A stretch of DNA of 60,624 bases, the filler included, from Hausera hauseri (Eukaryota), in assembly GCA_046269625.1 (NCBI GenBank). It is 10 parts of 10 records of this genome, joined end to end, with 100 filler letters (N's around TTAATTAATTAA, not from the genome) between each part and the next. Parts side by side here need not be neighbours in the genome. Positions count along the whole stretch, not along the records: positions 32,349 to 42,944 come from JBJURY010166642.1; 9 more parts are not named here. One strand, written 5' to 3'. Positions within the stretch are counted from its first letter, which is position 1; every line of letters begins with the position of its first letter. The notes under the pieces are model-generated. The model had not been told where the DNA came from. It did not search any database and worked only from the letters and a program-made list of their open reading frames with translations. The position numbers and the translations under genes were made by a program. Positions 1 through 60,624 of this stretch are shown one piece after another.

Positions 1-45
1 CTAGACTCAGCAGTCGTGCGCATTAACCACCCGGCCACCGCGGAC
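1..45 (-). mobile_element. tRNA-derived SINE head (truncated by window edge)
   Basis: Reverse complement reads ccgcggTGGCCGGGTGGttaatgcgcacgactgc, a Pol III A-box-like tRNA 5' half. No B box is visible. Confidence 0.4.
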
Positions 46-74
46 TATAACGTGTATGGATACATGTTGCTATA

Positions 75-560
75 TTGGTGAATTCGCCTATGTTCCCTTA
101 CAGGCTAGTGTGGATTGGGGTTTCTGTTTATCTAATGTTCAGTTCGCTTTTGATTGAACACCCGGCAAACCTGTAGAACGTGTTCAGTTGTCTGTTCTGT
201 CTGTTTACTTATACAGAGAAGTTAATAATTTTAGTCTATGAAGATGGCGCTGTTCATTCGGATTTGTTCCCGTTCTGAGTCCAAGCAGGATCACTCTCGA
301 TTTAGACTGTACTAGTTGCCTGCTTACTGGCAGCCTTGATAAGCGTTTTCTTTTCATGGATGGTGATGACTTGTTTTTTTTTTTCTATCTTTTTTGGGCC
401 CTTCTTTTGCCAATGTATCTGCTTTTTCATTGCCAGGTAGACCACAGTGCGATGGTATCCATCATAGCATTATTACTCTTCTGTTAGTATTAACTTTGGA
501 AGCGGCATAACGCTGTTGACCAGTTCAGTTGATAATGTCATTTAGTCATACAATTTTTAA
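75..560 (-). mobile_element. RNase H-bearing non-LTR retrotransposon (I/Nimb/Ingi-like), decayed 3' part
   Basis: Minus strand 461-396 translates WIPSHCGLPGNEKADTLAKEG (LINE RNase H motif). It is followed by an LRTG...LHRLKI segment and EQTTEHVLQVC (C-terminal zinc-knuckle remnant). Stops and frameshifts are present. Confidence 0.8.
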
Positions 561-660
561 TGCTGATTGCAAGTCGTTCTTTGGTCTTTTGTTCTTCCTT
601 AGTATATAGTCCTGCTTTTTCATCTTCATTTCAAGATTTCCTTTTTAGTGATGATGTGCT

Positions 661-1042
661 GGGGCGGTGCAGCGGCGTCAGTGGTCTCGAGATAGGGCGT
701 CCGCTTTGAGTGATACAGGTACGGTGTTCAAATCCCAGTGGGAACACTAAGGAATTTTTTCTCCTGGATCTTCTAGTAGAACATTCCCCTGATATCTAGG
801 CATTGAGATCTCCTTGAACATTGTGTTGGACGTTAAAAATGACTTGGCAGCTGGAAATCGAAAAAAGAGTAACGGTCGCTACCCGGGAAACATTCTAAGG
901 AAAAAAAACTATCCAACCTACAGGGTTCTCACAGATGCAACGGCGGACGTGCACCGAGCTGAGATCCTCTAGAATGGAGGAGAAAGGGGAACTTATGGAT
1001 CCCTGTGCGAAGATGTTGACCCTTCGATTAAACTAAACTAAG
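661..1042 (+). mobile_element. Putative tRNA-derived SINE inserted next to the LINE fragment
   Basis: GC-rich head with a B-box-like GTTCAAATCC near 726-735, ending in a short (AAACT)n tail. Confidence 0.5.
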
Positions 1043-1153
1043 TGATGCCGATATGTCGTGTTATCTATGCGTTTGATACTCTGTGTTCCCAATCGATTTT
1101 AAGGTTGCTTTTAGACACCCTGAAACAATTCACCATGATATGAATGTAAACAT

Positions 1154-1277
1154 TGAGTGAGTGAGTGAGTGAGTGAGTGAGTGAGTGAGTGAGTGAGTGA
1201 GTGAGTGAGTGAGTGAGTGAGGGAGGGAGGGAGGGAGCGAGCGAGCGAACGAGCGAGCGAGTGAGCGAGTGAGTGAG
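1154..1277. repeat. (GAGT)n / (GAGG)n / (GAGC)n compound microsatellite
   Basis: Directly visible tetranucleotide array. Confidence 0.95.
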
Positions 1278-1619
1278 TATATGTTGGCAAATTATGAATA
1301 CAGAACTTTGTAAATTTATAGAATGTTTATTGTCATATACAAACGTAAACAAATTGTTACTTTAATTACCATGTCAGTCACAATAAATTAAATGACACCT
1401 GTCAATAAGACATCTTGCACTGCTTCTTATTAACGAGGATAACGAAATCAGTTTTCATGCATGTAACAAATCGAATTCTATTTTCCAGACGACTGATGAT
1501 GTTAACTGTCTGGTTTGCACACTTGAAATTTTTTTTATCATCAAGAATATTTGATGGGACATGTATTTGTTGCTGCAAAATGATAAGGTAATCAGTAAGC
1601 CTCTTATTAATACCGAGAT

Positions 1620-1975
1620 CATCACCATCATATTTGTGTCACGCTGCGAAGCGTAGGTCGTCATTGATCTCCATCTCTCGCGATTCCTGGTGTCACCGAT
1701 CATTTCTACCGTTGATTGACTTCTGAACCATTCACGCAAACCATCCAGACACTTCGTTCTCTGCCGTCAACTACTTCTATTTCCTGGCATTTTGCTCACT
1801 TTGACCAGGTTCTAAAGACGTTTATTCTTAAAACATGGTCAATAATTGTCTCTTTCTGATCTTACTGATGGGCGTTCGTTCTGCATGTGCTTCGTGCAAA
1901 ACATCTTCATTTGTTCTCCGTGCTGTCTATAGAATTTTCAGCATTACGAGAAACCACATCTCTATTGTTTTCAAA
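1620..1975 (-). mobile_element. RTE-clade LINE 3' end
   Basis: Decayed EMWFL..MLKI..TARRTNEDVL...KIRKRQ...LDGLREW...RNRERWRSM, followed by an (ATG)n-like tail. Typical RTE ORF2 C-terminus. Confidence 0.8.
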
Positions 1976-2288
1976 AAAACTTTCAACATGCTGATTTAAT
2001 ATCTAAGATTTGCAGCACTACGTGAGGATGAATTTGATAAAACACTATAGGACTCCCTTTCTTAATGAAATAACAGATCTGTCATGGTCCCCAGCTGAGA
2101 CGTGGATCACTTCTACGAGGCCAAGCATTGCACTAAAGCCTGGAAGACCTCGGTTCACCCTTCTAGACACCACTGGGACAGCATAGATGCTCAATGCAAC
2201 TACTCCTGAGTCCTTCTTAGGACTACAGCCTAAGGTGATGAGGAGATCAAACAACAGCAACAACACCAACAGATCTGTCGCATACGGC

Positions 2289-2392
2289 AGAGCTGCAGAG
2301 TCGGAGTCAGAGTCGAAGAGTCGGAGTCAAATTATTTTTGGTGTTGAGGGAGTCAAACTCAGAGTCAGATGAAATGTTCCGATTCTGATTCT
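2289..2392 (+). mobile_element. hAT-type MITE remnant
   Basis: Starts CAGAGCTGCAGAGTCGGAGTC with subterminal GAGTC(G) repeats and degenerate inverse copies (ccgattctgattc) at the right end. Confidence 0.5.
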
Positions 2393-2709
2393 TAATAGTT
2401 GAAAAGATGGTTAATATCACGACAGATAGCAACATACTCATCAGGATTGACTTTTTTTTTAACAAAACAATCGGCGCCAAAGACGATTATTTCTGTGAAC
2501 ATAGTTGCAGCATTCAGCCGTGGCTAATGAGGATGTGTGTGCTGAATATTTATTCTTTAATGGAATCGCTTTGTTTTAGCATCCAGCAATGTCTGGATTT
2601 GCAGGAAGGCACATCGGTGGAAAGGAAGAAGGTCCTATAAAGTTCAATAATGCTTATACTGTTTTGTCTTGTCTTTGATACACGGTCATCCAGCGTCAGC
2701 TCTTGTTGT

Positions 2710-2835
2710 ACACTGTTTTATGGAAGTTAGTCATGGGAAATGAATAAACAAAAGATAAAAGCATGTAGAGGCTACAGAGATGTTGTTCGTGAAAAGTTTG
2801 ATGAAAATATCATGGACAGAGAAAAAAGTTAAGTA
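2710..2835 (+). mobile_element. RTE LINE ORF2 fragment
   Basis: Decayed YGS*SWEMNK...EATEM..VKSLMKISWTEKK. Confidence 0.65.
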
Positions 2836-3834
2836 ATTCTATTTTGAAAGTAGCTGAAAAGAGAAAAGAAAAAAACGATTCCGATATTAAAAAAAAATAA
2901 TTTCACAACATAGCATGGACAAAAATATCAACATGCTTGATATCGAGCACAAGAGATAGCTAGATGTGGAGAGACATGATCGCCAATGCCATTAGACAGG
3001 GTACTTGAAGATGATGATGAGATCACTGGTGTGGATTCATCTCTATTGCGAGCTCTGCCATTTCTGTCTTTGCTAATAGGTTTCAGTTGTTCTCTGTATG
3101 TAAAAACGAAAGTTTTCAAGCCTACATGGCTTTCTCTGTTGCTTTAAAAGCATAGTCTCGTTTTTCTAGATAAAATAGAGTCATTACTTTAAAATTGTTC
3201 ACACACTGATCAAAAGCCAGTCCTTCCTTTTTTTTTTAACTGCAGGTGAATCTTATATTTGCTTGGATTTAGTCCTGGTACCGCAAATTTAAGCGTGAAA
3301 AAAGGATACGTCATGATGCAACGCAAAGAAGACTTAGCGACGGTATAGGAAAATATTGTAACACTTTACGTAAGATTATTTATCCCTCAGGTTTGGACAA
3401 AAAAAGGGGGAGTGGGGGGGGGGGGGTTAGTATATAGTGCGTGTTTGGGATATGATTTCAGGAGGTACCTAATTGAATAAGTATTTCAGGAGGAGCTTAT
3501 AATTTGTTATATGGGCAATATATTTGATATTTTGCTATATAGGCTATATATTAAGGGGAGATAATCCTCCTCCGCCTGCAGAATGGTAGTAAGACTGTTT
3601 TTCTGCAACGTTAACATTTTTTATGACGTAATTTTTATGTAATTAATTAAAATTTTGTCAAGTTAGGTAGATAACATAGGTGGATAATAAGAAGGGATGA
3701 TGAGATGTGAGTATTATCATATAACTTGCCGTATTTATTGTTAAGGCCGTTAGTGGCCAAGACCTTCCGTCACCTCCATTAAAAAGTATATAGTTAATTA
3801 AGTAATTAAGTATTTGTATAGTTATTTACATAAA

Positions 3835-4034
3835 CAGCATTCCAGAAAATGAAAAACCATATTGTGTACAACAAATCTATCATTAACATTGAGAAAGAGA
3901 GTCCTGCAGTGTTACATTGAACCCATACTGATGTATGGCTGCGAATCTTGGAAATTGAGTAAAAAATTGGAAAATTCTTTAAAGGCAACAGAGATGTGGT
4001 TTCTCAGAAGAATGTTAAAAATCCCTTGGACAGC
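3835..4034 (+). mobile_element. RTE LINE ORF2 fragment, cut by contig end
   Basis: RKRVLQCYIEPILMYGCESW...ATEMWFLRRMLKIPWT is the RTE post-RT signature. Confidence 0.85.
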
Positions 4035-4134
4035 NNNNNNNNNNNNNNNNNNNNNNNNNNNNNNNNNNNNNNNNNNNNTTAATTAATTAANNNNNNNNNN
4101 NNNNNNNNNNNNNNNNNNNNNNNNNNNNNNNNNN
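4035..4134. other. Artificial contig linker (44 N + TTAATTAATTAA + 44 N)
   Basis: Six-frame stop linker. Identical copies at 8756-8855, 13707-13806, 18086-18185, 25456-25555, 32249-32348, 42945-43044, 52500-52599 and 56566-56665. Confidence 0.98.
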
Positions 4135-4174
4135 TTATTTTTTCCCGTTGGCGTGATGCAGCGTCCGCTCTAAG

Positions 4175-4612
4175 CTCGTGGTCGGGCCGGAGACCACCAT
4201 CCGCCACTGCCAGCGAGTCCTCGTCCGGGCCGAGGCGGACGCCAAGCGCGTAGCCGGGAGGCTTGAAGATGGCGGTCACGTGACAGAGGAGGAGAAGACC
4301 AGGCTCCGATACTTCTGCCAGGCCATCATTCTGCTGAGGGCAGTTCAGAGGCCCACCGTGGCAGAAAACCTCACGGTAAGGGGAATACTTTTTTTGCTAG
4401 AGCAGTCGCTCGATTGCCGGGCTAAAGATATGTTGGTCGTTTTCCGGAGGAAGCTCTGGTTTACTCTGTTCTTTTTTTCCCCCCCCACCTAGCTGCTCAC
4501 CTTGAGGACGTTCTTCTGCAAGGCGTCGGCCTGTCTGGGGCAAGCTTGTCAAAGCCGACTGCTTTAGTGGACAATGCTATGGTGCTGGGAGTGAAAGACA
4601 CGTCACTGACCA
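4175..4612 (+). mobile_element. Spliced tyrosine-recombinase-like (Crypton-type) gene fragment
   Basis: GC-rich exon EEKTRLRYFCQAIILLRAVQRPTVAENLT ends at a GTAAG donor (4376). QRPxxxxxLT resembles the first catalytic Arg box of tyrosine recombinases. A second putative exon lies at about 4493-4612. Confidence 0.5.
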
Positions 4613-4689
4613 GGTAATTTTCTGTGGTCTTGTGTTTCATTGATCAGAATGTATGATTGAAAGTTTCCTTTTTTGCATTGAATAAAATA

Positions 4690-4860
4690 CAGTGGACCCT
4701 TGATTTACAAATTTAATTTGTTCTGAAGGACAATGTTCATATGTTCTATTTCTCCCATTATAAACTATGTAAATACTATTAATCCATTCTCTGAACCTTT
4801 TCTAGGGTCATTTTGATGTTAAATGTGACAGAATATAATAAAAACTTAAAAGAAATCATC
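4690..4860 (+). mobile_element. Tigger/pogo-like DNA transposon end
   Basis: TA followed by CAGTGGACCCTTGATTTACAAATTTAATTTGTTC (Tigger-type TIR) and a ttctcccattataaactatgtaaat..attaatccattc internal motif. The other TIR was not found. Confidence 0.6.
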
Positions 4861-6993
4861 CATAATTTTTCGGAAGACGTCATCTACAGTGTCTAACTCA
4901 TCATCACTGATTTCGATGACTTTTTGGTTTCTACAAATATGACACTCGAATCGTTGGAGCCCTGGACCTTTCCATCTGTTCAGTTAAAAAATATGCACAA
5001 ATTTGTGTAATTCTTACCATTTCCCCCAAATAAATGAACAAAGTAGCAACCAAGCATTGTATTTGTGGCAATGTGGTACTGTTGAAGACAGTATTGTAAT
5101 TGCTGCAGAAAATTGTGCAGTTGCCGCAATTATTTTTGTAATTAATTTTTATTCTACGACTAATAGTATCACGTTGTTTAGCAGCATAATAGCTGCAGTA
5201 ATTAATTTTAATTTTTTGCATGGATATATATATATATGTGTGTGTGCGTGTGTGTATTGTGATAAAAATAATAATAAAAATGTCGTATAATAATTCTGAT
5301 TTAGTGGTTATTTTATAATCGCCTTCGTCAATTTCTTCACGATTTGGTTATAATAAAGTATTGCGATGATCATACAGGAAAGGAAAAAGGAATCAATAAC
5401 GATTTTTGACCTGAATTACCAGTGGGTATAATTATTTTGTTCCTTTTTATTCCAATTTTAATTGTTTTTTGGTATGTCTAAAGGCATTACCTGGCCCCCA
5501 AAATCGTCTGTCTGGTAAAATCGTTTTATTGCACCGAGTAATACGTGGACGATTCGGCGAATTGCCACGATTGTTCGGTTGGTTGTAAAAAAATTTGTGA
5601 ACAGGTTGACAAAATCATTTTCGTACTTTTGATAAGTGGGCCTAATTGAATATTTTCATTCCTGTCGGTTGGTGTCAAGATCTCAGGCGGAGAGTATTCC
5701 TCTTTTAACAACAAAAGTTAGATTTGGGAGACAAATAATTGGTTTTTGATTTACATTAATACACGACAACTCTGACCATCAGGGTGCTCCACATTCGCAA
5801 GTTAGTTTAGTACGTGATTGGGGAGTTCCCTTTTTGTCAATTTAGTCGACATCGAATTGTTAAAATTTTGGTAGAACCTGAGGATAACTATTTGAAAATA
5901 CTAAAGGGACAAATAGTATTTATTCCATTAATTCTACAATTAAATGAAATAAAGGAGGAATAAGTGTGAAATAGAACTGAATTAATTGTATAAATTAGCG
6001 TAAACCTTGAAGGTTGTAGTGTTTATTAATAACCTTTAAACCCATCAATATAAGTTGATACAATAATGCGTGATGGCTCAGAAAAAAGCAATAATAATGA
6101 TTACAATTATTATTGATTTTGCATAAAGGAAAATTTGTAATTTGTACAGAAAAGTGGCTCCAGTGAAGAAATCCAAAATAAATGGAACCCAATGAATATG
6201 ACAGAAGACCGGCAATGCACAACTGTGGACAGAATATCCGAATACAACAATCCCAACAAAACGAGTAATTGTAAATCAAAATATCATTTTTACATAGAAA
6301 ATGAACAAGTGCCGCAAACAATTGCATGACCACTGTTGGAACCAGATTGACTAGTTGGGGAATCCGGTCGAACCCCAACGGAAGAGGTATAGGGGGTTGT
6401 ATATAATGTATATAATAATTATATATAATGTATATATGAATGTATGTGTGTTCATGTTGATTGTACTGTGTGCTGGTTGATAAAATAAGGGTTGTTAAAA
6501 GTTAAAATGGTTGAATGTGTGTGCAAAATAATAGTTGAATGATCTCCAGCGGAGTTCTGAGAACTGAGAGACCGGGAACAGCCATAGAAGACTATTGTTC
6601 TATAATTGCATGAAAGGACATGGCAGATCTTCCATATTTATTTGGAAATTGCGATAAAAGTTTATTCCATTCAAGAAAAAAGAAAAATCAAAACGTTTCC
6701 TTAAACGAAAACCGATGCAAAGAAATAAAATCGCAAAAGACGTACCCGCACATACTGCCGTAGACAAAGAAATGGCAATTGTGGATACATACAAATGGTA
6801 ATAAAACACTAGTTTGAGATAGACTGCAAAGGAATAATTTTTCGGCATAAGTGGCAAATGCAACAAAAGCATAAAAGAAATTTCTGGATAAGAGCAAGAA
6901 GTAGTTATATATTTGAAGCACAAAAATAACGCAACTGGAGAATTGAAATACGGCAGCGTTGTCTTTTAGTCGGATTTACAAGAGCAAAATAAT

Positions 6994-7811
6994 TTGCAGT
7001 GTGAACGCGTTTTCATTCATAAAATCTATTCGTCAGTTATTTCATCCGTAATATGGATTATGTATTATGCTATATTAGCCTAACAGACAGTAATAGTCGA
7101 AAATCCAGGATACTGCCAACTTCTCTTTGTTGTTGCAACATTTTTCAGTGTCTCAAATTACTTTTGGGCATTTTCAGAGGGTATCTATTTAACTACAGTG
7201 TTAGTAATGGCTTTGCAACACAACTGCACCGTTCTTGTCTGTTTGTGCATGTTTGCTGAATGGGAATTCTCTCTCTTATTAACGCTTCTCTATGCAATCG
7301 TCCGGTATCACTTAGAGCGTCCAGAAAGATGCTGGAAAATACCAACTCAAATGCAGAAGTTTTTTTAACAATTCCAACAATAATTGCTCTGGCTGCAAAT
7401 CTAATAATTGTTATAATCATTCTTAAAATTCTTGTCACTAAGCTGTGACATCCTGTCAACAGGGAACAAAAGCAATGGAGGAAAACAGCCAGGGCGATTT
7501 TGATTACTTTTCCTGTACTCGGATTGCAGAACGTGCCTTTTTTCATATTATCAGGGGATAAATATGTAGCAAAATTCAGGACTTCATTACGACTTTTCTT
7601 ACCTCATTTCAAGGTATGGTAATGTGCTTCGTACTGTGTTTTGTAACAACGAGGTCAAAAGGAAATATGCGCCAGTCTAAGTAGAAACGACGCCAGATTA
7701 CCGGAATTACCCACTTTTACCCGAAGATCAGTAACGAGGTCACATAACAGTAACGAATTTCATAATATGTCAACAAGACCAACCGATGTCGACCAAATAA
7801 ACTGTGTATAA
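6994..7811 (+). pseudogene. Class B (secretin family; calcitonin/DH31/CRH receptor-like) GPCR, TM2 to C-terminus, intronless and disrupted
   Basis: LQCERVFIHK, YCQLL...SNYFWAFSEGIYL, RCW, ILVTKL*, WRKTARAILITFPVLGLQ, SFQGMV..CF..NNEV. Two stops and several 1-bp frameshifts. Mostly missed by the ORF track. Confidence 0.85.
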
Positions 7812-8047
7812 ATCAGTTTAGTGTGTTTTTTAAAAAAAAATTTATTTAATTTAAAATTGGTTTCAGCCATCATAAGGCTAATTTTGTGAAAGCGTATAAA
7901 TAAATAATATCGACATTCTATATATGAAAAGAATATGCTATAGCAATAGCTATAGTATTAAAGATTGAATTGAAAATTGAAAATTTGGATTTAAAATTTA
8001 ATTTTCATAATTCAAAAGAATTCCTGAAAAGCTTTAATTTCACAAAG

Positions 8048-8716
8048 ATGTTAAAAATCAGCGATTCACAAGAACCAAGATATTTTGAAGATGTTGTTTA
8101 TCCACTTTATAAAAAGCGAAATCAAATGAAGACAATAACAGTGTATCTTCATGTTTTAGACGTATGGACTTCTACAGAAACGAGATATCATCCATTACGA
8201 AAAAAGAGCATTTTGGAGATGGATGATAATCTATTTATGAAAGATATTAAACAGGGAGTGATGATTGTAAACACTGACGTATTTAACAAAATTGAGAAGG
8301 TGTTTATTGAAATTGTGGAAAAATATGTTTATAATAAGTCTATCGTGGACAAATATAATTTTCGTTTAACCTTTCGTATTTATAGACCACTACATATGCA
8401 AAGAAATTGCTTTGATTTAGCTGAACGACGTGTACAACTTGATTCATATTGGAAACCGATTCAAGAACTTCGGTGTGTTAACCAAATTCTATATCTGCAA
8501 AAAGATTACTTTGAGTTGGCTGAACGACGTCTGCAACTTAATTCATATTGGAAACCAATTCAAGAATTTCTTTGTCTTAACCAAATATATCATTGCCCGT
8601 TTCTCTTTTATCTTCACAACGGATCTGATTCACTGTACATATACGATTATTATAATAAAGGAAAAAGTCACATATATAAGAGAATTATGAATCGAAGAAT
8701 GAAAATGTGGGTATAA
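8048..8716 (+). CDS. Orphan ORF with an internal 33-aa tandem duplication
   Basis: Open frame 7970-8716 with first ATG at 8048. Repeat units at about 8399-8497 and 8498-8593 (F[DE]LAERR.QL.SYWKPIQE..C.NQI). TATAAATA upstream near 7895. Confidence 0.55.
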   Translation: MLKISDSQEPRYFEDVVYPLYKKRNQMKTITVYLHVLDVWTSTETRYHPLRKKSILEMDDNLFMKDIKQGVMIVNTDVFNKIEKVFIEIVEKYVYNKSIVDKYNFRLTFRIYRPLHMQRNCFDLAERRVQLDSYWKPIQELRCVNQILYLQKDYFELAERRLQLNSYWKPIQEFLCLNQIYHCPFLFYLHNGSDSLYIYDYYNKGKSHIYKRIMNRRMKMWV

Positions 8717-8899
8717 CAAAAGTGAAATTAAATGGGCCCAGGAGGAAGAAAATGANNNNNNNNNNNNNNNNNNNNNNNNNNNNNNNNNNNNNNNNNNNNT
8801 TAATTAATTAANNNNNNNNNNNNNNNNNNNNNNNNNNNNNNNNNNNNNNNNNNNNATTTATGTGGCAGCTTGAGATATCGGAAGAAACAGAGACAAAAA

Positions 8900-11800
8900 T
8901 TTTCACGGAATACTTAGAAGATGTTCAGTGCTTTGTGAAATCGCAGTGGGGTTACAGCCAAAATCAGCAGAAGTTCTAATGGCTCAAGGACACTTTTCAA
9001 AATTATATGGTCAAAAAGGTCATATATTTGATCGTGCATGAGATCACTTGTCATTCGACAGAAGAATGATCAACCAACAGAGTTCATGAAAGAAGTAAGA
9101 GTTCGTTGTTTTAAGGAACTACCGGAGTTGACATCTGAGGAAAGAGAGTCGAAAACTCACCAGATTTTTATAAATTGCCTGAATGTTGCAGTCTAAAACC
9201 TTGGATAAAGCATTCGATATAATGAAAAATGAATGTGAAACTCAGGAAATTTCGCCGGCCTTAAACGTACTGGCCGAGAATGACGAAATACGCATGCGCA
9301 GAGCCGAAGTCTTAGACATGAACAAACGCATTAGCTCGTTGCGTGAAACTGTAAAAATACTGCAGCGAGAAAAGCAAGTGGGTCAATGGTCATATGATAG
9401 TAAAAAGAATACCCTTATCAGAGAAAAAGGCAGATGCTGGAATTGTGGAAGCAGCAGTCACATTCTGAGGAACTGTAAAAAGTCCCTAGTTTGCAAGAAA
9501 TGCAACAAGGGGCATATAGAGAAATTTTGTCAAAAAGAAAAACGTAAATCAGTTCACATGGTCGAGTCTGCTAGTCTATCAAGAAATGAAAGTGAAACAG
9601 ATACGAGAGCATCGAAAAAATCTTATTAGGCACAGGAGCCAAAGTAAAGAAGGTTGAAAGGCTCAAATAACACGTTAAAAACCCGATAGTCGTCCAGAGA
9701 AAACAAGGGCGCTGATGGATTTACAGTGCCCGTACGAGCAGAAGTGTCCCTGATGGCTGAATTAGGTGCAAAGTCGAAAACTTGTAACTTATTAGTTGTG
9801 GATGGTCTGAACCTTTGTATAATTGTTGGGATTCAAGGTTGAAAAGTCTTGGGCTTAATATCGATCTCGATAACAATGGCGTTAATAGTAGAGCAATTTT
9901 TGTTCCCTTTGTGTCTAAGGTGAATACAGACACAACAGTCCCAACGAATCAGTTAAACTAAAAGGACACTGTTTGAGGAGTCGAAAGCGGTATGTGCCCT
10001 GCGAGACTCAGACTGTAGCAGCTGCAGTTACACACGAATCGACTGAAATTGACTGTATTTTATCCTAATTTCAATTCGTGGATGATAGCAATAGGGATGA
10101 TATTACTAGCTTAGTGAAAGAATTCAGAGATGTATTTAGTTTGTCTAAGTATGATATAGGATTGGCATGAAACGTTGAACATAAAATAGAGCTTAAAGAT
10201 AATAGCCCAATACAGGAACAGGTAAGGAGAATCCATATGACACTCCAAGAATAAGTCGATGATTGTGTTGAATAGTTGCTACAGAAAAATATTATTCAAC
10301 CAAGTGTATCATAGTGGAACGCTCCTGTGGTTATTGTGCCGAAGAAGGACGGAGACATTTGACATACAATGGATTATAGGAGATAAAATCAAAAGACAAA
10401 AGTGCCTTCATTTCCTATTCCGGATACATAGCAAGGTTTTTATGCCTTAGGAGGATCGAAACACTTCAGCACAATTTATCTGATGTAGTCAGATACTATA
10501 ATATACGTCTTGTAGATTGTGACAGAGACAAAATAGCTTGTAGTTCGAGAAAAAGACATTGGGAGTTTTGGAGATTGCCAATGGACGTGGCAGCTGCGCC
10601 AACAACTTTCCAGGGAGTTATGAAAACGATATTGAAGGCAAAAGACAGGAAGGAATGTTTAATATATTTGGAGGATATCTTAGTTTTTTGAAAGATAAAG
10701 GAGGAACATCCTACCAGACTGCAAAATGTGTTAACCAAAATCAAAGAAGCTGACTTAAGAATTGCACCAACAAAGTGCCATTTCTTTGCAAATGATGTAA
10801 TGTACCTAGACCATAAAGTGTCAGCCAGTGGAATTTCAACGGATGAGGATAAAATCAGATGCATCCAAGATTGGCCATAGCCAGTCTCAGGAAGATATGA
10901 GGAAATTTCTTTGACTTTGCGGATAGTACCAAAGTTACATCAAAGATTACACCAAAATTGTTGCGCCAATGGAAGAGCCATGTAAAGACATTTGGAATAA
11001 AATAAAGACTAGAAAAATGCACCCGTTGCAATGGCCAGATTATATGATCAACGCTTTCCTTTGTTTAAAACGATGTTTAGCAATATCTCCTATTTTGTCA
11101 GTTCCAGTAGCCATGACTATTTTATTTTGGATACGGATGCATGCGATAATACCATTGAATGCAAAGTGAAGGTGAAAGAGTAATTGCTTACGCTTCATAT
11201 AAATTGTCAACAGCAGAACAACATTATTATGTGACAAGAAAAGTGTTTCTAAGTGTCTATAAATATACAAAATATTTAGACACTACTTATGTGGAAGAAG
11301 ATTTGTCATAAGACAGATCACAAGGCTCTATGCTGGATGATGAATATGAAAACACTGAGTACACGCCAATTTAATTCAAGGTTCGATGAGTTAAGTGTTT
11401 TCGATATGGATATCGAATACAGGAAAGGAGAAGAACGTAAGAATGCAGATGTTCTATCCCGAGCTCCAGAACAATGTCAGCAATGTGCAATGAACCACGA
11501 ATATCCTAAGGCAAAACGAAATGTGAAATACTACAATGAAAATCAAAATGATAAAAAATCGTTGTCTATTGTCATCGTATAGTAATATAATTAGAGAACG
11601 TCTGTCATGATAATCTTGCGCTCATAATCAAACTAATGAAAAACAAAAACATTGAAGATCAGTATCCAGGAGAACTCCAGAATATAGACAGAGAAGCCCA
11701 GACGCTATGGCGAAATCGGAAGGACTTGTGATTTAGAGGAGATCGGCTGCATATTATTCGTTCTGGAGACTCTAAACTTCTATTTCCAAAAATAGGAGGT

Positions 11801-13020
11801 ATGAAACCAACGGCCATGCTCATATGTTACATGGACATATCGGAGTCAGCAAAACGACAGCCCTTGTAAAGGAGAAATTCTACTGGCTAGGTATGTCTTT
11901 TGATGTTAGAATAAGAATAGGAAAATGTAAAGAGTGCCAAGTCCGTAAAAATCAACGGACAGATAAAAATAGGGCACGTGGGTCCTTAAATGCTGGGAAT
12001 CTCGGAAAAAATATACATCGATGTAACAGTATCTCTTCCAGAAAGCAAAATTGGATGTAAATACATTTTGGGAATCATCGAAAACTTTTCAAAATACCCT
12101 ATGCTGATACCTCTGAAGAATATGACTGCCAAAACGATGTGCAAATCCACATTTAACAAGTGGATCTCGCAATATGAAGTCCCTGGCAGGATACATTCAG
12201 CTAAGGGTACTTCCTTCGAGAACGAGATCTTACATGAACTATGTGCACTTCCCGGAATAAGAGAATCCCGGAGTGCACTATACCATCTCCAGGGTGACGA
12301 GGTGATTGAGAGATTATTTGACACAGTGAAAGATATGCTTTACGCAACAGCAAAGTCATCCAGTTGTGAGGGGGAAGAAGCAATTCCCATTGTTAAATTC
12401 GGACTTAGAAATACAATTTGCAGAAGTACTGGATTCTCATCATTCGATGTGATATTTGTTCGAAAGATGAAGTCCGTCCATTCAGAAAATGATTCCACTA
12501 GAAAGGGAAAACCACAGGCACTATGCCACAAATCTTCAAAAACTGTTACAAGTATTTAGCCAACAGATCAAGGCTAAACACGAATTAAGAAAGCCGGTTG
12601 CAACAGGTACCGGCGTCAAGTGACCATTGGCGATATGGTAATGGTTAGAATATTACCTCGAATCAAAGGAATCGACGTCCCGAGATACTAAGAGCCACAT
12701 AAGGTGATCAGGAAACTGGGAAAACATACATACAGATTAAAAGGATTAGCGATGAAAGAATAATCGAGAGAAATGTGATGGATATCAAAAGATTAGGACT
12801 GCCACCGAATGACACGACAAATTCGGAGCAAGCTACAACGATCGTGTCGAAAAGTATCAAAAATTACCATCGATATTCAACACGAAGATACAGAGATACA
12901 TGAAGAGGACAAGATGCCAGAGGAGCAGCGGGTATCGACTGACGAAATAAGAGTGAGACGCAACCTAATATGAAACAAACAAAAGTCTAAAAGATACAGA
13001 ATTTAAAATCATCAAACAGG
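8900..13020 (+). mobile_element. Ty3/gypsy LTR retrotransposon internal region (gag-pol), heavily decayed
   Basis: Gag knuckles CWNCGSSSHILRNC and CKKCNKGHIEKFC. RT WNAPVVIV, AAPTTFQ and YLED at 10665-10676 (mutated YxDD). RNase H TDHKAL and NADVLSR. Integrase HGHIG...CKEC, GTSFE and IERLF. Confidence 0.92.
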
Positions 13021-13025
13021 GCGAC

Positions 13026-13170
13026 TGTGGAATATTTAATTTGTTTAAATATTCCAATTTGTGATAAACATTAATATTTTTTGGAAACTTATATTATTTG
13101 AAATTCAACAGAAAATATTCATGTGCAGAGTGATAAGCAAAAAATCGGATAACAATTAGTGTAAATAGTC
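13026..13170 (+). repeat. Probable 3' LTR start of the contig C element
   Basis: Purine-rich aaacagggcgac followed by TGTGG at 13026, right after the pol tail. The right boundary is uncertain. Confidence 0.4.
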
Positions 13171-14855
13171 GATACAAATATCCTATTTTTGCTGATCGAC
13201 ATGTATATAGATAATGTCATCAGAAAGAGCTGATGACAAAATTTTGAAGAATGGAGAGACAATAAAAATTTCACAGATCCTGTGTCAGACAACCAAAAAG
13301 TAATTCAAATTTTTTTAATTTTGGATGTATATATGCACACAGTCACTTAATCTTATAATATTTTGCATTTGAAATTGGTTTAATGAACCACCCATTTTGG
13401 ATCATCCACAAGACAAATGTATCACTAAAATATTAACACCGCATTTTTCACAAAACATACCTAAAAGGACGTTTACACATAAAATAATTCAAACACTTAT
13501 TAAATATGTGCATTCCTATTACTGTATATCAGGGAAACCCAAAAGTTCATGGTCAGTAAACAAAAACCCATTCATATACACATATTTATAAAAATAGTCT
13601 AATTAAATTCCTCAAAATATCAGTCTTCAAAAGTATAAACCATCATGCTCAATGGGCTTTGTCCGTCTATCAGCTAATTCTTGTATTCTACGCATGTACT
13701 ATTCTTNNNNNNNNNNNNNNNNNNNNNNNNNNNNNNNNNNNNNNNNNNNNTTAATTAATTAANNNNNNNNNNNNNNNNNNNNNNNNNNNNNNNNNNNNNN
13801 NNNNNNAAACGGAGAAAAACCACGAACAATGACCGATTAGTGGGTGTTTACCCTCCTGAAAGCGATCTAGTGTCAAGAATATTACAATTAAATTGACTTG
13901 TACTGACATTAATGATTACAAATACAATTTGAATGCTGGGATTTGATAAGTCAAATCATCCCAATGGCCTGATTTTACCGAGATACCTGGATTATTGTTG
14001 AATCACGATTCTTTCATATGAAGGCAGAGTAATTTTTTCCCGACAATGTAGATTGGAGTTAATTGCCGGGTGAATATAACATTACAACACACTTACGGTA
14101 AAAATTGAGATTAATTGAGACTAATTGACTCCCAGAAATTATAAAGGTTTTGTTCCCAATTGTTACTTTTATCCTTTACCTATTAGATATCAATCTTGTT
14201 GTCCAGTTAGAAGTTATGACGTTTAGCAAACGCAGTATAATGTTCGATAGAAATAGAATGATAATTAGCTGTGGGAGGATGGATCAGGACACCAGATATA
14301 AAGATATGAATTGTGAATCAAACCGTTATCACCAGTTGAGAGCGGAGGGAAATAGGTATGCTAATCATACACTAGTTAATCCTTAAATTAATATGGAAAA
14401 CGGAAAAGCAAATATACAACAAACTTATTCGGAGCAAGGCAGGATTACGACAGAATTCATCACGCACAACCGTAGATGGAATGACATTAGATATAAGATG
14501 TTAACCAAGAAGATTATATTATACAAAGCGAAACAGCACTCTGGCAAAAGGAGATTACCTTAAGAAGGATAAGAAAAGAGTAACAATACCAGGCGAAGAC
14601 AACATGATTGTCGGACTGCCACCGAACCCTAACGCCTTTAGACAATCCTTTTATGTATATGAGGAGTATATTTAAGCCGTTAGTCTTCAGTGTGGAAGTG
14701 AATCGCATATTGACCTCTAACATGATGAATGCGGAAATACTTACATACTTTGGTGCCTCGAGTGAGGATTCCCCACTCATCTCGGTATTAACATTGATAT
14801 TATACTATTCAATAAAATATGTTGATTTGGTCTTACAGGAAATGACCCAGAGAAA

Positions 14856-14975
14856 TGTGGAATCTGCTTCTGTGGGATCAACCTGCTCTATGCTCCGTTC
14901 ATGCATTGCACACACTTCACATGGATAAGATGTGCGTATTTTTGGCTTAGCGAACATCAGAATTGCCCCTTCTGT
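14856..14975 (+). pseudogene. RING finger remnant 1
   Basis: CGIC-FCGINLLYAPFMH-CTHFTWIRC-AYFW-LSEHQN-CPFC, frameshifted from the upstream ORF 14608-14850. Confidence 0.7.
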
Positions 14976-15514
14976 CTCTGAGAAACGTTAAGCTATAATT
15001 TCATAGGAACCACCCTGGTAGTTCGCTCAGATGACACTAATGAAGAAGTGGGAGAAAATCGCAACCGAATTTACTTGTTGTGAACCCACGGGATGCTACA
15101 TGAACCGCCGTCATGAAATATTTATAAATATAGCAATGTTACTGATCTGTTGGCGTGAAAATTTAAATAAATTCCTGTAGTATAAAATACCAGTTAGTCG
15201 ACATTGGTCGTTTATTATGTTGGTGATAGATAGTTCGCCCTCAATTAATTATGCTATATGACGTGAAGTTGCTCTAAAATGGAAGAAAGAGGAAGAAGAA
15301 ACAGTATTCTACTGTAACTGTTGTTTCGAATTAGTCGGAATAGAATCGCTAAGTATGATTGAAAAACAAATTCTATGGTCATTCCGCACAATCACCAATG
15401 AAGATTTAGAGGAAGTCGAAAAAATGATAAACGGTAGAACTTTAGAGAGTCATTAATAAGACGCAGAATAACGATTCATAAAATAATGAGATTCAAATTA
15501 ATTTTCTAATAGTT

Positions 15515-15757
15515 TGTTCAGTATGCCAGCGATATTTAGCAAATCAAGAAGAGAGACGAAGTTTCTGTACCTTATGTATATTCATAACCAAATTAAACAG
15601 AGGAGAACACCAGTTCGAATGCTGTCGTTGCAGTGAAAAACTGAAATCGGATTTAACAACCATGGATGAAAATTGTTTCCTGCTGTGTCCAGTCTGTGCA
15701 CTGACCTTGGAAGATATAGAAGAGTTGAACATATTATTCGAATTAAACGACTTATAA
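15515..15757 (+). pseudogene. Small protein with four CxxC pairs (two zinc sites)
   Basis: CSVC...CTLC...CCRC...CPVC in one open frame ending at TAA 15755-15757. AATAAA follows near 15775. No in-frame ATG. Confidence 0.6.
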
Positions 15758-15864
15758 ATTAATTGTTTTGCATAATAAATGTTTAAGATTTAATCGGTAA
15801 AGCTGCAAAGAAGTTAAAATAGTCAAGAGGTTTTACGCTAACATTGAATATTTATATTTTATAG

Positions 15865-16140
15865 AAATTTGCCCCATCTTGGATATTTTGACCACGGAAC
15901 AAATAACCTTGCCTTATGATCATCGGTACTTCCAGCACTGCATATTCACATGGCTATCCGAACAAACCACTTGCTCATGTTGCAAAAGTACATGCATACT
16001 TTGTTCGATGTGTCTCAGTCTACTGGCAACACGTCCACGTCAACGCGTCTTTTGTCCAACCTGCACAGCGGATCATTTTCAAATTTGTTAAACATGTTCT
16101 TCTTGCTACGAATTTATGGACTTTTATCTTCTGGGAGGAC
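15865..16140 (+). pseudogene. RING finger remnant 2 with a further Cys-rich region
   Basis: ICPI.LDILTTEQITLPYDHRYFQHCIFTWLSEQTTCSCCK followed by CSMC and CPTC. Preceded by a plausible 68-nt intron (GT 15797, CTAAC branch, AG 15864). Confidence 0.65.
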
Positions 16141-16194
16141 TAGTTACTTATTTGGACATTGACGGTCGACTATCAAGAATCCTCATAATAGATC

Positions 16195-16334
16195 AAAACG
16201 AGGAGGAATGGCCGGATGAATGGAGAAACCACCGACCGTTTATGATCACAAACTTATAAGTTTATATATATGAATCATTTGTAAACTATTGTACATAAAC
16301 TGTAATAAAGCTAACCAAGTTATCTCATTTCACA
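16195..16334 (+). repeat. Putative polypurine tract and short 3' LTR
   Basis: aaaacgaggaggaa then TG at 16209, a TATATA-like box, AATAAA at 16304 and CA at 16332/16334. No second copy in the window. Confidence 0.4.
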
Positions 16335-16599
16335 AAGAGATTATTATTAATTCTATTAAGATTCCCCTTGCCTATTGTGCAGAAGGCACACCTTGGGCTA
16401 TGGATTCCAGGTCCATTACCCTCACATGGCACCAAATATCCACTCCATTTATAGTCTACAAGGAACTTTCACACCTATAGGAATGGTCCGTGCAATCTGC
16501 CTAAACCAATACTCCATAAATCCTGCAGAGATAACCATTGCTAACATGAATTTTGTCGTTCTTGCTTGAGAGAGTGGTTACTAACATCTACATCCTGCT

Positions 16600-17410
16600 G
16601 GTTATGTAGAGAGAACGATGGGTTATTTCGCAACATTTCCGAGCATTATTACCGAATTTGATATGGTAGTAGCAAATAGATGACCGCGCGGGTGAAGGCG
16701 ACCGTCTTTGTCGTTGATGAAATACATTAGGGGAAGCAGCCCTAGAAAAACCTCGTCGAGGCAGAGTCAACTCATTTAATTTCTCGTTTATATTGTTAAT
16801 TATCTTTTGCAACATTTCATTGTATGTGCGTAATTGCTCAATTTGTTGATGCAGCATTGCATTTTGTTGTTGGTGGCTTGCTGTTAATGCTGCAGAGACA
16901 GTTGGTGTTGCGTGTGAGTGCAGCACTTCATAGGCTTTGTCCGCCAGTTTGGCTAACTTTTCCAGTGCCGTGGAGTCCTCGGCCACAGTTACCAAAGCTC
17001 TTATTTGAAAGGGGAATGCATGTAAAAAGTAACAACGAAGAAGTTCTGGACTATGCTCAGATGTTACGCCAAGGGTATTGATGTGAGACAAAGACGTTCG
17101 AAAGAATTCAGAAGGCTTCTGTAGGCTCATGGCTTTGTCATCGAAGAACCTTTAAATGATAGAGTTGATTGACGGCTCAGTGAGCTTAAGAATGGCGTTA
17201 TAAAGTTGAGCATATGGATCGGTGTGGTGAAGAATGTCGATGATGTTTGTAATTTTGGTTTTAATAAAAGCAGGTAAATGAAAAAACAGTCTGTTGGCTT
17301 TGGATAAGGCGTTGACGACGCTTTGTGATTGGAGCTAGAAATGATGAAGTTGTAACCATGTTTTGATAGAATTTTGGCCATTGAGGAAGTATTCTGTGCA
17401 GGGTGAATGA
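16600..17410 (-). mobile_element. Ty3/gypsy gag (related to the contig F gag), truncated
   Basis: DPYAQLYNAILK...KPSEF...LEKLAKLADK...RSPSPARSSICYYHIKFGNNARKC (CxYHxxFG gag knuckle). Clearly similar to 31776-32186. Confidence 0.85.
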
Positions 17411-18185
17411 GTGGGGAGTGTGTGCTGTGTCGAAGTATTTGAAGCACTTTGTTTGGGTAAGTGATAGAGATCGGTGGTTTGGTGCGTTTGTCCGTGGTAT
17501 CAATAGTGAGTGGTGAATCCATGCCACTAGGGATGCGGAAATATATGTAAAGACAGATATTAGATGATGAAGATTGCAGAGTTCCAACGAGATGTACCGT
17601 GGAGCCGTGGTGTGTGAGGTAAAAGTCAGGTGAGCGAAGGAAAGTGTATATAAAGTTATATATTGCCGCCTTGTTTAAATGTGTTACTGCATTTGTGCAA
17701 ATGTGCTTGTTGTTTACGAAAAAGAATAGCAAATAAGGAGAGGTCGTGCATCCGGGGGCGTGTCGTGGGACGGCAACAAAGGGTGTCGTCTGACCCAATG
17801 GTATAGGGTTGGCGGCCGGGGATTCAGCGGGTCGCAAATTTCGGGGTAGCCGAATTCCCCGCAGAAATGGTGGGTTCAAGCCGCGTATTACCGGGCATGT
17901 ATATTTGACGAGTACTGTAATCAGATAGTTTCACAATCAGGGTGTAAATATTTTCTTTGCCCGTTTGGAAAACCCAAATATTCTTTGTCAGTAAGATATG
18001 AAAGGAAAAGAATCCCGGTGCAACGGCGGATAAAACTGGTGACAGGTGTCGGAATTTATCTGTGGTATTTTTGTCAAGGGTAAATNNNNNNNNNNNNNNN
18101 NNNNNNNNNNNNNNNNNNNNNNNNNNNNNTTAATTAATTAANNNNNNNNNNNNNNNNNNNNNNNNNNNNNNNNNNNNNNNNNNNN

Positions 18186-18514
18186 TAATACAAGATCTTT
18201 GATCGTTTACTTTTCAATTTAGTTAGGGCTGTAACCACGCCTATTACATATAACTGATTTCCGTTTATTAGCTTGTGGCTTATTTTGCTGCTTTTAATCA
18301 ATTTCAGTTTTAGAATTTCTATCATAGCCTTACTGAAATAGATTTTTTCTGTTCCAGTATCTACTATTGCTTCTATTTTGACTTTATTTATGGTTATAGT
18401 TGTGGTTGCTGTGTTGTTTGAACCATCGTTTATGAATGCCATCGTCGTGTTGCTCCGTGAGATCATAGTAATGATGTTATATTTATTCGGGTAATTCGTT
18501 ATCTGGAACAACAT
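18186..18514 (-). mobile_element. Retrotransposon aspartic protease fragment
   Basis: ITINKVKIEAIVDTGTEKIYFS (DTG catalytic motif). Cut by the contig end. Confidence 0.8.
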
Positions 18515-21500
18515 ATAAAGGTTTTCACTGAAATACCTGAAGGGTGAAGTCCGGGGGCGGTCCGGTACGTAAAATACCTACGCCTTTGATCCGACCTATT
18601 CGCAACCCACACCCGTACTGTAAAACTCAAATGTGTATGGCATATATTTCAATTCAAACTAAAAACGCACTTCTAGTGCTCATATAATGTATGGCCCTGA
18701 CTAAAGACATACTTCCACTCAGACGTTAGCGCTTGAAGACACATTGGTCATGACGCACTTATAATTTCCCGGGAACAAGAATGGATTCTTGTACTATTAC
18801 GCTTCAGGTATCTATGTTCGTTTAAAGATTACTAAATACGCTCTAAATCGTTTTTACTTTTCGATGCGTAGACATATGTTGAATTTTCAGAAACCGATAT
18901 ACAACACACTCTGAGTGTAAATTCTATTTACATAAACAAAATCGCTCATACGGATCAATAGTTTATTTAAGGCATACACAACTGCAATATTTGACTTACG
19001 TCCGTTTTACCTTATTACATGCTGTACATACTTTCAGATTATTCTCTTAGTGTCACTTGCGATCTGATGCCACGTAAAACTTTTGGGGGAATGAAATTCC
19101 CTTTTTTATCCTTCAAGGTTTATCCGCTCAATCCTTTTCCGTTTACGGGTTTCGATATTATCCATGGTCAACCATCGCCAGAGATGCCGAAGGCTCGAGA
19201 AGTATCTATTGTCATTCTCCGGGAATTTCGACTCGCACATTCTAACAATCGTTCGTTTTTCTTTCGATCGATGTCATTCATGATTATCCCAATAACTCCA
19301 ATTTATCATTCAGAATGTTCATATATTCCGGAATTATTGTAATTTTTAACATAGGATAAAGAGTTAACAAGGGCACAACATAGACGTATGACTTTTATAT
19401 TCCACAAACTTTGTACACAAACAAGATGCCAGATCATAATTGGTACTCCCATTAACTATTTTATTATTAGCAGATTATTCATTGTTCATTATATTAATGA
19501 GTCTCGTCCTTCTCGGACTTTTATAAACACTACCAACTCTCCATGACCACGCCTCCATTGACCCCACCAAACACTCCTGGCCACCACCCATCATACAAAA
19601 TTTAAGTCACCTTCAAACTATCAAGCTAACTGGTCGAAAGGGATCCAAAATAGGTATGGTACTCATTATTCATTTATTTATCTTCCCTAGTCGACATAAG
19701 CTAATTGGTATAATATAACAATATGTGGAATAAACACAAAATTAAAACAAACGCGAACACCATACAATAATCCTGTCCTACGGTTTATAATAACCTCGTA
19801 AGGCATGTTTAAAATTTGATTCGACATATTTGTGGTTTTTCTGCAGAACTTATAGAATTTATATATTCGATTATCAATTTATGGTACGAGATCAAAGTGG
19901 CAATTCTATATTAAGAATTTCTAAATAAACTATCATAATGTACGATACCGTCAATGTAACATCTCAATTAGATTAACAGAACCAAGCACTGAGGTCATAA
20001 TACAAGATCGGGCGTAGTCATGAATTCATCAGCTTCTAATCCGCTAGTCCTTCCGAATTACCTTGTGATTCGGTTCCCATCGATGCGGATCAAATCAAGA
20101 TTTTAATCAAATTAAAACTTTCTAAATCATTCGCACAATACATGATTCCGCTACTATGCCTAATACAATAATGCCGTAAACAAACCTTCCATAACGACTT
20201 ATATTTATAAACTACACATTACAGATTTATCGGTTTGGAGTCGTTTTCAGCATTATGCGACGCATCCTGAACATCCGACACTATCCAATTTCCTGGGATC
20301 ACCATTCAATAGCTATAATTATCCTACTGCAATCATGAATCATAGACACAGTCATATGTGAATCCACCACTTTTCGTTCGAACTTCTCTGAATAAATATT
20401 TCATTCGATTATTCACATCTTCACCATGAGCCCTGAGTTTCATTTACCCTTTTTTAGTCTTTCATCTGTCTCATCATACGCCTATGTTCACCAGGTATTC
20501 TGAAAAGCTCTCGGTTGTCCAATAACCATCGCTCTCATAGTATTGTACGTTCAGCATGACAATGATCAAAGGGGTCGACTATTTCGAGCATTAACGATAA
20601 TGAATATGAGCGACTATTTCAAATATTAACACAATAGTCGATATGATCAACTATTTCTCCAAATACCCAAGATTTCCTAGCGTTTCAATTAAATATTGTC
20701 TTAAGCATAGCAAATAAAAATAGGGTAAAGGGATTACTGCATATCTTTCCTTGCGACTAACATGAACGTAATGTTTATGGATTAATAACACCATCATCAA
20801 CAACTAATAAAAGGAAATCGGTCCGCCAACACGATACTGCCAGTCGAAAGATAATCATCCGATTTCAAATTTATATCCATCTCTCAAACGTTATAAAAAT
20901 ACAAATGTGGTTTTGCGACGCACACACATGCGTCATGATACTATTTATATTATATATCTATGTTAATCGTTCGAAGTACATGCGTAATGCTACAATGTTT
21001 ATATTTATATATTTAAGTCAATTATTCGAAGTATCAGTCCGAATGCGACGAGTATAATCTAATGTCAAAACCTTTCATGTAAATTACGCAATGAAGCATA
21101 ATCACAACCATTAAAACGGTATGTCGACACTACGCATTAAAATACACGTGCTGTTGAGAATTCCTCGCTTTTGGTCCGTGAGACCTTCCGGATTATTCAC
21201 AATTTAATTTCTCGTGATGTAAATCAGATCTGAAATTGAAAGTCAAGAAATTTTCTGAAATTAAGTCAACCTGATTATACTATAAATAAAACAATCAAAT
21301 CATCTGTATACAATCTATTTTCGTAACCACAGATTGATTTTGGATTTACCATTTCATTTACATATCTCACTCGCATATTGTATACTATAAAATTAAATTA
21401 TTTATTACATCCAATCGTTTATCCAGTACAATCCGGGGCTGCCATCATTCTACCATGGGTCCTGAGTTTCGTTTACCCTTTTTCGATTTCCATTTGCTTT

Positions 21501-22521
21501 GCTATACATCCTTATTCATTAGGTGTTCCGATGAACTTGCGGTCAACCAATAATCGTTGCTTCCATGGCTTTATCACCCAATTTCCGATCCATGCTGAAC
21601 ATCATAAGCAAACCATTTGCGCAACCCCTCTTCAATACCAATTTTCAACTTAATTTCCGAAAAATTTATTTGTTATGACAAAATTACACAATTAGAAAAT
21701 AACGACAAATCAAATAAATAAACTGAAAAGAAAATTACCCAAATCTCTTACGGGTGAAGCGTTGACATTGACGTTATTTCCTTCTGCCATTATTGGTTAT
21801 AACGATAAGTTTTGTAATACTGCAATAAACTTTAATTTCTTGATAAATCATAATATGTAAATACCTAGTCTTCTTGAGGTCCAACAATGATTCTGTGGAT
21901 GTGAGAATGAATATCTACTGTTTTTGCGTGTTTTTGAGTGTTTATTGCACAGGTATTTATAGTGGGTCGTTCGACACCACAACGTTTGTTTCCATTTTTA
22001 GAAATGGAATTTTTTAATTTTCAAAATTGGAATGTTCGACACCATGTCGTTTCGTTCCATTTTTAGAAAATGGACTTTTAATTTTACATATTGTTTTTTG
22101 CATTTGCAATTTCAATTTTTTATAATTATTCAGGTTTATAATATTCAAAACTTATATTTTCTACAACCTATTCTACAACCTATTTTATAATTTACAGTTT
22201 TCAAATTATTCAATTTCGTTCTTCATAACATATCTTTCTTAATTTACTCATTTATTTTATAACGTATCTTTCCAGTTTACCCATCTAGAGCTAGGGATAC
22301 ATTAATTGTACAAAAGACAGGAAAAATAGGAATGTCCATCATGTGGGACTTAACATGTTAAAACAAAAGGAAATTGAGGCCAATTTTTTAATCAATTACA
22401 ATGTACATATTCATCACCAAAAATGTGTATCAATGAAGGTGTAGTTTCATCATCACAATGTTGTTTAAAGGTTCGTCATCACATCATCATCGCAATGTTG
22501 TTTAAGGGGTCGGAACAGTTC

Positions 22522-25245
22522 CACCACCATCTATTCGACCACTGATTTAGCTAAAGCATACCATCAAATACCGGTGGCACCCGACGACATAGAAAAAACG
22601 GCCGTCACTACTCATTTTGGTCTCTACGAATACCTGTTTATGTCATTCGGTTTGCGGAATGCCGCACAAACTTTTCAGCGGCACATTGATTCAATTCTTT
22701 TTGACTTCCCGTTTGCACATCCTTATATCGATGATATTCTGGTCGTTTCATCTTCGGCCAAAGAACATGAGGAACACCTTTGCGCAATATTCCAAAGTCT
22801 TAACCACCATAATCTCCAAGTCAATTTTGACAAATTCCATTTCTTCAAAAAGCGCATTAACTTTTTGGGCCACGGTATTTCACCAGACGGTCATTCTCCC
22901 CAACCAGACCGAGTCGAAGCTCTCAAAAACATCCAGTTGCCACGTACAGTCACCGAAATGCGCAGCTTCCTTGGCACACTACACTTTGTACATAAATATG
23001 TATCATATTGCTCCTAATTGACAGCATTATTCGCACACCTAAGCGGTGGCAAAAAAACATCAGCCAATGCAGTGGACACCTGAATTTGTTGACAAATTTG
23101 ATAAGCTACGCAAAGGAATTAAGACCGTCGATATTCTAGCTTTTCCCAAGCCTGATGCAGAACTTATCCTTACTACAGACGCGTCAACCACTGCAGTAGG
23201 CGCCGTACTCCACCAGATCTACAAGGGAGAAAACCAACCACTGGAATTTTTTTCTCGCAAGCTAACAGCACCTGAAACCAGACATTCCACGTTCGATCGA
23301 AAACTATTGGCCATCGTTCTCGCTCTAAAGCATTTCTCACACCTACTTGTCGCTCTTCATTTCACTATACAAGCCGATCACAAGCTCTTACTTAACATCA
23401 TGTCTATGAAACACCCTTCCACACTCCAAGAACGCCAAATATCATACTTATCGACATTTAACTTCGATATTAAACACATTAACGGGGTTAACAATTTAGG
23501 TGCTGATTTTTTATCTAGGTCGGTTAGTTCGACTAATTTGTCACCGATTTTTACGCAATATCAACTTCAACAGAACCAACCACCTCAGGACATGCTTGAT
23601 TCTTTCAAATCTTGCACAATCGTTGAATGCGTGGCTATAGACACCCACAAATCAAGCCATTCCGTAATAATTCTAGCACCATCATTGCAAAGGCAAGCAT
23701 TTCACAATGTGCATTCACTACACCATCCTGGTGCTAAAGCCACTTTTCGTCTACTCCATCAACAATTAATTTGGCCGTCAATGCGTTCTGATGTTCAGGC
23801 GTGGCTTAAGGAGTGTGTGGCTTGCCATTTAAAGCCACCACTGTTCCACTTTCCCTGCACATCGCGTTTCGAATCCGTGCATATCGACATCGTCGGCCCT
23901 CTTCCTCCATACAACGTCATCAATTCATTCTCACCATGATGGACCGTTCCTCGCGATGGCCAGAAGCCATCCCTCTGCGCAGCACAAATACCGACACTAT
24001 TGCTGACGTTTTCATTCTTACATGGATTAGCAGGTTTGGATCACCTTGCTTCATCATCACGAACCAGGGTCCACAGTTTGAATCCAACCTGTTCAAATCC
24101 CTTGTTAACTGATTGGGGATCCATCACATACATACTACGTCTTATCACCCCCAATCGAATGGCCCTTTAGAACGTTTCCATCGAACATGGAAAACGTCTC
24201 TAAGAATTCTTGCAGAGTCCAACACTAGTTGGACGAATCTTCTTCCGTTCGTTCTGCTCGGCTGGCGGAACATTCCGTCCACTTCTACAGGATGCTGACC
24301 TACTGAAGCCTTATTCGGAGCTCCTGTCCGATCATTATTCGAACTAACTGCCCTAGACGACACTCCGACGGATGAGACGATACGGATGGCGTAAAATCAC
24401 TTTGTCGATGTCAGCAAAAATTTGTTCTGCAGAATATTTCACAAAGACAAAACATACTTACCCAAAGATTTGTATTCGGCGAAATTCATATGGCTAATGA
24501 ATCAAGCGCCTTGGGGTTTCCAGCTGCGGTATCTGGGGCCCTATAAACTGATACAGCTACACTCGCACAACGTCATTATCTCTAAAGACGGCAAAGACCT
24601 TTTAATACACATTACCAACTTAAAGCCCGCTTTCTTTGTCGACGGCACCTTATCAACCGACACGTCAACCTGTTTTCTCACTCCTCCACTCCTTGCTATT
24701 CCTATATCTATTGCTACACCATTTCCACCTTCCTCTTCTGCGCCTAGTCCTGCTCCATCACTTTCTACACTTTCTACTTCTATTCCTACCACTCCCTCTG
24801 TATCATCTGCCTCTTCCACTATTTCACCCAACTCAATTCCAATCTCTACTCCAACTCTGTCCTCTTTTCCTTTATCCGCCACTACACCTTTCATCACTCC
24901 TTCGCCTTCTAACACTCTTTTCAATGCCTTTAACCATCCGTCTCCAACAATCCTTCTTCCTTCTTCGTCTTCTTCTATTTATCCCGCCTCATCTTCCACG
25001 ACACAACACCCCCACCAAAATCTAACAATTTTTCCCCAACCTCAACCTCTGCAAACAAACGAATCGCATAAACACACAACACGCAGAGTCACATTCAGCA
25101 AGTATAACAGGGAAAAATCAGTCGAAGGTACACAACGTCTTATTCACACTAAGCTCCACTGACACAAACCCTTTTCGTTTTGCGAATTTTTCTCTCTGTC
25201 CTTTTTTACTCTTCATAGTTTTAACCTTGCCACGAAGGTGGGTTA
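22522..25245 (+). mobile_element. Ty3/gypsy pol (5'-truncated RT, RNase H, integrase, S/T/P-rich tail)
   Basis: [55 protein letters not shown] and LERFHR. Frameshifted. Confidence 0.95.
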
Positions 25246-25349
25246 TGTGGTGCTCGCGTCGATCGTCGCCCTCTGGCCCATTCGGTTGGGAACGGCCGGG
25301 TTTCCGCTGCCGGCGCGTCGGGCACCTAGGCAGGCCCCGATCTTCCGCC
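25246..25349 (+). repeat. 3' LTR (about 104 bp)
   Basis: Follows the PPT-like gaaggtggg and starts TGTGG. Similarity to 27581-27685 (reverse) ends at the same base in both copies. Confidence 0.7.
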
Positions 25350-25455
25350 TCGAAACGGCAATGACTTTAGCAGCTTGTTGGGGATTTTTAGAGATTGTGA
25401 TGTTATTAAACAGGTGTGGGGCAGATATTGAATTGGGTGCATCAACACCCCTTAT
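25350..25455 (+). pseudogene. Mask/ANKHD1/ANKRD17 ankyrin-repeat coding fragment
   Basis: ETAMTLAACWGFLEIVMLLNRCGADIELGASTPL matches the short Mask/ANKHD1 repeat (ETALTLACCGGF.EV...GADIELG.STPL). Confidence 0.8.
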
Positions 25456-25789
25456 NNNNNNNNNNNNNNNNNNNNNNNNNNNNNNNNNNNNNNNNNNNNT
25501 TAATTAATTAANNNNNNNNNNNNNNNNNNNNNNNNNNNNNNNNNNNNNNNNNNNNTTTTAAGTTCAGATGAGTAAGTTGACCCAAGGTTTTCTTGCACAC
25601 CGTTTTGTCGACTGTTGTATCCCTTCGGATTCTCGCACGATTGTAATAAGCAGTTTTTTCCACCAATCGCTCTTATTCTTCACGCGGGCACTACACTGTG
25701 GAACAGTCGGAACGTTGTCATTCGACTGGAATGTGAGTTCACCGAGTTCTTCATAACTATTTGATTTATCAAGATTTAATAACATTTTC

Positions 25790-26030
25790 ATCATCCGATC
25801 TCTCAGAAACCGCAGAATTAATATCATCTTTCAAGTCGTTAAATCACGATTCCCGAGGAACTCGCATAGAATTGATGTGCAACTGTAAAATTTCTGATTG
25901 GATTATACCCATTCGTAATTTACAAATCCATAAGTTCATTTCCTGTTCGGATGCGGCGGCGAATTTTAATTCCGGGACGGATTCAATTAATGGTTTCAAA
26001 TGAAACGCTCACTGTTATTTAGTAACTGAT
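25790..26030 (-). pseudogene. PH-domain C-terminal fragment
   Basis: AFHLKPLIESVPELKFAAASEQEMNLWICKL fits the PH beta7-helix with its conserved Trp. Stops nearby. Confidence 0.6.
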
Positions 26031-26349
26031 CGATAATCCACAGATATTATGGTTAGAATTCGAATCGAACAAATATTCGTGATAAACAGGTAACAAACAC
26101 TGCAAAACAAAGACCGATAATATCCAAATTAATAATAACCTTCAAATGCAAAAAGAATGAAAATGCATAAACCGATTAATACTGCCAAGTCAAAATAGAT
26201 TAAACAAAATTCTGTTCAAAAAAATACTCAGCGACAATATATAACAAAATGGAGGTCTGCAAATCAATTTCTTTTATTCAAATTTCAAAAAGTAAACATC
26301 ACTGTACAATATTAAAACGCTTTTTTGTTTTTTTTTAATTTGGGGTTAC

Positions 26350-27306
26350 TTGCATGTGAAACGGATGTCGGTAAATGACTCTTGTTCCAAAGGAATCTTG
26401 TTCACCTTCACTCCCGAACCATTCGTTTGTACAGATATCACAGGCATTTAAATGTTTTCCGATGCCGCAAATCATAATTTAGAATTATTTGATGGATCAG
26501 CAGAAAGCAATAAATTCCACGGATTTTCGTCATTTTCATGCATGGAGTGCATTCTACATAATCAACGGATCGCTCTAAATTTTTTACTACCGATAAAATT
26601 CCACAAATTTACTATGGATAATTCTTAGAGAGAATAAGCGGTGGGACATAATCAAACATATGATAATTCATTGAAAACCACTTTAGTTATTTGTAACAAT
26701 ATTAAAATGAGGTGGCACTGAGTCCGATTTGAAAATATTTAAATAGCAAAAAACAAGAATTTCATTGCCTTCCGTATATTTGGATACCAGAGCTTTGTCG
26801 TCTGACGAACGTTTCGTATACAATGTCACGGACGGTATAGTATCTGGCATCACTGCAAAATCGCACAATTCTTATAATTTCGCTCCATAAGGATTAAACC
26901 CGTACAATAATATGAATCTTGCATCATCTTTCGTACGTTTAAATGTCACGCGTAGCAGTATTGAATAGTTAGATGGCAATACAGGAACTCGGTTATCTCC
27001 TTGGAATACCTTGCCAGTATACGGTGAATATTTGAATAATGCATATAATTCATCATTAAAAATGTATACATAGAAATTATCTGGCCAGTGAGATTTTTCG
27101 ACCAAGTTTATATGGAACAGAACCCTATCGTTTGTTTGTAATTCGCTCATTGTTTTTCCATTTCTAATTTCATAACGCATTACAATCGTCGTGTCATTTT
27201 TGCATGTTAGATATGCACGAAGGTGTACAAAACTGCAGAAAAGCAGAAAACTGCTTATCATCGTTCTATATATAAACTGGTTTAACTGAATTCTGAAAAT
27301 TGCCAT
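26350..27306 (-). pseudogene. Signal-peptide protein with beta-rich, possibly Ig-like domains; disrupted
   Basis: MISSFLLFCSFVHLRA signal-like N-terminus. ORFs 27306-26872 and 26868-26683 are in frame across one TAA, with spaced Cys and Trp residues. Continues with frameshifts to a GT donor near 26350. Confidence 0.4.
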
Positions 27307-27580
27307 TATTTTACACTACTTTTCTTTTCATTTTTGATATGAATATTTTGACTGTCTTCTCGAAATTTCATGACATGAGAATAGGAACATACTGGAATGT
27401 TCAATTAATTAAGTTCAATAATGTCTGGGTAAAATTAAAATTGTTCGTAAAGTTACTTCTGAAACCCGTTTAAGCCAGAGCTGTTTGATTCTTTAATCAG
27501 AATTCTCTAGTCTTTATTATCACTGAATTGTCGTCAACTTCTCCATTTTGATCTCGACGTCAGTTGATTTCGGTTTTTAA

Positions 27581-27685
27581 TGTAGAAAATCGGGACTCGT
27601 CTATGTGCCCGACGCGTCGGCAGCAGAAAACCTGGCCGTGTCCAACCGAATGGGCCGGAGAGCAACGGTCGATGCGGGCGCCACC
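27581..27685 (-). repeat. 3' LTR (about 105 bp) of the contig F element
   Basis: On the minus strand it is preceded by a poly-G PPT (27684-27694) and ends in TACA. Homologous to 25246-25349. Confidence 0.75.
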
Positions 27686-30600
27686 CCCCCCCCCGGTGGG
27701 AAAGTTGAAACTATGCAGGATAAAAGAAAAAGAGAAAAAGGCGCAAAACGAAAAGTGTGTTAGCTGAGCTTAGTGTGTATAAGGCGTTGAATACCTGCGA
27801 CTGATTTTTCCCTACTATATTGGCTGAATGTGACTCTGCGTGTTGTGTGTTTGTGCAGTGTGTTTGTTTGCAGAGATTTATGTTGGGGAAAAATTGTTAG
27901 ATTTTAGTGTAGATGTTGTATCGTGCGAAGATGAATAGGAAGTTGAAGAAGGAAGAGTGATTGTTGAAGATGGAGGGTTAAAGGTATTGAAACGAGTAGT
28001 AGAAGACGAAGGAGTGATGACAGGTGTAGTGGTGGATAAAGGAAGAGAAGAAAAAGTTGGAGGAGAGATTGGAGTTGTGTTAAGTGAAAGAGTTGAAGAA
28101 GATGATGATACAGAAGGAGTGGTAGAGATAGGAAGAGTGGTAGGAATAGAAGGAGGAAATGTAAGAAATGATGAAGCAAGACTAGGCGTGGGAAGGGCAG
28201 GTGGAAATGGTATAGTAATAGATGTATGGATAGCAGGGAGTGGAGGAGTACGTAAAGAAGCTAGCGTGTCAGTTGGTAAGGTGTCGTCGACAAAGAAAGC
28301 TGGCTTTAGGTTAGTGATGTGTACTGTGAAGTCTTTACCGTCTTTGGAGATGATTGCATTATGCGAGTGTAGCTGTAACAGTTTGTAGGTACACAGATAC
28401 CGTGGCTGGAAACCGCAAGGAGCTTGATTCTTCAGCCATACGAATTTGGCCGTGTACAAATAATCGGGTAGTTATGTTTTATCTTTGTGAAGTATCCTGC
28501 AAAACGAATCCTTGCTGACATCGACGAAGTGATTTTGCGCCGCCCGTATCGTCTCATCTGTGGGAGTGTCGTCTAAGGCGGTTAATTCAAATAATGATCG
28601 GACAGGTGCTCCGAATAAGGCTTCAGTCGGTGAGCATCCTGTAGAAGTGGATGGAGTGTTCCGCCAGCCGAGCAGAACAAACGGAAGATTGGTCCAACTA
28701 CTGTTGGACTCTGCGAGAATGCGTAGTGATGTTTTCAGTGTGCGGTGGAAGCGTTTTAGGAGGTCGTTCGATTGGGGATGATAAGGTGTAGTATGTATGT
28801 GATGGATTCCCAATCGGTTAACAAGGGATTTGAACAGGTTGGATTCAAACTGTGGACCCTGGTCCGTGATGATGAAACGAGGTGATCCAAACCTGCTAAT
28901 CCATGTGCCAATGAAAACGTCAGCTATGGTGTCGGTGTTTGTGCTCCGCAGAGGGATGGCTTCTGGCCATCGCAAGGAACGGTACATCATGGTGAAGATG
29001 AATTAATGACCGTTGTCTGGAGGAAGACGGCCAACGATGTCGATATGCACGGACTCGAAACGCGATGTGCAGGGAAAGTGGCATAGTGGTGGCTTTAAAT
29101 ACTTAGCTGTTTGGTATTTTTGGCATGCCACAACCTTAACCCATGCCTGCACATCAGAATGCATTGACGGCCATATTACCTGTGGGTGGAGAAGACGAAA
29201 AGTGGCTTTAGCACCAGGATGGTGTAATGAATGCACGTGGTGAAATGCTTGCCTTTGCAATGAAGGTGTTAGAATTATTACTGAATGGCCTAATTTGGAC
29301 GTGTCCAAAGCCACTCAGTCAACGATTGTGCAAGATTTAAAAGACTTAAGCATGTCTTGAGGTGGCTGGTTCTGTCGAAGTTGTTCTTGCGTAAAAATCG
29401 GAGAAAAATTAATAGAACTAACCGACTTAGATAAAAAATCAGCAAACAATTGTTAACCCCACTGATATGTTTAATATCAAAATTAAATGTCGACAAGTAT
29501 GATATTTGCCGTTCTTTGCGTGTGGAAGGGTGTTTCATGGCCATGATGTTAAGTAAAGGCTTATGATCTGTTTGTAGAGTAAAATGACGAGCTACAAGTA
29601 GGTGCGAAAAGTGCTTTAAGGCGAGAACGATTGCTAATAGTTCTCGATCAAACGTGGAATATCGGGTTTCAGGTACGGTTAGTTTTCGAGAGAAAAATTC
29701 CAATGGTTGGTTTTCTCCCTTGTAGATATGGTAGAGTACAGCGCCTACAGCAGTTATTGATGCGTCAGTGGTGAGGATGAGCTCTGCATCAGGCTTGGGA
29801 AAAGAAAAATATCTACAGTATTGATGCCTTCGCGTAGCCTGTCGAAATTGTCAACCAGGTCATGTGTCCACTGGATTGGCTGATGTTTTTTGCCGCCGCT
29901 TAGGTGTGCAAATGGAGCTGTTAATTTCAAGCAATATGGTACATATTTATGCACAAAGTGTAGTGTGCCAAGGAAGCTACGCATTTCGGTGGTTGTACGT
30001 AGCAATTGGATGTTTTTAAGGGCTTCGACTCGGTCTGACTGGGGAGAATGACCGTCTGGTGTGATAACGTGGCCTAAGAAGTTAATTGGTTTTTTGAAAA
30101 AGCCACATTTGTCGAAGTTAATCTGGAGATTATGGTGGTGAAGAAGTTGGAATATTGAGCGAAGATGTTCTTTATGCTGTTTTGCAGAAGATAAAACGAC
30201 TAAAATATCGTCGATATAAGGGTGTGCAAACGAGAAATCGGAAAGAATGGAATCGATGTGTCGCTGAAAGGTTTGTGCGGCATTTCGTAAACCGAATAGC
30301 ATAAATAGATATTCGTAGAGACCAAACGGAGTAGTTACTGCGGTTTTTTCGATGTCTTCAGGTGCTACCGGTATTTTATGGTAGGCTTTAGCTAAATCAA
30401 TGGTTAAATAGATGGTGTTGGAATTAAGGCGATGTAAGATATCCTTGATGAGTGGTAAAGGGTACGCATCCATGATTGTCAAGTTGTTTAGCTCTCGGTA
30501 GTCACCTCATGGTTGAAAAGTACCGTCTTTTTTGTACCACGTGTAAAGGTGATGACCAAGGAGATTTGGAACGACGTATTATGCCGGAGCGTTCTAGTTC

Positions 30601-32248
30601 GAGAAATTTGGCTTCTACGGCCTGTCTACGGCGAACTGACAGAGGCCGTACCTTTTGGCGTAATGGACGTTGATGCTGTGTGACTATATGGTGTAGGGTG
30701 CTGTTGGCAGAAGTAAAAGTACGATCTTTTTTAAGTACACGTGGATAAGATTTGTTAATGAATTGCTGTAATGTTGTAGGTAGCTGTGATAGATTCGGTG
30801 AAAGTGGATGAACGGTTTGAGTGGTAGCGGATGCGATATGTGAGTGGTTAAATGACGTGCAGTTAAGTGGTATTTGGTGTAAGATAATTGAATTGAAAAT
30901 AGTGTTGGCTGAGGTATTTTCGTCGAATGAGTTAGCGTTGGTGGCAGTACCACACTTATCGACATCAAATCTCGATCGTATATCAGTGTTATTGTTTAAA
31001 AATTTCCGAACTGAATTATTATTATGAAAATTCGAATTATTGTTATAAAAAATCGAATTATTCGCAGACTTTTTTAAGATTGACTTTCGCCCCACGGTCG
31101 ACTGCGCGGTAGTCAAAATGCTATTTACATGATCAGAAATGTCGCCAACGGTGCCTCTCCTCAAACATCGCTGGCTGCAGTCTACTAGTAGGTTATAGTG
31201 TGAGAGGAAGTCAGGTCCTAGGACTGCCGACTGGACGTTAGCGACTGTAAACGACCAGCGGAAAGATGTAGAGAAAGCAGGCAAAGTGAAAAATAATGTA
31301 GACGTGCTCGAGATGTGCAGCGGCTGGCCTGAAGCAATAAATAAAGGCTTAAGTTTGGATGGAGAGTTTTGTGTAGGAAAGGTTTGCGGTAATAGAGAGA
31401 TTGCGGCCCCTGTATCAATAAGGAAGTCAAGAGATTGAGTTGTAGAGGCAGTGATTGCTGCCTTTAGAGGAAAGACAGCAAAGGAAACATGTCGGCGTTT
31501 AGAATGTAAAAGAGTGCCTTTGCTAAAATCTGCCGTGACTTCTGGCGGCGAACTTAGTTTTTTTGAAAGGGTGAGTTAGGACGACTGTGAGAAGTGAAGG
31601 CAGTACGTCCGTCGTTCGTGTTAGATTTGAAGGTACAGCCAAGTGTATATTTACGTGCTTGATTTTTGAATCTCGCATGATAAATGCAAACCACGGTGTC
31701 CGAGGAAAACTTCTGGTTATAAAATTGGCAACCTAGGCAGCATTTCTGAGCATTAGTGTTGTATCTGCTGTGGCACTAGCAGATCGACGAACGCGCAGGC
31801 GATGGGGAGCGGTTTCGTGACGTAGAACGGGTACGGGAGGCGGCAAAACCCCCTCGTTGGGACAAAGACAATTCATTTAGTTTATTATTTATGTTGTTGA
31901 TAGTTGCCTGCAATGCAATATTTTTAGCACGTAGCTGATTTATCTGCCGTTCTATGGGAGTGTTAGTTGTTTGTATGTCGTTAGCAGCAACTGCTGCTGA
32001 AACCACGGGTTGTGAATTTATGTTTAGGACGTCGTATGTCCTATCGGCCAATTCGGCCAATTTTTCAAGCGGCGTGGAGTCGCCCACCACGGTAGGAAGG
32101 CTCCGGATTTGGATAGGTAGGGCGTTCATAAAGTAATGACGTAGAAGATCCGGGTTATGTTCCCTAGTGACGCCAAGAGTACGCAAGTGTGCTAATGAAG
32201 TACGTAAGAAGTCACTGGGTTTTTGCGTGCCCAGTGCATTTTCGTTAA
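27686..32248 (-). mobile_element. Ty3/gypsy element, near-complete gag-PR-RT-RH-IN; same family as contig E
   Basis: Gag 32248-31560, protease FLIDTGAAISL near 31400-31430, RT YPLP/DLAKAYH/YIDD, RNase H DRELLA/TDHKPL, integrase HIDIVG/TDQGPQFES/YHPQSN and an S/T/P-rich tail. The 5' end is cut by the contig edge. Confidence 0.95.
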
Positions 32249-32348
32249 NNNNNNNNNNNNNNNNNNNNNNNNNNNNNNNNNNNNNNNNNNNNTTAATTAA
32301 TTAANNNNNNNNNNNNNNNNNNNNNNNNNNNNNNNNNNNNNNNNNNNN

Positions 32349-33253
32349 GTCTTTCTAACATTTCGTATACTGTAAATCCGGTCACAATGAATTTATACAA
32401 GCAATGGTTTATATCTTCTTGGACTTCTATGAAATCTTTGTCCTTTTCGAGTTGTAACTTTGTGATTCCTGTAACATCGGGAAACGTATCTTTTACTTTA
32501 GTTCTAGGTGCAATTATTTTGTCTATAATCTCTTCTACATTTGTGCTTCGGATAGAGACTTCAATTGGGGTGTTACATCCATCGACCTTTTCCCCATAGT
32601 TTACGTCTAGAATTTGAGTATTCCTCCGTCTGGAACTAGCCTGAATGATTCTCCATTTCGTTCTATCTCATCCTCGGAGTGCTTCTGTATACACAATATA
32701 GGTGATAGTGGCCTCATCACTTCTGTTCGTAGGGTTAACTCGAACATAAGCTTGGTTGGATGTTCTGCGATTCTGAACTCCAAAGCGTAATTCATGAGTC
32801 TATAGCAACATAGCTCATATGTACTAAATTTCCATTGTTGCCCCTTCTAAGTACTACAGGATTGTCCTACGATTCTGTATTGTATTTCTCCATCAGCGAC
32901 ATGTACGTACAATTGCTGATGCGTTGGCTCATATGGAATCATGTCTCTTAATAGGTATGCTCGTGCATCTTTTGGGCTTCGCATTGCGTATAATCGGATT
33001 AGTCGATTTTCCTCTGTGCCCCCTTTCAATCTATTTGGTATCTTGTTTTCCTGATTGATTCCTACATAAGTTTTATTTTCCAGATTTGCTTCAATCTGGC
33101 GATATAAGCTTTTGGTTGTTGGTTTGAGAACTGTTACATGTTGCTGCAGGAAGTCGTCGATATCGTAATTGAGACTGTGCTAAGTTCTTCGCCTTTTCGG
33201 CCATACTTACTCTGCTGAAATAAAGATAAAGATCACTCCTAAGACATCATCAT
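32349..33253 (-). pseudogene. Accessory ORF with signal-peptide-like start, function unknown
   Basis: MMM / LGVIFIFISAE hydrophobic start, basic KRRR, then a long frame with scattered stops that includes ORFs 33029-32847 and 32795-32607. Confidence 0.45.
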
Positions 33254-33358
33254 TTTGAAACAAAACATTTTCGCTATCTGATGATAGGATAAGCCGATCT
33301 CTAATTGTCATGTTATGTTATCATAAAGTCCGTCTTGGTACCCTTTTACTTTTTACCT

Positions 33359-34610
33359 TTATTGATTTTGACACCGTTTATTATAGTTTTTGGAAACTAA
33401 GAAAATCGTCGCTGTTAATATGACAAGAACGAAAACTGACAAACTGAAGATAGCTATTATCGGCAAGTTATTCGGTTCAATAGAATTTTCCGTAGTAATT
33501 GTATTTTGGGTACTGGTATCCTTCATTGTCAAGGGTTCGTACTGTAAGAGTTTTATGTCTCCTACCTAGTGCGGTAATTTTAGTCACATAATCGTTTTGT
33601 GGTCGTAGGGATTTGCATTCATTTTTTGTGGTTATTTTTCCTTAAGATTACAGTTTGACTAGTATATAAAGTACGACATTCAATTTTAATTTTATAATCT
33701 ACTGTTTCTTCAACATAAAATACAATCTTATTAGGCCGCGCCAAAATTCTAACATGTATGTTTTCCAGTTCTTTCTCGGGCATTTTACTCGAAGTGACAA
33801 TATTAGTAATGAGAATTGTACTTGGAATGGTAGACTGCCTTCTCGTAGTCGTTGGGAGCGAGAGTTCCCATATTGCGATTTTGGGCGATATCCCCTCAGA
33901 TAAGTACTTGGCTTGTTTGGGTAAATATTATACAGATCAAATTGTAATTGATAGTTGTGTCCGAGCGGTAATCTGCAGCATGTAGTGGATCGTCATCGTG
34001 CAATAAAACAGTGTTCCGTAGGGGGAGTCGAGGTGCCTAGTGGTATAAATCGAATAGAAATTTGTCTGTCTCCTGGCAGCTCTATTTTGGATTTAATTCG
34101 AATACATTGGTTCTGGAAGTCTTTGGAGATTTCATTAATGTTATAATCGAGAAGTCTTTTAAATGGATCGGTATTTCGGACTATTTTGTCCGTCTAGGCT
34201 TGGTTTGTGCCGTTACGTTCAGATATTTTTATTTCAAGTTCGGTAATTATATAGGCTTGGGCTCCAGGTAGATTATAGTAAAACATTTGAAACTTGTATC
34301 GATATGTTCGTTCAAACTCTAAGTCACAACATTTCTTATGGGCTCCATACGAAAAATCACACGTCTTCATCTCGATACCAATTTTATTCATAAATATTAT
34401 TTGAAACTTTACGTGGTACTGAACTAGATCGTTTGCCTTGAACCAGGCACAGGATTTGCTCCAATCCATATCGTATACTCTGAGAGACTGCAGGTTTTGG
34501 ATATCTCTCCATCTTGCCGCATATTGTTGCTTTTCGGTCAGAGTTATTGATCCGATTTTCGGTATGTACGAAGCTATTAACGATAGAGCAAGAACTATTT
34601 GTACATAGGA
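33359..34610 (-). pseudogene. Type I membrane protein fused downstream of integrase
   Basis: Hydrophobic YVQIVLALSLIASYI is in frame with the integrase tail. Two related C..C..CCxL...Y...F domains, a Thr/Ser-rich stretch, TM LPIIAIFSLSVFVLVILTATIFLV and a short tail follow. Confidence 0.6.
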
Positions 34611-34679
34611 TACCGGTCTTGTTACTATCGACGATGTTTTCTTCTCTCTCTTGGTTTGTCTCGGATTTTCTTTACTTGA

Positions 34680-35998
34680 ACGCAAATTATAGCGTTTAAT
34701 TGGCCTTATTTCCGTTTTGACCGCTCTCTGTATGGATACGACCTCTTCTTTGTCATTTTTATTAATATAGACTGTAGTTGGTATGGTTCTGATAATCTCG
34801 TAAGGTCCTCTGCCGGTACGAGTGAGTTTTAAAGATGTGCCTTTCTTCGCAACCGGATAATGCACATAAACTCCATTTCCTTTCTCCAGGTCATGTGGTT
34901 TAGCCTTCTTATCATATTGCCTTTTAAATTGCTCTTGATATTCTTTGGACAATTCTTTGGCTATTTCCCAACATTTGTGTAGCCTCGTCTGCAATACTTC
35001 AGTGAAATATTGTTCTAGATCATCTGTTTTCACTGTATACGGTATCGTTCCTAAGTCTGTGGGTAGTACAGCTTCTCTACCATACATCATAAAAATGGAG
35101 TAAATCCTGTTGCAGGATGTGTTGTAGTGTTTATGGCAAACTGTGTACCTTCTAAAAATTCATTCCAATCTTTCTGGTTTTTCGCAACTACTGTTAATAA
35201 GATTCGTATAACGATCGCGTTCGTCCGTTCGACCATTCCGTTACATTGCGGGTGGTAAACCGTTGCGGTTAATCGTTCAATTTCAGATATTTTGGTAATC
35301 GTTTCGAATAGTTCACTCGTAAAGTTCCTTTCTCGGTCTGTCAGAATTTGTTCAAAAGGTTCGCACCTGCATATTATTTTCCTTACTACGGCCTCTGCCA
35401 GAGTCTCAGCCTTTTGGTCCACTAATGCCATCATTTCAACGAAATGATTTAATCTATCTATACATGTCAGAATGTACTTTTTATTTTTATGAGTTGTAGG
35501 TAACGGATCTACAATATCCATTGACATCGCTTGCATTGGTCTATCCGGCTCATTTATTGGTTTAAGTTCGGAGATGTAGTTTTCGATTTTTTTCAGTTTG
35601 GTTGCGCATACTTCGCAGGCGCTTACCCAATTATTTACACTAATATATATGCTTGGCCAATAATACTTATTTAATATCCTTTCTAATGTTTTCTTCCATG
35701 ACATGTGTCCAGCTAAGTATGAGTCATGTTTGGCCATTAGTATTTCCATGCGTAATCCCTTCGTTATGACTACCAACTTCCGTCCTTTTCGCTCATAATA
35801 CAGTACATTTTCATGGCTCGCGTCTCTTGTTACGGAGTATTTGTGACCATATTTTTGCAAATGTTTCCGTAATTGGTGTCCTTTTAGTGTTATTTCTTTT
35901 TCTACGAACTCAATGATTTGTTGTATAACCTTGTCCTTCCTCTGCTCAACAGAAATTTTAATCGCTTTATCCAACGCTAGAGCTCGTTGTCTGTCCAT
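34680..35998 (-). pseudogene. Integrase
   Basis: HDSYLAGH...CEVC zinc finger, SMDIVDPLP, LTDRERNFTS, YHPQCNGMVER and GPY module (GRGPYEI). Confidence 0.95.
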
Positions 35999-36010
35999 CA
36001 GTTCTTTAAG

Positions 36011-37330
36011 CTATGCTTTTCTCGTTATAGTAATTTTGCTCGTTTTAGTTTTATGCCTTGATAGTGCATCTGCATCGACATGTTTGCTTCCGGGTTTGTA
36101 TTGAAATTCAATGTTATACCATGAGATCTCTTCGATCCATCGATTGAGTCTATATGTTGGGTTATTTTCTCTACATTTCAAAGTTGTAACCGCTTTGTGA
36201 TTTGTAACAATTATAATTTTCTGACCGTAGACGTATACATTAAAGTGTAGTAGAGCTTCTTTTACAGCTAACGTTTCTAGTTCGGTGATCGAGTAATTCT
36301 TTTTGGACTTCTTTAGTGACCGTCCTCCATATGCGATTGGATGTTCTAGTTCTTCATCCTCTCGTTTTTGAGCTAAATCATACCCAATGCCTTCTTTGCT
36401 GACACCTGTTTTAATTATAAACGGCAGGTTAAAATCAGGATATCTTAAAACAGATTCGCTAGTTAAGATTTTCTTCATTTCTTCGAATGCTCTTTGTTTT
36501 ATGTCCGTCTATTTCCATTTGATTCCCTTTTTAAGTAATTGGTATGAAGGTACATTTATTTTTGAATTATCCGGTACGTAAGTGGCGTAATATCCACATA
36601 AACCTAATCAATGCCTCAGCTCCTTTTGGTTCTGGGGTTCCATACAATCCGATATCTTACTTAGCAATGATTTATCCTGTTTCGATCCGCCTTCTCCAAA
36701 TATATGTCCGAGATAGGAAACAGCGTTTTGGGCCCATTTACATTTCTTCGGATTCAATTTCAGTTCAGCTTGCTCCAACCTCATGAGCGTATACTCAATA
36801 TCCTTTAAATGCTCTTCTTCTGTTTTCGATGCAGTCATTACGTCGTCCAGGTACATAAACGCGTGTTTCAGTCCCATTAGCATCTTGTTCATCATTCGAG
36901 TAAAGATGGCTGGTCCAGTAGTTATTCCGAATGGCATGACATTGAATTCATATACACCATCGTGTGTTTTGAACGCATTTTTGTAACGACCTTCTTCTTC
37001 TATTTCTACTTGCCAATATCCTGATTGTAGATTGAGCGTGGTAAACCATTTGGCTCCGGAAAGTCTATCTAGGGCTTCTTTTACCGATGGCAGTGGGAAA
37101 GAATTTTTCATCATAAGTGTGTTTAATGCTCGATAGTCAATACAAAATCGGTGCTTTGTAGTACCTTTCTTCTTAACCATGAGTATAGGTGAGTACCAAA
37201 ATCTATAGTTTGGTTTAATTATGTCGGCCTTTAACATTTGTTTGACTTCTTTTGTTATCTCAGGCCTTAATGAGTGGAGGTAGGATACCGTTTTGGCATC
37301 TTTTAATCTTCTAAGTCTATTTTGTCATTG
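36011..37330 (-). pseudogene. Reverse transcriptase and RNase H
   Basis: YLDD at 36842-36853. RNase H NYSITELETLAV, TNHKA and HVDADALSR. Confidence 0.95.
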
Positions 37331-37494
37331 GATCCCGGCTTTTTCTTAAGTGGAATTGTTAGACTCAACGCTTTTGCTCTGCCTATGCCTTCTTCATCTT
37401 TTGCGATGACTGAGCTATAATGACAAAGTAACCGTTAAAATCGGCAGTATGCTTCTGGTGAAAATTTAGTTTCAACGTGCGGTGGGAATTCGGC

Positions 37495-38394
37495 TCACTT
37501 GTACGGTTTTTCTTTAACGATTATTGATGATACTCCATATATGTGACCTAGGGTGGTATTGGCATACAATTTGATCGGAGTTGGTGCATTATGGGCTATT
37601 CTAATGGGCACACGGCCCGTCGATACCCTTGTTAATACGTTATTGAGCACGATGTTTGGGTCTAATGATTCCTCGGGTTCAAAATACACTGGCTGGTCGT
37701 CGTATTGACTTATTTTGACATATATTAGTACCTTGATTCTCGGCGAAATATTCTCGTCCACTGGAATCCATACTTCCCCGAATTGCCTATCTTTAGTGGT
37801 TTTGACTCCTTTTATCGGGCCGAGTTCTATTAATTTCCCCGCATGGAAGTCTATCGGAGTATTGGGTAATTGTCTCAACAGATCGCATCATAGGACTACA
37901 TCATATGTTAATTGCTCCGTTACTGAAAATTTGTGACGAAATGATTGTCTCATTATGTGGATTTCTGGTTTCCATCGGAATTTGCTTTTCGATGACTGTC
38001 CGAAAACTCCAATACTCTCGGGATCTGTTGTCGGAGGTGGGTATAAATGTTTCCTTAGAAACTGCGGTATCGAATCGTGCTTAATCAGTGATATATCGGA
38101 TCCCGTGTCTATTAGTGCATAGAATTCCCAATCTTCCAACTGAATTTTCGCGAAGGGTCTACCTTCGATTACCGTGCCATAGTGATTTGGTGCTATTTTT
38201 GGGCCTTGGATCCCTGTCACCTTATAACCATTAATTCTAACTTTAGTAGTTGCAGCTGGCTGGTCGATCAGCTGTCTTAGCTCTGCGTTAGGGTACATTT
38301 CATTGTTCCTGCAATTAACGTCTCCCGTTTCTTGACTTCTAATTGGCGGCTGTATTTCCCGGTCTCCAAAATTCCGCACCTCATGGTCTCTCAA
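37495..38394 (-). pseudogene. Aspartic protease and post-protease region
   Basis: ALIDTGSDISLI (DTG at 38101-38109). The VL*CDLL segment corresponds to the usual ILGxDFL motif with a premature stop. Confidence 0.9.
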
Positions 38395-38403
38395 AAATGT
38401 TGA

Positions 38404-40640
38404 TCAAAATTCATTGGACCTGGGTATTCTAGGTGAATAAATTATTCCCTGGTCGTCGACCGCTGAACAATGATATGAAACGGATGTTCTCCTTGTTTCG
38501 CGCACTTTACGCAATATAACGTAGTATTTCGTTCCCTCATATGGATCTTCCAGACTGAGCGGCTTCCTATAGATACCCGTTTGATATGAGCTCATAGACT
38601 CTTTCTCATAGTCTTCATATATAGGTGCAGTTGGGGGTAATATTGGCAAGGTTGGTTTTATAACTGAGTAGTTTTTGTTTCTATTTGTTCTCGTAACGGC
38701 GTCTCCTGCCTTAGGCTCGTCATTGTCAGAGTTATCTCTTCGTGTCTTGACATTTACGAATTTACGTCTGTAACTAAAAATGTGTCTCTTTTTACGTTTT
38801 CGATTATAATAGCCGACATGTCGCTCCACATCTGTCTTCCACCTACTTTCTTCGTAAGCCTTTAAAAATTTGTTGAAAGGTGTGATAATAGCCGTTAAAA
38901 TTTTGCATGCGAACTCTGTCAAGGTGAATATCTCATATTTATTTATAATCGCTCGAATTATCGCTTTAACCAGTTGAATTAAGAAATAGATTGCTAAGAA
39001 TCCGGATGTGGCTTTTCCGAATATCAGAAATCTTCCCCAAATTTTATACAGTATTTCCCATTTCGCTTGATAACGTAAATCCTCTAGTATTGTATGCATC
39101 GCTCTATTTAATTCATGCGTACGTTGACGTGGGAAAGCGAGAAATTGTCTAAATGCCTCTACTTCTTTTGGCCGGTAAATACATTTTGCTGCTGTGTCTT
39201 GAAACTTATCATCGGTTATTCCTTTTATTAGATTTGTTCCTGTTAACATAGTGGGCGGCGTAACTATTCCACAGTTCGGTAAACTTACCCAATCGATCTC
39301 GTTACGTTTAAACATTGGTTCTCCCAAACTGGTCATACAATTTTTCAGAACTGTCGGTTGGGTAGAGTTTGCCAGCAATACTCTCATAATTGGCGTCACT
39401 AATCTCGGTATGTCCCGATATATTAATGGAACTTCTTGAATGCACCTTTTCTCTTCCACATTAATAGGTACATCCTTCTTTTCGCACTCGTAGATCAGCA
39501 GAACTTTACCGGTCATTTGTCCAAAAACACTTTTTTTCATCGGAATTATTGGTGACGCTAACTCGGGATTGGCATATATTAAAGCTAGTTTGGTTCTCAT
39601 AACTTCTACGTTTAGTTTGCAGTCGTTTGTTATCATCTTGTGGTATAACTCAGTTATTCCGGCTTGTCCCTTGTAGTAAAAATAATCATCTCTATTTTTC
39701 AAATAATCTTCAATTAGAATATCTTGAGTTTCCTGCTTGAACGTTCTGATATTTATCTCGGTTTCTGCTACAAAGAATGCTTCATAATTGGTGGCGTAAA
39801 TTACTACGTCACACCTTGTGAAGACATCTTTCTTCACAAACTTCAACCCTTTGGTATCGGAAATTAATATTGTAGGTGTAGGCTGTTCCGCTACATTCTC
39901 TCGCATTTTTGAGTTCATCTCCGTATTACTAACGTAGTGTTTCCCTGTTGTTTTGTTAAATTTAAGTTCTTTAATTTTAATAAAATTGCAATCAGTCTTG
40001 GCTGGAGGTTCCCAGATTACTATTGAACTTCTAAAAACACAGGTGCCATCCTGGATGTGACACTTTTGGTTTCCCGTATAAAGCTATGAAACATCACCTT
40101 TTGTATGTGCATTTCGGTTTCGTAGAAATCCACAACCACTATGTTTGATTCCAATCCTTTTCCAGTATCGTATTCTGCACCATGGCAGTGACCAGTATTC
40201 ATATCTAATCTTCCTGCTGCTACTTTATATGTTCTGATTATCTTCCTTTGCTGCATTTCTAATTCCATGCCGTCCCATTTCAGCCTGCCTGTTTCTCTAG
40301 CTTGCTTACAATATTGGCGGTCCAAGTTCATTGGGATTAGTGGGGTCGTCGGCTTGATTATAGATGAATGCCCGTGTATTAACCACAATGGAAAATACTG
40401 CGAGATCGTCGCAACATGCATTCTATCCCATCCAATGCGACTAACTCTCGTTGCTGATAGAGGACATATCTTTTTTCTTTCGTTTCTAGTTTATGTGGTC
40501 TCGCATCTTTGCACATTTCCAAACCTATCAATGAATATTTCTGGCCAAGTCTGAATTTGTCGCAATCATATATGGTAACTGCTCCCATTTGCCTTATAGA
40601 CATCACCACAGTCAGGAAATTAATTAACCAGTTTGATTTG
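38404..40640 (-). pseudogene. Chuvirus-like (Jingchuvirales-type) envelope glycoprotein
   Basis: Signal WLINFLTVVMSIRQMGA then IYDC, YSL..LEMC, ECMLRRSRSIFHCG..GHSS, GHCHG, CHIQDGTC..IWE..DC, LYHKMITNDCKL...LALIYANP, GKVLLIYEC, CIQEVPL..VTPIMRVL, IY..EVEAFRQFLAFP, and a TM near 38945-39040. Motif order matches chuvirus glycoproteins as I recall them. Two internal 1-bp frameshifts. Confidence 0.75.
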
Positions 40641-40659
40641 TTTCCTCGATTACTTCCGG

Positions 40660-42944
40660 TTAAGTTTCGTACACGTCTTCGAATCTACTATTATTACTAA
40701 CAAACGGTCCGTTCTGTCGTCCTTCATCTCTTTCGAATAGTTTGGTCCAATCTACTTTCCGGGGTAATTTTCTAGCGGCCTTTCGCGCTAGACTAGTGGC
40801 CTTATTAAATTCATTTTCTCCGGCTTGGTTCGTTCTAATGGCCAAGTATAATAATACTTTCGGCAGTTCTTCTATGGTGTTCTATACCATAAATTTCTCG
40901 ATCACCAATTCATTGCTTAAGGTGCTTCTCGATAATTTGTTGCGGAAATTTTTCATTGTTCTGGCTGCATTCAATATAGATTTCTCCTTTTGGTCTAGTA
41001 TATCGCCATAGAGACTAGAGTGGTTTACTATACGTATCAAATTTTTCATGAGTTCATTTAACTCTTCGTTTTCCGTGTTGAAGGTTGGTATGGACATTTG
41101 CCATAATTCTCTAATTAGATCTCCATTATAGTCCATTTCTTCCCGTGTTTTTCGCGGTCTACCAACAGGATGCTTCTGTTTCGCTATTACCGATGCGGTT
41201 TCACTAGGTGGTACTAAATTCTTATCATACTGTTCTTTATCCTCATCTGTTTGTAAGTATTCAAAATACATTGCTGCGTCTCAAACGCCGATAATCCGTC
41301 CTACACACTGATCAATTTTGGCTTTTCTTGTGTCTTCTTCAACGTCCATTACCGGAAGTTTGGCGTAACAATGTTAATAACTGACATAATTCTTCGGCTA
41401 GAATCAGTCCTCTTTCTTGATAACTTGTTAGTTCATAGGCTACGTCTCTTTGCCATCTTTGCACAAACTGCGACTTGTCGGCTTTCTCCGCTTCCGTAAG
41501 AGCATATTTATTTCTATAGGTCTCGAGCTTGTTCAGTAAATCGTCTAGTCTTATTGCTCTCTGTTTGGTTTTAATTCAATTTTCTTCGATTTGGCGTATC
41601 TGAGGCAACAATTTTCTTATCTTCTCATCGTTAATTTCCTCCATTTCTACCATTAGATGCTCTAAGTCATACATTTCATTAATTTTTAAGTCCGAATCTA
41701 TTGCATCCGATAATTTTTTAGAAATCTAGCTTCTTCGACTCTGAGATGGTGGTCGTCTCTGATCTTTATAAGGTTGGTATGACATCTCTGGTCCGTTCCG
41801 ATCATAAATTCCTGTGGGTCGTGTAAAAATTTTATTGCCTATTCTATCGCTGATCGGTGCTCCGTACAAACGTCCAACGTTTCCAGATCTTGAATCGAGA
41901 TCCCTTTAATAGGTTTCGTTGTCAAGTGCTGAATTCCTTCTAGGCGGACGTTTCTTAGCCTCGGATAGAAGTTACAAGTCATTTTTCGCTTCTGTGTAAA
42001 GTCTATTTCTTCAATCATTTTGAATATATTTTTCAATATCGTCATCTCTTGTTTCCTTTTCATAAAGTTCAATTGACATAATGCATTAAATTGATTCCTA
42101 ATATCTACTTCCGCTCTCATTATATCCAGATTGCTTGCATTTTCTTCTAATTGTTTCTTTACTGTAGGCTCACTTTCTGGGAACTCTTTTATACGGTCTT
42201 CTACTAATTTGCTCAGTCTCGTTATTACCCGAGACCATTCGTCTAGCTGGTTGGCGATATTCGTCTTCGTTAATATTATTTTGTCTAGCATTTTATATGC
42301 GTCTTCTAATTCATCATCTGGGCCTTTGATGAAACTAATAATCCGGTATGCGTAGTTGAATTCATCCTTATATTCATCAATTTCAAGGGTACATGCCTTA
42401 ATTGTGTTTTATGTCTCGTCGTTGTCCAATTTCGTGATTATATTTCTCAAACTATATATCTGTGACTTTTTTTTATTTTCGATGTTAATACGATTTTCCA
42501 GACTTGTATATTGTTTTGATGCGGTGGAGGCAATTTTTATCATCTCCATTAATGGTGGGATATCTAGCGAACTTATACCCAACAATTCCAAATCCACTTG
42601 GTTTTGTTCCCCGACCGCTTTTTCTTTGAGCCTCCTAACCATTTCGAATCAGATTTCGTCAATAACGCGCTCCAAGTTACGTGTTACCCTTTTTAGTTTT
42701 GGATTAACTTCTAATGTATTTCATAATGCTTGGGCCTTTTTTATTCCTGCTTCTACACTCTCTGTATGTCTATCCCACGCTTCAGGGAATTTTACTCCAC
42801 TTTTTATCCATGCTTCTAATGCATGTTTCCGTTTTACTAGCGTTTCTGGAGGAATTTCCTCAGGTTGCCCTAGGTCTGTAGCTTCGCTCAGTTTTCCTTC
42901 ACTATATAATTTCATTTTCTTGTATAATCTTTCTATAAATTGTT
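40660..42944 (-). pseudogene. Long coiled-coil, charged ORF in the gag position; identity unknown
   Basis: ORF pieces starting at 42915, 42642, 42291, 41271 and 40845 all share one frame. Rich in E/K/L/I heptads, with no CCHC knuckle. Confidence 0.6.
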
Positions 42945-43450
42945 NNNNNNNNNNNNNNNNNNNNNNNNNNNNNNNNNNNNNNNNNNNNTTAATTAATTAA
43001 NNNNNNNNNNNNNNNNNNNNNNNNNNNNNNNNNNNNNNNNNNNNAACTTACAGTAAAACTGGAGAGATTAATGATCGATCAATATTTGGAATGTTTTGTA
43101 ATTGTCCTGCAGAATGTTAAAGCGCTACATTTGTTTCGTTTATTTAAACATCTAAGTCTATATAAGTTGGATTACCAGGTTTTTACAAATATAGTCTCTT
43201 CAAAATTTCACTTACCTGACAATTTCTTGAAAATATGACTTTATGAAAATAAAATATGTAACTTAGACTACAATCCCATGTAAATATTATGCAATAGCAT
43301 TGGCGGCTGAAGTGATTTGATATTGTATGATTGTGCGACTGACGGTATCAGTGATGTAATTACTCTAAACTCTGACTCTTTAAGGCTATTATACGGGATA
43401 ATATATAGTCGAGATGTTCACAAATTAACACGCGTGAAAATATAAAATTT

Positions 43451-43898
43451 AAATTTATATAACTATATATAAATATCTTTCTCGGGACAATAATGCTGCA
43501 GAATTTATTTAACGTTCTTTATTCAATGTTTTAATTAATCAATTTTAATATCTTCGTCAGAATTGACATTTCAACATCGGTCGGGCAGATATTTCGACAT
43601 AAACTAAACAATGTGTACTCATCTTTTTGATTCTCGCACACACAATATGTTGTACATTAATATATGTATGTACCAATTATCAATAGAAAAGTAATCTCAC
43701 AATTGAAAACGAGATTAAAAAAGATGAGTAGACATTGTTTAGTTCATGTAGAAATATGTGCCCGACTGATACTTAAATGTCAACTAGCTGACGAAGATCT
43801 TAATAAGATCAAAATATTAGAAAATTAAATAAAGAATGTTGAACAAATTCTGCAACATTATTGTCCTCAAAAAGGCATTTGTATATAGTTTATAACTT
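43451..43898. repeat. Long imperfect inverted repeat (foldback/MITE-like)
   Basis: Arms at about 43451-43636 and 43710-43898 are reverse complements (e.g. aactaaacaatgtgtactcatctttt vs aaaagatgagtagacattgtttagtt) around a loop of about 75 bp. Confidence 0.85.
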
Positions 43899-44494
43899 GA
43901 TATGTCTCTCCAAAAGAGTCCTACTGTAACTGAAATACCGGATGACAATTGTGATAGTAAGACGTCTATTTTTATACCGTCGACTCAAAATGTTTTTTTG
44001 AAACTATCAACTCTTAGAATTTTCAAATCAACCCTTAGGGTTGATATCAACCACTTCCGGAATTCTTAATATAAAGTATAAAAATTAAAGGTGTTCAATT
44101 TACCTTTTCATACTCAAAATGAAATTGTATATTTTACCTGAATTTTTAACGAAAAATATTCTAGAAGTTTCAAAAATATTTCACTGAATTTGAAGTATGA
44201 TAAATCAATAAAGTTTTTTTAGACAACAATTTGGATATTTTCCTCAAAGTTGCCCTTTAGGGGTCTGGGTATTTGTGCCGGCCTTACCACTGGCCCACCA
44301 CTTAAGAGCGATAAAACAATAAACCAAAAAGGATATGAGACAATGACAAGAAAAAACGAGATAATTGTCACAACTTTTATTGTTAACATAATCGCTGTTA
44401 ACCGAGTCAACCGAGGCATACAAGGCGTTCGTAAAGGATGATGCCAGGTAGTTTCGGAGACCGCGGCGTACACGGGTCGGAGCGTTGTCCGAAC

Positions 44495-45160
44495 TCAAGT
44501 CCGACGGTGCGTGTTTTCGTGGTGCCAGGTAATACATCGGCGACAAAGTAGTTTCGGTGCATTGCCTGGGCTCAAAGTCCTTTTAGGCATTCGTTGGTGA
44601 TCTTGTCGTGTCGGGCCTAACCCGCTCTCTGGTGGTGCCACGGATTCGTAGAGGCAGTCGGAGGCCGCCATCAATCTTAGGAAGACTGGCAGGAAAACCG
44701 ACGAGTCAAAAAGGCGTCGATTTTCCCAGTCCTCGTAGAACCGATGAAGCGTGGACGTCGGTAAGGTGTAGGGGTCGTATTGCCCTAGACGGGTCAAGTG
44801 CCATATAAAACGGCTCCGTTGTAGGAGCTCCCATACCGTTAGAAAGTCCGAATAAGACCGGTACGGGGTTCGCCTGTTTGTATCGCAACGGCATTTTCCG
44901 CAGGAGGCGGTATTACGTTTGGTAATGTGTCGCCGTTCATCTGGTCGACCCTGGTCCGGTGAAGCGGTGCGGCTGTCTGCGTTATTGTCTACCTTGGCAT
45001 GTACCGGTCGAGGTATATTGGGAATGCAGTACCCCGTAATCGGCATAGTCTTTTTGTCACTGAGGGTGGTGTTCGGTTGCGTTGCTGTGTCGGCCGGGAT
45101 GGCCTTTGTATCGTTCGGGGCGATTGGTTCGCTGGATTTTGTCGTTTTGGCTGAGCTCAA
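44495..45160 (-). CDS. Orphan ORF in a GC-rich island, probably of mobile-element origin
   Basis: 221-codon open frame with a disordered N-terminus and CGKCRC and CRRCITWHH motifs. Composition shifts sharply against the AT-rich flanks. Confidence 0.45.
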   Translation of the reverse strand: MSSAKTTKSSEPIAPNDTKAIPADTATQPNTTLSDKKTMPITGYCIPNIPRPVHAKVDNNADSRTASPDQGRPDERRHITKRNTASCGKCRCDTNRRTPYRSYSDFLTVWELLQRSRFIWHLTRLGQYDPYTLPTSTLHRFYEDWENRRLFDSSVFLPVFLRLMAASDCLYESVAPPESGLGPTRQDHQRMPKRTLSPGNAPKLLCRRCITWHHENTHRRT

Positions 45161-46413
45161 TTGCTCCGCAACATACTGGTTGGCCCTTTAATGCATCATT
45201 CCGTTATCGCTGGCCGGCTAGTCAGTCTTTTCTTGAGAGTAATTAATCCGTTCATTTTTCTTTTATTTTTTTTAATATAATGTGCAATCTTTAGACTGTG
45301 GATTTAAACAAACGGATTAAATCCACAGATCTTGATTGTCAATTTTTATTATTACAAGTGTTGGTTACTTCGGCACTTGTAATCCTGATTTATTTTATGA
45401 TTTAATTTTAGTATTTCATAATTTAATATTTTTTGTTTCCTTTTTTGTACATGAATCCGTGATTATTAATTATTTATTTTTGACAATTTATCTATTTTTC
45501 TGATTTTATTTTAAGTATTTTAATTTATTTACGTGCTTCTCTATTTTTGGTTTGTAAAATCAGACTTTGTGCTGACTAATTTTGAAAGTGTTTTAGTTAA
45601 CTTTTTTCTCCTTTGTAAGGTGGAACCTTACAAGACTCCCCCGCCTAAAATCAAATTGAAATCATCAGTTGATTTCAATTTTGAAGGTTTACGTAACTGG
45701 TTGGAACGTTCATAACTTTCTTCAAATTTAAAATTGTCAAATTTAATTTTGCCGCCATTAAATTCCCGAAAACATGTAAATGAATTTTAAAGTTTTATTG
45801 AATTTATGGAACCAAGATTTTGACGTATTTTGGTTCGCTCGTAAAATTTTCTTAACAATTGTGCAGTAAAAATAATAAAATTTGTCCAGTTGCACATTAA
45901 CCAATAAGTGTCAAGCTTATATTAATTTACTTAATGTGTGAAATATCGCTACGTTATTATGAAATAGAATTTTCTATTTAGGACTAATTAACTGCTGCAT
46001 TTCTGAGAAAAATGAAAAATTAAATTTCCGCATACACCTTTTGTTATTTGTTTAAATATTGCTTGTTTTGTTTACAATTTGTTTGCGTAAATATAAATTC
46101 TTCGTATACTATAATTCTCATATTTATGTAGATATTTAACGACAGATCGCAACGTTTTATTCTGCAACCTCTGTTACAGTAATTTGACAATTGACGACAG
46201 AGTTGTCGGTAGTGCAGTATCGTTGGCAAATCGATTGTGAAATATTTCCAAATTTGATTGATCAATTAGTATTTTGGGTACGTTTCTGGTAAGTACTAAT
46301 GAATTTTTCATTATACTTTTTATTATAGATGGAAAATATTTCTCCAAAATGGATTCGTCGACTAATAGCCACTCTGGTTTCTTTTAGTTTTTTATTTCAG
46401 TGTTTTCTTGCAG

Positions 46414-46670
46414 TTTATCAGTTTGGACTAGATTCCGTTATTAAAATGACCACAGTTCCTGAGGTGATTTTAGCAAAGGAATTGGGATCGTGTTATGGCG
46501 CAGTTGCAATGGTGATCGATCTCGATAGTTGGCATGAGGAAAACGATTCGTTTGACGTACACGATGCGTTGACTGTTGTTAAAATTAATTTGGAAATTCT
46601 CGAGAAAATTGATCTTGAAGTGGTTAAATTAATTAACGAAGAGAATTGGGCCGAGACAATTAAGAGTTAG
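46414..46670 (+). pseudogene. MTAP: S-methyl-5'-thioadenosine phosphorylase C-terminal exon (divergent or fragment)
   Basis: VIKMTTVPEVILAKELGSCYGAVAMVIDLDSWHEE...NWAETI matches MTAP. Upstream exons are not recognisable. Confidence 0.75.
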
Positions 46671-47276
46671 GATTTATTGATTTTCTCATTAATGATTTTA
46701 TAGAAATTTCTGTTTAGGGTGTTAGAATTGGCGAAAATTTGATGCCGTCCAGTTGTCTGTAAATGTTTGATTGAATTTCATTTTGCGGTTCAAAAACCTT
46801 TTATTAATAGGAATTATTTTTGTACAAAAAGCATTTACTATTTTCATTCTGTAACCAATTGTAAATATTTTGTTAATATGGAAACTTATAACGAGTAATA
46901 ATACCGTTAAAAGAATAAATCTGATTCTCTCTCAATCATCTGAAATATTTTCAATATTTAAAGCTACTATATGAAATAGTGGCTTAAATTTCCTCAGCCA
47001 CAAATCTGAAAAAAATTTAAAAAAATTTTTCAGTTTAATTGACATTTGTTGCATTGATTCATTTTTAAACATTCAGAGAAAATTCAAATTCAGTGATATC
47101 TGAAAGACATGGTAATGAGTTTGCATCAAAATTAAATGTTGCAACGCTCGTTAACAAATGGCAAAATATTATACGACTGGTCTTACGACTTATTTTGTTG
47201 AGCCTTTTGAATTTATTTTCAACCAAATTTTTCTGATGTTTTGTAACGTTAGTTTTTTTAATATTACTATATCAGT

Positions 47277-47365
47277 CACTATGCTTGTGAAGATGGGGAA
47301 ATTGAAATTATTCGAGAATTAATTGCACGATTTGGAGAACGGCTAAATGAATTGGTACTTAAAGC
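47277..47365 (+). pseudogene. Isolated ankyrin-repeat fragment
   Basis: HYACEDGEIEIIRELIARFG fits the ankyrin consensus. Confidence 0.5.
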
Positions 47366-48265
47366 GTAAAATTATTTTTCTATTTATCAATTTTAATTTT
47401 GTGTTGTTTGTTTTCAATTCTATACATTAAAATTAACAAAACTCCAATTTATTTTGTACATGAATTTTAGAAATTTACACTTAAATCTAAACATCTTAAA
47501 ATCCTTAACATGAATATTTCAAATTTAAAGAAACTGTTTAATACGCGAGAAATGAATAATGCACTATATACGTAAATTAAGTCTGAAACTTACAAAATCG
47601 ATTTTATAACTTTCACTAATTATTTGCCACCAATTTCAAAGGATTTTATTTCTTTGGTTATTATTCGGTGTTTCATTTTGCTTCGTGTTGTAAATCTAAC
47701 CATTTTTAATTGCTAGTAATCTGCTTAAGTAATTTTTCGTAAATAATTTCACTGGCTTTGATTTCGATTTGCGTAAGGATTTCAGCAGTGTTTTCTGTAA
47801 TTTCATATCTTTGAGTGTTACTTTTTTCGTGATTTTTAATTTTAAGTTTTTTGTTGTTGGTTAATGAATGGATACGACACTTCGCATTCCTAATGTCAGA
47901 TTCCCTGATAAATTTGTGTATTTACTGATATTATTCAATAATTGACATTATGTACCACATCTGTACAATAGTTTTGCAGGTTATATGAACTGTCTTTCCT
48001 GACGAAAAGACGGATTTATTTTTTATAAAAGATGTTTAAGAAATGTTATTTCCTAAAATCAAATGACCAAAGTATTAAAGATTCTTAAGTTTTGGATTCG
48101 TTTTTTTATTTTTCAGGGGTTTCAATTTAGTTTTCTGTTAAAATTGTAGAATAATAATCAGGAATATTATTAGGAAATTTATTAGACTTTAACATTTTGT
48201 CAATATTCGGTAATATTTCGATAGTGTTATGAGGATTGGTGTTTACCGATTTGATACTTTCAAAT

Positions 48266-48397
48266 TGTATTTCGCGTTGCCTGGTTGCATGCAGCGTACT
48301 CGTTGTTTATTAAAGATGGCATGAGTGAGTGTCGGTTTTGGCACTGGGTTTGATCTCCATCTGTTTTGGTGCGGCGTTTACGCTGTGTAACCACACA
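48266..48397 (-). repeat. Putative short 3' LTR of the contig H element
   Basis: On the minus strand it starts TGTGTGG after an A-rich purine run, contains AATAAA and ends TACA. Single copy only. Confidence 0.45.
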
Positions 48398-48399
48398 TT

Positions 48400-51300
48400 T
48401 GCTTTTTGGTTACTGTAGGGTTTTATTGAAGTCAAGGTATCTTAGGTGCACTCCTGGTGCGACTCGATACCGGTGTGGCAGGGGTTTGGTTGCGTATTAT
48501 CGTACGTTCTGTTTCAGGAAGTATGGGCGTTAGAGTAATGTGTATTTCAGTTTGGACCGTGGTCGGGTCATATTCTACGGGAATGTCCATATTGAATGGA
48601 TCAAATTTGTCGTAGTTTTCTCAAAGCTTATCTACTTCTGACATACTTGGTCCGTCTTGTTGGATATGATCTTCCGTATCGGAATCATGATATCCGAATG
48701 CGGGTTTTACGTTCGACAATTGGATTATATGTTCATCATTGTCGCGTAATATTCTCGCATTGTGCTCGGTGATTTCTATGAGCTTGTAGAAACCCGTGTA
48801 GTACGGTTCAAACCCGTGTCTTTGTTGGCTGTTTTGCCAGACAAAAAAAGCTTCTTGTAAATTCTTCTGCACGAGTGGTTTTTTGTAATTGCTGTAGAAT
48901 GCAGCGTTCGTGTCTATTAACAGGAAATGCTTCCGAGCTTGGTTGAGGGCAGGGATGAAAGTTATTTTCTCGTTGCTCACCAGATCTTGCGGGAATGTGA
49001 GATTGGCACTAAATAATAGTTGTGTTGGATAGGCATCAGTGCTAATGTTCGGAGTGTTTCTCCACCTAATGACATAATGGGTAATGCATCCAGCCAGTTT
49101 TTGTTATCGTGGCTTAGGATTCCTAAGAATGATTTTAGTGTACGATGAAATCGTTCGATCAAACCAATCGCTTGTGGATGGTTGGGCGGTATATGTATGT
49201 GCTTTGAACCAAGCGATTTGGTCAACTGTTTAAACATGACTGATTCGAATTTGGTAATCGATCTGTTATAATGTTTTCAGGTACTCCAAACCGAGAAATT
49301 CACGTATTTACTAATACAGCCACAACGCTTTGCATTGTTATTTGGCGGATTGGAATGGCTTGGGGCCGTCTTGTTTTCCGGTCGATAATGGTTAGGATGT
49401 ACTGATATCCGTTACATTCGGGAAGTGGTCCTACTATGTCCATGCAGATAGTCTCAAACAGTGAGCCAGTAGAATAATGTAGGATTGGTGGTTGTATAGT
49501 ATGGTTGGTTTTATACTGTAGCAAAGCGAATATTCTTTTGTCCACCACTTTAAATCGCTTAGCATATGAGCCCAACAGACTTTACTGCTTAATAGGTGAG
49601 CTGTGGCTTTTGATCCAGGATGATGGATGTTGTGAATGGTGTCAAATGCCTGTTACCGCAGGTTTTCTGCCAGAATTGGGCGTGGACAACCATTGAGAAT
49701 GGTATTGTAGTGTATCCCATCCTTTGTGTCAACTGCTTTGAAGAACGTAACATCGTCTTCATGTGGAGGGTTCGATTGCAGACACTCTTCCGTAAAAATT
49801 GGATAAAAGGACACTGTCGATATCCCAGTTCTGGAAAAAAAATCAGCAACTGTGCTATCTTTTCCAGTTATGTATTCTATCTGGAATGAAATTTCCGATA
49901 GAAATGAGATGTGTCGCTCTTGACGAGGCGATTGGTTTTTCATACTAATCATGTCACTGAGTGGTTTGTGATTCATGCGGATTGTGAACACATGTCCTTC
50001 GAGTAAATGTCTGAAGTGTTTAACGCTGAGAATAATTGCTAGTAAATCTCGGTCGAAAGTTGAGTAATGTTGCTTAGCCGAATTGAATTTGTGGGAAAGG
50101 AATGCAATGACAGCATTTTTTCATTGGATTGATTGGACAACTATTGCACCTGCAGCGATGGTGGATGTGTTTGTTATTAAGATAAACGGTGCATCGCGTT
50201 TAGGATTATACAATGTAGGTATGTGAAGAAGCGCCGTTTATGCATTGGCAAATGCCTGTTGAACATCATCTGTCCAGTTTACCTTAAATTTTTTGTATCC
50301 TTGGCTTGGTGCAGATAGAGGTTACAGGATTTCTGAGCATTGTGGAATGTAACGATAGCAGAAATTGATTGTGCCAAGAAAGCTGCGAAGTCCACTCACT
50401 GTGGATGGCTCCGGTATTTGTTTGATGGTTTCTAGCCGCTCAGGAAGAGGACTGTGACCATGTGGTGTTAACCTCAGTCTGAGATATGCTGCTTCAGTTT
50501 TAAAGAATGAACATTTGTTTATGTTCACCTGTAGATTGTTATCATTCAACCTATGAAAGACGTGTTCGAAGTGTGTTTTGTGAGTCGCTTCATCAGGTGA
50601 TGCCATCAATATGTCATCTATATATGGGATTGCATAAGGCATGTCGATGATGGTTTGGTCTATGTGGCGTTGGAATGTTTGACTTGCATTCCCTAAGCCG
50701 AATGTCATGCGTAGGTAGTCGAACAAACGAAAATGAATTATTATTACTGTCGTTTTTGGAATGTCTTTGGTAGGAACTGGGATCTGATGGTATGCCCTTT
50801 CAAGATCGATTGTGCTGAATATTGCGGCACCATGTAGGCGATGCTATATGTCGGTTTACCAACGGTGTTGGGATGAATCGTGGATGGTGACATAATTTAA
50901 CATTATATAGTCATCAGAAGGCCGGTATGAACCGTTCTTTTGAGAACCATGTGCAATGTTGATGCACATGGTGATGTAGAGCGGCGTATTAGGCCAGCTT
51001 CTTCAAGGTGTCGGAATTCGGCTGCCGTAGCTGCTCTCTTGACAGGGTCAAGCTCCCTCTGGGGTTGTCGAATCGGTCGATCACATGAAGTGACGAAAAA
51101 ATGTGATGTTTTCACCTCTTTCTGTATTGTTTATGTTGAGTGTTTCGACAAGTTAGGGTATTGCGCTTGGAGCAGTGGTGCGATGTCAATGGGATTCGTG
51201 ATCTTTATGCCCGTGACCTCGTTTTTGGTTAGCGTGAATGTGGGTGGAGGTAATGGATTGCTCGTGCTGGTAAGTTGTTGATTTCGGCAATCAACTGTGA

Positions 51301-52499
51301 GATCGTAGTGATCTAGGAAGTCAGAACCAAGGATTGGTTGCATGACATCGGCCAATATGAATGACCAAGCGTATGGTCGGCCTTGTAGGTGAAATTGTAG
51401 GTACAGTGTACTTGTGGTTTCTATGCGCGTGCCATTGGTAGTTTTGAGTGATGCATGCGAGACCACAGTAGGTCTAGCCTATGCGCTAGGTATCAGCGAT
51501 AAAGCTGCACCAGTGTCGATTAAAACGTCTAGCTGTTTCGAGATGTCGGAGTGTAGTGGCTCCGCCTCGAGGGTGAAGATAGCATCGACAATGCGTTCGC
51601 TATTTGTATACGGCAGTTGTGGTGATTGGGTTTCCAGCCGATGTGCCGTTGGTCGTCTGAGCCCATTTTGTTTTTTGACGGCTTGTGAAATTTGCAGTCG
51701 GATCGACAGGCTTTTGCGTCTGGACCGAAATGGTTGTGATAAATGCAAGTGTCTTGCATTTTTACTTTTGCCGATGACTTGTCGAATTGGCAACCATGGT
51801 AGCATTTGTAGGCGGATTCGCCAAATCGAGTGTGGAAATGGCAAATTTTGGAAAATTTGCCTTTCTTTCGCTTAAGGAATTGGCGCCGAGATTGCGGTTT
51901 GTCTATGTCTGGCGGATTCTTGTGCTTTACAAGTGCTTACAATGTGGCAATGATAGTGTCCAGCTGATTTTACTATGTCATTGTGACGGAATGGATATTT
52001 TCCGTCAGTGCGGATTCTACAGTGCCTTTAGTGCATTCGTATATTTTGTCGGCTTTTGATGCCATATCGTCCAAAGTGGTATTGGGCGGGAATAGCACCA
52101 ATGCCGCTTGAATTTGATTGGGCAAACTACTTAGGAAGTAGCGCCGTAGTATGCGCTGCTTGGTGTGGAGGTCCAATTCAGCATTGCTCAAGTCTGAGCG
52201 TAACTTGTGAAGCAGAGCAAACGGTTTCATATTGCCTGTCTGTCGCTTGGTGAAGACCAAGTTGAACTTGTCCTGTTGGGATGGCAGATATTCTTTGCAT
52301 ATGGCTGCTTTGATTTTGTCGAACGGTTTTCATCTGACAGTAGCGTGTCCAGACCCGTTATTGCTGCAAGCGTTGTTGGCTTCAGGTATTGAATGAGTAT
52401 TAAGGCATTGTCTAAATGGCCGGTGATGCTGCATTGAGTAGCCCATGTTTCAAACACATGGAACCACTTCAATGGCGTTCCGTCCAAACCTATGAAGAA
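48400..52499 (-). mobile_element. Ty3/gypsy element gag-PR-RT-RH-IN, decayed
   Basis: Gag with CIYHNHFGPDAKAC, PR VLIDTGAALSLIP, RT FGLGNASQTFQR/YIDD, RNase H STFDRDLL/HKPL, integrase MDIVGPLP/HPQAIGLIERFHR. Confidence 0.95.
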
Positions 52500-52599
52500 N
52501 NNNNNNNNNNNNNNNNNNNNNNNNNNNNNNNNNNNNNNNNNNNTTAATTAATTAANNNNNNNNNNNNNNNNNNNNNNNNNNNNNNNNNNNNNNNNNNNN

Positions 52600-55500
52600 G
52601 GCTATTTCTGGTTTCTTTTGACTTTCTATTATCCATGGTATATTCCATTCGCTCACTTTTTAAGTATTTCTCTAGGTATCTTTGTGACATAATATCTAAG
52701 TTATGACCATGATATATGTCTAAGCATTAGTAAGTTTAGTTGGTTTGTTCCATATGGTAAATGGCGGTTAGATTTACTGGATTTATTCTCACTGTATTTA
52801 GTAGTTCTGGCAATTGGCGTCCGATGATAACTTTTTTTGGTAAATACTTATTCATGAATTCACTTACCGACGCTTGTTGTTGAGGGTTGGACCGTCTGCG
52901 GTATTGGGTATATTTTGTTATGTCTGGTATGTCTGGATACACATGAATATTTCGAATGTTATTCATCCTAAGTTTTTGGCAGTGACTTGAGTAAGTCCTT
53001 TTTGATCTTCTTTGGTTATGCATCTACCTATGAGTATTATTTCTTTATTCTATGTTACAGGTTCATCCACAGAAAATATGGGTGTTTCCTTAAATAACTG
53101 TATTAATTATAGCGGGCAGTTATCTAGTGGTTGGATTTGACAATTTCCTTTGTAGGGATAATTGTGGAGCATCATAATTCCTTTGGAAATGATTACTGCT
53201 TTATTACTAACTTGTAGTTGGGCTTCTTCTTGATTGGTAATTATAGCACATGGTGGATCATTCCTTTTAATCTGGATATCGGTATTCTTTAAACATGCTT
53301 TAAGTAGACTTTCTGTTAGCGAATATTTTATTCCAGTTTTAAACTGTATCTATGTCCATACGCTGCAATTTTACTTCCGGAATTTCTCGTTGGGGAGGTT
53401 GGTCGTCCTTATACAAGGGTCTGCTTGGAAAAGTATAATATGGGAATCCCTGACGGTTAAGTTAAATTTTGTATTCCTGTCGTAGGTTTGTTAGTTGTTG
53501 GGGTAATGTGCCTTCTCTTTTCCATTGATCACTTGGTAAATTAAAATTCTGATCTACATTAAACGTACCGAGGATGTCTGTTTCCTTTAGCTGTATTTGC
53601 TTAAATAACAATGATAATTCGATTCCAACAATGAGTTTTCCACAGAGTAACTGTCTGAGGCTTTCAGCGCGTTTTTCCTTTTCGATATTTTCCTTTTCTA
53701 ACTCAACTATCAGATCACCTTTGACGTTCCCCATTCTTATTTAATTGATTTCTGGTTCCTGCTCATCTTCGATAGTTTTTTCTACTGCTACAAAGGTTAA
53801 GAGTAAGTTTTTGATTTTCTTTCTTTCTGGCTATAATATATACGGAAGTGTATTATTTTGGATATCTGGTACTTTTCGTTCTGCTTGATCCAGGTAGTTT
53901 CTCGTTATGAAGGGTTTTTCTAAAATAGACCTGTTGGATGGTGGTTTGGATGTGATTTGTTGATGTTCTATTATTGGTTTTGCCATTAATAGTTCCGTAA
54001 AAGCTGATTTAGTTTGTTCGTTGAAAGTTACTGAGCGGCGGGATGAAACACTCCTAACATCGCTATTGCTTTTCCTATTGTCTGCAGAAATTCCTCTTAC
54101 TTTTGTGGAACTACTGTATGATAGTATTTTTGAGTCCAGTTTTCTTTAATTTTGGTGCTTAGAATATTCTGGCGTCGTATTTCTGTTGTATCTACATGGG
54201 AAAGTATTTCTGTTTGTCGGTGACTCGTTTCATCTGAAACTATAATGTGGTTATCGAACATATCTCTCATTATTATTGCTTGGTCTGGGAGAAGGGGTTT
54301 GATTTCGATCTCTTTGATAGTGTGGACTGGAATTCCCATGATATCTATCCGATTTTCATCGAAGTGGGGTATAGTCATGTCTTCTGTCATAATTTCCAGG
54401 TCTCGAATCGTTATACCTATTTCTATTATCACTTCCGAAATTATATCTGTCTCCACTATCACGTCGTCGGTTACCTCTTTCTCTGCTATCATTCCTATTG
54501 ACGTTACCATATCTTTTTCGGCGGCTTTCACTTCGCCTGTCGTTGGGATAGTTGGTTCTTAATCCTTTCGGCCGATTGGTTAGATATCGTGTTCGGCTAT
54601 CATCTCGTCTATAATATGGGTTCACTTAATTATTTCTATTATCATAACGATTGGGATTTCGATCATTACTGTACCTTTCTCTACTAGGAAATCGGTTTCT
54701 ATTATCATTTCTATCTCTCGAGTAATCTCGTGTTCTGTCGTATCTTGTGTCATTCCTCTGTAGATCATCATAATATCCTCTGTTTCTTTGATATGCGGCA
54801 TCTCTTTGATTATTGTTGTAGTCTCTGAATGATTGGTTATAATTCCCTCTTTCTGAAGTATTGCCTCTCTGTGGTATATTACTGTCTTGTCGATAAGGAC
54901 TTTAGCTTCTCGAAGAACCTCTCCAAGGTGAATTGCTACGATATGTTACTTCTGGTCTTACTAATAATGGTGTCGTAGCCATTGCTGCGATTTGTGTTTG
55001 ATCAGTCCAGACAGGTGTTTCATCTATTCTAGTTGCCATTCGTCGGGTATATTCTATTATCTCGTTAAAATTATTTGCCGTGTGGAATTTGACTCCTTAT
55101 CGTAAAGGCGGTAAAAGTCCAAGTACAAATTGCTTCATGATCATAGCCCCAAAAGCTTGTGCGTTCAGAGCGAAATATCTATTCATTGCGGTTTTAAATC
55201 TATTGATGTATCTTAAGACTTCTTCATTCGGTTTCTGTTTACAGTTTTGAAATTTTAGATATCGGTTTTCTTGTACATTAACCTGTTAATTTTGTGAAAT
55301 TCTTTCTGGATGTTGTGCCCAGTTTTCGTCTAAACGTCTAGGTAAGCGTGTTATAGCCATTCTTAAGTCATTATTCACATGGATTGGTAAAAGGGATATT
55401 TTTCTTGCATCATCCCAATGCACGGCTGTCGGTAGTGAATCTTATTCGTCTAAGAAATTCTCTAAGTCAAATACTCGTCCTTTATATTGTTGGAGACGAG

Positions 55501-56565
55501 GGAGCATTTGATATTTCTCTACTCTCCTTTTTTCATAAATGTTTGGTGGGTCGTAACCGGCATTGTTATTTATATCCCTCGGTAGACCACAGTTGCGCTC
55601 ACCATGCTGAGCCAACGGATCTCGATTATTCCTTAGCAGCTCCATTTTGTTGCTATGGGTGTTAGAGGTTTTACAAGGTGTGCAACTTAGCTCCGCTGAA
55701 AATTCTGGTGATTGCACATTTTCTAGTCGTCCATTCAGTCGAGCTACTAATTCTTCCGCCCTTACTTGTTCAAGGCGTTTGTTTAGTTATTAGTTATCCC
55801 TAGTCAGAACAGATTTTATCTCTGGTACGGTTATGTTCTGCTTGTATCTGTTCGTGTTCGCACACTATAACTGCTACTTGGTTCTGTATTCCATTTATTC
55901 TTTGATTTGTTTGTCTTTTATTATTATCAATCTCTTCTCTGTTTCTATGTATTGCTGCTATGTTTTCAATAGTTTTCTGTTGTAAATTACGTATTTGTCT
56001 AGTGTGAGCATCTGTATTTTGTGTTATTTGATCAGTTCTTTCTTTGAGTTCATTTAGACTTGTGCCGTTACCATTTACTTTTTCTTCTATTTGTATAGTT
56101 TTTTCTTCAACTCTATCTAGTCTCATATTATTATTTATGATGCTTATTTCCACTATGTCATCTCCTCTTTGTCGGGATATATCTTGTATGTCTCTAATTA
56201 TTTGTCGGATATTACCTTCCGTCTGATTTTGTCTCGCTCTCAGATCATCCACGTATAACTAATGTACTTCGTAAGGTGTTCGACATTCCAATACTTGATT
56301 AATAGTTCTCTGTGCTAACTGACGTGAGTTAGGTGCATTGCAGTATTGACCTCGAGGTGGTCTTCGTCGTCCATTGACTCCTCGTACCCAATGATGTTTT
56401 ACTGGAGCGGGGATAATGGTATTGGATCAATATCAAGTAATTATTCTATGGATGATGCTGTACTTAGAGCATCTAAGCTATTAGTGAGACTAGTGTTTTC
56501 TTCGTTTGAATCTACTTTATTAATTGAAGTCAATTGATTTTGCGTTAATCGGCCTCGGGATTGGG
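52600..56565 (-). mobile_element. Extended retrotransposon gag-like ORF, decayed
   Basis: Coiled coil at 56252-55800. Capsid-like region LQQYKG..DLENFLDE and CKQKPNEEVLRYINRF...KQFVLGLLPPLR. A long R/D/N/Y-rich low-complexity tract and further unknown coding follow. Confidence 0.7.
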
Positions 56566-58109
56566 NNNNNNNNNNNNNNNNNNNNNNNNNNNNNNNNNNN
56601 NNNNNNNNNTTAATTAATTAANNNNNNNNNNNNNNNNNNNNNNNNNNNNNNNNNNNNNNNNNNNNTGGATAGTCTGATCTATCCAAGAAATATGCCAAAT
56701 TATAAAAATCATTGAATATATTTTTCGTTAAGTTTGATTTCCTAGATTTTTCCCCGTGAGATAAGAGAATTCTCCCCATGATGTTTGGAAAAACAAAAGA
56801 AACAACACAACGTAATATGTAAACGGTTTAATAAGTTCAAATCGTTTGTCCTCTGAAGAAAACGATGCGTTAGCTATGGTCAAACTCTGCTTCGAGTCGG
56901 CACGGGCTGAGCACTGTCATCACCTATTCTCCGTTGGCAGCGCAGGTATTAACTGATTTTCGGATGGGCTTAACGACTCAAACAGTCGATCGGTGGCCGC
57001 CTTAAGTCGGTCAAAAATGGCCATAAAACCCGATGGATTGAAATAGCGTCCATTATCGCCCACGGCATAGAATTCAAAGGAGCCCTAGGCAGCTCCGTGA
57101 GATGCTACACGAACCTGCTCCACTGTGGGAGTTTGCGCGCTGTTTGAAAATTCGAGTAGATTTAACAGTAGAGGATCTCCAGACCTATCTCCAACGCCTC
57201 CTAGTAACGTCGGCCGTGCATCGACTATTACGAGACTTCCTCTACAAGGCAGTTCCCTTGAGGGAGCCGTTGTCAAGGGACTCATTACCAACTCCAAAAT
57301 GAGCTGGTCCGTAAGTTACCAGAATTCAGTAGCATGGAGTCAACATAGTCGTTCTAGCGACGCAATTGTATTCTGCTAATGGATCATCGTTAGCGAAACT
57401 CGGTGGAGTCTTTCCAATGCTTCGCGGGGAAACTTTAGTCTTGATGCCTGCCCCAATAACCGAGCCTTCAGAAGTCAGGCTGTCGCTTTCATTGCTGTCC
57501 AGATCCACATGTCATTGCTCGACATGTTTCGGCGCGGTGATCTCGTCATCCCATGAGTTAAGTTCCACGACGTCATCAAGTTCACTGGACAATCTCAAGG
57601 GAATTTCCCTGTGTGGTACTTACCGCGGCCGGTGCCCTTTGGCCCTTTTGGTTGGGCACGGCCGGGCGTTCCTTGTCACCGCGTCAAACCCATAGTCGGG
57701 CCTGATCTTCAGACTCTTCGCTCTAAGAATTTAACCCGTCTGATTGGACGAGAAGATCATCAAAACTTAACGGCATCTCTAAAATTAATACGCCAAGTAG
57801 CGATGAATCTCTTTTACACTCTACGTCTCTTGAACCTATTTCCTCCGATTTATCAAGTGAACAATCTTCTAGATTATTTGACGATTCTAGCGTTAACTTC
57901 TCCGACAACAGGTTGAGTTCAATGTCGAAAAGCAGAAATAGTCTATTTGCGAACAGTATTTTATCGGATTCTCAAGAAATCACCGAACGTCAAGTTTCTG
58001 CAAAACCAGAACCTTCAACGGTGAGCGCGGTTGCTTTTATATACAGTACGACCGACGTCCTCCTTGTTGACGTTCTTAAATTACGGAGTTTTTGGAATAA
58101 ATTTCACAG

Positions 58110-58470
58110 AAGACGCTGAAACCTGGAAATTTAATGTGTTTCGATTGAACAGATTTGCAGGAGGTAATTCAACGCTTGTTACCTTCGGTGTGAAAGTTTT
58201 GAATCTTGTGGTTTAATTGATCATTTCCAGCTCAAAACTGACTGTTTAAAGAAGTTTCTCCATTCAATTCAGGATGTTTGTCATAATTCAAATCCATATC
58301 ACAACCCATTGCATTCAGCTGATGTAGCTTAGGCTATGCATTGATTTCTTTCAGATACGAAAATTAAAAGCATATAGGAACCCATAGATGTGCTCGAATG
58401 CACCGTTGCAGCGTTTTATCATGACGTCGACCATCCAGGACTTAACCAGCACTATTTAGAAAATCAATTA
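58110..58470 (+). pseudogene. Cyclic-nucleotide phosphodiesterase catalytic fragment (PDE7-like)
   Basis: WKFNVF..GNS.LV..GLIDHF...NPYHNPLHSADVA*AMH*FL...AAFYHDVDHPGLNQ. One frameshift and three stops; truncated. Confidence 0.85.
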
Positions 58471-59559
58471 CCTTTTATTTCACTGTACAATCATTCGCAT
58501 TTTTTGAGCAATTTTGATGGCTTAACATCGACGTCTCCAATGTTCAAACGAGGGACAATGTTTAAACCAACACGAATACCATCAGAACCTTTTTCGAACG
58601 GAACTGAGTTAGAACCATTTGGTTTCTTTAACCTTTCCACTCCGTTTCCGATGTCAAAATAAAAACGATCACTATTGACCCCATTGTGACAGAATAATGA
58701 ACCGGCGCTAATTGATTTTACTTCTACTGTTGACTTTGCCACTGATCTTTGTATGCTTCTCGAAAAACAGAATCAGTATCTTTACTAAATGGTCGTAAAG
58801 AATTCGTCAAGGAATCCTTAATACAGAAATCCGTATTTAGTTCTTCAACTGATAAATTTAGTTCAATAGCTATTTAAGCGAACCAAAAGTTCGTTGACCA
58901 TAACAATACAAATCGTGATGAACAATCCATCTGATATAGTTTTTTCTCTAAATAACGATGTTCAATAAAAATGATCGAATATCTAATGGTGAAATGCAGC
59001 ATCTTCCGATGTTTTTATTTTTTTTATTTATATGCGAAAAATCTGTTGGACATTTGTTAACATGCCTATGAGGTTTAGTTTCGCTTTTATTATTTTATTG
59101 AACAACAAAATTTTGTTTATTAAACAACGATTTTGCTTCCATATAGATCTTTTAATTGATGAAAAAGATTAAGTCTTATTATATAGGAAATCTCTTGTTT
59201 GAATCGATAAAACTTTTAGTGTTATTTTATGAAAATAAAAAATTTTTGAATTTGAATTTATTCTGGCCATTTTGAAATTTTTTACGACGTTTTGAAATTT
59301 GTTGTTTCATTTTGAAATAGTATTCATATATCAAATTGTTTATTGGATTTCGTCGATTCGTTGCGTGCATATAAGCACAACTATGAAAATTTCGAATTAT
59401 TTATTCGACTATCATATTCAATTTGATCAAATGATTTTAGTAACCGAATTCGAAATAAAAGGAAAATTTCTGTACGTTATCAGTTTATTCGGAGATACGT
59501 TACGTGAATTTGATTTACTTTTTGTGGAGAAACTAACAAAGCAATATTTTAATTACGCT

Positions 59560-60624
59560 TATACGATCAACAAATCATCTAACACCATAGTCCTGTGGAC
59601 CGATTTCAAATAAACGAAGGGAAACCAACCGTCGGACGAAGAAGCCATAATATGGTTTAAAACGACGTTCATGAGGAAGGTGAACCTTCTCGATGAGGTG
59701 GTCGAATTAGCCAACATGTATCAGAAAGAAGGAGAAAAGTTTCTGACATTGGAAATCAGAGTGCGCCAAGCAACTGACAAAATTTTTGAGTTGAACAAAG
59801 ATTTTGTTTAAGAAGTGCTAAAAAAACGAATCAGCTCAAAAGTGCTAAGAGAGCGATTTGTTTTCAAACGAAAAATGACGGTAGAAGAGATGAGTGAAGA
59901 GACTAAAATTTTGGAAGATAGCCAAACCGTAAAGGAATTCAGAAAAGTGGCACTATTGAAGAAATCATTCTGGGATGCGGTAAAGTCTCCCAATCAAAAT
60001 TTTAATATAACAGCATACGTGAAACCAAAAGAATATGACAAAAGACCGTTCGAGCACAACAGTGGAAGAGAATATTAAAAAAAAGGTTTGAAACAAGATC
60101 GATGAATAACAACATTGCTCAGGACCAGAAACCAGATGCCAGTTTGATCGTACATAGAAGAAGACAGTCTCCAACTCACTTTGCGTATCATGAAGCTAGT
60201 ATGCTCTATTGCCGCGTGAAATACCTACCAGCACCGAAAGAAAAAGTTCTATCTTAGGGTGATTGATTTTGCTGTGGAAAACATGGACACATTAGAAGAA
60301 ACTGTAATTTAAACAATTTATGTTTGATATGTGCAAAAAGTGGACACGGATCTCGAAACTGTTTCAAATTGCGACAGGTAAACCCGATGTGTGTGGAAGA
60401 CATGTTTGAAGACCATGAAGATAAAATTGTGCCCTATGAAGACGACGTACAGGAAAATTTAAACACCAGAAACTCTGCTGTGAGCATTTCGTCAGTAGAG
60501 TTGGCGTAGACAGTCTACAAAACCGAGATGCAACAATGGTAGTGGGAAAAGACGGACGGTAGTGGAGTAAAGTCAAGCTGAACAAGTGTGGAATAGAAAT
60601 GTTGTTGGATAGTGGAGCCACGGT
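59560..60624 (+). mobile_element. LTR retrotransposon gag and start of protease
   Basis: Gag-like MYQKEGEKF, knuckles CGKHGHIRRNC and CLICAKSGHGSRNC, then KVKLNKCGIEMLLDSGAT at the window end. Confidence 0.85.

Follow-up and report, generated by a model that had tools for sequence, protein, structure and literature searches.

A predicted FN3-like surface-protein gene follows the integrase of a decayed Ty3/gypsy element with a chuvirus-like glycoprotein upstream of pol

Envelope-bearing gypsy elements of invertebrates were catalogued by Chary and Hayashi (PMC13524379), whose main text treats 1512 such elements as gag, pol and one fusogen. GAG-ENV-POL errantiviruses with an HSV/gB-type ENV are reported there from Platyhelminthes, Nematoda and Bryozoa. 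The paper states that other ORF arrangements were not searched, and calls the transmission mechanism elusive outside Drosophila. For eight of the nine flatworm GAG-ENV-POL elements, its supplementary file 1 (rows 1445–1453) lists no LTR or primer site after a 3-kb extension past pol. The missing LTRs fit the presence of extra 3′ sequence or unannotated genes, without showing them. The words 'fibronectin', 'attachment', 'accessory' and 'exonuclease' are absent from the main text; 3′ ORFs may appear in the figure supplements or sequences. Here we describe an element from Hausera hauseri in which a second predicted surface protein is encoded behind the integrase.

The window, a stretch of 60,624 nucleotides analysed as a whole, consists of short contigs strung together via N spacers, and the element occupies the contig at 32349–42944. 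The nine spacer sites (for example 4035–4134 and 32249–32348, each made up of an N run, TTAATTAATTAA and another N run) join unrelated contigs, and ORFs or repeats that span them are artefacts. The minus strand of contig 32349–42944 is coding-like along its entire length, and represents a decayed Ty3/gypsy element in which env precedes pol. Stops and frameshifts are found throughout. The domains of pol lie in the order PR-RT-RH-IN (Pfam RVP, RVT_1, RT_RNaseH, Integrase_H2C2 and rve). On the minus strand, the aspartic protease region was located at 37498–38403 (RVP, 8.7e-08), reverse transcriptase and RNase H at 36014–37324 (RVT_1, 1.5e-34; RT_RNaseH_2, 1e-29; in-frame stops), and integrase, comprising H2C2, core and C-terminal part, at 34700–36010 (Integrase_H2C2, 2.9e-16; rve, 1.6e-11; frameshift near 35090).

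A search for pol relatives among 1163 candidates of 451–2000 aa, a range that excludes short integrase fragments, gave 14 hits. The integrase matches showed 28–37% identity, the closest pol relative being at 37%; three of the 14 were named gypsy and none BEL. No BEL-type Pfam family was matched in the 16 element pieces scanned. As judged by hit names and Pfam, pol is gypsy-type rather than BEL/Pao. The same 16 pieces, from the 10.6 kb of element present, gave no Pfam match to BIR, BCL2, MATH or ankyrin.

Upstream of pol, at 38407–40684 on the minus strand, lies a Monjiviricetes-type (chuvirus-like, gB-type) fusion glycoprotein, G, in three frames. Its matches to Pfam PF24664 (2.7e-30 for 38407–40083, then 8.4e-05 and 1.2e-05) cover profile positions 5–603 of 653. 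G and the protease region share a frame, with a single stop between them (38404–38406) separating the adjacent ORFs 38404–40083 and 37888–38403, an arrangement that fits one long polyprotein of the kind known from Burro (PMC6431247). ORF fragments in the gag position fill 40663–42942 (minus strand), a broken region cut by the contig end, in which no family, gag included, was matched in Pfam or NCBIfam; these fragments are long and probably helical. A basic stretch and a hydrophobic segment precede G (40580–40684, minus strand) and resemble the junction between integrase and surface gene described below. No LTRs were found: the contig contains no repeat longer than 28 nt, and coding sequence reaches both of its ends.

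A second copy of the element was not detected in the window by blastn, and tblastx gave distant pol of unrelated elements only. Two copies of another gypsy-like element, 84–88% alike, lie on adjacent contigs at 22469–25170 (plus strand) and 27750–31780 (minus strand), their integrases followed by a long extension rich in Ser/Thr/Pro; a gag fragment at 16591–17151 is related to this element, and a more distant element lies at 48600–52330. Just 3′ of the copy at 27750–31780, an ORF of 147 aa (26875–27315, minus strand) has a start resembling a signal and does not look like part of a retroelement in any obvious way. Two 98-nt direct repeats (85%) at 8390–8586 (plus strand) are in frame inside a 262-aa ORF (7928–8716), and a (GAGT)n microsatellite at 1154–1280 grades into GAGG and GAGC units.

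The gene behind the integrase, at 33308–34625, encodes a predicted type I membrane protein and, like all its parts, lies on the minus strand. It is a broken copy whose four in-frame pieces match an unbroken homologue, P0001, and no introns interrupt its 1.3 kb. The layout is signal, domain 1 (D1), domain 2 (D2), Thr/Ser-rich linker, domain 3 (D3), short stalk, transmembrane helix and tail. The original prediction, that the integrase frame runs past an RYNLRS motif into a signal-like segment, was borne out: a stop-free frame of 321 codons (35159–34197) contains the C-terminal part of integrase, RYNLRS, a basic stretch, the signal and D1. The signal-like hydrophobic segment occupies 34557–34619, in frame with the integrase C-terminus. 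D1 (34215–34490) has four Cys residues, a C-x-W motif and an L-x5-Y motif, and is identical to P0001 at 32/92 positions. D2 (33879–34154) likewise has four Cys residues and L-x5-Y, is identical at 34/92 positions, and continues in the frame of D1 across stops at 34196 and 33995, the latter within D2 itself. The Thr/Ser-rich stretch (33787–33861), recognized from its sequence and matched by a T-rich counterpart in P0001, had been predicted to be a stalk before the transmembrane helix; it is present, but as a linker leading into a third beta domain. This domain, D3 (33534–33759), absent from the original prediction, may be FN3-like, has two Cys residues and is split by a frameshift near 33630, the two halves being covered by the second and third pieces matching P0001.

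The predicted transmembrane helix was found at 33395–33466 (hydropathy 2.27); in P0001, the hydrophobic segment spans 424–455 and the helix of the model 435–466. The signal and transmembrane calls rest on hydropathy and conservation. The short cytoplasmic tail (33308–33394) is also as predicted, but runs past 33359, and ends at 33308 with YDNIT and a stop. Its final residues (YDRIT in P0001) form what we take to be a YxxI-type sorting motif. Two ectodomain stops (34196 and 33995), three frameshifts (near 33885, 33630 and 33535) and two internal tail stops show that this copy is dead. These seven lesions in 1.32 kb compare with 11 in 6.06 kb of G plus pol (P 0.03, from a hand count in which pol and G are probably undercounted), and the surface gene may therefore have been lost first.

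The stretch in the frame of D1 and D2, with X at stops, was compared with 1.84 billion representatives using phmmer, which returned two hits at E up to 0.001. The first, P0001 (E 5.7e-44), is an unbroken protein of 479 aa, predicted from a single ENA contig of 4939 bases. The second, P0002 (E 6e-5), was rejected as a homologue, being an unrelated repeat protein with 62 residues matched. Residues 10–479 of P0001 are collinear with the four window pieces (34625–33879, 95/249 identical; 33888–33631, 35/86; 33626–33534, 14/31; 33535–33311, 27/74), and the score of each piece was reached in 0/2000 shuffles. All ten ectodomain cysteines are common to the two proteins (4/4 in D1, 4/4 in D2) at about 37% identity; two cysteines in or after the transmembrane helix are not conserved, and the tail has diverged apart from its last residues. 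A search of 3340 candidates of 263–839 aa recovered no homologue besides P0001 itself, and P0001 matched none of the 14 pol hits, whose size range would exclude any short integrase fragment beside it. On the strength of this alignment, the surface gene is real and was conserved over a long time.

The signal segment is identical to P0001 at 17 of 21 positions, versus about 36% in D1–D2 (binomial P 3e-5, with boundaries picked after viewing the alignment). Conservation so far above that of the mature domains suggests that the segment has a second function, for instance as a processing site or as an RNA element. The predicted relationship between D1 and D2 was seen as well, clearly in P0001 (0/2000 shuffles) and weakly in the window copy (31/2000). 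In P0001, similarity of D1 to D3 was not significant (1464/2000), and that of D2 to D3 was marginal (74/2000).

AlphaFold2 models were built from two-row alignments, with mean pLDDT of 44.8 for P0001 and 51.3 for D1–D2 of the window copy, and both of these low-confidence models show beta sandwiches. Foldseek matched the full P0001 model best to fibronectin, gp130, LEP-R and LIF-R (top E 6.6e-6), and the D1–D2 model to IL-17RA, IL-17RC, fibronectin and tissue factor (E 2e-4 to 9e-4, best 2.1e-4). In VIA comparisons, where Z below 8, as for all values here, may reflect a common arrangement only, D1 of the P0001 model aligned with an FN3 chain at Z 7.7 (rmsd 2.3, 79 aligned), the window D1 model with FN3 chains at Z 6.3–6.4, and D2 alone with fibronectin, in one row, at Z 5.4 (rmsd 2.9, 77 aligned). 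An unbiased VIA search of 48161 chains placed bacterial DUF3244 Ig-like proteins in the top two rows (Z 6.4–6.6), tied with FN3 (6.3–6.4), and later rows were mostly FN3. D3 has seven predicted strands (P0001 327–399) in the full model, with pLDDT mostly below 50.

The L-x5-Y motif is the tyrosine corner that precedes strand F in FN3 domains. Each of the three domains, in P0001 and in the window copy alike, carries it where it would be expected (in D3 as LSPQTEY and LRPQNDY), the bare pattern also occurring at three to four other sites in each protein. Sequence searches gave no support: Pfam fn3 (PF00041) did not match P0001 at E up to 10 or the window read-through at E up to 1, solved-structure (PDB) sequences gave no meaningful match to P0001 at E up to 10, and NCBIfam returned nothing meaningful for P0001. 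The predicted resemblance to FN3 strands thus holds in the fold searches on the two low-confidence models and in L-x5-Y, but not in Pfam or in the PDB sequence search. Going by the models, an FN3-like fold, with a seven-strand beta sandwich in D1 and D2, is well supported for D1, fairly supported for D2 and tentative for D3. The receptor hits tie with plain fibronectin, so they point to no particular receptor family.

P0001 matched no Pfam family of fusogens, and no fusogen was among the fold matches listed; homology of the surface protein to gD or gH/gL was not found in Pfam, Foldseek or PDB sequences. No specific viral relative emerged: the viral fold library gave phage and other FN3/Ig-repeat proteins with TM-scores below 0.2. 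The best Atlas value for P0001 was 0.88 with recognition 1885, below the threshold of 2300 and a lead only; the nearest named clusters, at the same lead level, were animal FN3 membrane proteins (0.85–0.87).

We then considered whether the gene belongs to the element. It shares strand and frame with the integrase, with no gap or LTR between them. Its coding-strand A content is 0.37, versus 0.36–0.42 elsewhere in the element. A 16-nt purine run at 34652 was rejected as a polypurine tract ahead of the gene, such a run being expected by chance (0.78 expected; found in 53% of 300 shuffles). Downstream, a broken ORF (32350–33311, minus strand), cut by the contig end, has a first ATG that overlaps the stop of the surface gene (ATGA). 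Its end is weakly DEDDh exonuclease-like (Pfam RNase_T, E 0.016; PDB small RNA degrading nuclease 1, SDN1, E 0.069); for this fragment, Atlas gave unnamed clusters at 0.95 for the first part of the ORF, and gag families at 0.80, a value often reached by chance. Because there is no gap or LTR, strand and frame are the same, introns are absent, composition is similar and the ATGA overlap is present, the surface gene very probably belongs to the element. No LTR was found, so the end of the element is not fixed; this was counted against membership, as was the heavier damage to the gene than to G plus pol. The original prediction had tied its case to folded domains, to conservation and to the place of any LTR boundary: folded domains were predicted at low confidence through the Foldseek and VIA matches to FN3, one conserved homologue was found in P0001, and no LTR boundary lies between integrase and surface gene.

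The same data could be read as a captured passenger, either a host receptor cDNA or exon block, or as a host gene that abuts the element by chance, with no role in the element cycle. P0001 could itself be a host gene, the named Atlas neighbours of P0001 are animal FN3 membrane proteins, the element is unbounded by an LTR within the contig, and lesion density in the gene exceeds that in pol. We consider this quite improbable. The 1.3 kb are intronless and P0001 is predicted from a contig; the gene is in frame with integrase, is dead in step with the element and has element-like composition, and a conserved host gene should show more than one relative among 1.84 billion representatives.

The gene had further been predicted to be fused after integrase, and in the window copy this is the case. 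The part beyond the integrase core of two of the 14 pol hits aligns to the 35159–34197 frame (P0003, E 2e-5; P0014, E 0.002). A run of 18 stop-free codons has a chance probability of 0.34, or about 0.11 once the shared frame is counted; loss of the integrase's own stop would be needed in addition. As a conserved trait, fusion found no support: P0001 starts with its own Met, nine residues ahead of the matched part and with two more Met close by, and none of 1449 candidates of 523–2000 aa was a fused form, which is weak evidence. We state fusion for the window copy only. Three readings fit: a difference between the two lineages, an incomplete prediction of P0001, or continuity that arose by decay in the window copy.

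The last case corresponds to a gene that belongs to the element yet is always a separate ORF, with its own start or a spliced mRNA. The Met of P0001 stands directly ahead of the signal, pol hit P0016 has an RYNLR motif 14 residues short of its C-terminus, two stops occur in another frame at the signal start, the window copy has many frameshifts, and the post-pol ORF of Cer1 is expressed via a spliced mRNA (PMC10309623). We nevertheless think it unlikely. No in-frame ATG is present from 34800 to 34560, a simple pattern found no acceptor-like site there, decay would have had to introduce several lesions independently in a span of about 55 bases, and the common frame of G and protease fits a single polyprotein. 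A separate ORF would concern expression, and is compatible with a function in attachment or at the host surface.

In receptors and adhesion proteins, FN3 domains serve as binding modules. We hypothesized that the envelope-bearing Ty3/gypsy element used the product as an accessory protein for attachment or adhesion, acting beside the fusogen, a tentative assignment that we hold at slightly under even chances. It is put forward because of the FN3 fold matches together with this binding role, and because an intact, collinear homologue keeps all ten ectodomain cysteines and the terminal YDxIT. The surface protein would come last in a long polyprotein ordered gag-like, G, PR-RT-RH-IN and surface protein; in the P0001 lineage it may be a separate ORF. 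An internal signal would re-enter the ER, where signal peptidase would free the part comprising ectodomain and transmembrane helix, and the terminal YxxI motif would sort it to the membranes from which particles bud. Displayed beside the gB-type fusogen, it would bind target cells and leave fusion to G, in a herpesvirus-like split; in herpesviruses, receptor binding and fusion are spread over several proteins (PMC4690880). According to the same source, most fusogens both bind the receptor and carry out fusion by themselves, and the published gB-type errantiviruses have three ORFs (PMC13524379), both of which count against a split. The assignment is also weakened by the single homologue, which starts with its own Met, by the low-confidence models and VIA Z values that are all below 8, by the DUF3244 Ig-like folds that tie with FN3, and by the lesion count of the gene and the unfixed end of the element.

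The product could instead act at the surface of the expressing host cell rather than on particles, as a cytokine-receptor-like decoy, a receptor blocker or a cell-contact molecule favouring the carrier cell. The Foldseek matches include receptors for D1–D2 and for the full model alike, and two disulfide-rich FN3 domains with a short tail that lacks a signalling domain would be the layout of a decoy. Class I cytokine and IL-17 receptors are characterized by WSxWS and by a SEFIR or other signalling tail. P0001 lacks WSxWS and its tail of about 30 residues is below SEFIR size; moreover, the receptor hits tie with plain fibronectin and no solved-structure sequence matched at E up to 10. In favour of this reading, BIR and BCL2 are among the host-manipulating domains found in Burro elements (PMC6431247). 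On balance, we regard action at the host surface as a minority prospect. Returning to attachment, its fullest version would be a two-component entry system in an invertebrate gypsy lineage, with a class III fusogen and a separate host-derived FN3 attachment protein, both cut from one polyprotein that crosses the ER membrane ahead of pol and again after it, and a translationally coupled exonuclease behind; taken as a whole, this scheme is doubtful.

The closest described systems differ from this locus in several respects. The errantiviruses of PMC13524379 share with it a Ty3/gypsy pol and an upstream gB-type (chuvirus-like) glycoprotein, whereas here a second type I membrane protein follows the integrase; curation in that paper demands intact ORFs, and the present element has stops and frameshifts throughout. 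The original prediction had held that envelope-type proteins on both sides of pol would be very unusual; the upstream position of such a G proves to be published already (PMC13524379), while the second surface gene remains unusual. In Burro (GYPSM1), a giant gypsy element of planarians, env is placed between gag and pol in the same frame; host-like domains occur as well, along with accessory ORFs that could also be read as subdomains of the polyprotein (PMC6431247). Its env is gypsy-Env-like, with homology to baculovirus, retrovirus and paramyxovirus F, and not a Monjiviricetes glycoprotein as here; Burro exceeds 30 kb and has BIR, BCL2 and MATH domains; of the present element 10.6 kb is at hand, and the 16 pieces scanned matched none of these. 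An FN3 protein is not described in the available text of PMC6431247.

Extra ORFs after pol, including small transmembrane proteins and DEDD-type exonucleases, are known as ORF3 of Juno and Vesta in bdelloid rotifers (PMC5408684). There the types are alternatives that differ per family (env, TM, GDSL, DEDDy), and 'fibronectin' is absent from the available text of PMC5408684; here, G, an FN3-like membrane protein and a possible exonuclease occur in one stretch. Cer1 of Caenorhabditis has a non-env ORF after integrase in one long polyprotein frame, but its product, CERV, is a nuclear RNA-export protein made from a spliced mRNA and not a surface protein (PMC10309623). Anakin combines a chuvirus-like G with an LTR retrotransposon, as here, but is BEL/Pao rather than gypsy, and no second surface gene was seen in the portions available of its descriptions (PMC7642597; PMC12440569, PMC13524379). 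Herpesvirus entry, in which the class III fusogen gB works with separate binding partners, offers an analogy only (PMC4690880).

In the literature searched, with thin coverage of subscription journals and Repbase reports, we found neither an FN3 surface gene in a retrotransposon nor a retroelement that assigns attachment and fusion to separate proteins. A second surface protein that is conserved and has a host-receptor fold would be a candidate for target-cell choice or for blunting host signalling, and judging from the present case, the region 3′ of pol may have gone unread in elements with env before pol. Compared with known systems, a gB-type env before pol is established (PMC13524379), and what is apparently new is a second, FN3-like surface gene behind the integrase.

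Follow-up and report, generated by a model that had tools for sequence, protein, structure and literature searches.

The record JBJURY010166642.1 of the Hausera hauseri assembly GCA_046269625.1 takes up positions 32349-42944 of the window, that is, the whole stretch of 60,624 nucleotides that was analyzed, and its edges are assembly spacers. Frame translation reveals coding sequence from one end of this 10.6-kb contig to the other, with all recognized element parts on the minus strand. Pfam matches give the order glycoprotein, protease, reverse transcriptase (RT), RNase H, followed by integrase, and this Pol order with its gypsy-type domains is that of Ty3/gypsy elements (Metaviridae). The original prediction had given 36011-40640 as its coordinates and ended its inventory at Pol. 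The integrase lies outside that span (36010-34650), coding continues to both contig ends, and a second membrane protein and a DEDD-exonuclease-like ORF on the 3′ side had been overlooked.

Ahead of Pol lies a chuvirus/mononegavirus-type fusogen of class III (chuvirus/herpes gB-type, 38870-40684, minus strand). It is matched by three pieces of PF24664 (Monjiviricetes_fusion) that are collinear on the minus strand, at 40684-40382 (model 5-87, E 1.2e-5), 40490-40023 (model 89-180, E 8.4e-5), and 40083-38407 (model 196-603, E 2.7e-30). These span ~590 codons with two frame changes, in good agreement with the ~600-codon glycoprotein predicted directly 5′ of the protease-RT-RNase H-integrase region on the same strand. 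The predicted cysteine-rich ectodomain and membrane anchor are borne out by 4, 3, and 10 cysteines in the three pieces and by two hydrophobic segments in the hydropathy profile (39030-38968 and 38931-38875). The internal signal peptide (~40630-40580), also part of the prediction, falls below the hydropathy cut-off, yet it lines up with those of intact relatives. For the predicted structural model (pLDDT 74), the best Foldseek matches in a viral library are chuvirus glycoproteins (E 1e-15), and every row in the PDB comparison is a herpes gB (best E 1.6e-3), as expected for the proposed chuvirus G or class III fold. A word-based homolog search among long proteins retained none of 2687 candidates, and a PDB sequence search returned two weak and unrelated rows.

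The glycoprotein continues in frame into a cytoplasmic tail and linker (38164-38869) that contains one PTAP motif and one stop. The PTAP is not counted as a late domain because P(T/S)AP occurs in just 1 of 12 relatives' tails. The retropepsin protease (37891-38163, PF00077, E 3.2e-6) keeps an intact LIDTG motif and is followed by a spacer (37498-37887) that has no Pfam match and is homologous to the same region of the relative L001 (pairwise E 5e-8). RT and RNase H (36014-37324; PF00078, E 1.5e-34; PF17919, E 1e-29) contain stops and have lost catalytic residues; every match of the RT search is a gypsy-type Pol by domain content. The integrase (34650-36010; PF17921, E 2.9e-16; PF00665, E 1.6e-11; tblastn to relatives) is composed of a zinc finger, a core, and a C-terminal domain that lies after a frame change.

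In frame with the integrase C terminus follows a second, broken type I membrane protein (33362-34628). It is laid out as a signal peptide (34628-34539), up to three predicted β-sandwich (fibronectin type III (FN3)-like) repeats, a Thr-rich stalk, a transmembrane segment (33475-33380), and a short basic tail. A repeat profile built from relatives ranks 33641-33480 and 33927-33622 as the top 2 of 1142 pieces and scores repeats 1-2 no better than shuffles. The repeat model (34550-34197, pLDDT 65, six strands called) resembles NCAM2 FN3 (Z 6.7, rmsd 3.0, 96 aligned) and fibronectin (Z 6.6, rmsd 2.7, 90 aligned), tied with glycosidase Ig-like domains. All Z values stay below 8, no Foldseek E falls below 0.001, and C2 domains, Ig domains, and cytokine receptors are among the matches. 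Pfam gave no FN3 match, an Atlas search with the first post-integrase piece gave no usable match, and pairwise comparison of the post-integrase region with four relatives reaches z 2.1 at best. With modest confidence, the fold comparison suggests FN3-like repeats. A post-integrase signal peptide and a later hydrophobic segment recur in 7/7 clade members that extend beyond the integrase; among 52 RT-search Pols with a tail of at least 60 aa, only P0177, itself a clade member, has the pair. L001 carries both 3′ parts, the second membrane protein and the exonuclease-like ORF, and by sequence check the repeat motif is not seen in P0013 or L003. The literature searched on gypsy elements with fibronectin and envelope yielded no such protein.

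The 5′ coding region of the polyprotein (40685-42944) is interrupted by stops and shifts of frame, extends past the contig end, and is charged and probably helical. Its Pfam matches are weak and unrelated, and no Gag domain is recognized in the 2.3 kb of frames upstream of the glycoprotein, which run off the contig. It includes a GRP motif near 41160 that we take to be AT-hook-like. Gag or zinc-knuckle matches lie upstream of the glycoprotein in the relatives P0008, P0011, P0020, L002, and L003; L002 has a Gag-like start, a zinc knuckle, and a weak ubiquitin-like match there, and P0005 has a weak Bcl-2 match. A Bcl-2-like domain before the Hausera signal peptide, proposed from visual resemblance, is not supported, as profiles from 3 and 5 relatives score no better than shuffles on this decayed copy. 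The 10.6-kb contig shows no gag or LTR, no primer site, no target-site duplication, and no direct repeat of at least 40 nt, and L001-L003 likewise show no paired LTRs, primer site, or target-site duplication. Since the contig codes to both ends, the element exceeds its reported size, with its gag and its LTRs out of view. The copy is dead, its function lost to stops, frame changes, and missing catalytic residues.

Out of 150 listed glycoprotein homologs, 16 long or high-scoring ones were scanned. The glycoprotein is followed by a protease in one ORF in 11 of these 16, five of which continue through RT-RNase H, and the relatives P0151, L001, and L003 show the same succession. Env-first relatives align collinearly to the Hausera element. 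In the glycoprotein tree, Hausera belongs to a 16-row clade (SH-aLRT 99) whose other rows are all 12 glycoprotein-then-protease proteins and three in which no protease is seen. RT alone leaves Hausera unplaced, whereas RT-RNase H-integrase sets it together with eight env-first Pols and P0177 on one side of a branch with support of 98 under two models. Locus scans returned 0 of 480 stretches from viral contigs, 0 of 20 from the metagenome with query P0001, and at least 3 of 593 from the metagenome with alignment A3.

Because relatives share the order, divergent copies tile the junction, and glycoprotein and Pol trees agree, the glycoprotein is most likely inherited rather than freshly captured or joined to Pol by a chimera. 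A chimeric assembly, or a one-off insertion beside an unrelated endogenous viral glycoprotein, could be suspected in a short-read, repeat-rich contig, as no single record of the sequencing run X1 (possibly the assembly's own source) bridges glycoprotein to protease and the summed X1 depth falls in the linker. However, the protease stretch (38403-37891, RVP E 3.2e-6) shares the glycoprotein's frame with one stop between them, which most X1 contigs covering the site lack. Run X1 places 13,321 contigs on the window element, 11,378 of them less than 95% alike, with 30/30 bins covered, and the divergent ones overlap one another across 39054-38062, that is, over the junction. This DNA is present in one sequencing run, and no RNA run is listed as having it. 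The same order recurs in intact single-ORF relatives from other samples. The junction is genuine, and a chimera or one-off insertion is very improbable. The junction is free of LTRs and noncoding breaks, as originally predicted.

That a gypsy lineage had independently captured a chuvirus glycoprotein, yielding a candidate new type of invertebrate retrovirus, was the central claim of that prediction. It could appeal to the chuvirus glycoproteins as closest viral folds, to a Pol that shares only 40% identity with its closest relative and sits on a long branch, to an AU test that does not reject moving the Hausera Pol to another clade (p 0.155), and to the statement, in the available text of Chary and Hayashi (eLife 2026, PMC13524379), that GAG-ENV-POL elements are not monophyletic. 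Yet the best glycoprotein matches are env-first polyproteins (E to 8e-55), which far outscore stand-alone viral-size glycoproteins (E 1e-14 and weaker, one of them a named chuvirus glycoprotein). The latter fall outside the 16-row clade, in a tree that carries a long-branch warning, and the Hausera glycoprotein is neither nested among viral glycoproteins nor separate from a retroelement ORF, as a stand-alone endogenous chuvirus element would be. Its place in the glycoprotein-then-protease clade, a Pol that groups with the same elements, and the shared 3′ modules of L001 all speak against a capture of its own, which is largely refuted and improbable. The Env-before-Pol order itself is present but already published, which also leaves the claim of a new type unsupported. 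As far as the available texts go, planarian Burro was described in 2019 as having an in-frame env, placed between gag and pol, that matches mononegavirus glycoproteins (PMC6431247), and gB-type GAG-ENV-POL gypsy elements are catalogued from nematodes, bryozoans, and flatworms, with chuvirus-like glycoproteins beside gypsy pol also reported (PMC13524379). The order being known, the finding as first stated adds just one divergent, dead member.

Burro/GYPSM1 is a planarian giant gypsy element that, in the available text of Arkhipova and Yushenova (2019, PMC6431247), forms a single giant ORF in which an in-frame env separates the gag side from the protease. Its env has mononegavirus fusion glycoprotein matches like the Hausera glycoprotein, an extra, dUTPase-like domain lies between protease and RT where Hausera has its spacer, and very many copies exist, decayed ones included, just as the Hausera element is multicopy and decayed. 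Env is likewise in frame within one polyprotein in Hausera, where glycoprotein and protease share one frame and intact relatives are single ORFs. Burro's Bcl-2, BIR, MATH, and ankyrin domains are not detected in the Hausera window, and the same text mentions no post-integrase membrane protein or fibronectin and names exonucleases for other elements only. Burro measures ~30 kb against the 10.6 kb of the Hausera contig, and the likeness is drawn from the published description rather than from sequences. The HSV/gB-type GAG-ENV-POL errantiviruses (PMC13524379, available text) also combine a Ty3/gypsy Pol with a gB-type env before pol, and PF24664 and the fold matches assign the Hausera glycoprotein to this HSV gB/class III type. 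Published GAG-ENV-POL sequences number ~55, and their hosts among the rows listed are Nematoda, Bryozoa (at least 10 rows), and Platyhelminthes (at least 9 rows: Macrostomum, Prostheceraeus, and Schmidtea). That survey covers intact copies only, whereas the Hausera copy is broken; its main text has no occurrence of "fibronectin," "Burro," "polyprotein," or "exonuclease," although figures or supplements could annotate 3′ parts. Noncanonical nematode ERVs (Sacco et al. 2022, as cited in PMC13524379) are metaviruses that carry an RNA-virus glycoprotein before pol, like Hausera. Troyka (PMC12440569, available text) is unrelated to the Hausera element.

Very probably, the Hausera copy is a decayed inner piece of a Ty3/gypsy element that exists in many copies and belongs to the Burro-like, GAG-ENV-POL lineage with env before pol, its single long polyprotein carrying a gB-type fusogen ahead of Pol and a second, predicted fibronectin-like membrane protein after the integrase. 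This confidence applies to identity and architecture, the functions of the repeat protein and the exonuclease being graded separately. In the BEL/Pao element Anakin, env is said to follow pol. Its glycoprotein belongs to the same family as that of Hausera, joined to a BEL/Pao instead of a gypsy Pol (Dezordi et al. 2020, available part).

The polyprotein would cross the ER membrane twice. The internal signal peptide would send the glycoprotein to the lumen, and its anchor would bring protease and Pol back to the cytosol, until a second internal signal peptide after the integrase directs the repeat protein to the lumen. Cleavage by signal peptidase and by the protease of the element would release the parts, so that capsid, fusogen, enzymes, and second surface protein would be produced jointly, and the fusogen could give particles cell-to-cell entry. 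Herpes gB needs gD, gH, and gL, and how gB-bearing retroelements enter cells is called unknown in the available text of PMC13524379. The second membrane protein is a candidate for the fusogen's partner in attachment; that it serves adhesion or receptor binding, the job of gD/gH/gL for herpes gB, is the leading reading of its role, if a somewhat doubtful one. In the same element, the protein might instead be host-modulating cargo (a decoy receptor or immune modulator) with no entry role, which would fit the host-like domains that env-first polyproteins gather, such as Bcl-2, BIR, and ankyrin in Burro (PMC6431247, available text), the FN3 folds typical of the cytokine receptors among the fold matches, and the variable repeat number, with a second internal copy in L001 and apparently different ectodomains in L003 and P0013. 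This reading, tentative in its turn and rather doubtful, has to accommodate a signal-ectodomain-stalk-anchor layout that is kept at one position in all seven clade members extending beyond the integrase and is produced along with the fusogen, and gB-type fusogens that normally require partners (PMC13524379, available text). The conserved second membrane protein is the main point, as its cotranslation and fixed place across the lineage make an attachment role testable, and annotation that ends at the integrase misses part of env-first elements. It is rather unlikely that the full proposal holds, in which env-first gypsy elements would be enveloped retroviruses whose entry relies on two proteins written into one polyprotein (gB-type fusogen before Pol, fibronectin-repeat attachment protein after integrase) and a DEDDh exonuclease. 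If true, this system would give the gB-type fusogens of retroelements their missing partner. A search with an MTAP-like exon, aimed at placing the host, retained none of 457 candidates. Should the host be a parasitic flatworm, the lineage would also extend to a group of hosts that the published list lacks.

The separate 3′ ORF (32349-33317, minus strand) is broken and runs off the contig with a DEDD (RNase T family) exonuclease-like end (~32613-32377). By the motif of L001, this exonuclease is presumably DEDDh-like. That it trims or hides RNA or cDNA is a speculative and rather doubtful reading. An exonuclease ORF 3′ of pol is also described for gypsy-like LTR elements of rotifers (Rodriguez et al. 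2017, PMC5408684, available text), with the difference that the rotifer ORF3 enzyme is RNase D-like DEDDy, whereas that of Hausera is of the RNase T family and stands alongside env. The N-terminal part of the Hausera ORF fails to align with L001 ORF2 (z 0.0). The ORF matches PF00929 at E 0.012-0.016 and L001 ORF2 at z 7.3 (0/1000 shuffles as good), and L001 ORF2 itself matches PF00929 at E 1.4e-5.

The window is a string of small, repeat-rich contigs with assembly spacers between them. The contig at 32349-42944 is coding over its full length on the minus strand, no long direct repeat was found in it, and its host is, by context, an animal. The Monjiviricetes fusion glycoprotein family (PF24664) is matched by three collinear pieces that together cover model positions 5-603. 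In frame, the longest piece runs on past two hydrophobic segments and a one-stop linker into the protease, after which come a spacer, RT, RNase H, and integrase. This bears out the original prediction of a glycoprotein directly before Pol on the same strand. The traced frames contain about ten frame changes and 17 stops, one of which is probably a natural end and three of which lie in the 3′ ORF region. The RT is devoid of its first catalytic aspartate and the RNase H has lost two conserved residues; this copy cannot be active.

The element is a real, decayed, and divergent member of a published kind. Arkhipova and Yushenova 2019 (PMC6431247) describe the planarian gypsy element Burro, whose env lies between BCL2 and protease and matches mononegavirus fusion glycoproteins, as the first case of an env placed in frame between gag and pol; the window glycoprotein likewise stands in frame before the protease. 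GAG-ENV-POL gypsy elements of the gB type are reported from Nematoda, Bryozoa, and Platyhelminthes by Chary and Hayashi (PMC13524379), who cite Sacco et al. 2022 for nematodes and also found chuvirus-like glycoproteins beside gypsy pol. Since these papers describe env-before-pol gypsy elements, the arrangement that had been put forward as a new type of invertebrate retrovirus is already in print.

The glycoprotein was modeled over 40083-38407 from a 65-row alignment (mean pLDDT 74). Chuvirus glycoproteins are its best viral-library matches (E 1.4e-15, 37 matches at E < 0.001) and the PDB rows listed are all herpesvirus gB, none reaching E 0.001, in keeping with the chuvirus G/class III fold that was expected.

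From a single sequencing run, possibly the source of the assembly itself, 13,321 contigs align to the element contig and cover all 30 bins: 472 at 99% identity or more, 1,471 at 95-99%, 5,993 at 90-95%, and 5,385 below 90%. The element is a large family, diverged over its whole length, and the summed depth is no copy number. At 37950-39150 (8 pieces listed of about 1,390), highly differing records overlap one another between 39054 and 38062, most contigs that cover the stop ahead of the protease lack it, and no single record was seen across the whole glycoprotein–protease linker. Near 39056, several divergent copies of this run have about 35-40 extra bases immediately before the glycoprotein anchor, so the window copy belongs to a shorter variant.

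Searching 1.84 billion representatives for glycoprotein homologues yielded 271 matches. Domains were scanned in 16 of 150 listed homologues, picked by length or score. In 11 of the 16, a single ORF holds the glycoprotein followed by the protease, and in 5 of those 11 it goes on through RT-RNase H; the glycoprotein stands alone in 3/16 and after integrase-side domains in 2/16. Three further related polyproteins (P0151, L001, and L003) are intact glycoprotein-then-protease examples that align collinearly with the window. These homologues and relatives come from other samples and lend the junction independent support.

The glycoprotein could have been inherited together with Pol or newly captured by the window's gypsy lineage, as originally proposed. 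In a 77-row glycoprotein tree (76/152 candidates passed the length filter; L003 dropped), the window falls in a 16-row clade (support 99) together with every one of the 12 other glycoprotein-then-protease rows and with three in which no protease was seen; stand-alone proteins, one of them named chuvirus glycoprotein, fall outside, which speaks against a new capture. For Pol, the window RT-RNase H-integrase was read through stops as X. Its best BLAST matches are P0177, P0151, L001, P0001, and P0007, and a branch with support 98 separates the window, eight env-first Pols, and P0177 (5′-truncated, glycoprotein not seen) from 27 of 53 other full-length Pols; the grouping with env-first Pols is recovered when one long branch is left out and the model is simpler. 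Against this grouping stand the RT-only tree, which leaves the window unresolved, the window's long Pol branch, and an AU test in which one other placement of the window was not rejected (p 0.155). Both trees group the window with env-first relatives, and the sequences are best read as a glycoprotein and a Pol that descended together.

Downstream of integrase, and in frame with its C-terminal frame, lies a signal-like hydrophobic segment (34628-34539, minus strand), and a strong TM (33475-33380, minus strand) lies 3′ of a Thr-rich stalk. The same layout ends P0001, P0007, P0151, P0177, L001, and L003, and P0013 has a signal and later hydrophobic segments, so that it occurs in 7/7 clade members reaching past integrase. 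Among comparison Pols from the RT search (complete core, tail of 60 aa or more), any hydrophobic segment occurs in 3/52, and the pair of signal and later segment in P0177 alone. A Cys-x2-Leu-x-Pro-x-Thr-x-Tyr-like repeat is common to five of the seven. Against a profile of 8 of these repeats, two window pieces rank first among 1,142 (E 0.0095 and 0.047) and match its two halves, in order, across a frame change; window repeats 1 and 2 score no better than shuffles. Modeled from a 9-row alignment (pLDDT 65), the first repeat forms a beta-sandwich that fits FN3 modules most tightly (Z 6.7, rmsd 3.0, 96 aligned; Z 6.6, rmsd 2.7, 90 aligned), with glycosidase Ig-like domains tying in Z; at Z under 8 this likeness may reflect only a common fold. 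L001 holds the signal-repeat-TM module twice, at 4740-5340 and 9050-10279, one between extra protease copies and one after integrase; the module can therefore duplicate.

Signal peptides and stop-transfer segments set the topology of viral polyproteins. By this logic, a single ORF would be translated at the ER, where the first internal signal would open the glycoprotein and the glycoprotein anchor would return protease and Pol to the cytosol. A second signal would open the repeat protein, whose anchor would end the chain; for this to work, the second of the hydrophobic segments that follow the glycoprotein would have to avoid crossing the membrane. Cleavage would yield equal amounts of cores, trimeric fusogen, and second surface protein. 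As herpes gB needs partners and the entry of gB-bearing retroelements is called unknown (PMC13524379), attachment is the preferred role for the second surface protein by analogy, albeit a tentative one that falls somewhat short of even odds; host modulation is nearly as likely.

At 32613-32377, the contig aligns to an ORF that lies 3′ of the L001 polyprotein and apart from it (z 7.3, 0/1000 shuffles); this L001 ORF has a match to the exonuclease family RNase T (E 1.4e-5). Rotifer LTR elements are also described with exonuclease ORFs, of another subtype (PMC5408684). The original description of the element holds for glycoprotein and Pol, having missed this exonuclease and the post-integrase membrane protein. 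Neither is mentioned in the main text of PMC6431247 and PMC13524379 or in literature searches, and figures, supplements, or Repbase may mention them; we did not find the conserved second membrane protein or the exonuclease ORF in print. In P0013, DEDD-exonuclease-like motifs are visible by eye before the glycoprotein (residues about 110-290; no Pfam match at E 0.01), and an exonuclease may also occur inside the polyprotein in the env-first lineage.

Several retropepsin-like domains each are found in P0003, P0007, P0008, P0151, and L001; P0151 has up to 7 such Pfam stretches along with ankyrin and C2H2 domains. Although P0001 is an animal-type env-first gypsy polyprotein, its database entry (HBK71150.1) assigns it, as a hypothetical protein, to a Flavobacteriaceae MAG, probably because of bin contamination. 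Neighboring contigs carry degraded copies of another gypsy family, unrelated to this one, at 22469-25159 (plus strand) and at 27881-32246, 16591-17930, and 48624-52329 (minus strand); two copies are 84-88% alike and have a Ser/Thr/Pro-rich tail after integrase. Host exons on the plus strand encode an MTAP-like phosphorylase (46428-46667), a secretin-family GPCR (7084-7365), and a phosphodiesterase (58378-58659). Directly upstream of a gypsy gag-like region, 17827-18084 (minus strand) has a weak NUP210 Ig-like match (E 1.4e-4) and is perhaps captured host sequence.

Follow-up and report, generated by a model that had tools for sequence, protein, structure and literature searches.

The locus described here raises two linked questions: whether an element that carries an envelope glycoprotein (Env) ahead of its polymerase region (Pol) makes Pol across an in-frame TGA codon, and what the Env tail in front of the protease would do. 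The element lies on the minus strand of the piece 32349-42944 (JBJURY010166642.1) of the window, i.e., the whole analysed stretch of 60,624 nucleotides, in which ten pieces are joined by N linkers.

The element and its envelope

Pfam matches follow one another on the minus strand in the order PF24664, protease, reverse transcriptase, RNase H, and integrase (Table 1), and the Pol order PR-RT-RH-IN together with a GPY/F integrase tail is a hallmark of Ty3/gypsy elements. What we see is a decayed copy of a multi-copy Ty3/gypsy element with a chuvirus/gB-type Env in frame ahead of PR-RT-RH-IN, and we consider likely the joint reading that combines this assignment with a TGA private to the copy and an Env tail recruiting ESCRT. 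No long direct repeat indicative of an LTR pair was found within the 10.6-kb contig, both ends of which apparently lie inside the element. In a Pol tree that contains no named references, the Pol of this copy is joined, on a long branch, to those of seven Env-Pol relatives and set apart from three other Pols of the window (100/100). Two further gypsy Pol copies, 84-88% alike, occupy neighbouring pieces (22500-25170 on the plus strand and 27750-30430 on the minus strand); their inverted look is an artefact of piece joining, and tblastn detected no Env match near either of them.

The copy is dead. Two frameshifts and multiple stops disrupt the 5′ third of Env, and there is another frameshift near 35090. 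The Env-protease frame contains additional stops at 37497, 37437, and 37305 as well as one that interrupts the protease itself (37890); the frame of RT and IN has three (36610, 36511, and 36013), and about 13 codons ahead of the transmembrane segment (TM), present in relatives and sister contigs, are missing. The element family is nevertheless abundant, with 17,120 contigs at 80% likeness or more in one sequencing run and all 30 bins covered; the window may itself derive from this run, so that the sister copies provide a within-genome comparison rather than independent support, and their depth is no copy number. Word-indexed protein searches returned no matches, locus searches with the window protein returned nothing, and locus searches with a sequence alignment returned nothing in genomes or viral contigs and one locus in metagenomes.

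The assignment of Env is based on PF24664 (Monjiviricetes fusion glycoprotein), which matches in three frames at 40627-38848 (E 2.7e-30, 8.4e-5, and 1.2e-5), on tblastn links between the Env region and relatives, and on a low-confidence structure model (pLDDT 53), for which Foldseek found chu-like virus glycoproteins in BFVD (E 4.8e-8). Against PDB, the same model gave nothing under E 0.001, the best match being HSV-1 gB at a non-significant E of 0.66, and the Env profile searched against PDB sequences retrieved only centrin (E 0.38 or worse).

Table 1. Positions of the features of the element, counted along the window
Feature	Position	Strand	Basis or remark
Decayed upstream coding region, helical/coiled-coil by eye, running off the contig end	40690..42944	-	sister-copy contigs cover the region
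GRP motif, presumably AT-hook-like	41149..41163	-	read from translation; ahead of Env signal
Chuvirus/gB-type (class III) Env; its 5′ end has an internal signal-like segment	38944..40684	-	PF24664, tblastn, Foldseek
Env transmembrane segment	38944..39000	-	mean hydropathy 2.13; aligned with TM of relatives
Env tail/linker to protease, about 260 codons, predicted cytosolic, largely disordered	38164..38943	-	hydropathy, structure model, tail analysis
Basic cluster, 9 K/R in 15 residues	38761..38805	-	read from translation
PTAP, TSG101-type late-domain motif	38623..38634	-	within local similarity island among sister copies
TGA inside Env tail	38404..38406	-	12 sister-copy contigs without it
Hydrophobic-Tyr-Pro-x3-Leu (ALIX-type form)	38278..38298	-	downstream of TGA, where relatives carry theirs
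Aspartic protease	37860..38163	-	PF00077, E 3.2e-6; catalytic DTG 38109-38101; stop at 37890-37888
Reverse transcriptase	36698..37177	-	PF00078, E 1.5e-34; YLDD at 36853
RNase H	36116..36505	-	PF17919, E 1e-29; PF17917
Integrase, H2C2 and core; frameshift near 35090; GPY motif at 34808	34800..35764	-	PF17921, PF00665
Second decayed membrane protein after integrase	33395..34628	-	signal-like 34628-34572, ectodomain, TM 33451-33395, by hydropathy

The open reading frames starting at 39918 (ATG), 38394 (TTG), and 37878 (TTG) share one frame, as the first-pass annotation had stated, and the junction sequence around the TGA is as it had been quoted there. Among 20 relatives scanned (out of 269 matches), 10 carry PF24664 followed by the protease in one chain, and five of these also include the reverse transcriptase; the protein library consists of stop-free gene calls, a set in which readthrough elements cannot show. 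Locus L001 has one open 3426-aa frame that runs from cargo through Env and three protease-like motifs to RT and IN. Judging from these frames, the intact family very probably makes one Env-Pol polyprotein, and the proposal that Pol is produced as a membrane-anchored Env-Pol fusion gains support from the shared frame, the open sister copies, and the single chains of relatives, this copy itself being broken. Hydropathy, profiled for the natural frames as well as for intact relatives, likewise places the tail and the protease on the predicted cytosolic side, in line with the topology that such a fusion would need. A single TM, at 39000-38944, precedes the 179 codons that lead up to the TGA; in relative P0011, the TM is followed by another segment of moderate hydrophobicity (1.71), which counts against a single-TM topology.

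Motifs in the glycoprotein tail

The PTAP reported for this tail is present, and a P(S/T)AP arises in 0.37% of 20,000 shuffles of its 179 residues. Among sister copies the motif has a depth of 1566-3223 and forms one of two local similarity peaks. It also looks kept between copies: the 40 of 51 difference rows from which this was read contain no difference within PTAP, and two flanking differences are silent third-position changes. The second high-similarity island, at 38408-38459 on the minus strand, reaches a depth of 3661 just before the TGA. The basic cluster also exists as described, except that the spacing between its H and Y is three residues rather than two; it equals the strongest cluster in 112 other tails, and in relatives the count is 4-8 K/R per 15 residues against nine here, so that the cluster is no constant feature.

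We compared motif occurrence in tails, defined as the region from the TM to the protease or to the C-terminus, across all stored matches (152 with the domain, 117 with TM and tail). Three tails under 40 residues were dropped; the stand-alone set comprises 99 tails, and the set of Env-protease fusions comprises 14 after removal of two near-duplicates and addition of L001. Each count was set against 1000 shuffles, which ignore kinship. P(T/S)AP is found in 15 of 99 stand-alone tails (shuffle mean 1.0, maximum 5) and, among the 14 fusions, in two, namely this copy and P0010 (shuffle mean 0.05). A hydrophobic residue followed by Tyr-Pro, a pattern picked after the fusion tails had been seen, occurs in 37 of 99 stand-alone tails (mean 7.4, maximum 16) and 11 of 14 fusions (mean 1.7, maximum 6); when four tails seen beforehand are left out, P(T/S)AP and hydrophobic-Tyr-Pro still occur in 14 and 35 of 95, respectively. 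Per-residue motif rates in tails are at least 8-fold those of ectodomains. PPxY is weakly enriched (8/99 vs. 2.8, reached by 5 of 1000 shuffles) and was not used. The form YPxPhi is present in 40 of 99 stand-alone tails against 6.7 in shuffles, whereas Y-nonP-x-Phi shows no excess (47/99 vs. 53.7); therefore, the excess depends on proline. Such a dependence fits the ALIX-type YPXnL class (PMC8402826, in its available part) better than a generic YxxPhi sorting signal. P(T/S)AP or YPXnL motifs above chance are found in a disordered segment predicted to be cytosolic, the trait expected of late domains. In relative P0135, two immunoglobulin domains are fused ahead of the PF24664 glycoprotein, and the tail PTAP adjoins a YP motif.

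Of the 37 stand-alone tails that contain the YP motif, 30 have it at a distance of 5-30 residues from the C-terminus; among the 14 fusions, 11 carry it 16-75 residues ahead of the protease, and this copy has it in the x3-L form. Because the motif is close to the C-terminus in stand-alone glycoproteins and just before the protease in fusions, it likely marks the old C-terminus of a captured glycoprotein, to which Pol was joined.

On balance, we favour somewhat the view that the tail motifs would bind ESCRT, given their family-wide excess. A less probable alternative is that the motifs are real and selected, but for Env trafficking (endocytosis, lysosomal or multivesicular-body sorting) instead of particle release. 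ALIX and TSG101 sort cellular cargo too, and YPxL also fits the YxxPhi adaptor signal. Moreover, the position of the motif near the C-terminus is the usual site of glycoprotein sorting signals. A sorting role, however, does not readily account for the enrichment of the proline form only, nor for P(T/S)AP being independently enriched and often placed a few residues from the YP motif, like the p6 pair of HIV (PMC8402826, as far as its available text goes).

It is rather improbable that the PTAP of this particular element is a chance, functionless tetrapeptide in a proline-rich disordered linker. Its absence from 12 of 14 fusions and the partial set of difference rows leave some room for this explanation, but the low shuffle frequency in this tail, the approximately 15-fold excess in stand-alone tails, and the local similarity peak with silent flanking changes all speak against it.

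The first-pass annotation had further proposed that the tail stands in for Gag, and the strongest version of this idea would be a Gag-less element whose Env tail supplies budding as well as RNA packaging via the basic cluster. In the 2.3 kb upstream of Env (40690-42944), no Gag, zinc knuckle, or capsid match and no Pfam domain under E 0.01 was found, and profiles built from the Gag and Bcl-2-like parts of relatives gave no match in this region, which is decayed; the Bcl-2-like profile is shallow (four sequences). This null result, together with the strength of the basic cluster, is what such a proposal could draw on. However, the contig ends within the upstream frame, so that the 5′ end of the element is missing, and relatives encode Retrotrans_gag (P0011) or zf-CCHC (P0008) in the same chain as Env, with P0010 and P0020 aligning with the N-terminal Gag of P0011. 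The planarian Burro elements likewise have a typical Gag, followed by thousands of cargo residues before Env (PMC6431247, available part). A Gag-less element is thus very unlikely, and substitution of Gag by the tail is not supported; the region at 40690-42944 may be a counterpart of a Burro-like cargo slot. In P0003, P0007, and P0008, a GRP motif similar to that of this copy precedes the Env signal. In the four relatives whose Gag can be recognised, the part ahead of Env is free of P(T/S)AP and PPxY; one YPxL occurs in the Gag of P0011.

The TGA codon

The TGA is in the frame that had been claimed for it; it does not mark the border between tail and protease, as the protease starts 80 codons further on (around 38163). 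We compared sister copies over 38330-38700 in one run (165 contigs). At position 38406, 12 contigs, contributing 118 of a depth of 132.2, have another base, with which no stop codon can begin, and the leftover depth of 14 approximates that of one exact-match contig (11.6); the depth at the codon (132) is far below the neighbouring peaks (>3000), and the most abundant subfamily was not aligned across it. At least seven more stops interrupt Pol of this copy, which bears out the earlier suggestion that the TGA could be decay. Because 12 sister contigs lack the stop, the codon is 80 codons ahead of the protease, and relatives run unbroken from Env to Pol (10 of the 20 scanned), the TGA is very likely decay private to this copy rather than a readthrough signal.

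Programmed readthrough, in which a kept TGA would yield a short-tailed Env as the main product and Env-Pol as the minor one, is largely refuted and now barely credible: the in-frame position between Env and protease, the plausible need for some control where a single ORF forces equal amounts of Env and Pol, and the unreadable codon in the most abundant subfamily are outweighed by the absence of a shared stop among those sister copies whose sequence aligns across the codon, its placement within the tail and ahead of the YP motif of the family, the further stops, one of them inside the protease, and a 3′ context that, compared by eye, is unlike the leaky contexts UGA-CUA/CGG and UAG-CARYYA.

A second membrane protein and comparison with known elements

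Past the integrase, the element encodes a second decayed membrane protein. A profile of the post-integrase ectodomains of relatives matches 33765-33545 (iE 7.6e-4 and 0.027), and at least two hydrophobic segments follow the integrase in all four stored Env-Pol chains that extend beyond it (P0001, P0007, P0013, and P0152); L001 ends likewise, by eye. No convincing Pfam match was obtained in the post-integrase region, and an Atlas search with the first post-integrase domain yielded no usable match. The homologous domain of L001, modelled at pLDDT 80, matched fibronectin type III scaffolds (best E 6.7e-4); the ectodomain of the second membrane protein probably holds fibronectin-III-like repeats, the fold having been modelled for the L001 domain and not for that of the window. 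The protein is a candidate attachment protein for the gB-type fusogen.

Several observations accompany this region. More decayed coding-like sequence, covered by sister-copy contigs, follows the second TM at 32360-33250 on the minus strand, with no Pfam match in the single frame scanned. L001 (2-10282 and 10617-12107) includes a Bcl-2-like stretch recognised by eye, Env, and the protease-like motifs in its long frame, an FN3-fold membrane module between the proteases as well as past the integrase, and a separate RNase_T/DEDD-like ORF downstream (E 1.4e-5). In P0008, P0152, P0007, and P0002, a single polyprotein carries two to four or more aspartic-protease motifs, some of them past the integrase. 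P0001 (HBK71150.1), a complete Env-Pol retroelement polyprotein, is annotated as a hypothetical protein from a Flavobacteriaceae MAG and is probably a binning contaminant.

The closest described systems share parts of this architecture. Burro/GYPSM1 are giant planarian gypsy-like LTR retrotransposons with internal regions of up to 25 kb, in which a single polyprotein joins Gag, an in-frame Env matching mononegavirus fusion glycoproteins, and Pol, in this order; like the element described here, they have an in-frame Env before Pol and a very high copy number, and they have a cargo region before Env as well as decayed copies with stops and frameshifts, reported in a related species (PMC6431247, available part). 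Unlike in Burro, no Bcl-2-like, BIR, MATH, or ankyrin domain was detected in the decayed upstream region of our element, and since no apoptosis-type cargo match was obtained there, with a decayed target and a shallow profile, we did not file it as Burro proper. The GAG-ENV-POL "ancient errantiviruses" of Nematoda, Bryozoa, and Platyhelminthes, with an ENV of HSV/gB type (Chary and Hayashi, PMC13524379), are similar in their Ty3/gypsy Pol, a gB/chuvirus-type Env before Pol, and multiple copies; a gB/chuvirus-type Env upstream of Pol is also what the PF24664 and BFVD matches indicate here. The non-canonical nematode endogenous retroviruses of Sacco et al. (2022, J Gen Virol), as cited in PMC13524379, resemble our element in an Env/Pol order that was flipped after a metavirus captured an RNA-virus glycoprotein. 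Anakin elements use the same chuvirus glycoprotein family; however, according to the available text they combine a BEL/Pao Pol with an Env after the integrase (PMC7642597, PMC10084718), whereas in our element Env precedes the protease and Pol is of the gypsy type, with GPY. Troyka LTR retrotransposons, described as lacking Env and GPY/F (PMC12440569, available part), were rejected as a match, both features being present here.

The Env-Pol fusion is already published, for Burro (PMC6431247) and for GAG-ENV-POL elements (PMC13524379), the stop codon is very likely decay, and both are ordinary. For late-domain motifs in the tail, no report was found in the literature searched, which included few subscription journals and not Sacco et al. 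(2022). The available part of the Burro account (PMC6431247) is silent on tail motifs and on a second membrane protein, and the main text of PMC13524379 does not mention late domain, ESCRT, PTAP, cytoplasmic, fibronectin, or polyprotein; the same text states the entry mechanism of gB-type elements as unknown. The p6 region of HIV-1 provides the nearest parallel, since its disordered segment, directly upstream of the protease, has both motif classes, PTAP and YPXnL, in an order identical to that seen here, but retroviral late domains are located in Gag or matrix proteins, whereas here the motifs are on the tail of a fusion glycoprotein (PMC8402826, available part).

Tentatively, and short of an even chance, we propose that chuvirus/gB-type fusogens carry their own late domains (P(T/S)AP and LYPxL-type) on the cytoplasmic tail, that Gag-Env-Pol elements bud via this tail rather than via Gag, and that they encode an FN3-like second protein. 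For the intact family as such, the likely mechanism is a single polyprotein in which an internal signal would direct the Env ectodomain to the ER lumen, leaving Gag and cargo in the cytosol, and the single TM would return the tail, protease, RT, and integrase to the cytosolic side. The protease would then cut Pol free, and the tail remaining on Env would terminate close to the YP motif, like that of stand-alone glycoproteins. This tail would bind TSG101 through PTAP and ALIX through YPXnL and thereby promote scission or vesicle sorting, which is the job of Gag in retroviruses, and a second signal past the integrase would give rise to a luminal surface protein with fibronectin-III-like domains. 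If the more tentative proposal is true, one membrane-threaded polyprotein would comprise a capsid, a budding-competent fusogen, tethered enzymes, and an FN3-like surface protein that might be the attachment factor so far missing.

The part of these results not found in print is the excess of tail motifs, with a PTAP that is seemingly kept and motifs enriched across the family. With two ESCRT-binding motif classes distributed family-wide, it would be the fusogen, and not Gag or matrix, that carries the late domains, and the YP motif likely shows where Pol was joined to the captured glycoprotein. The tail result would thereby bear on the exit of gB-type invertebrate retroelements and chuvirus-like viruses from cells and on their entry.
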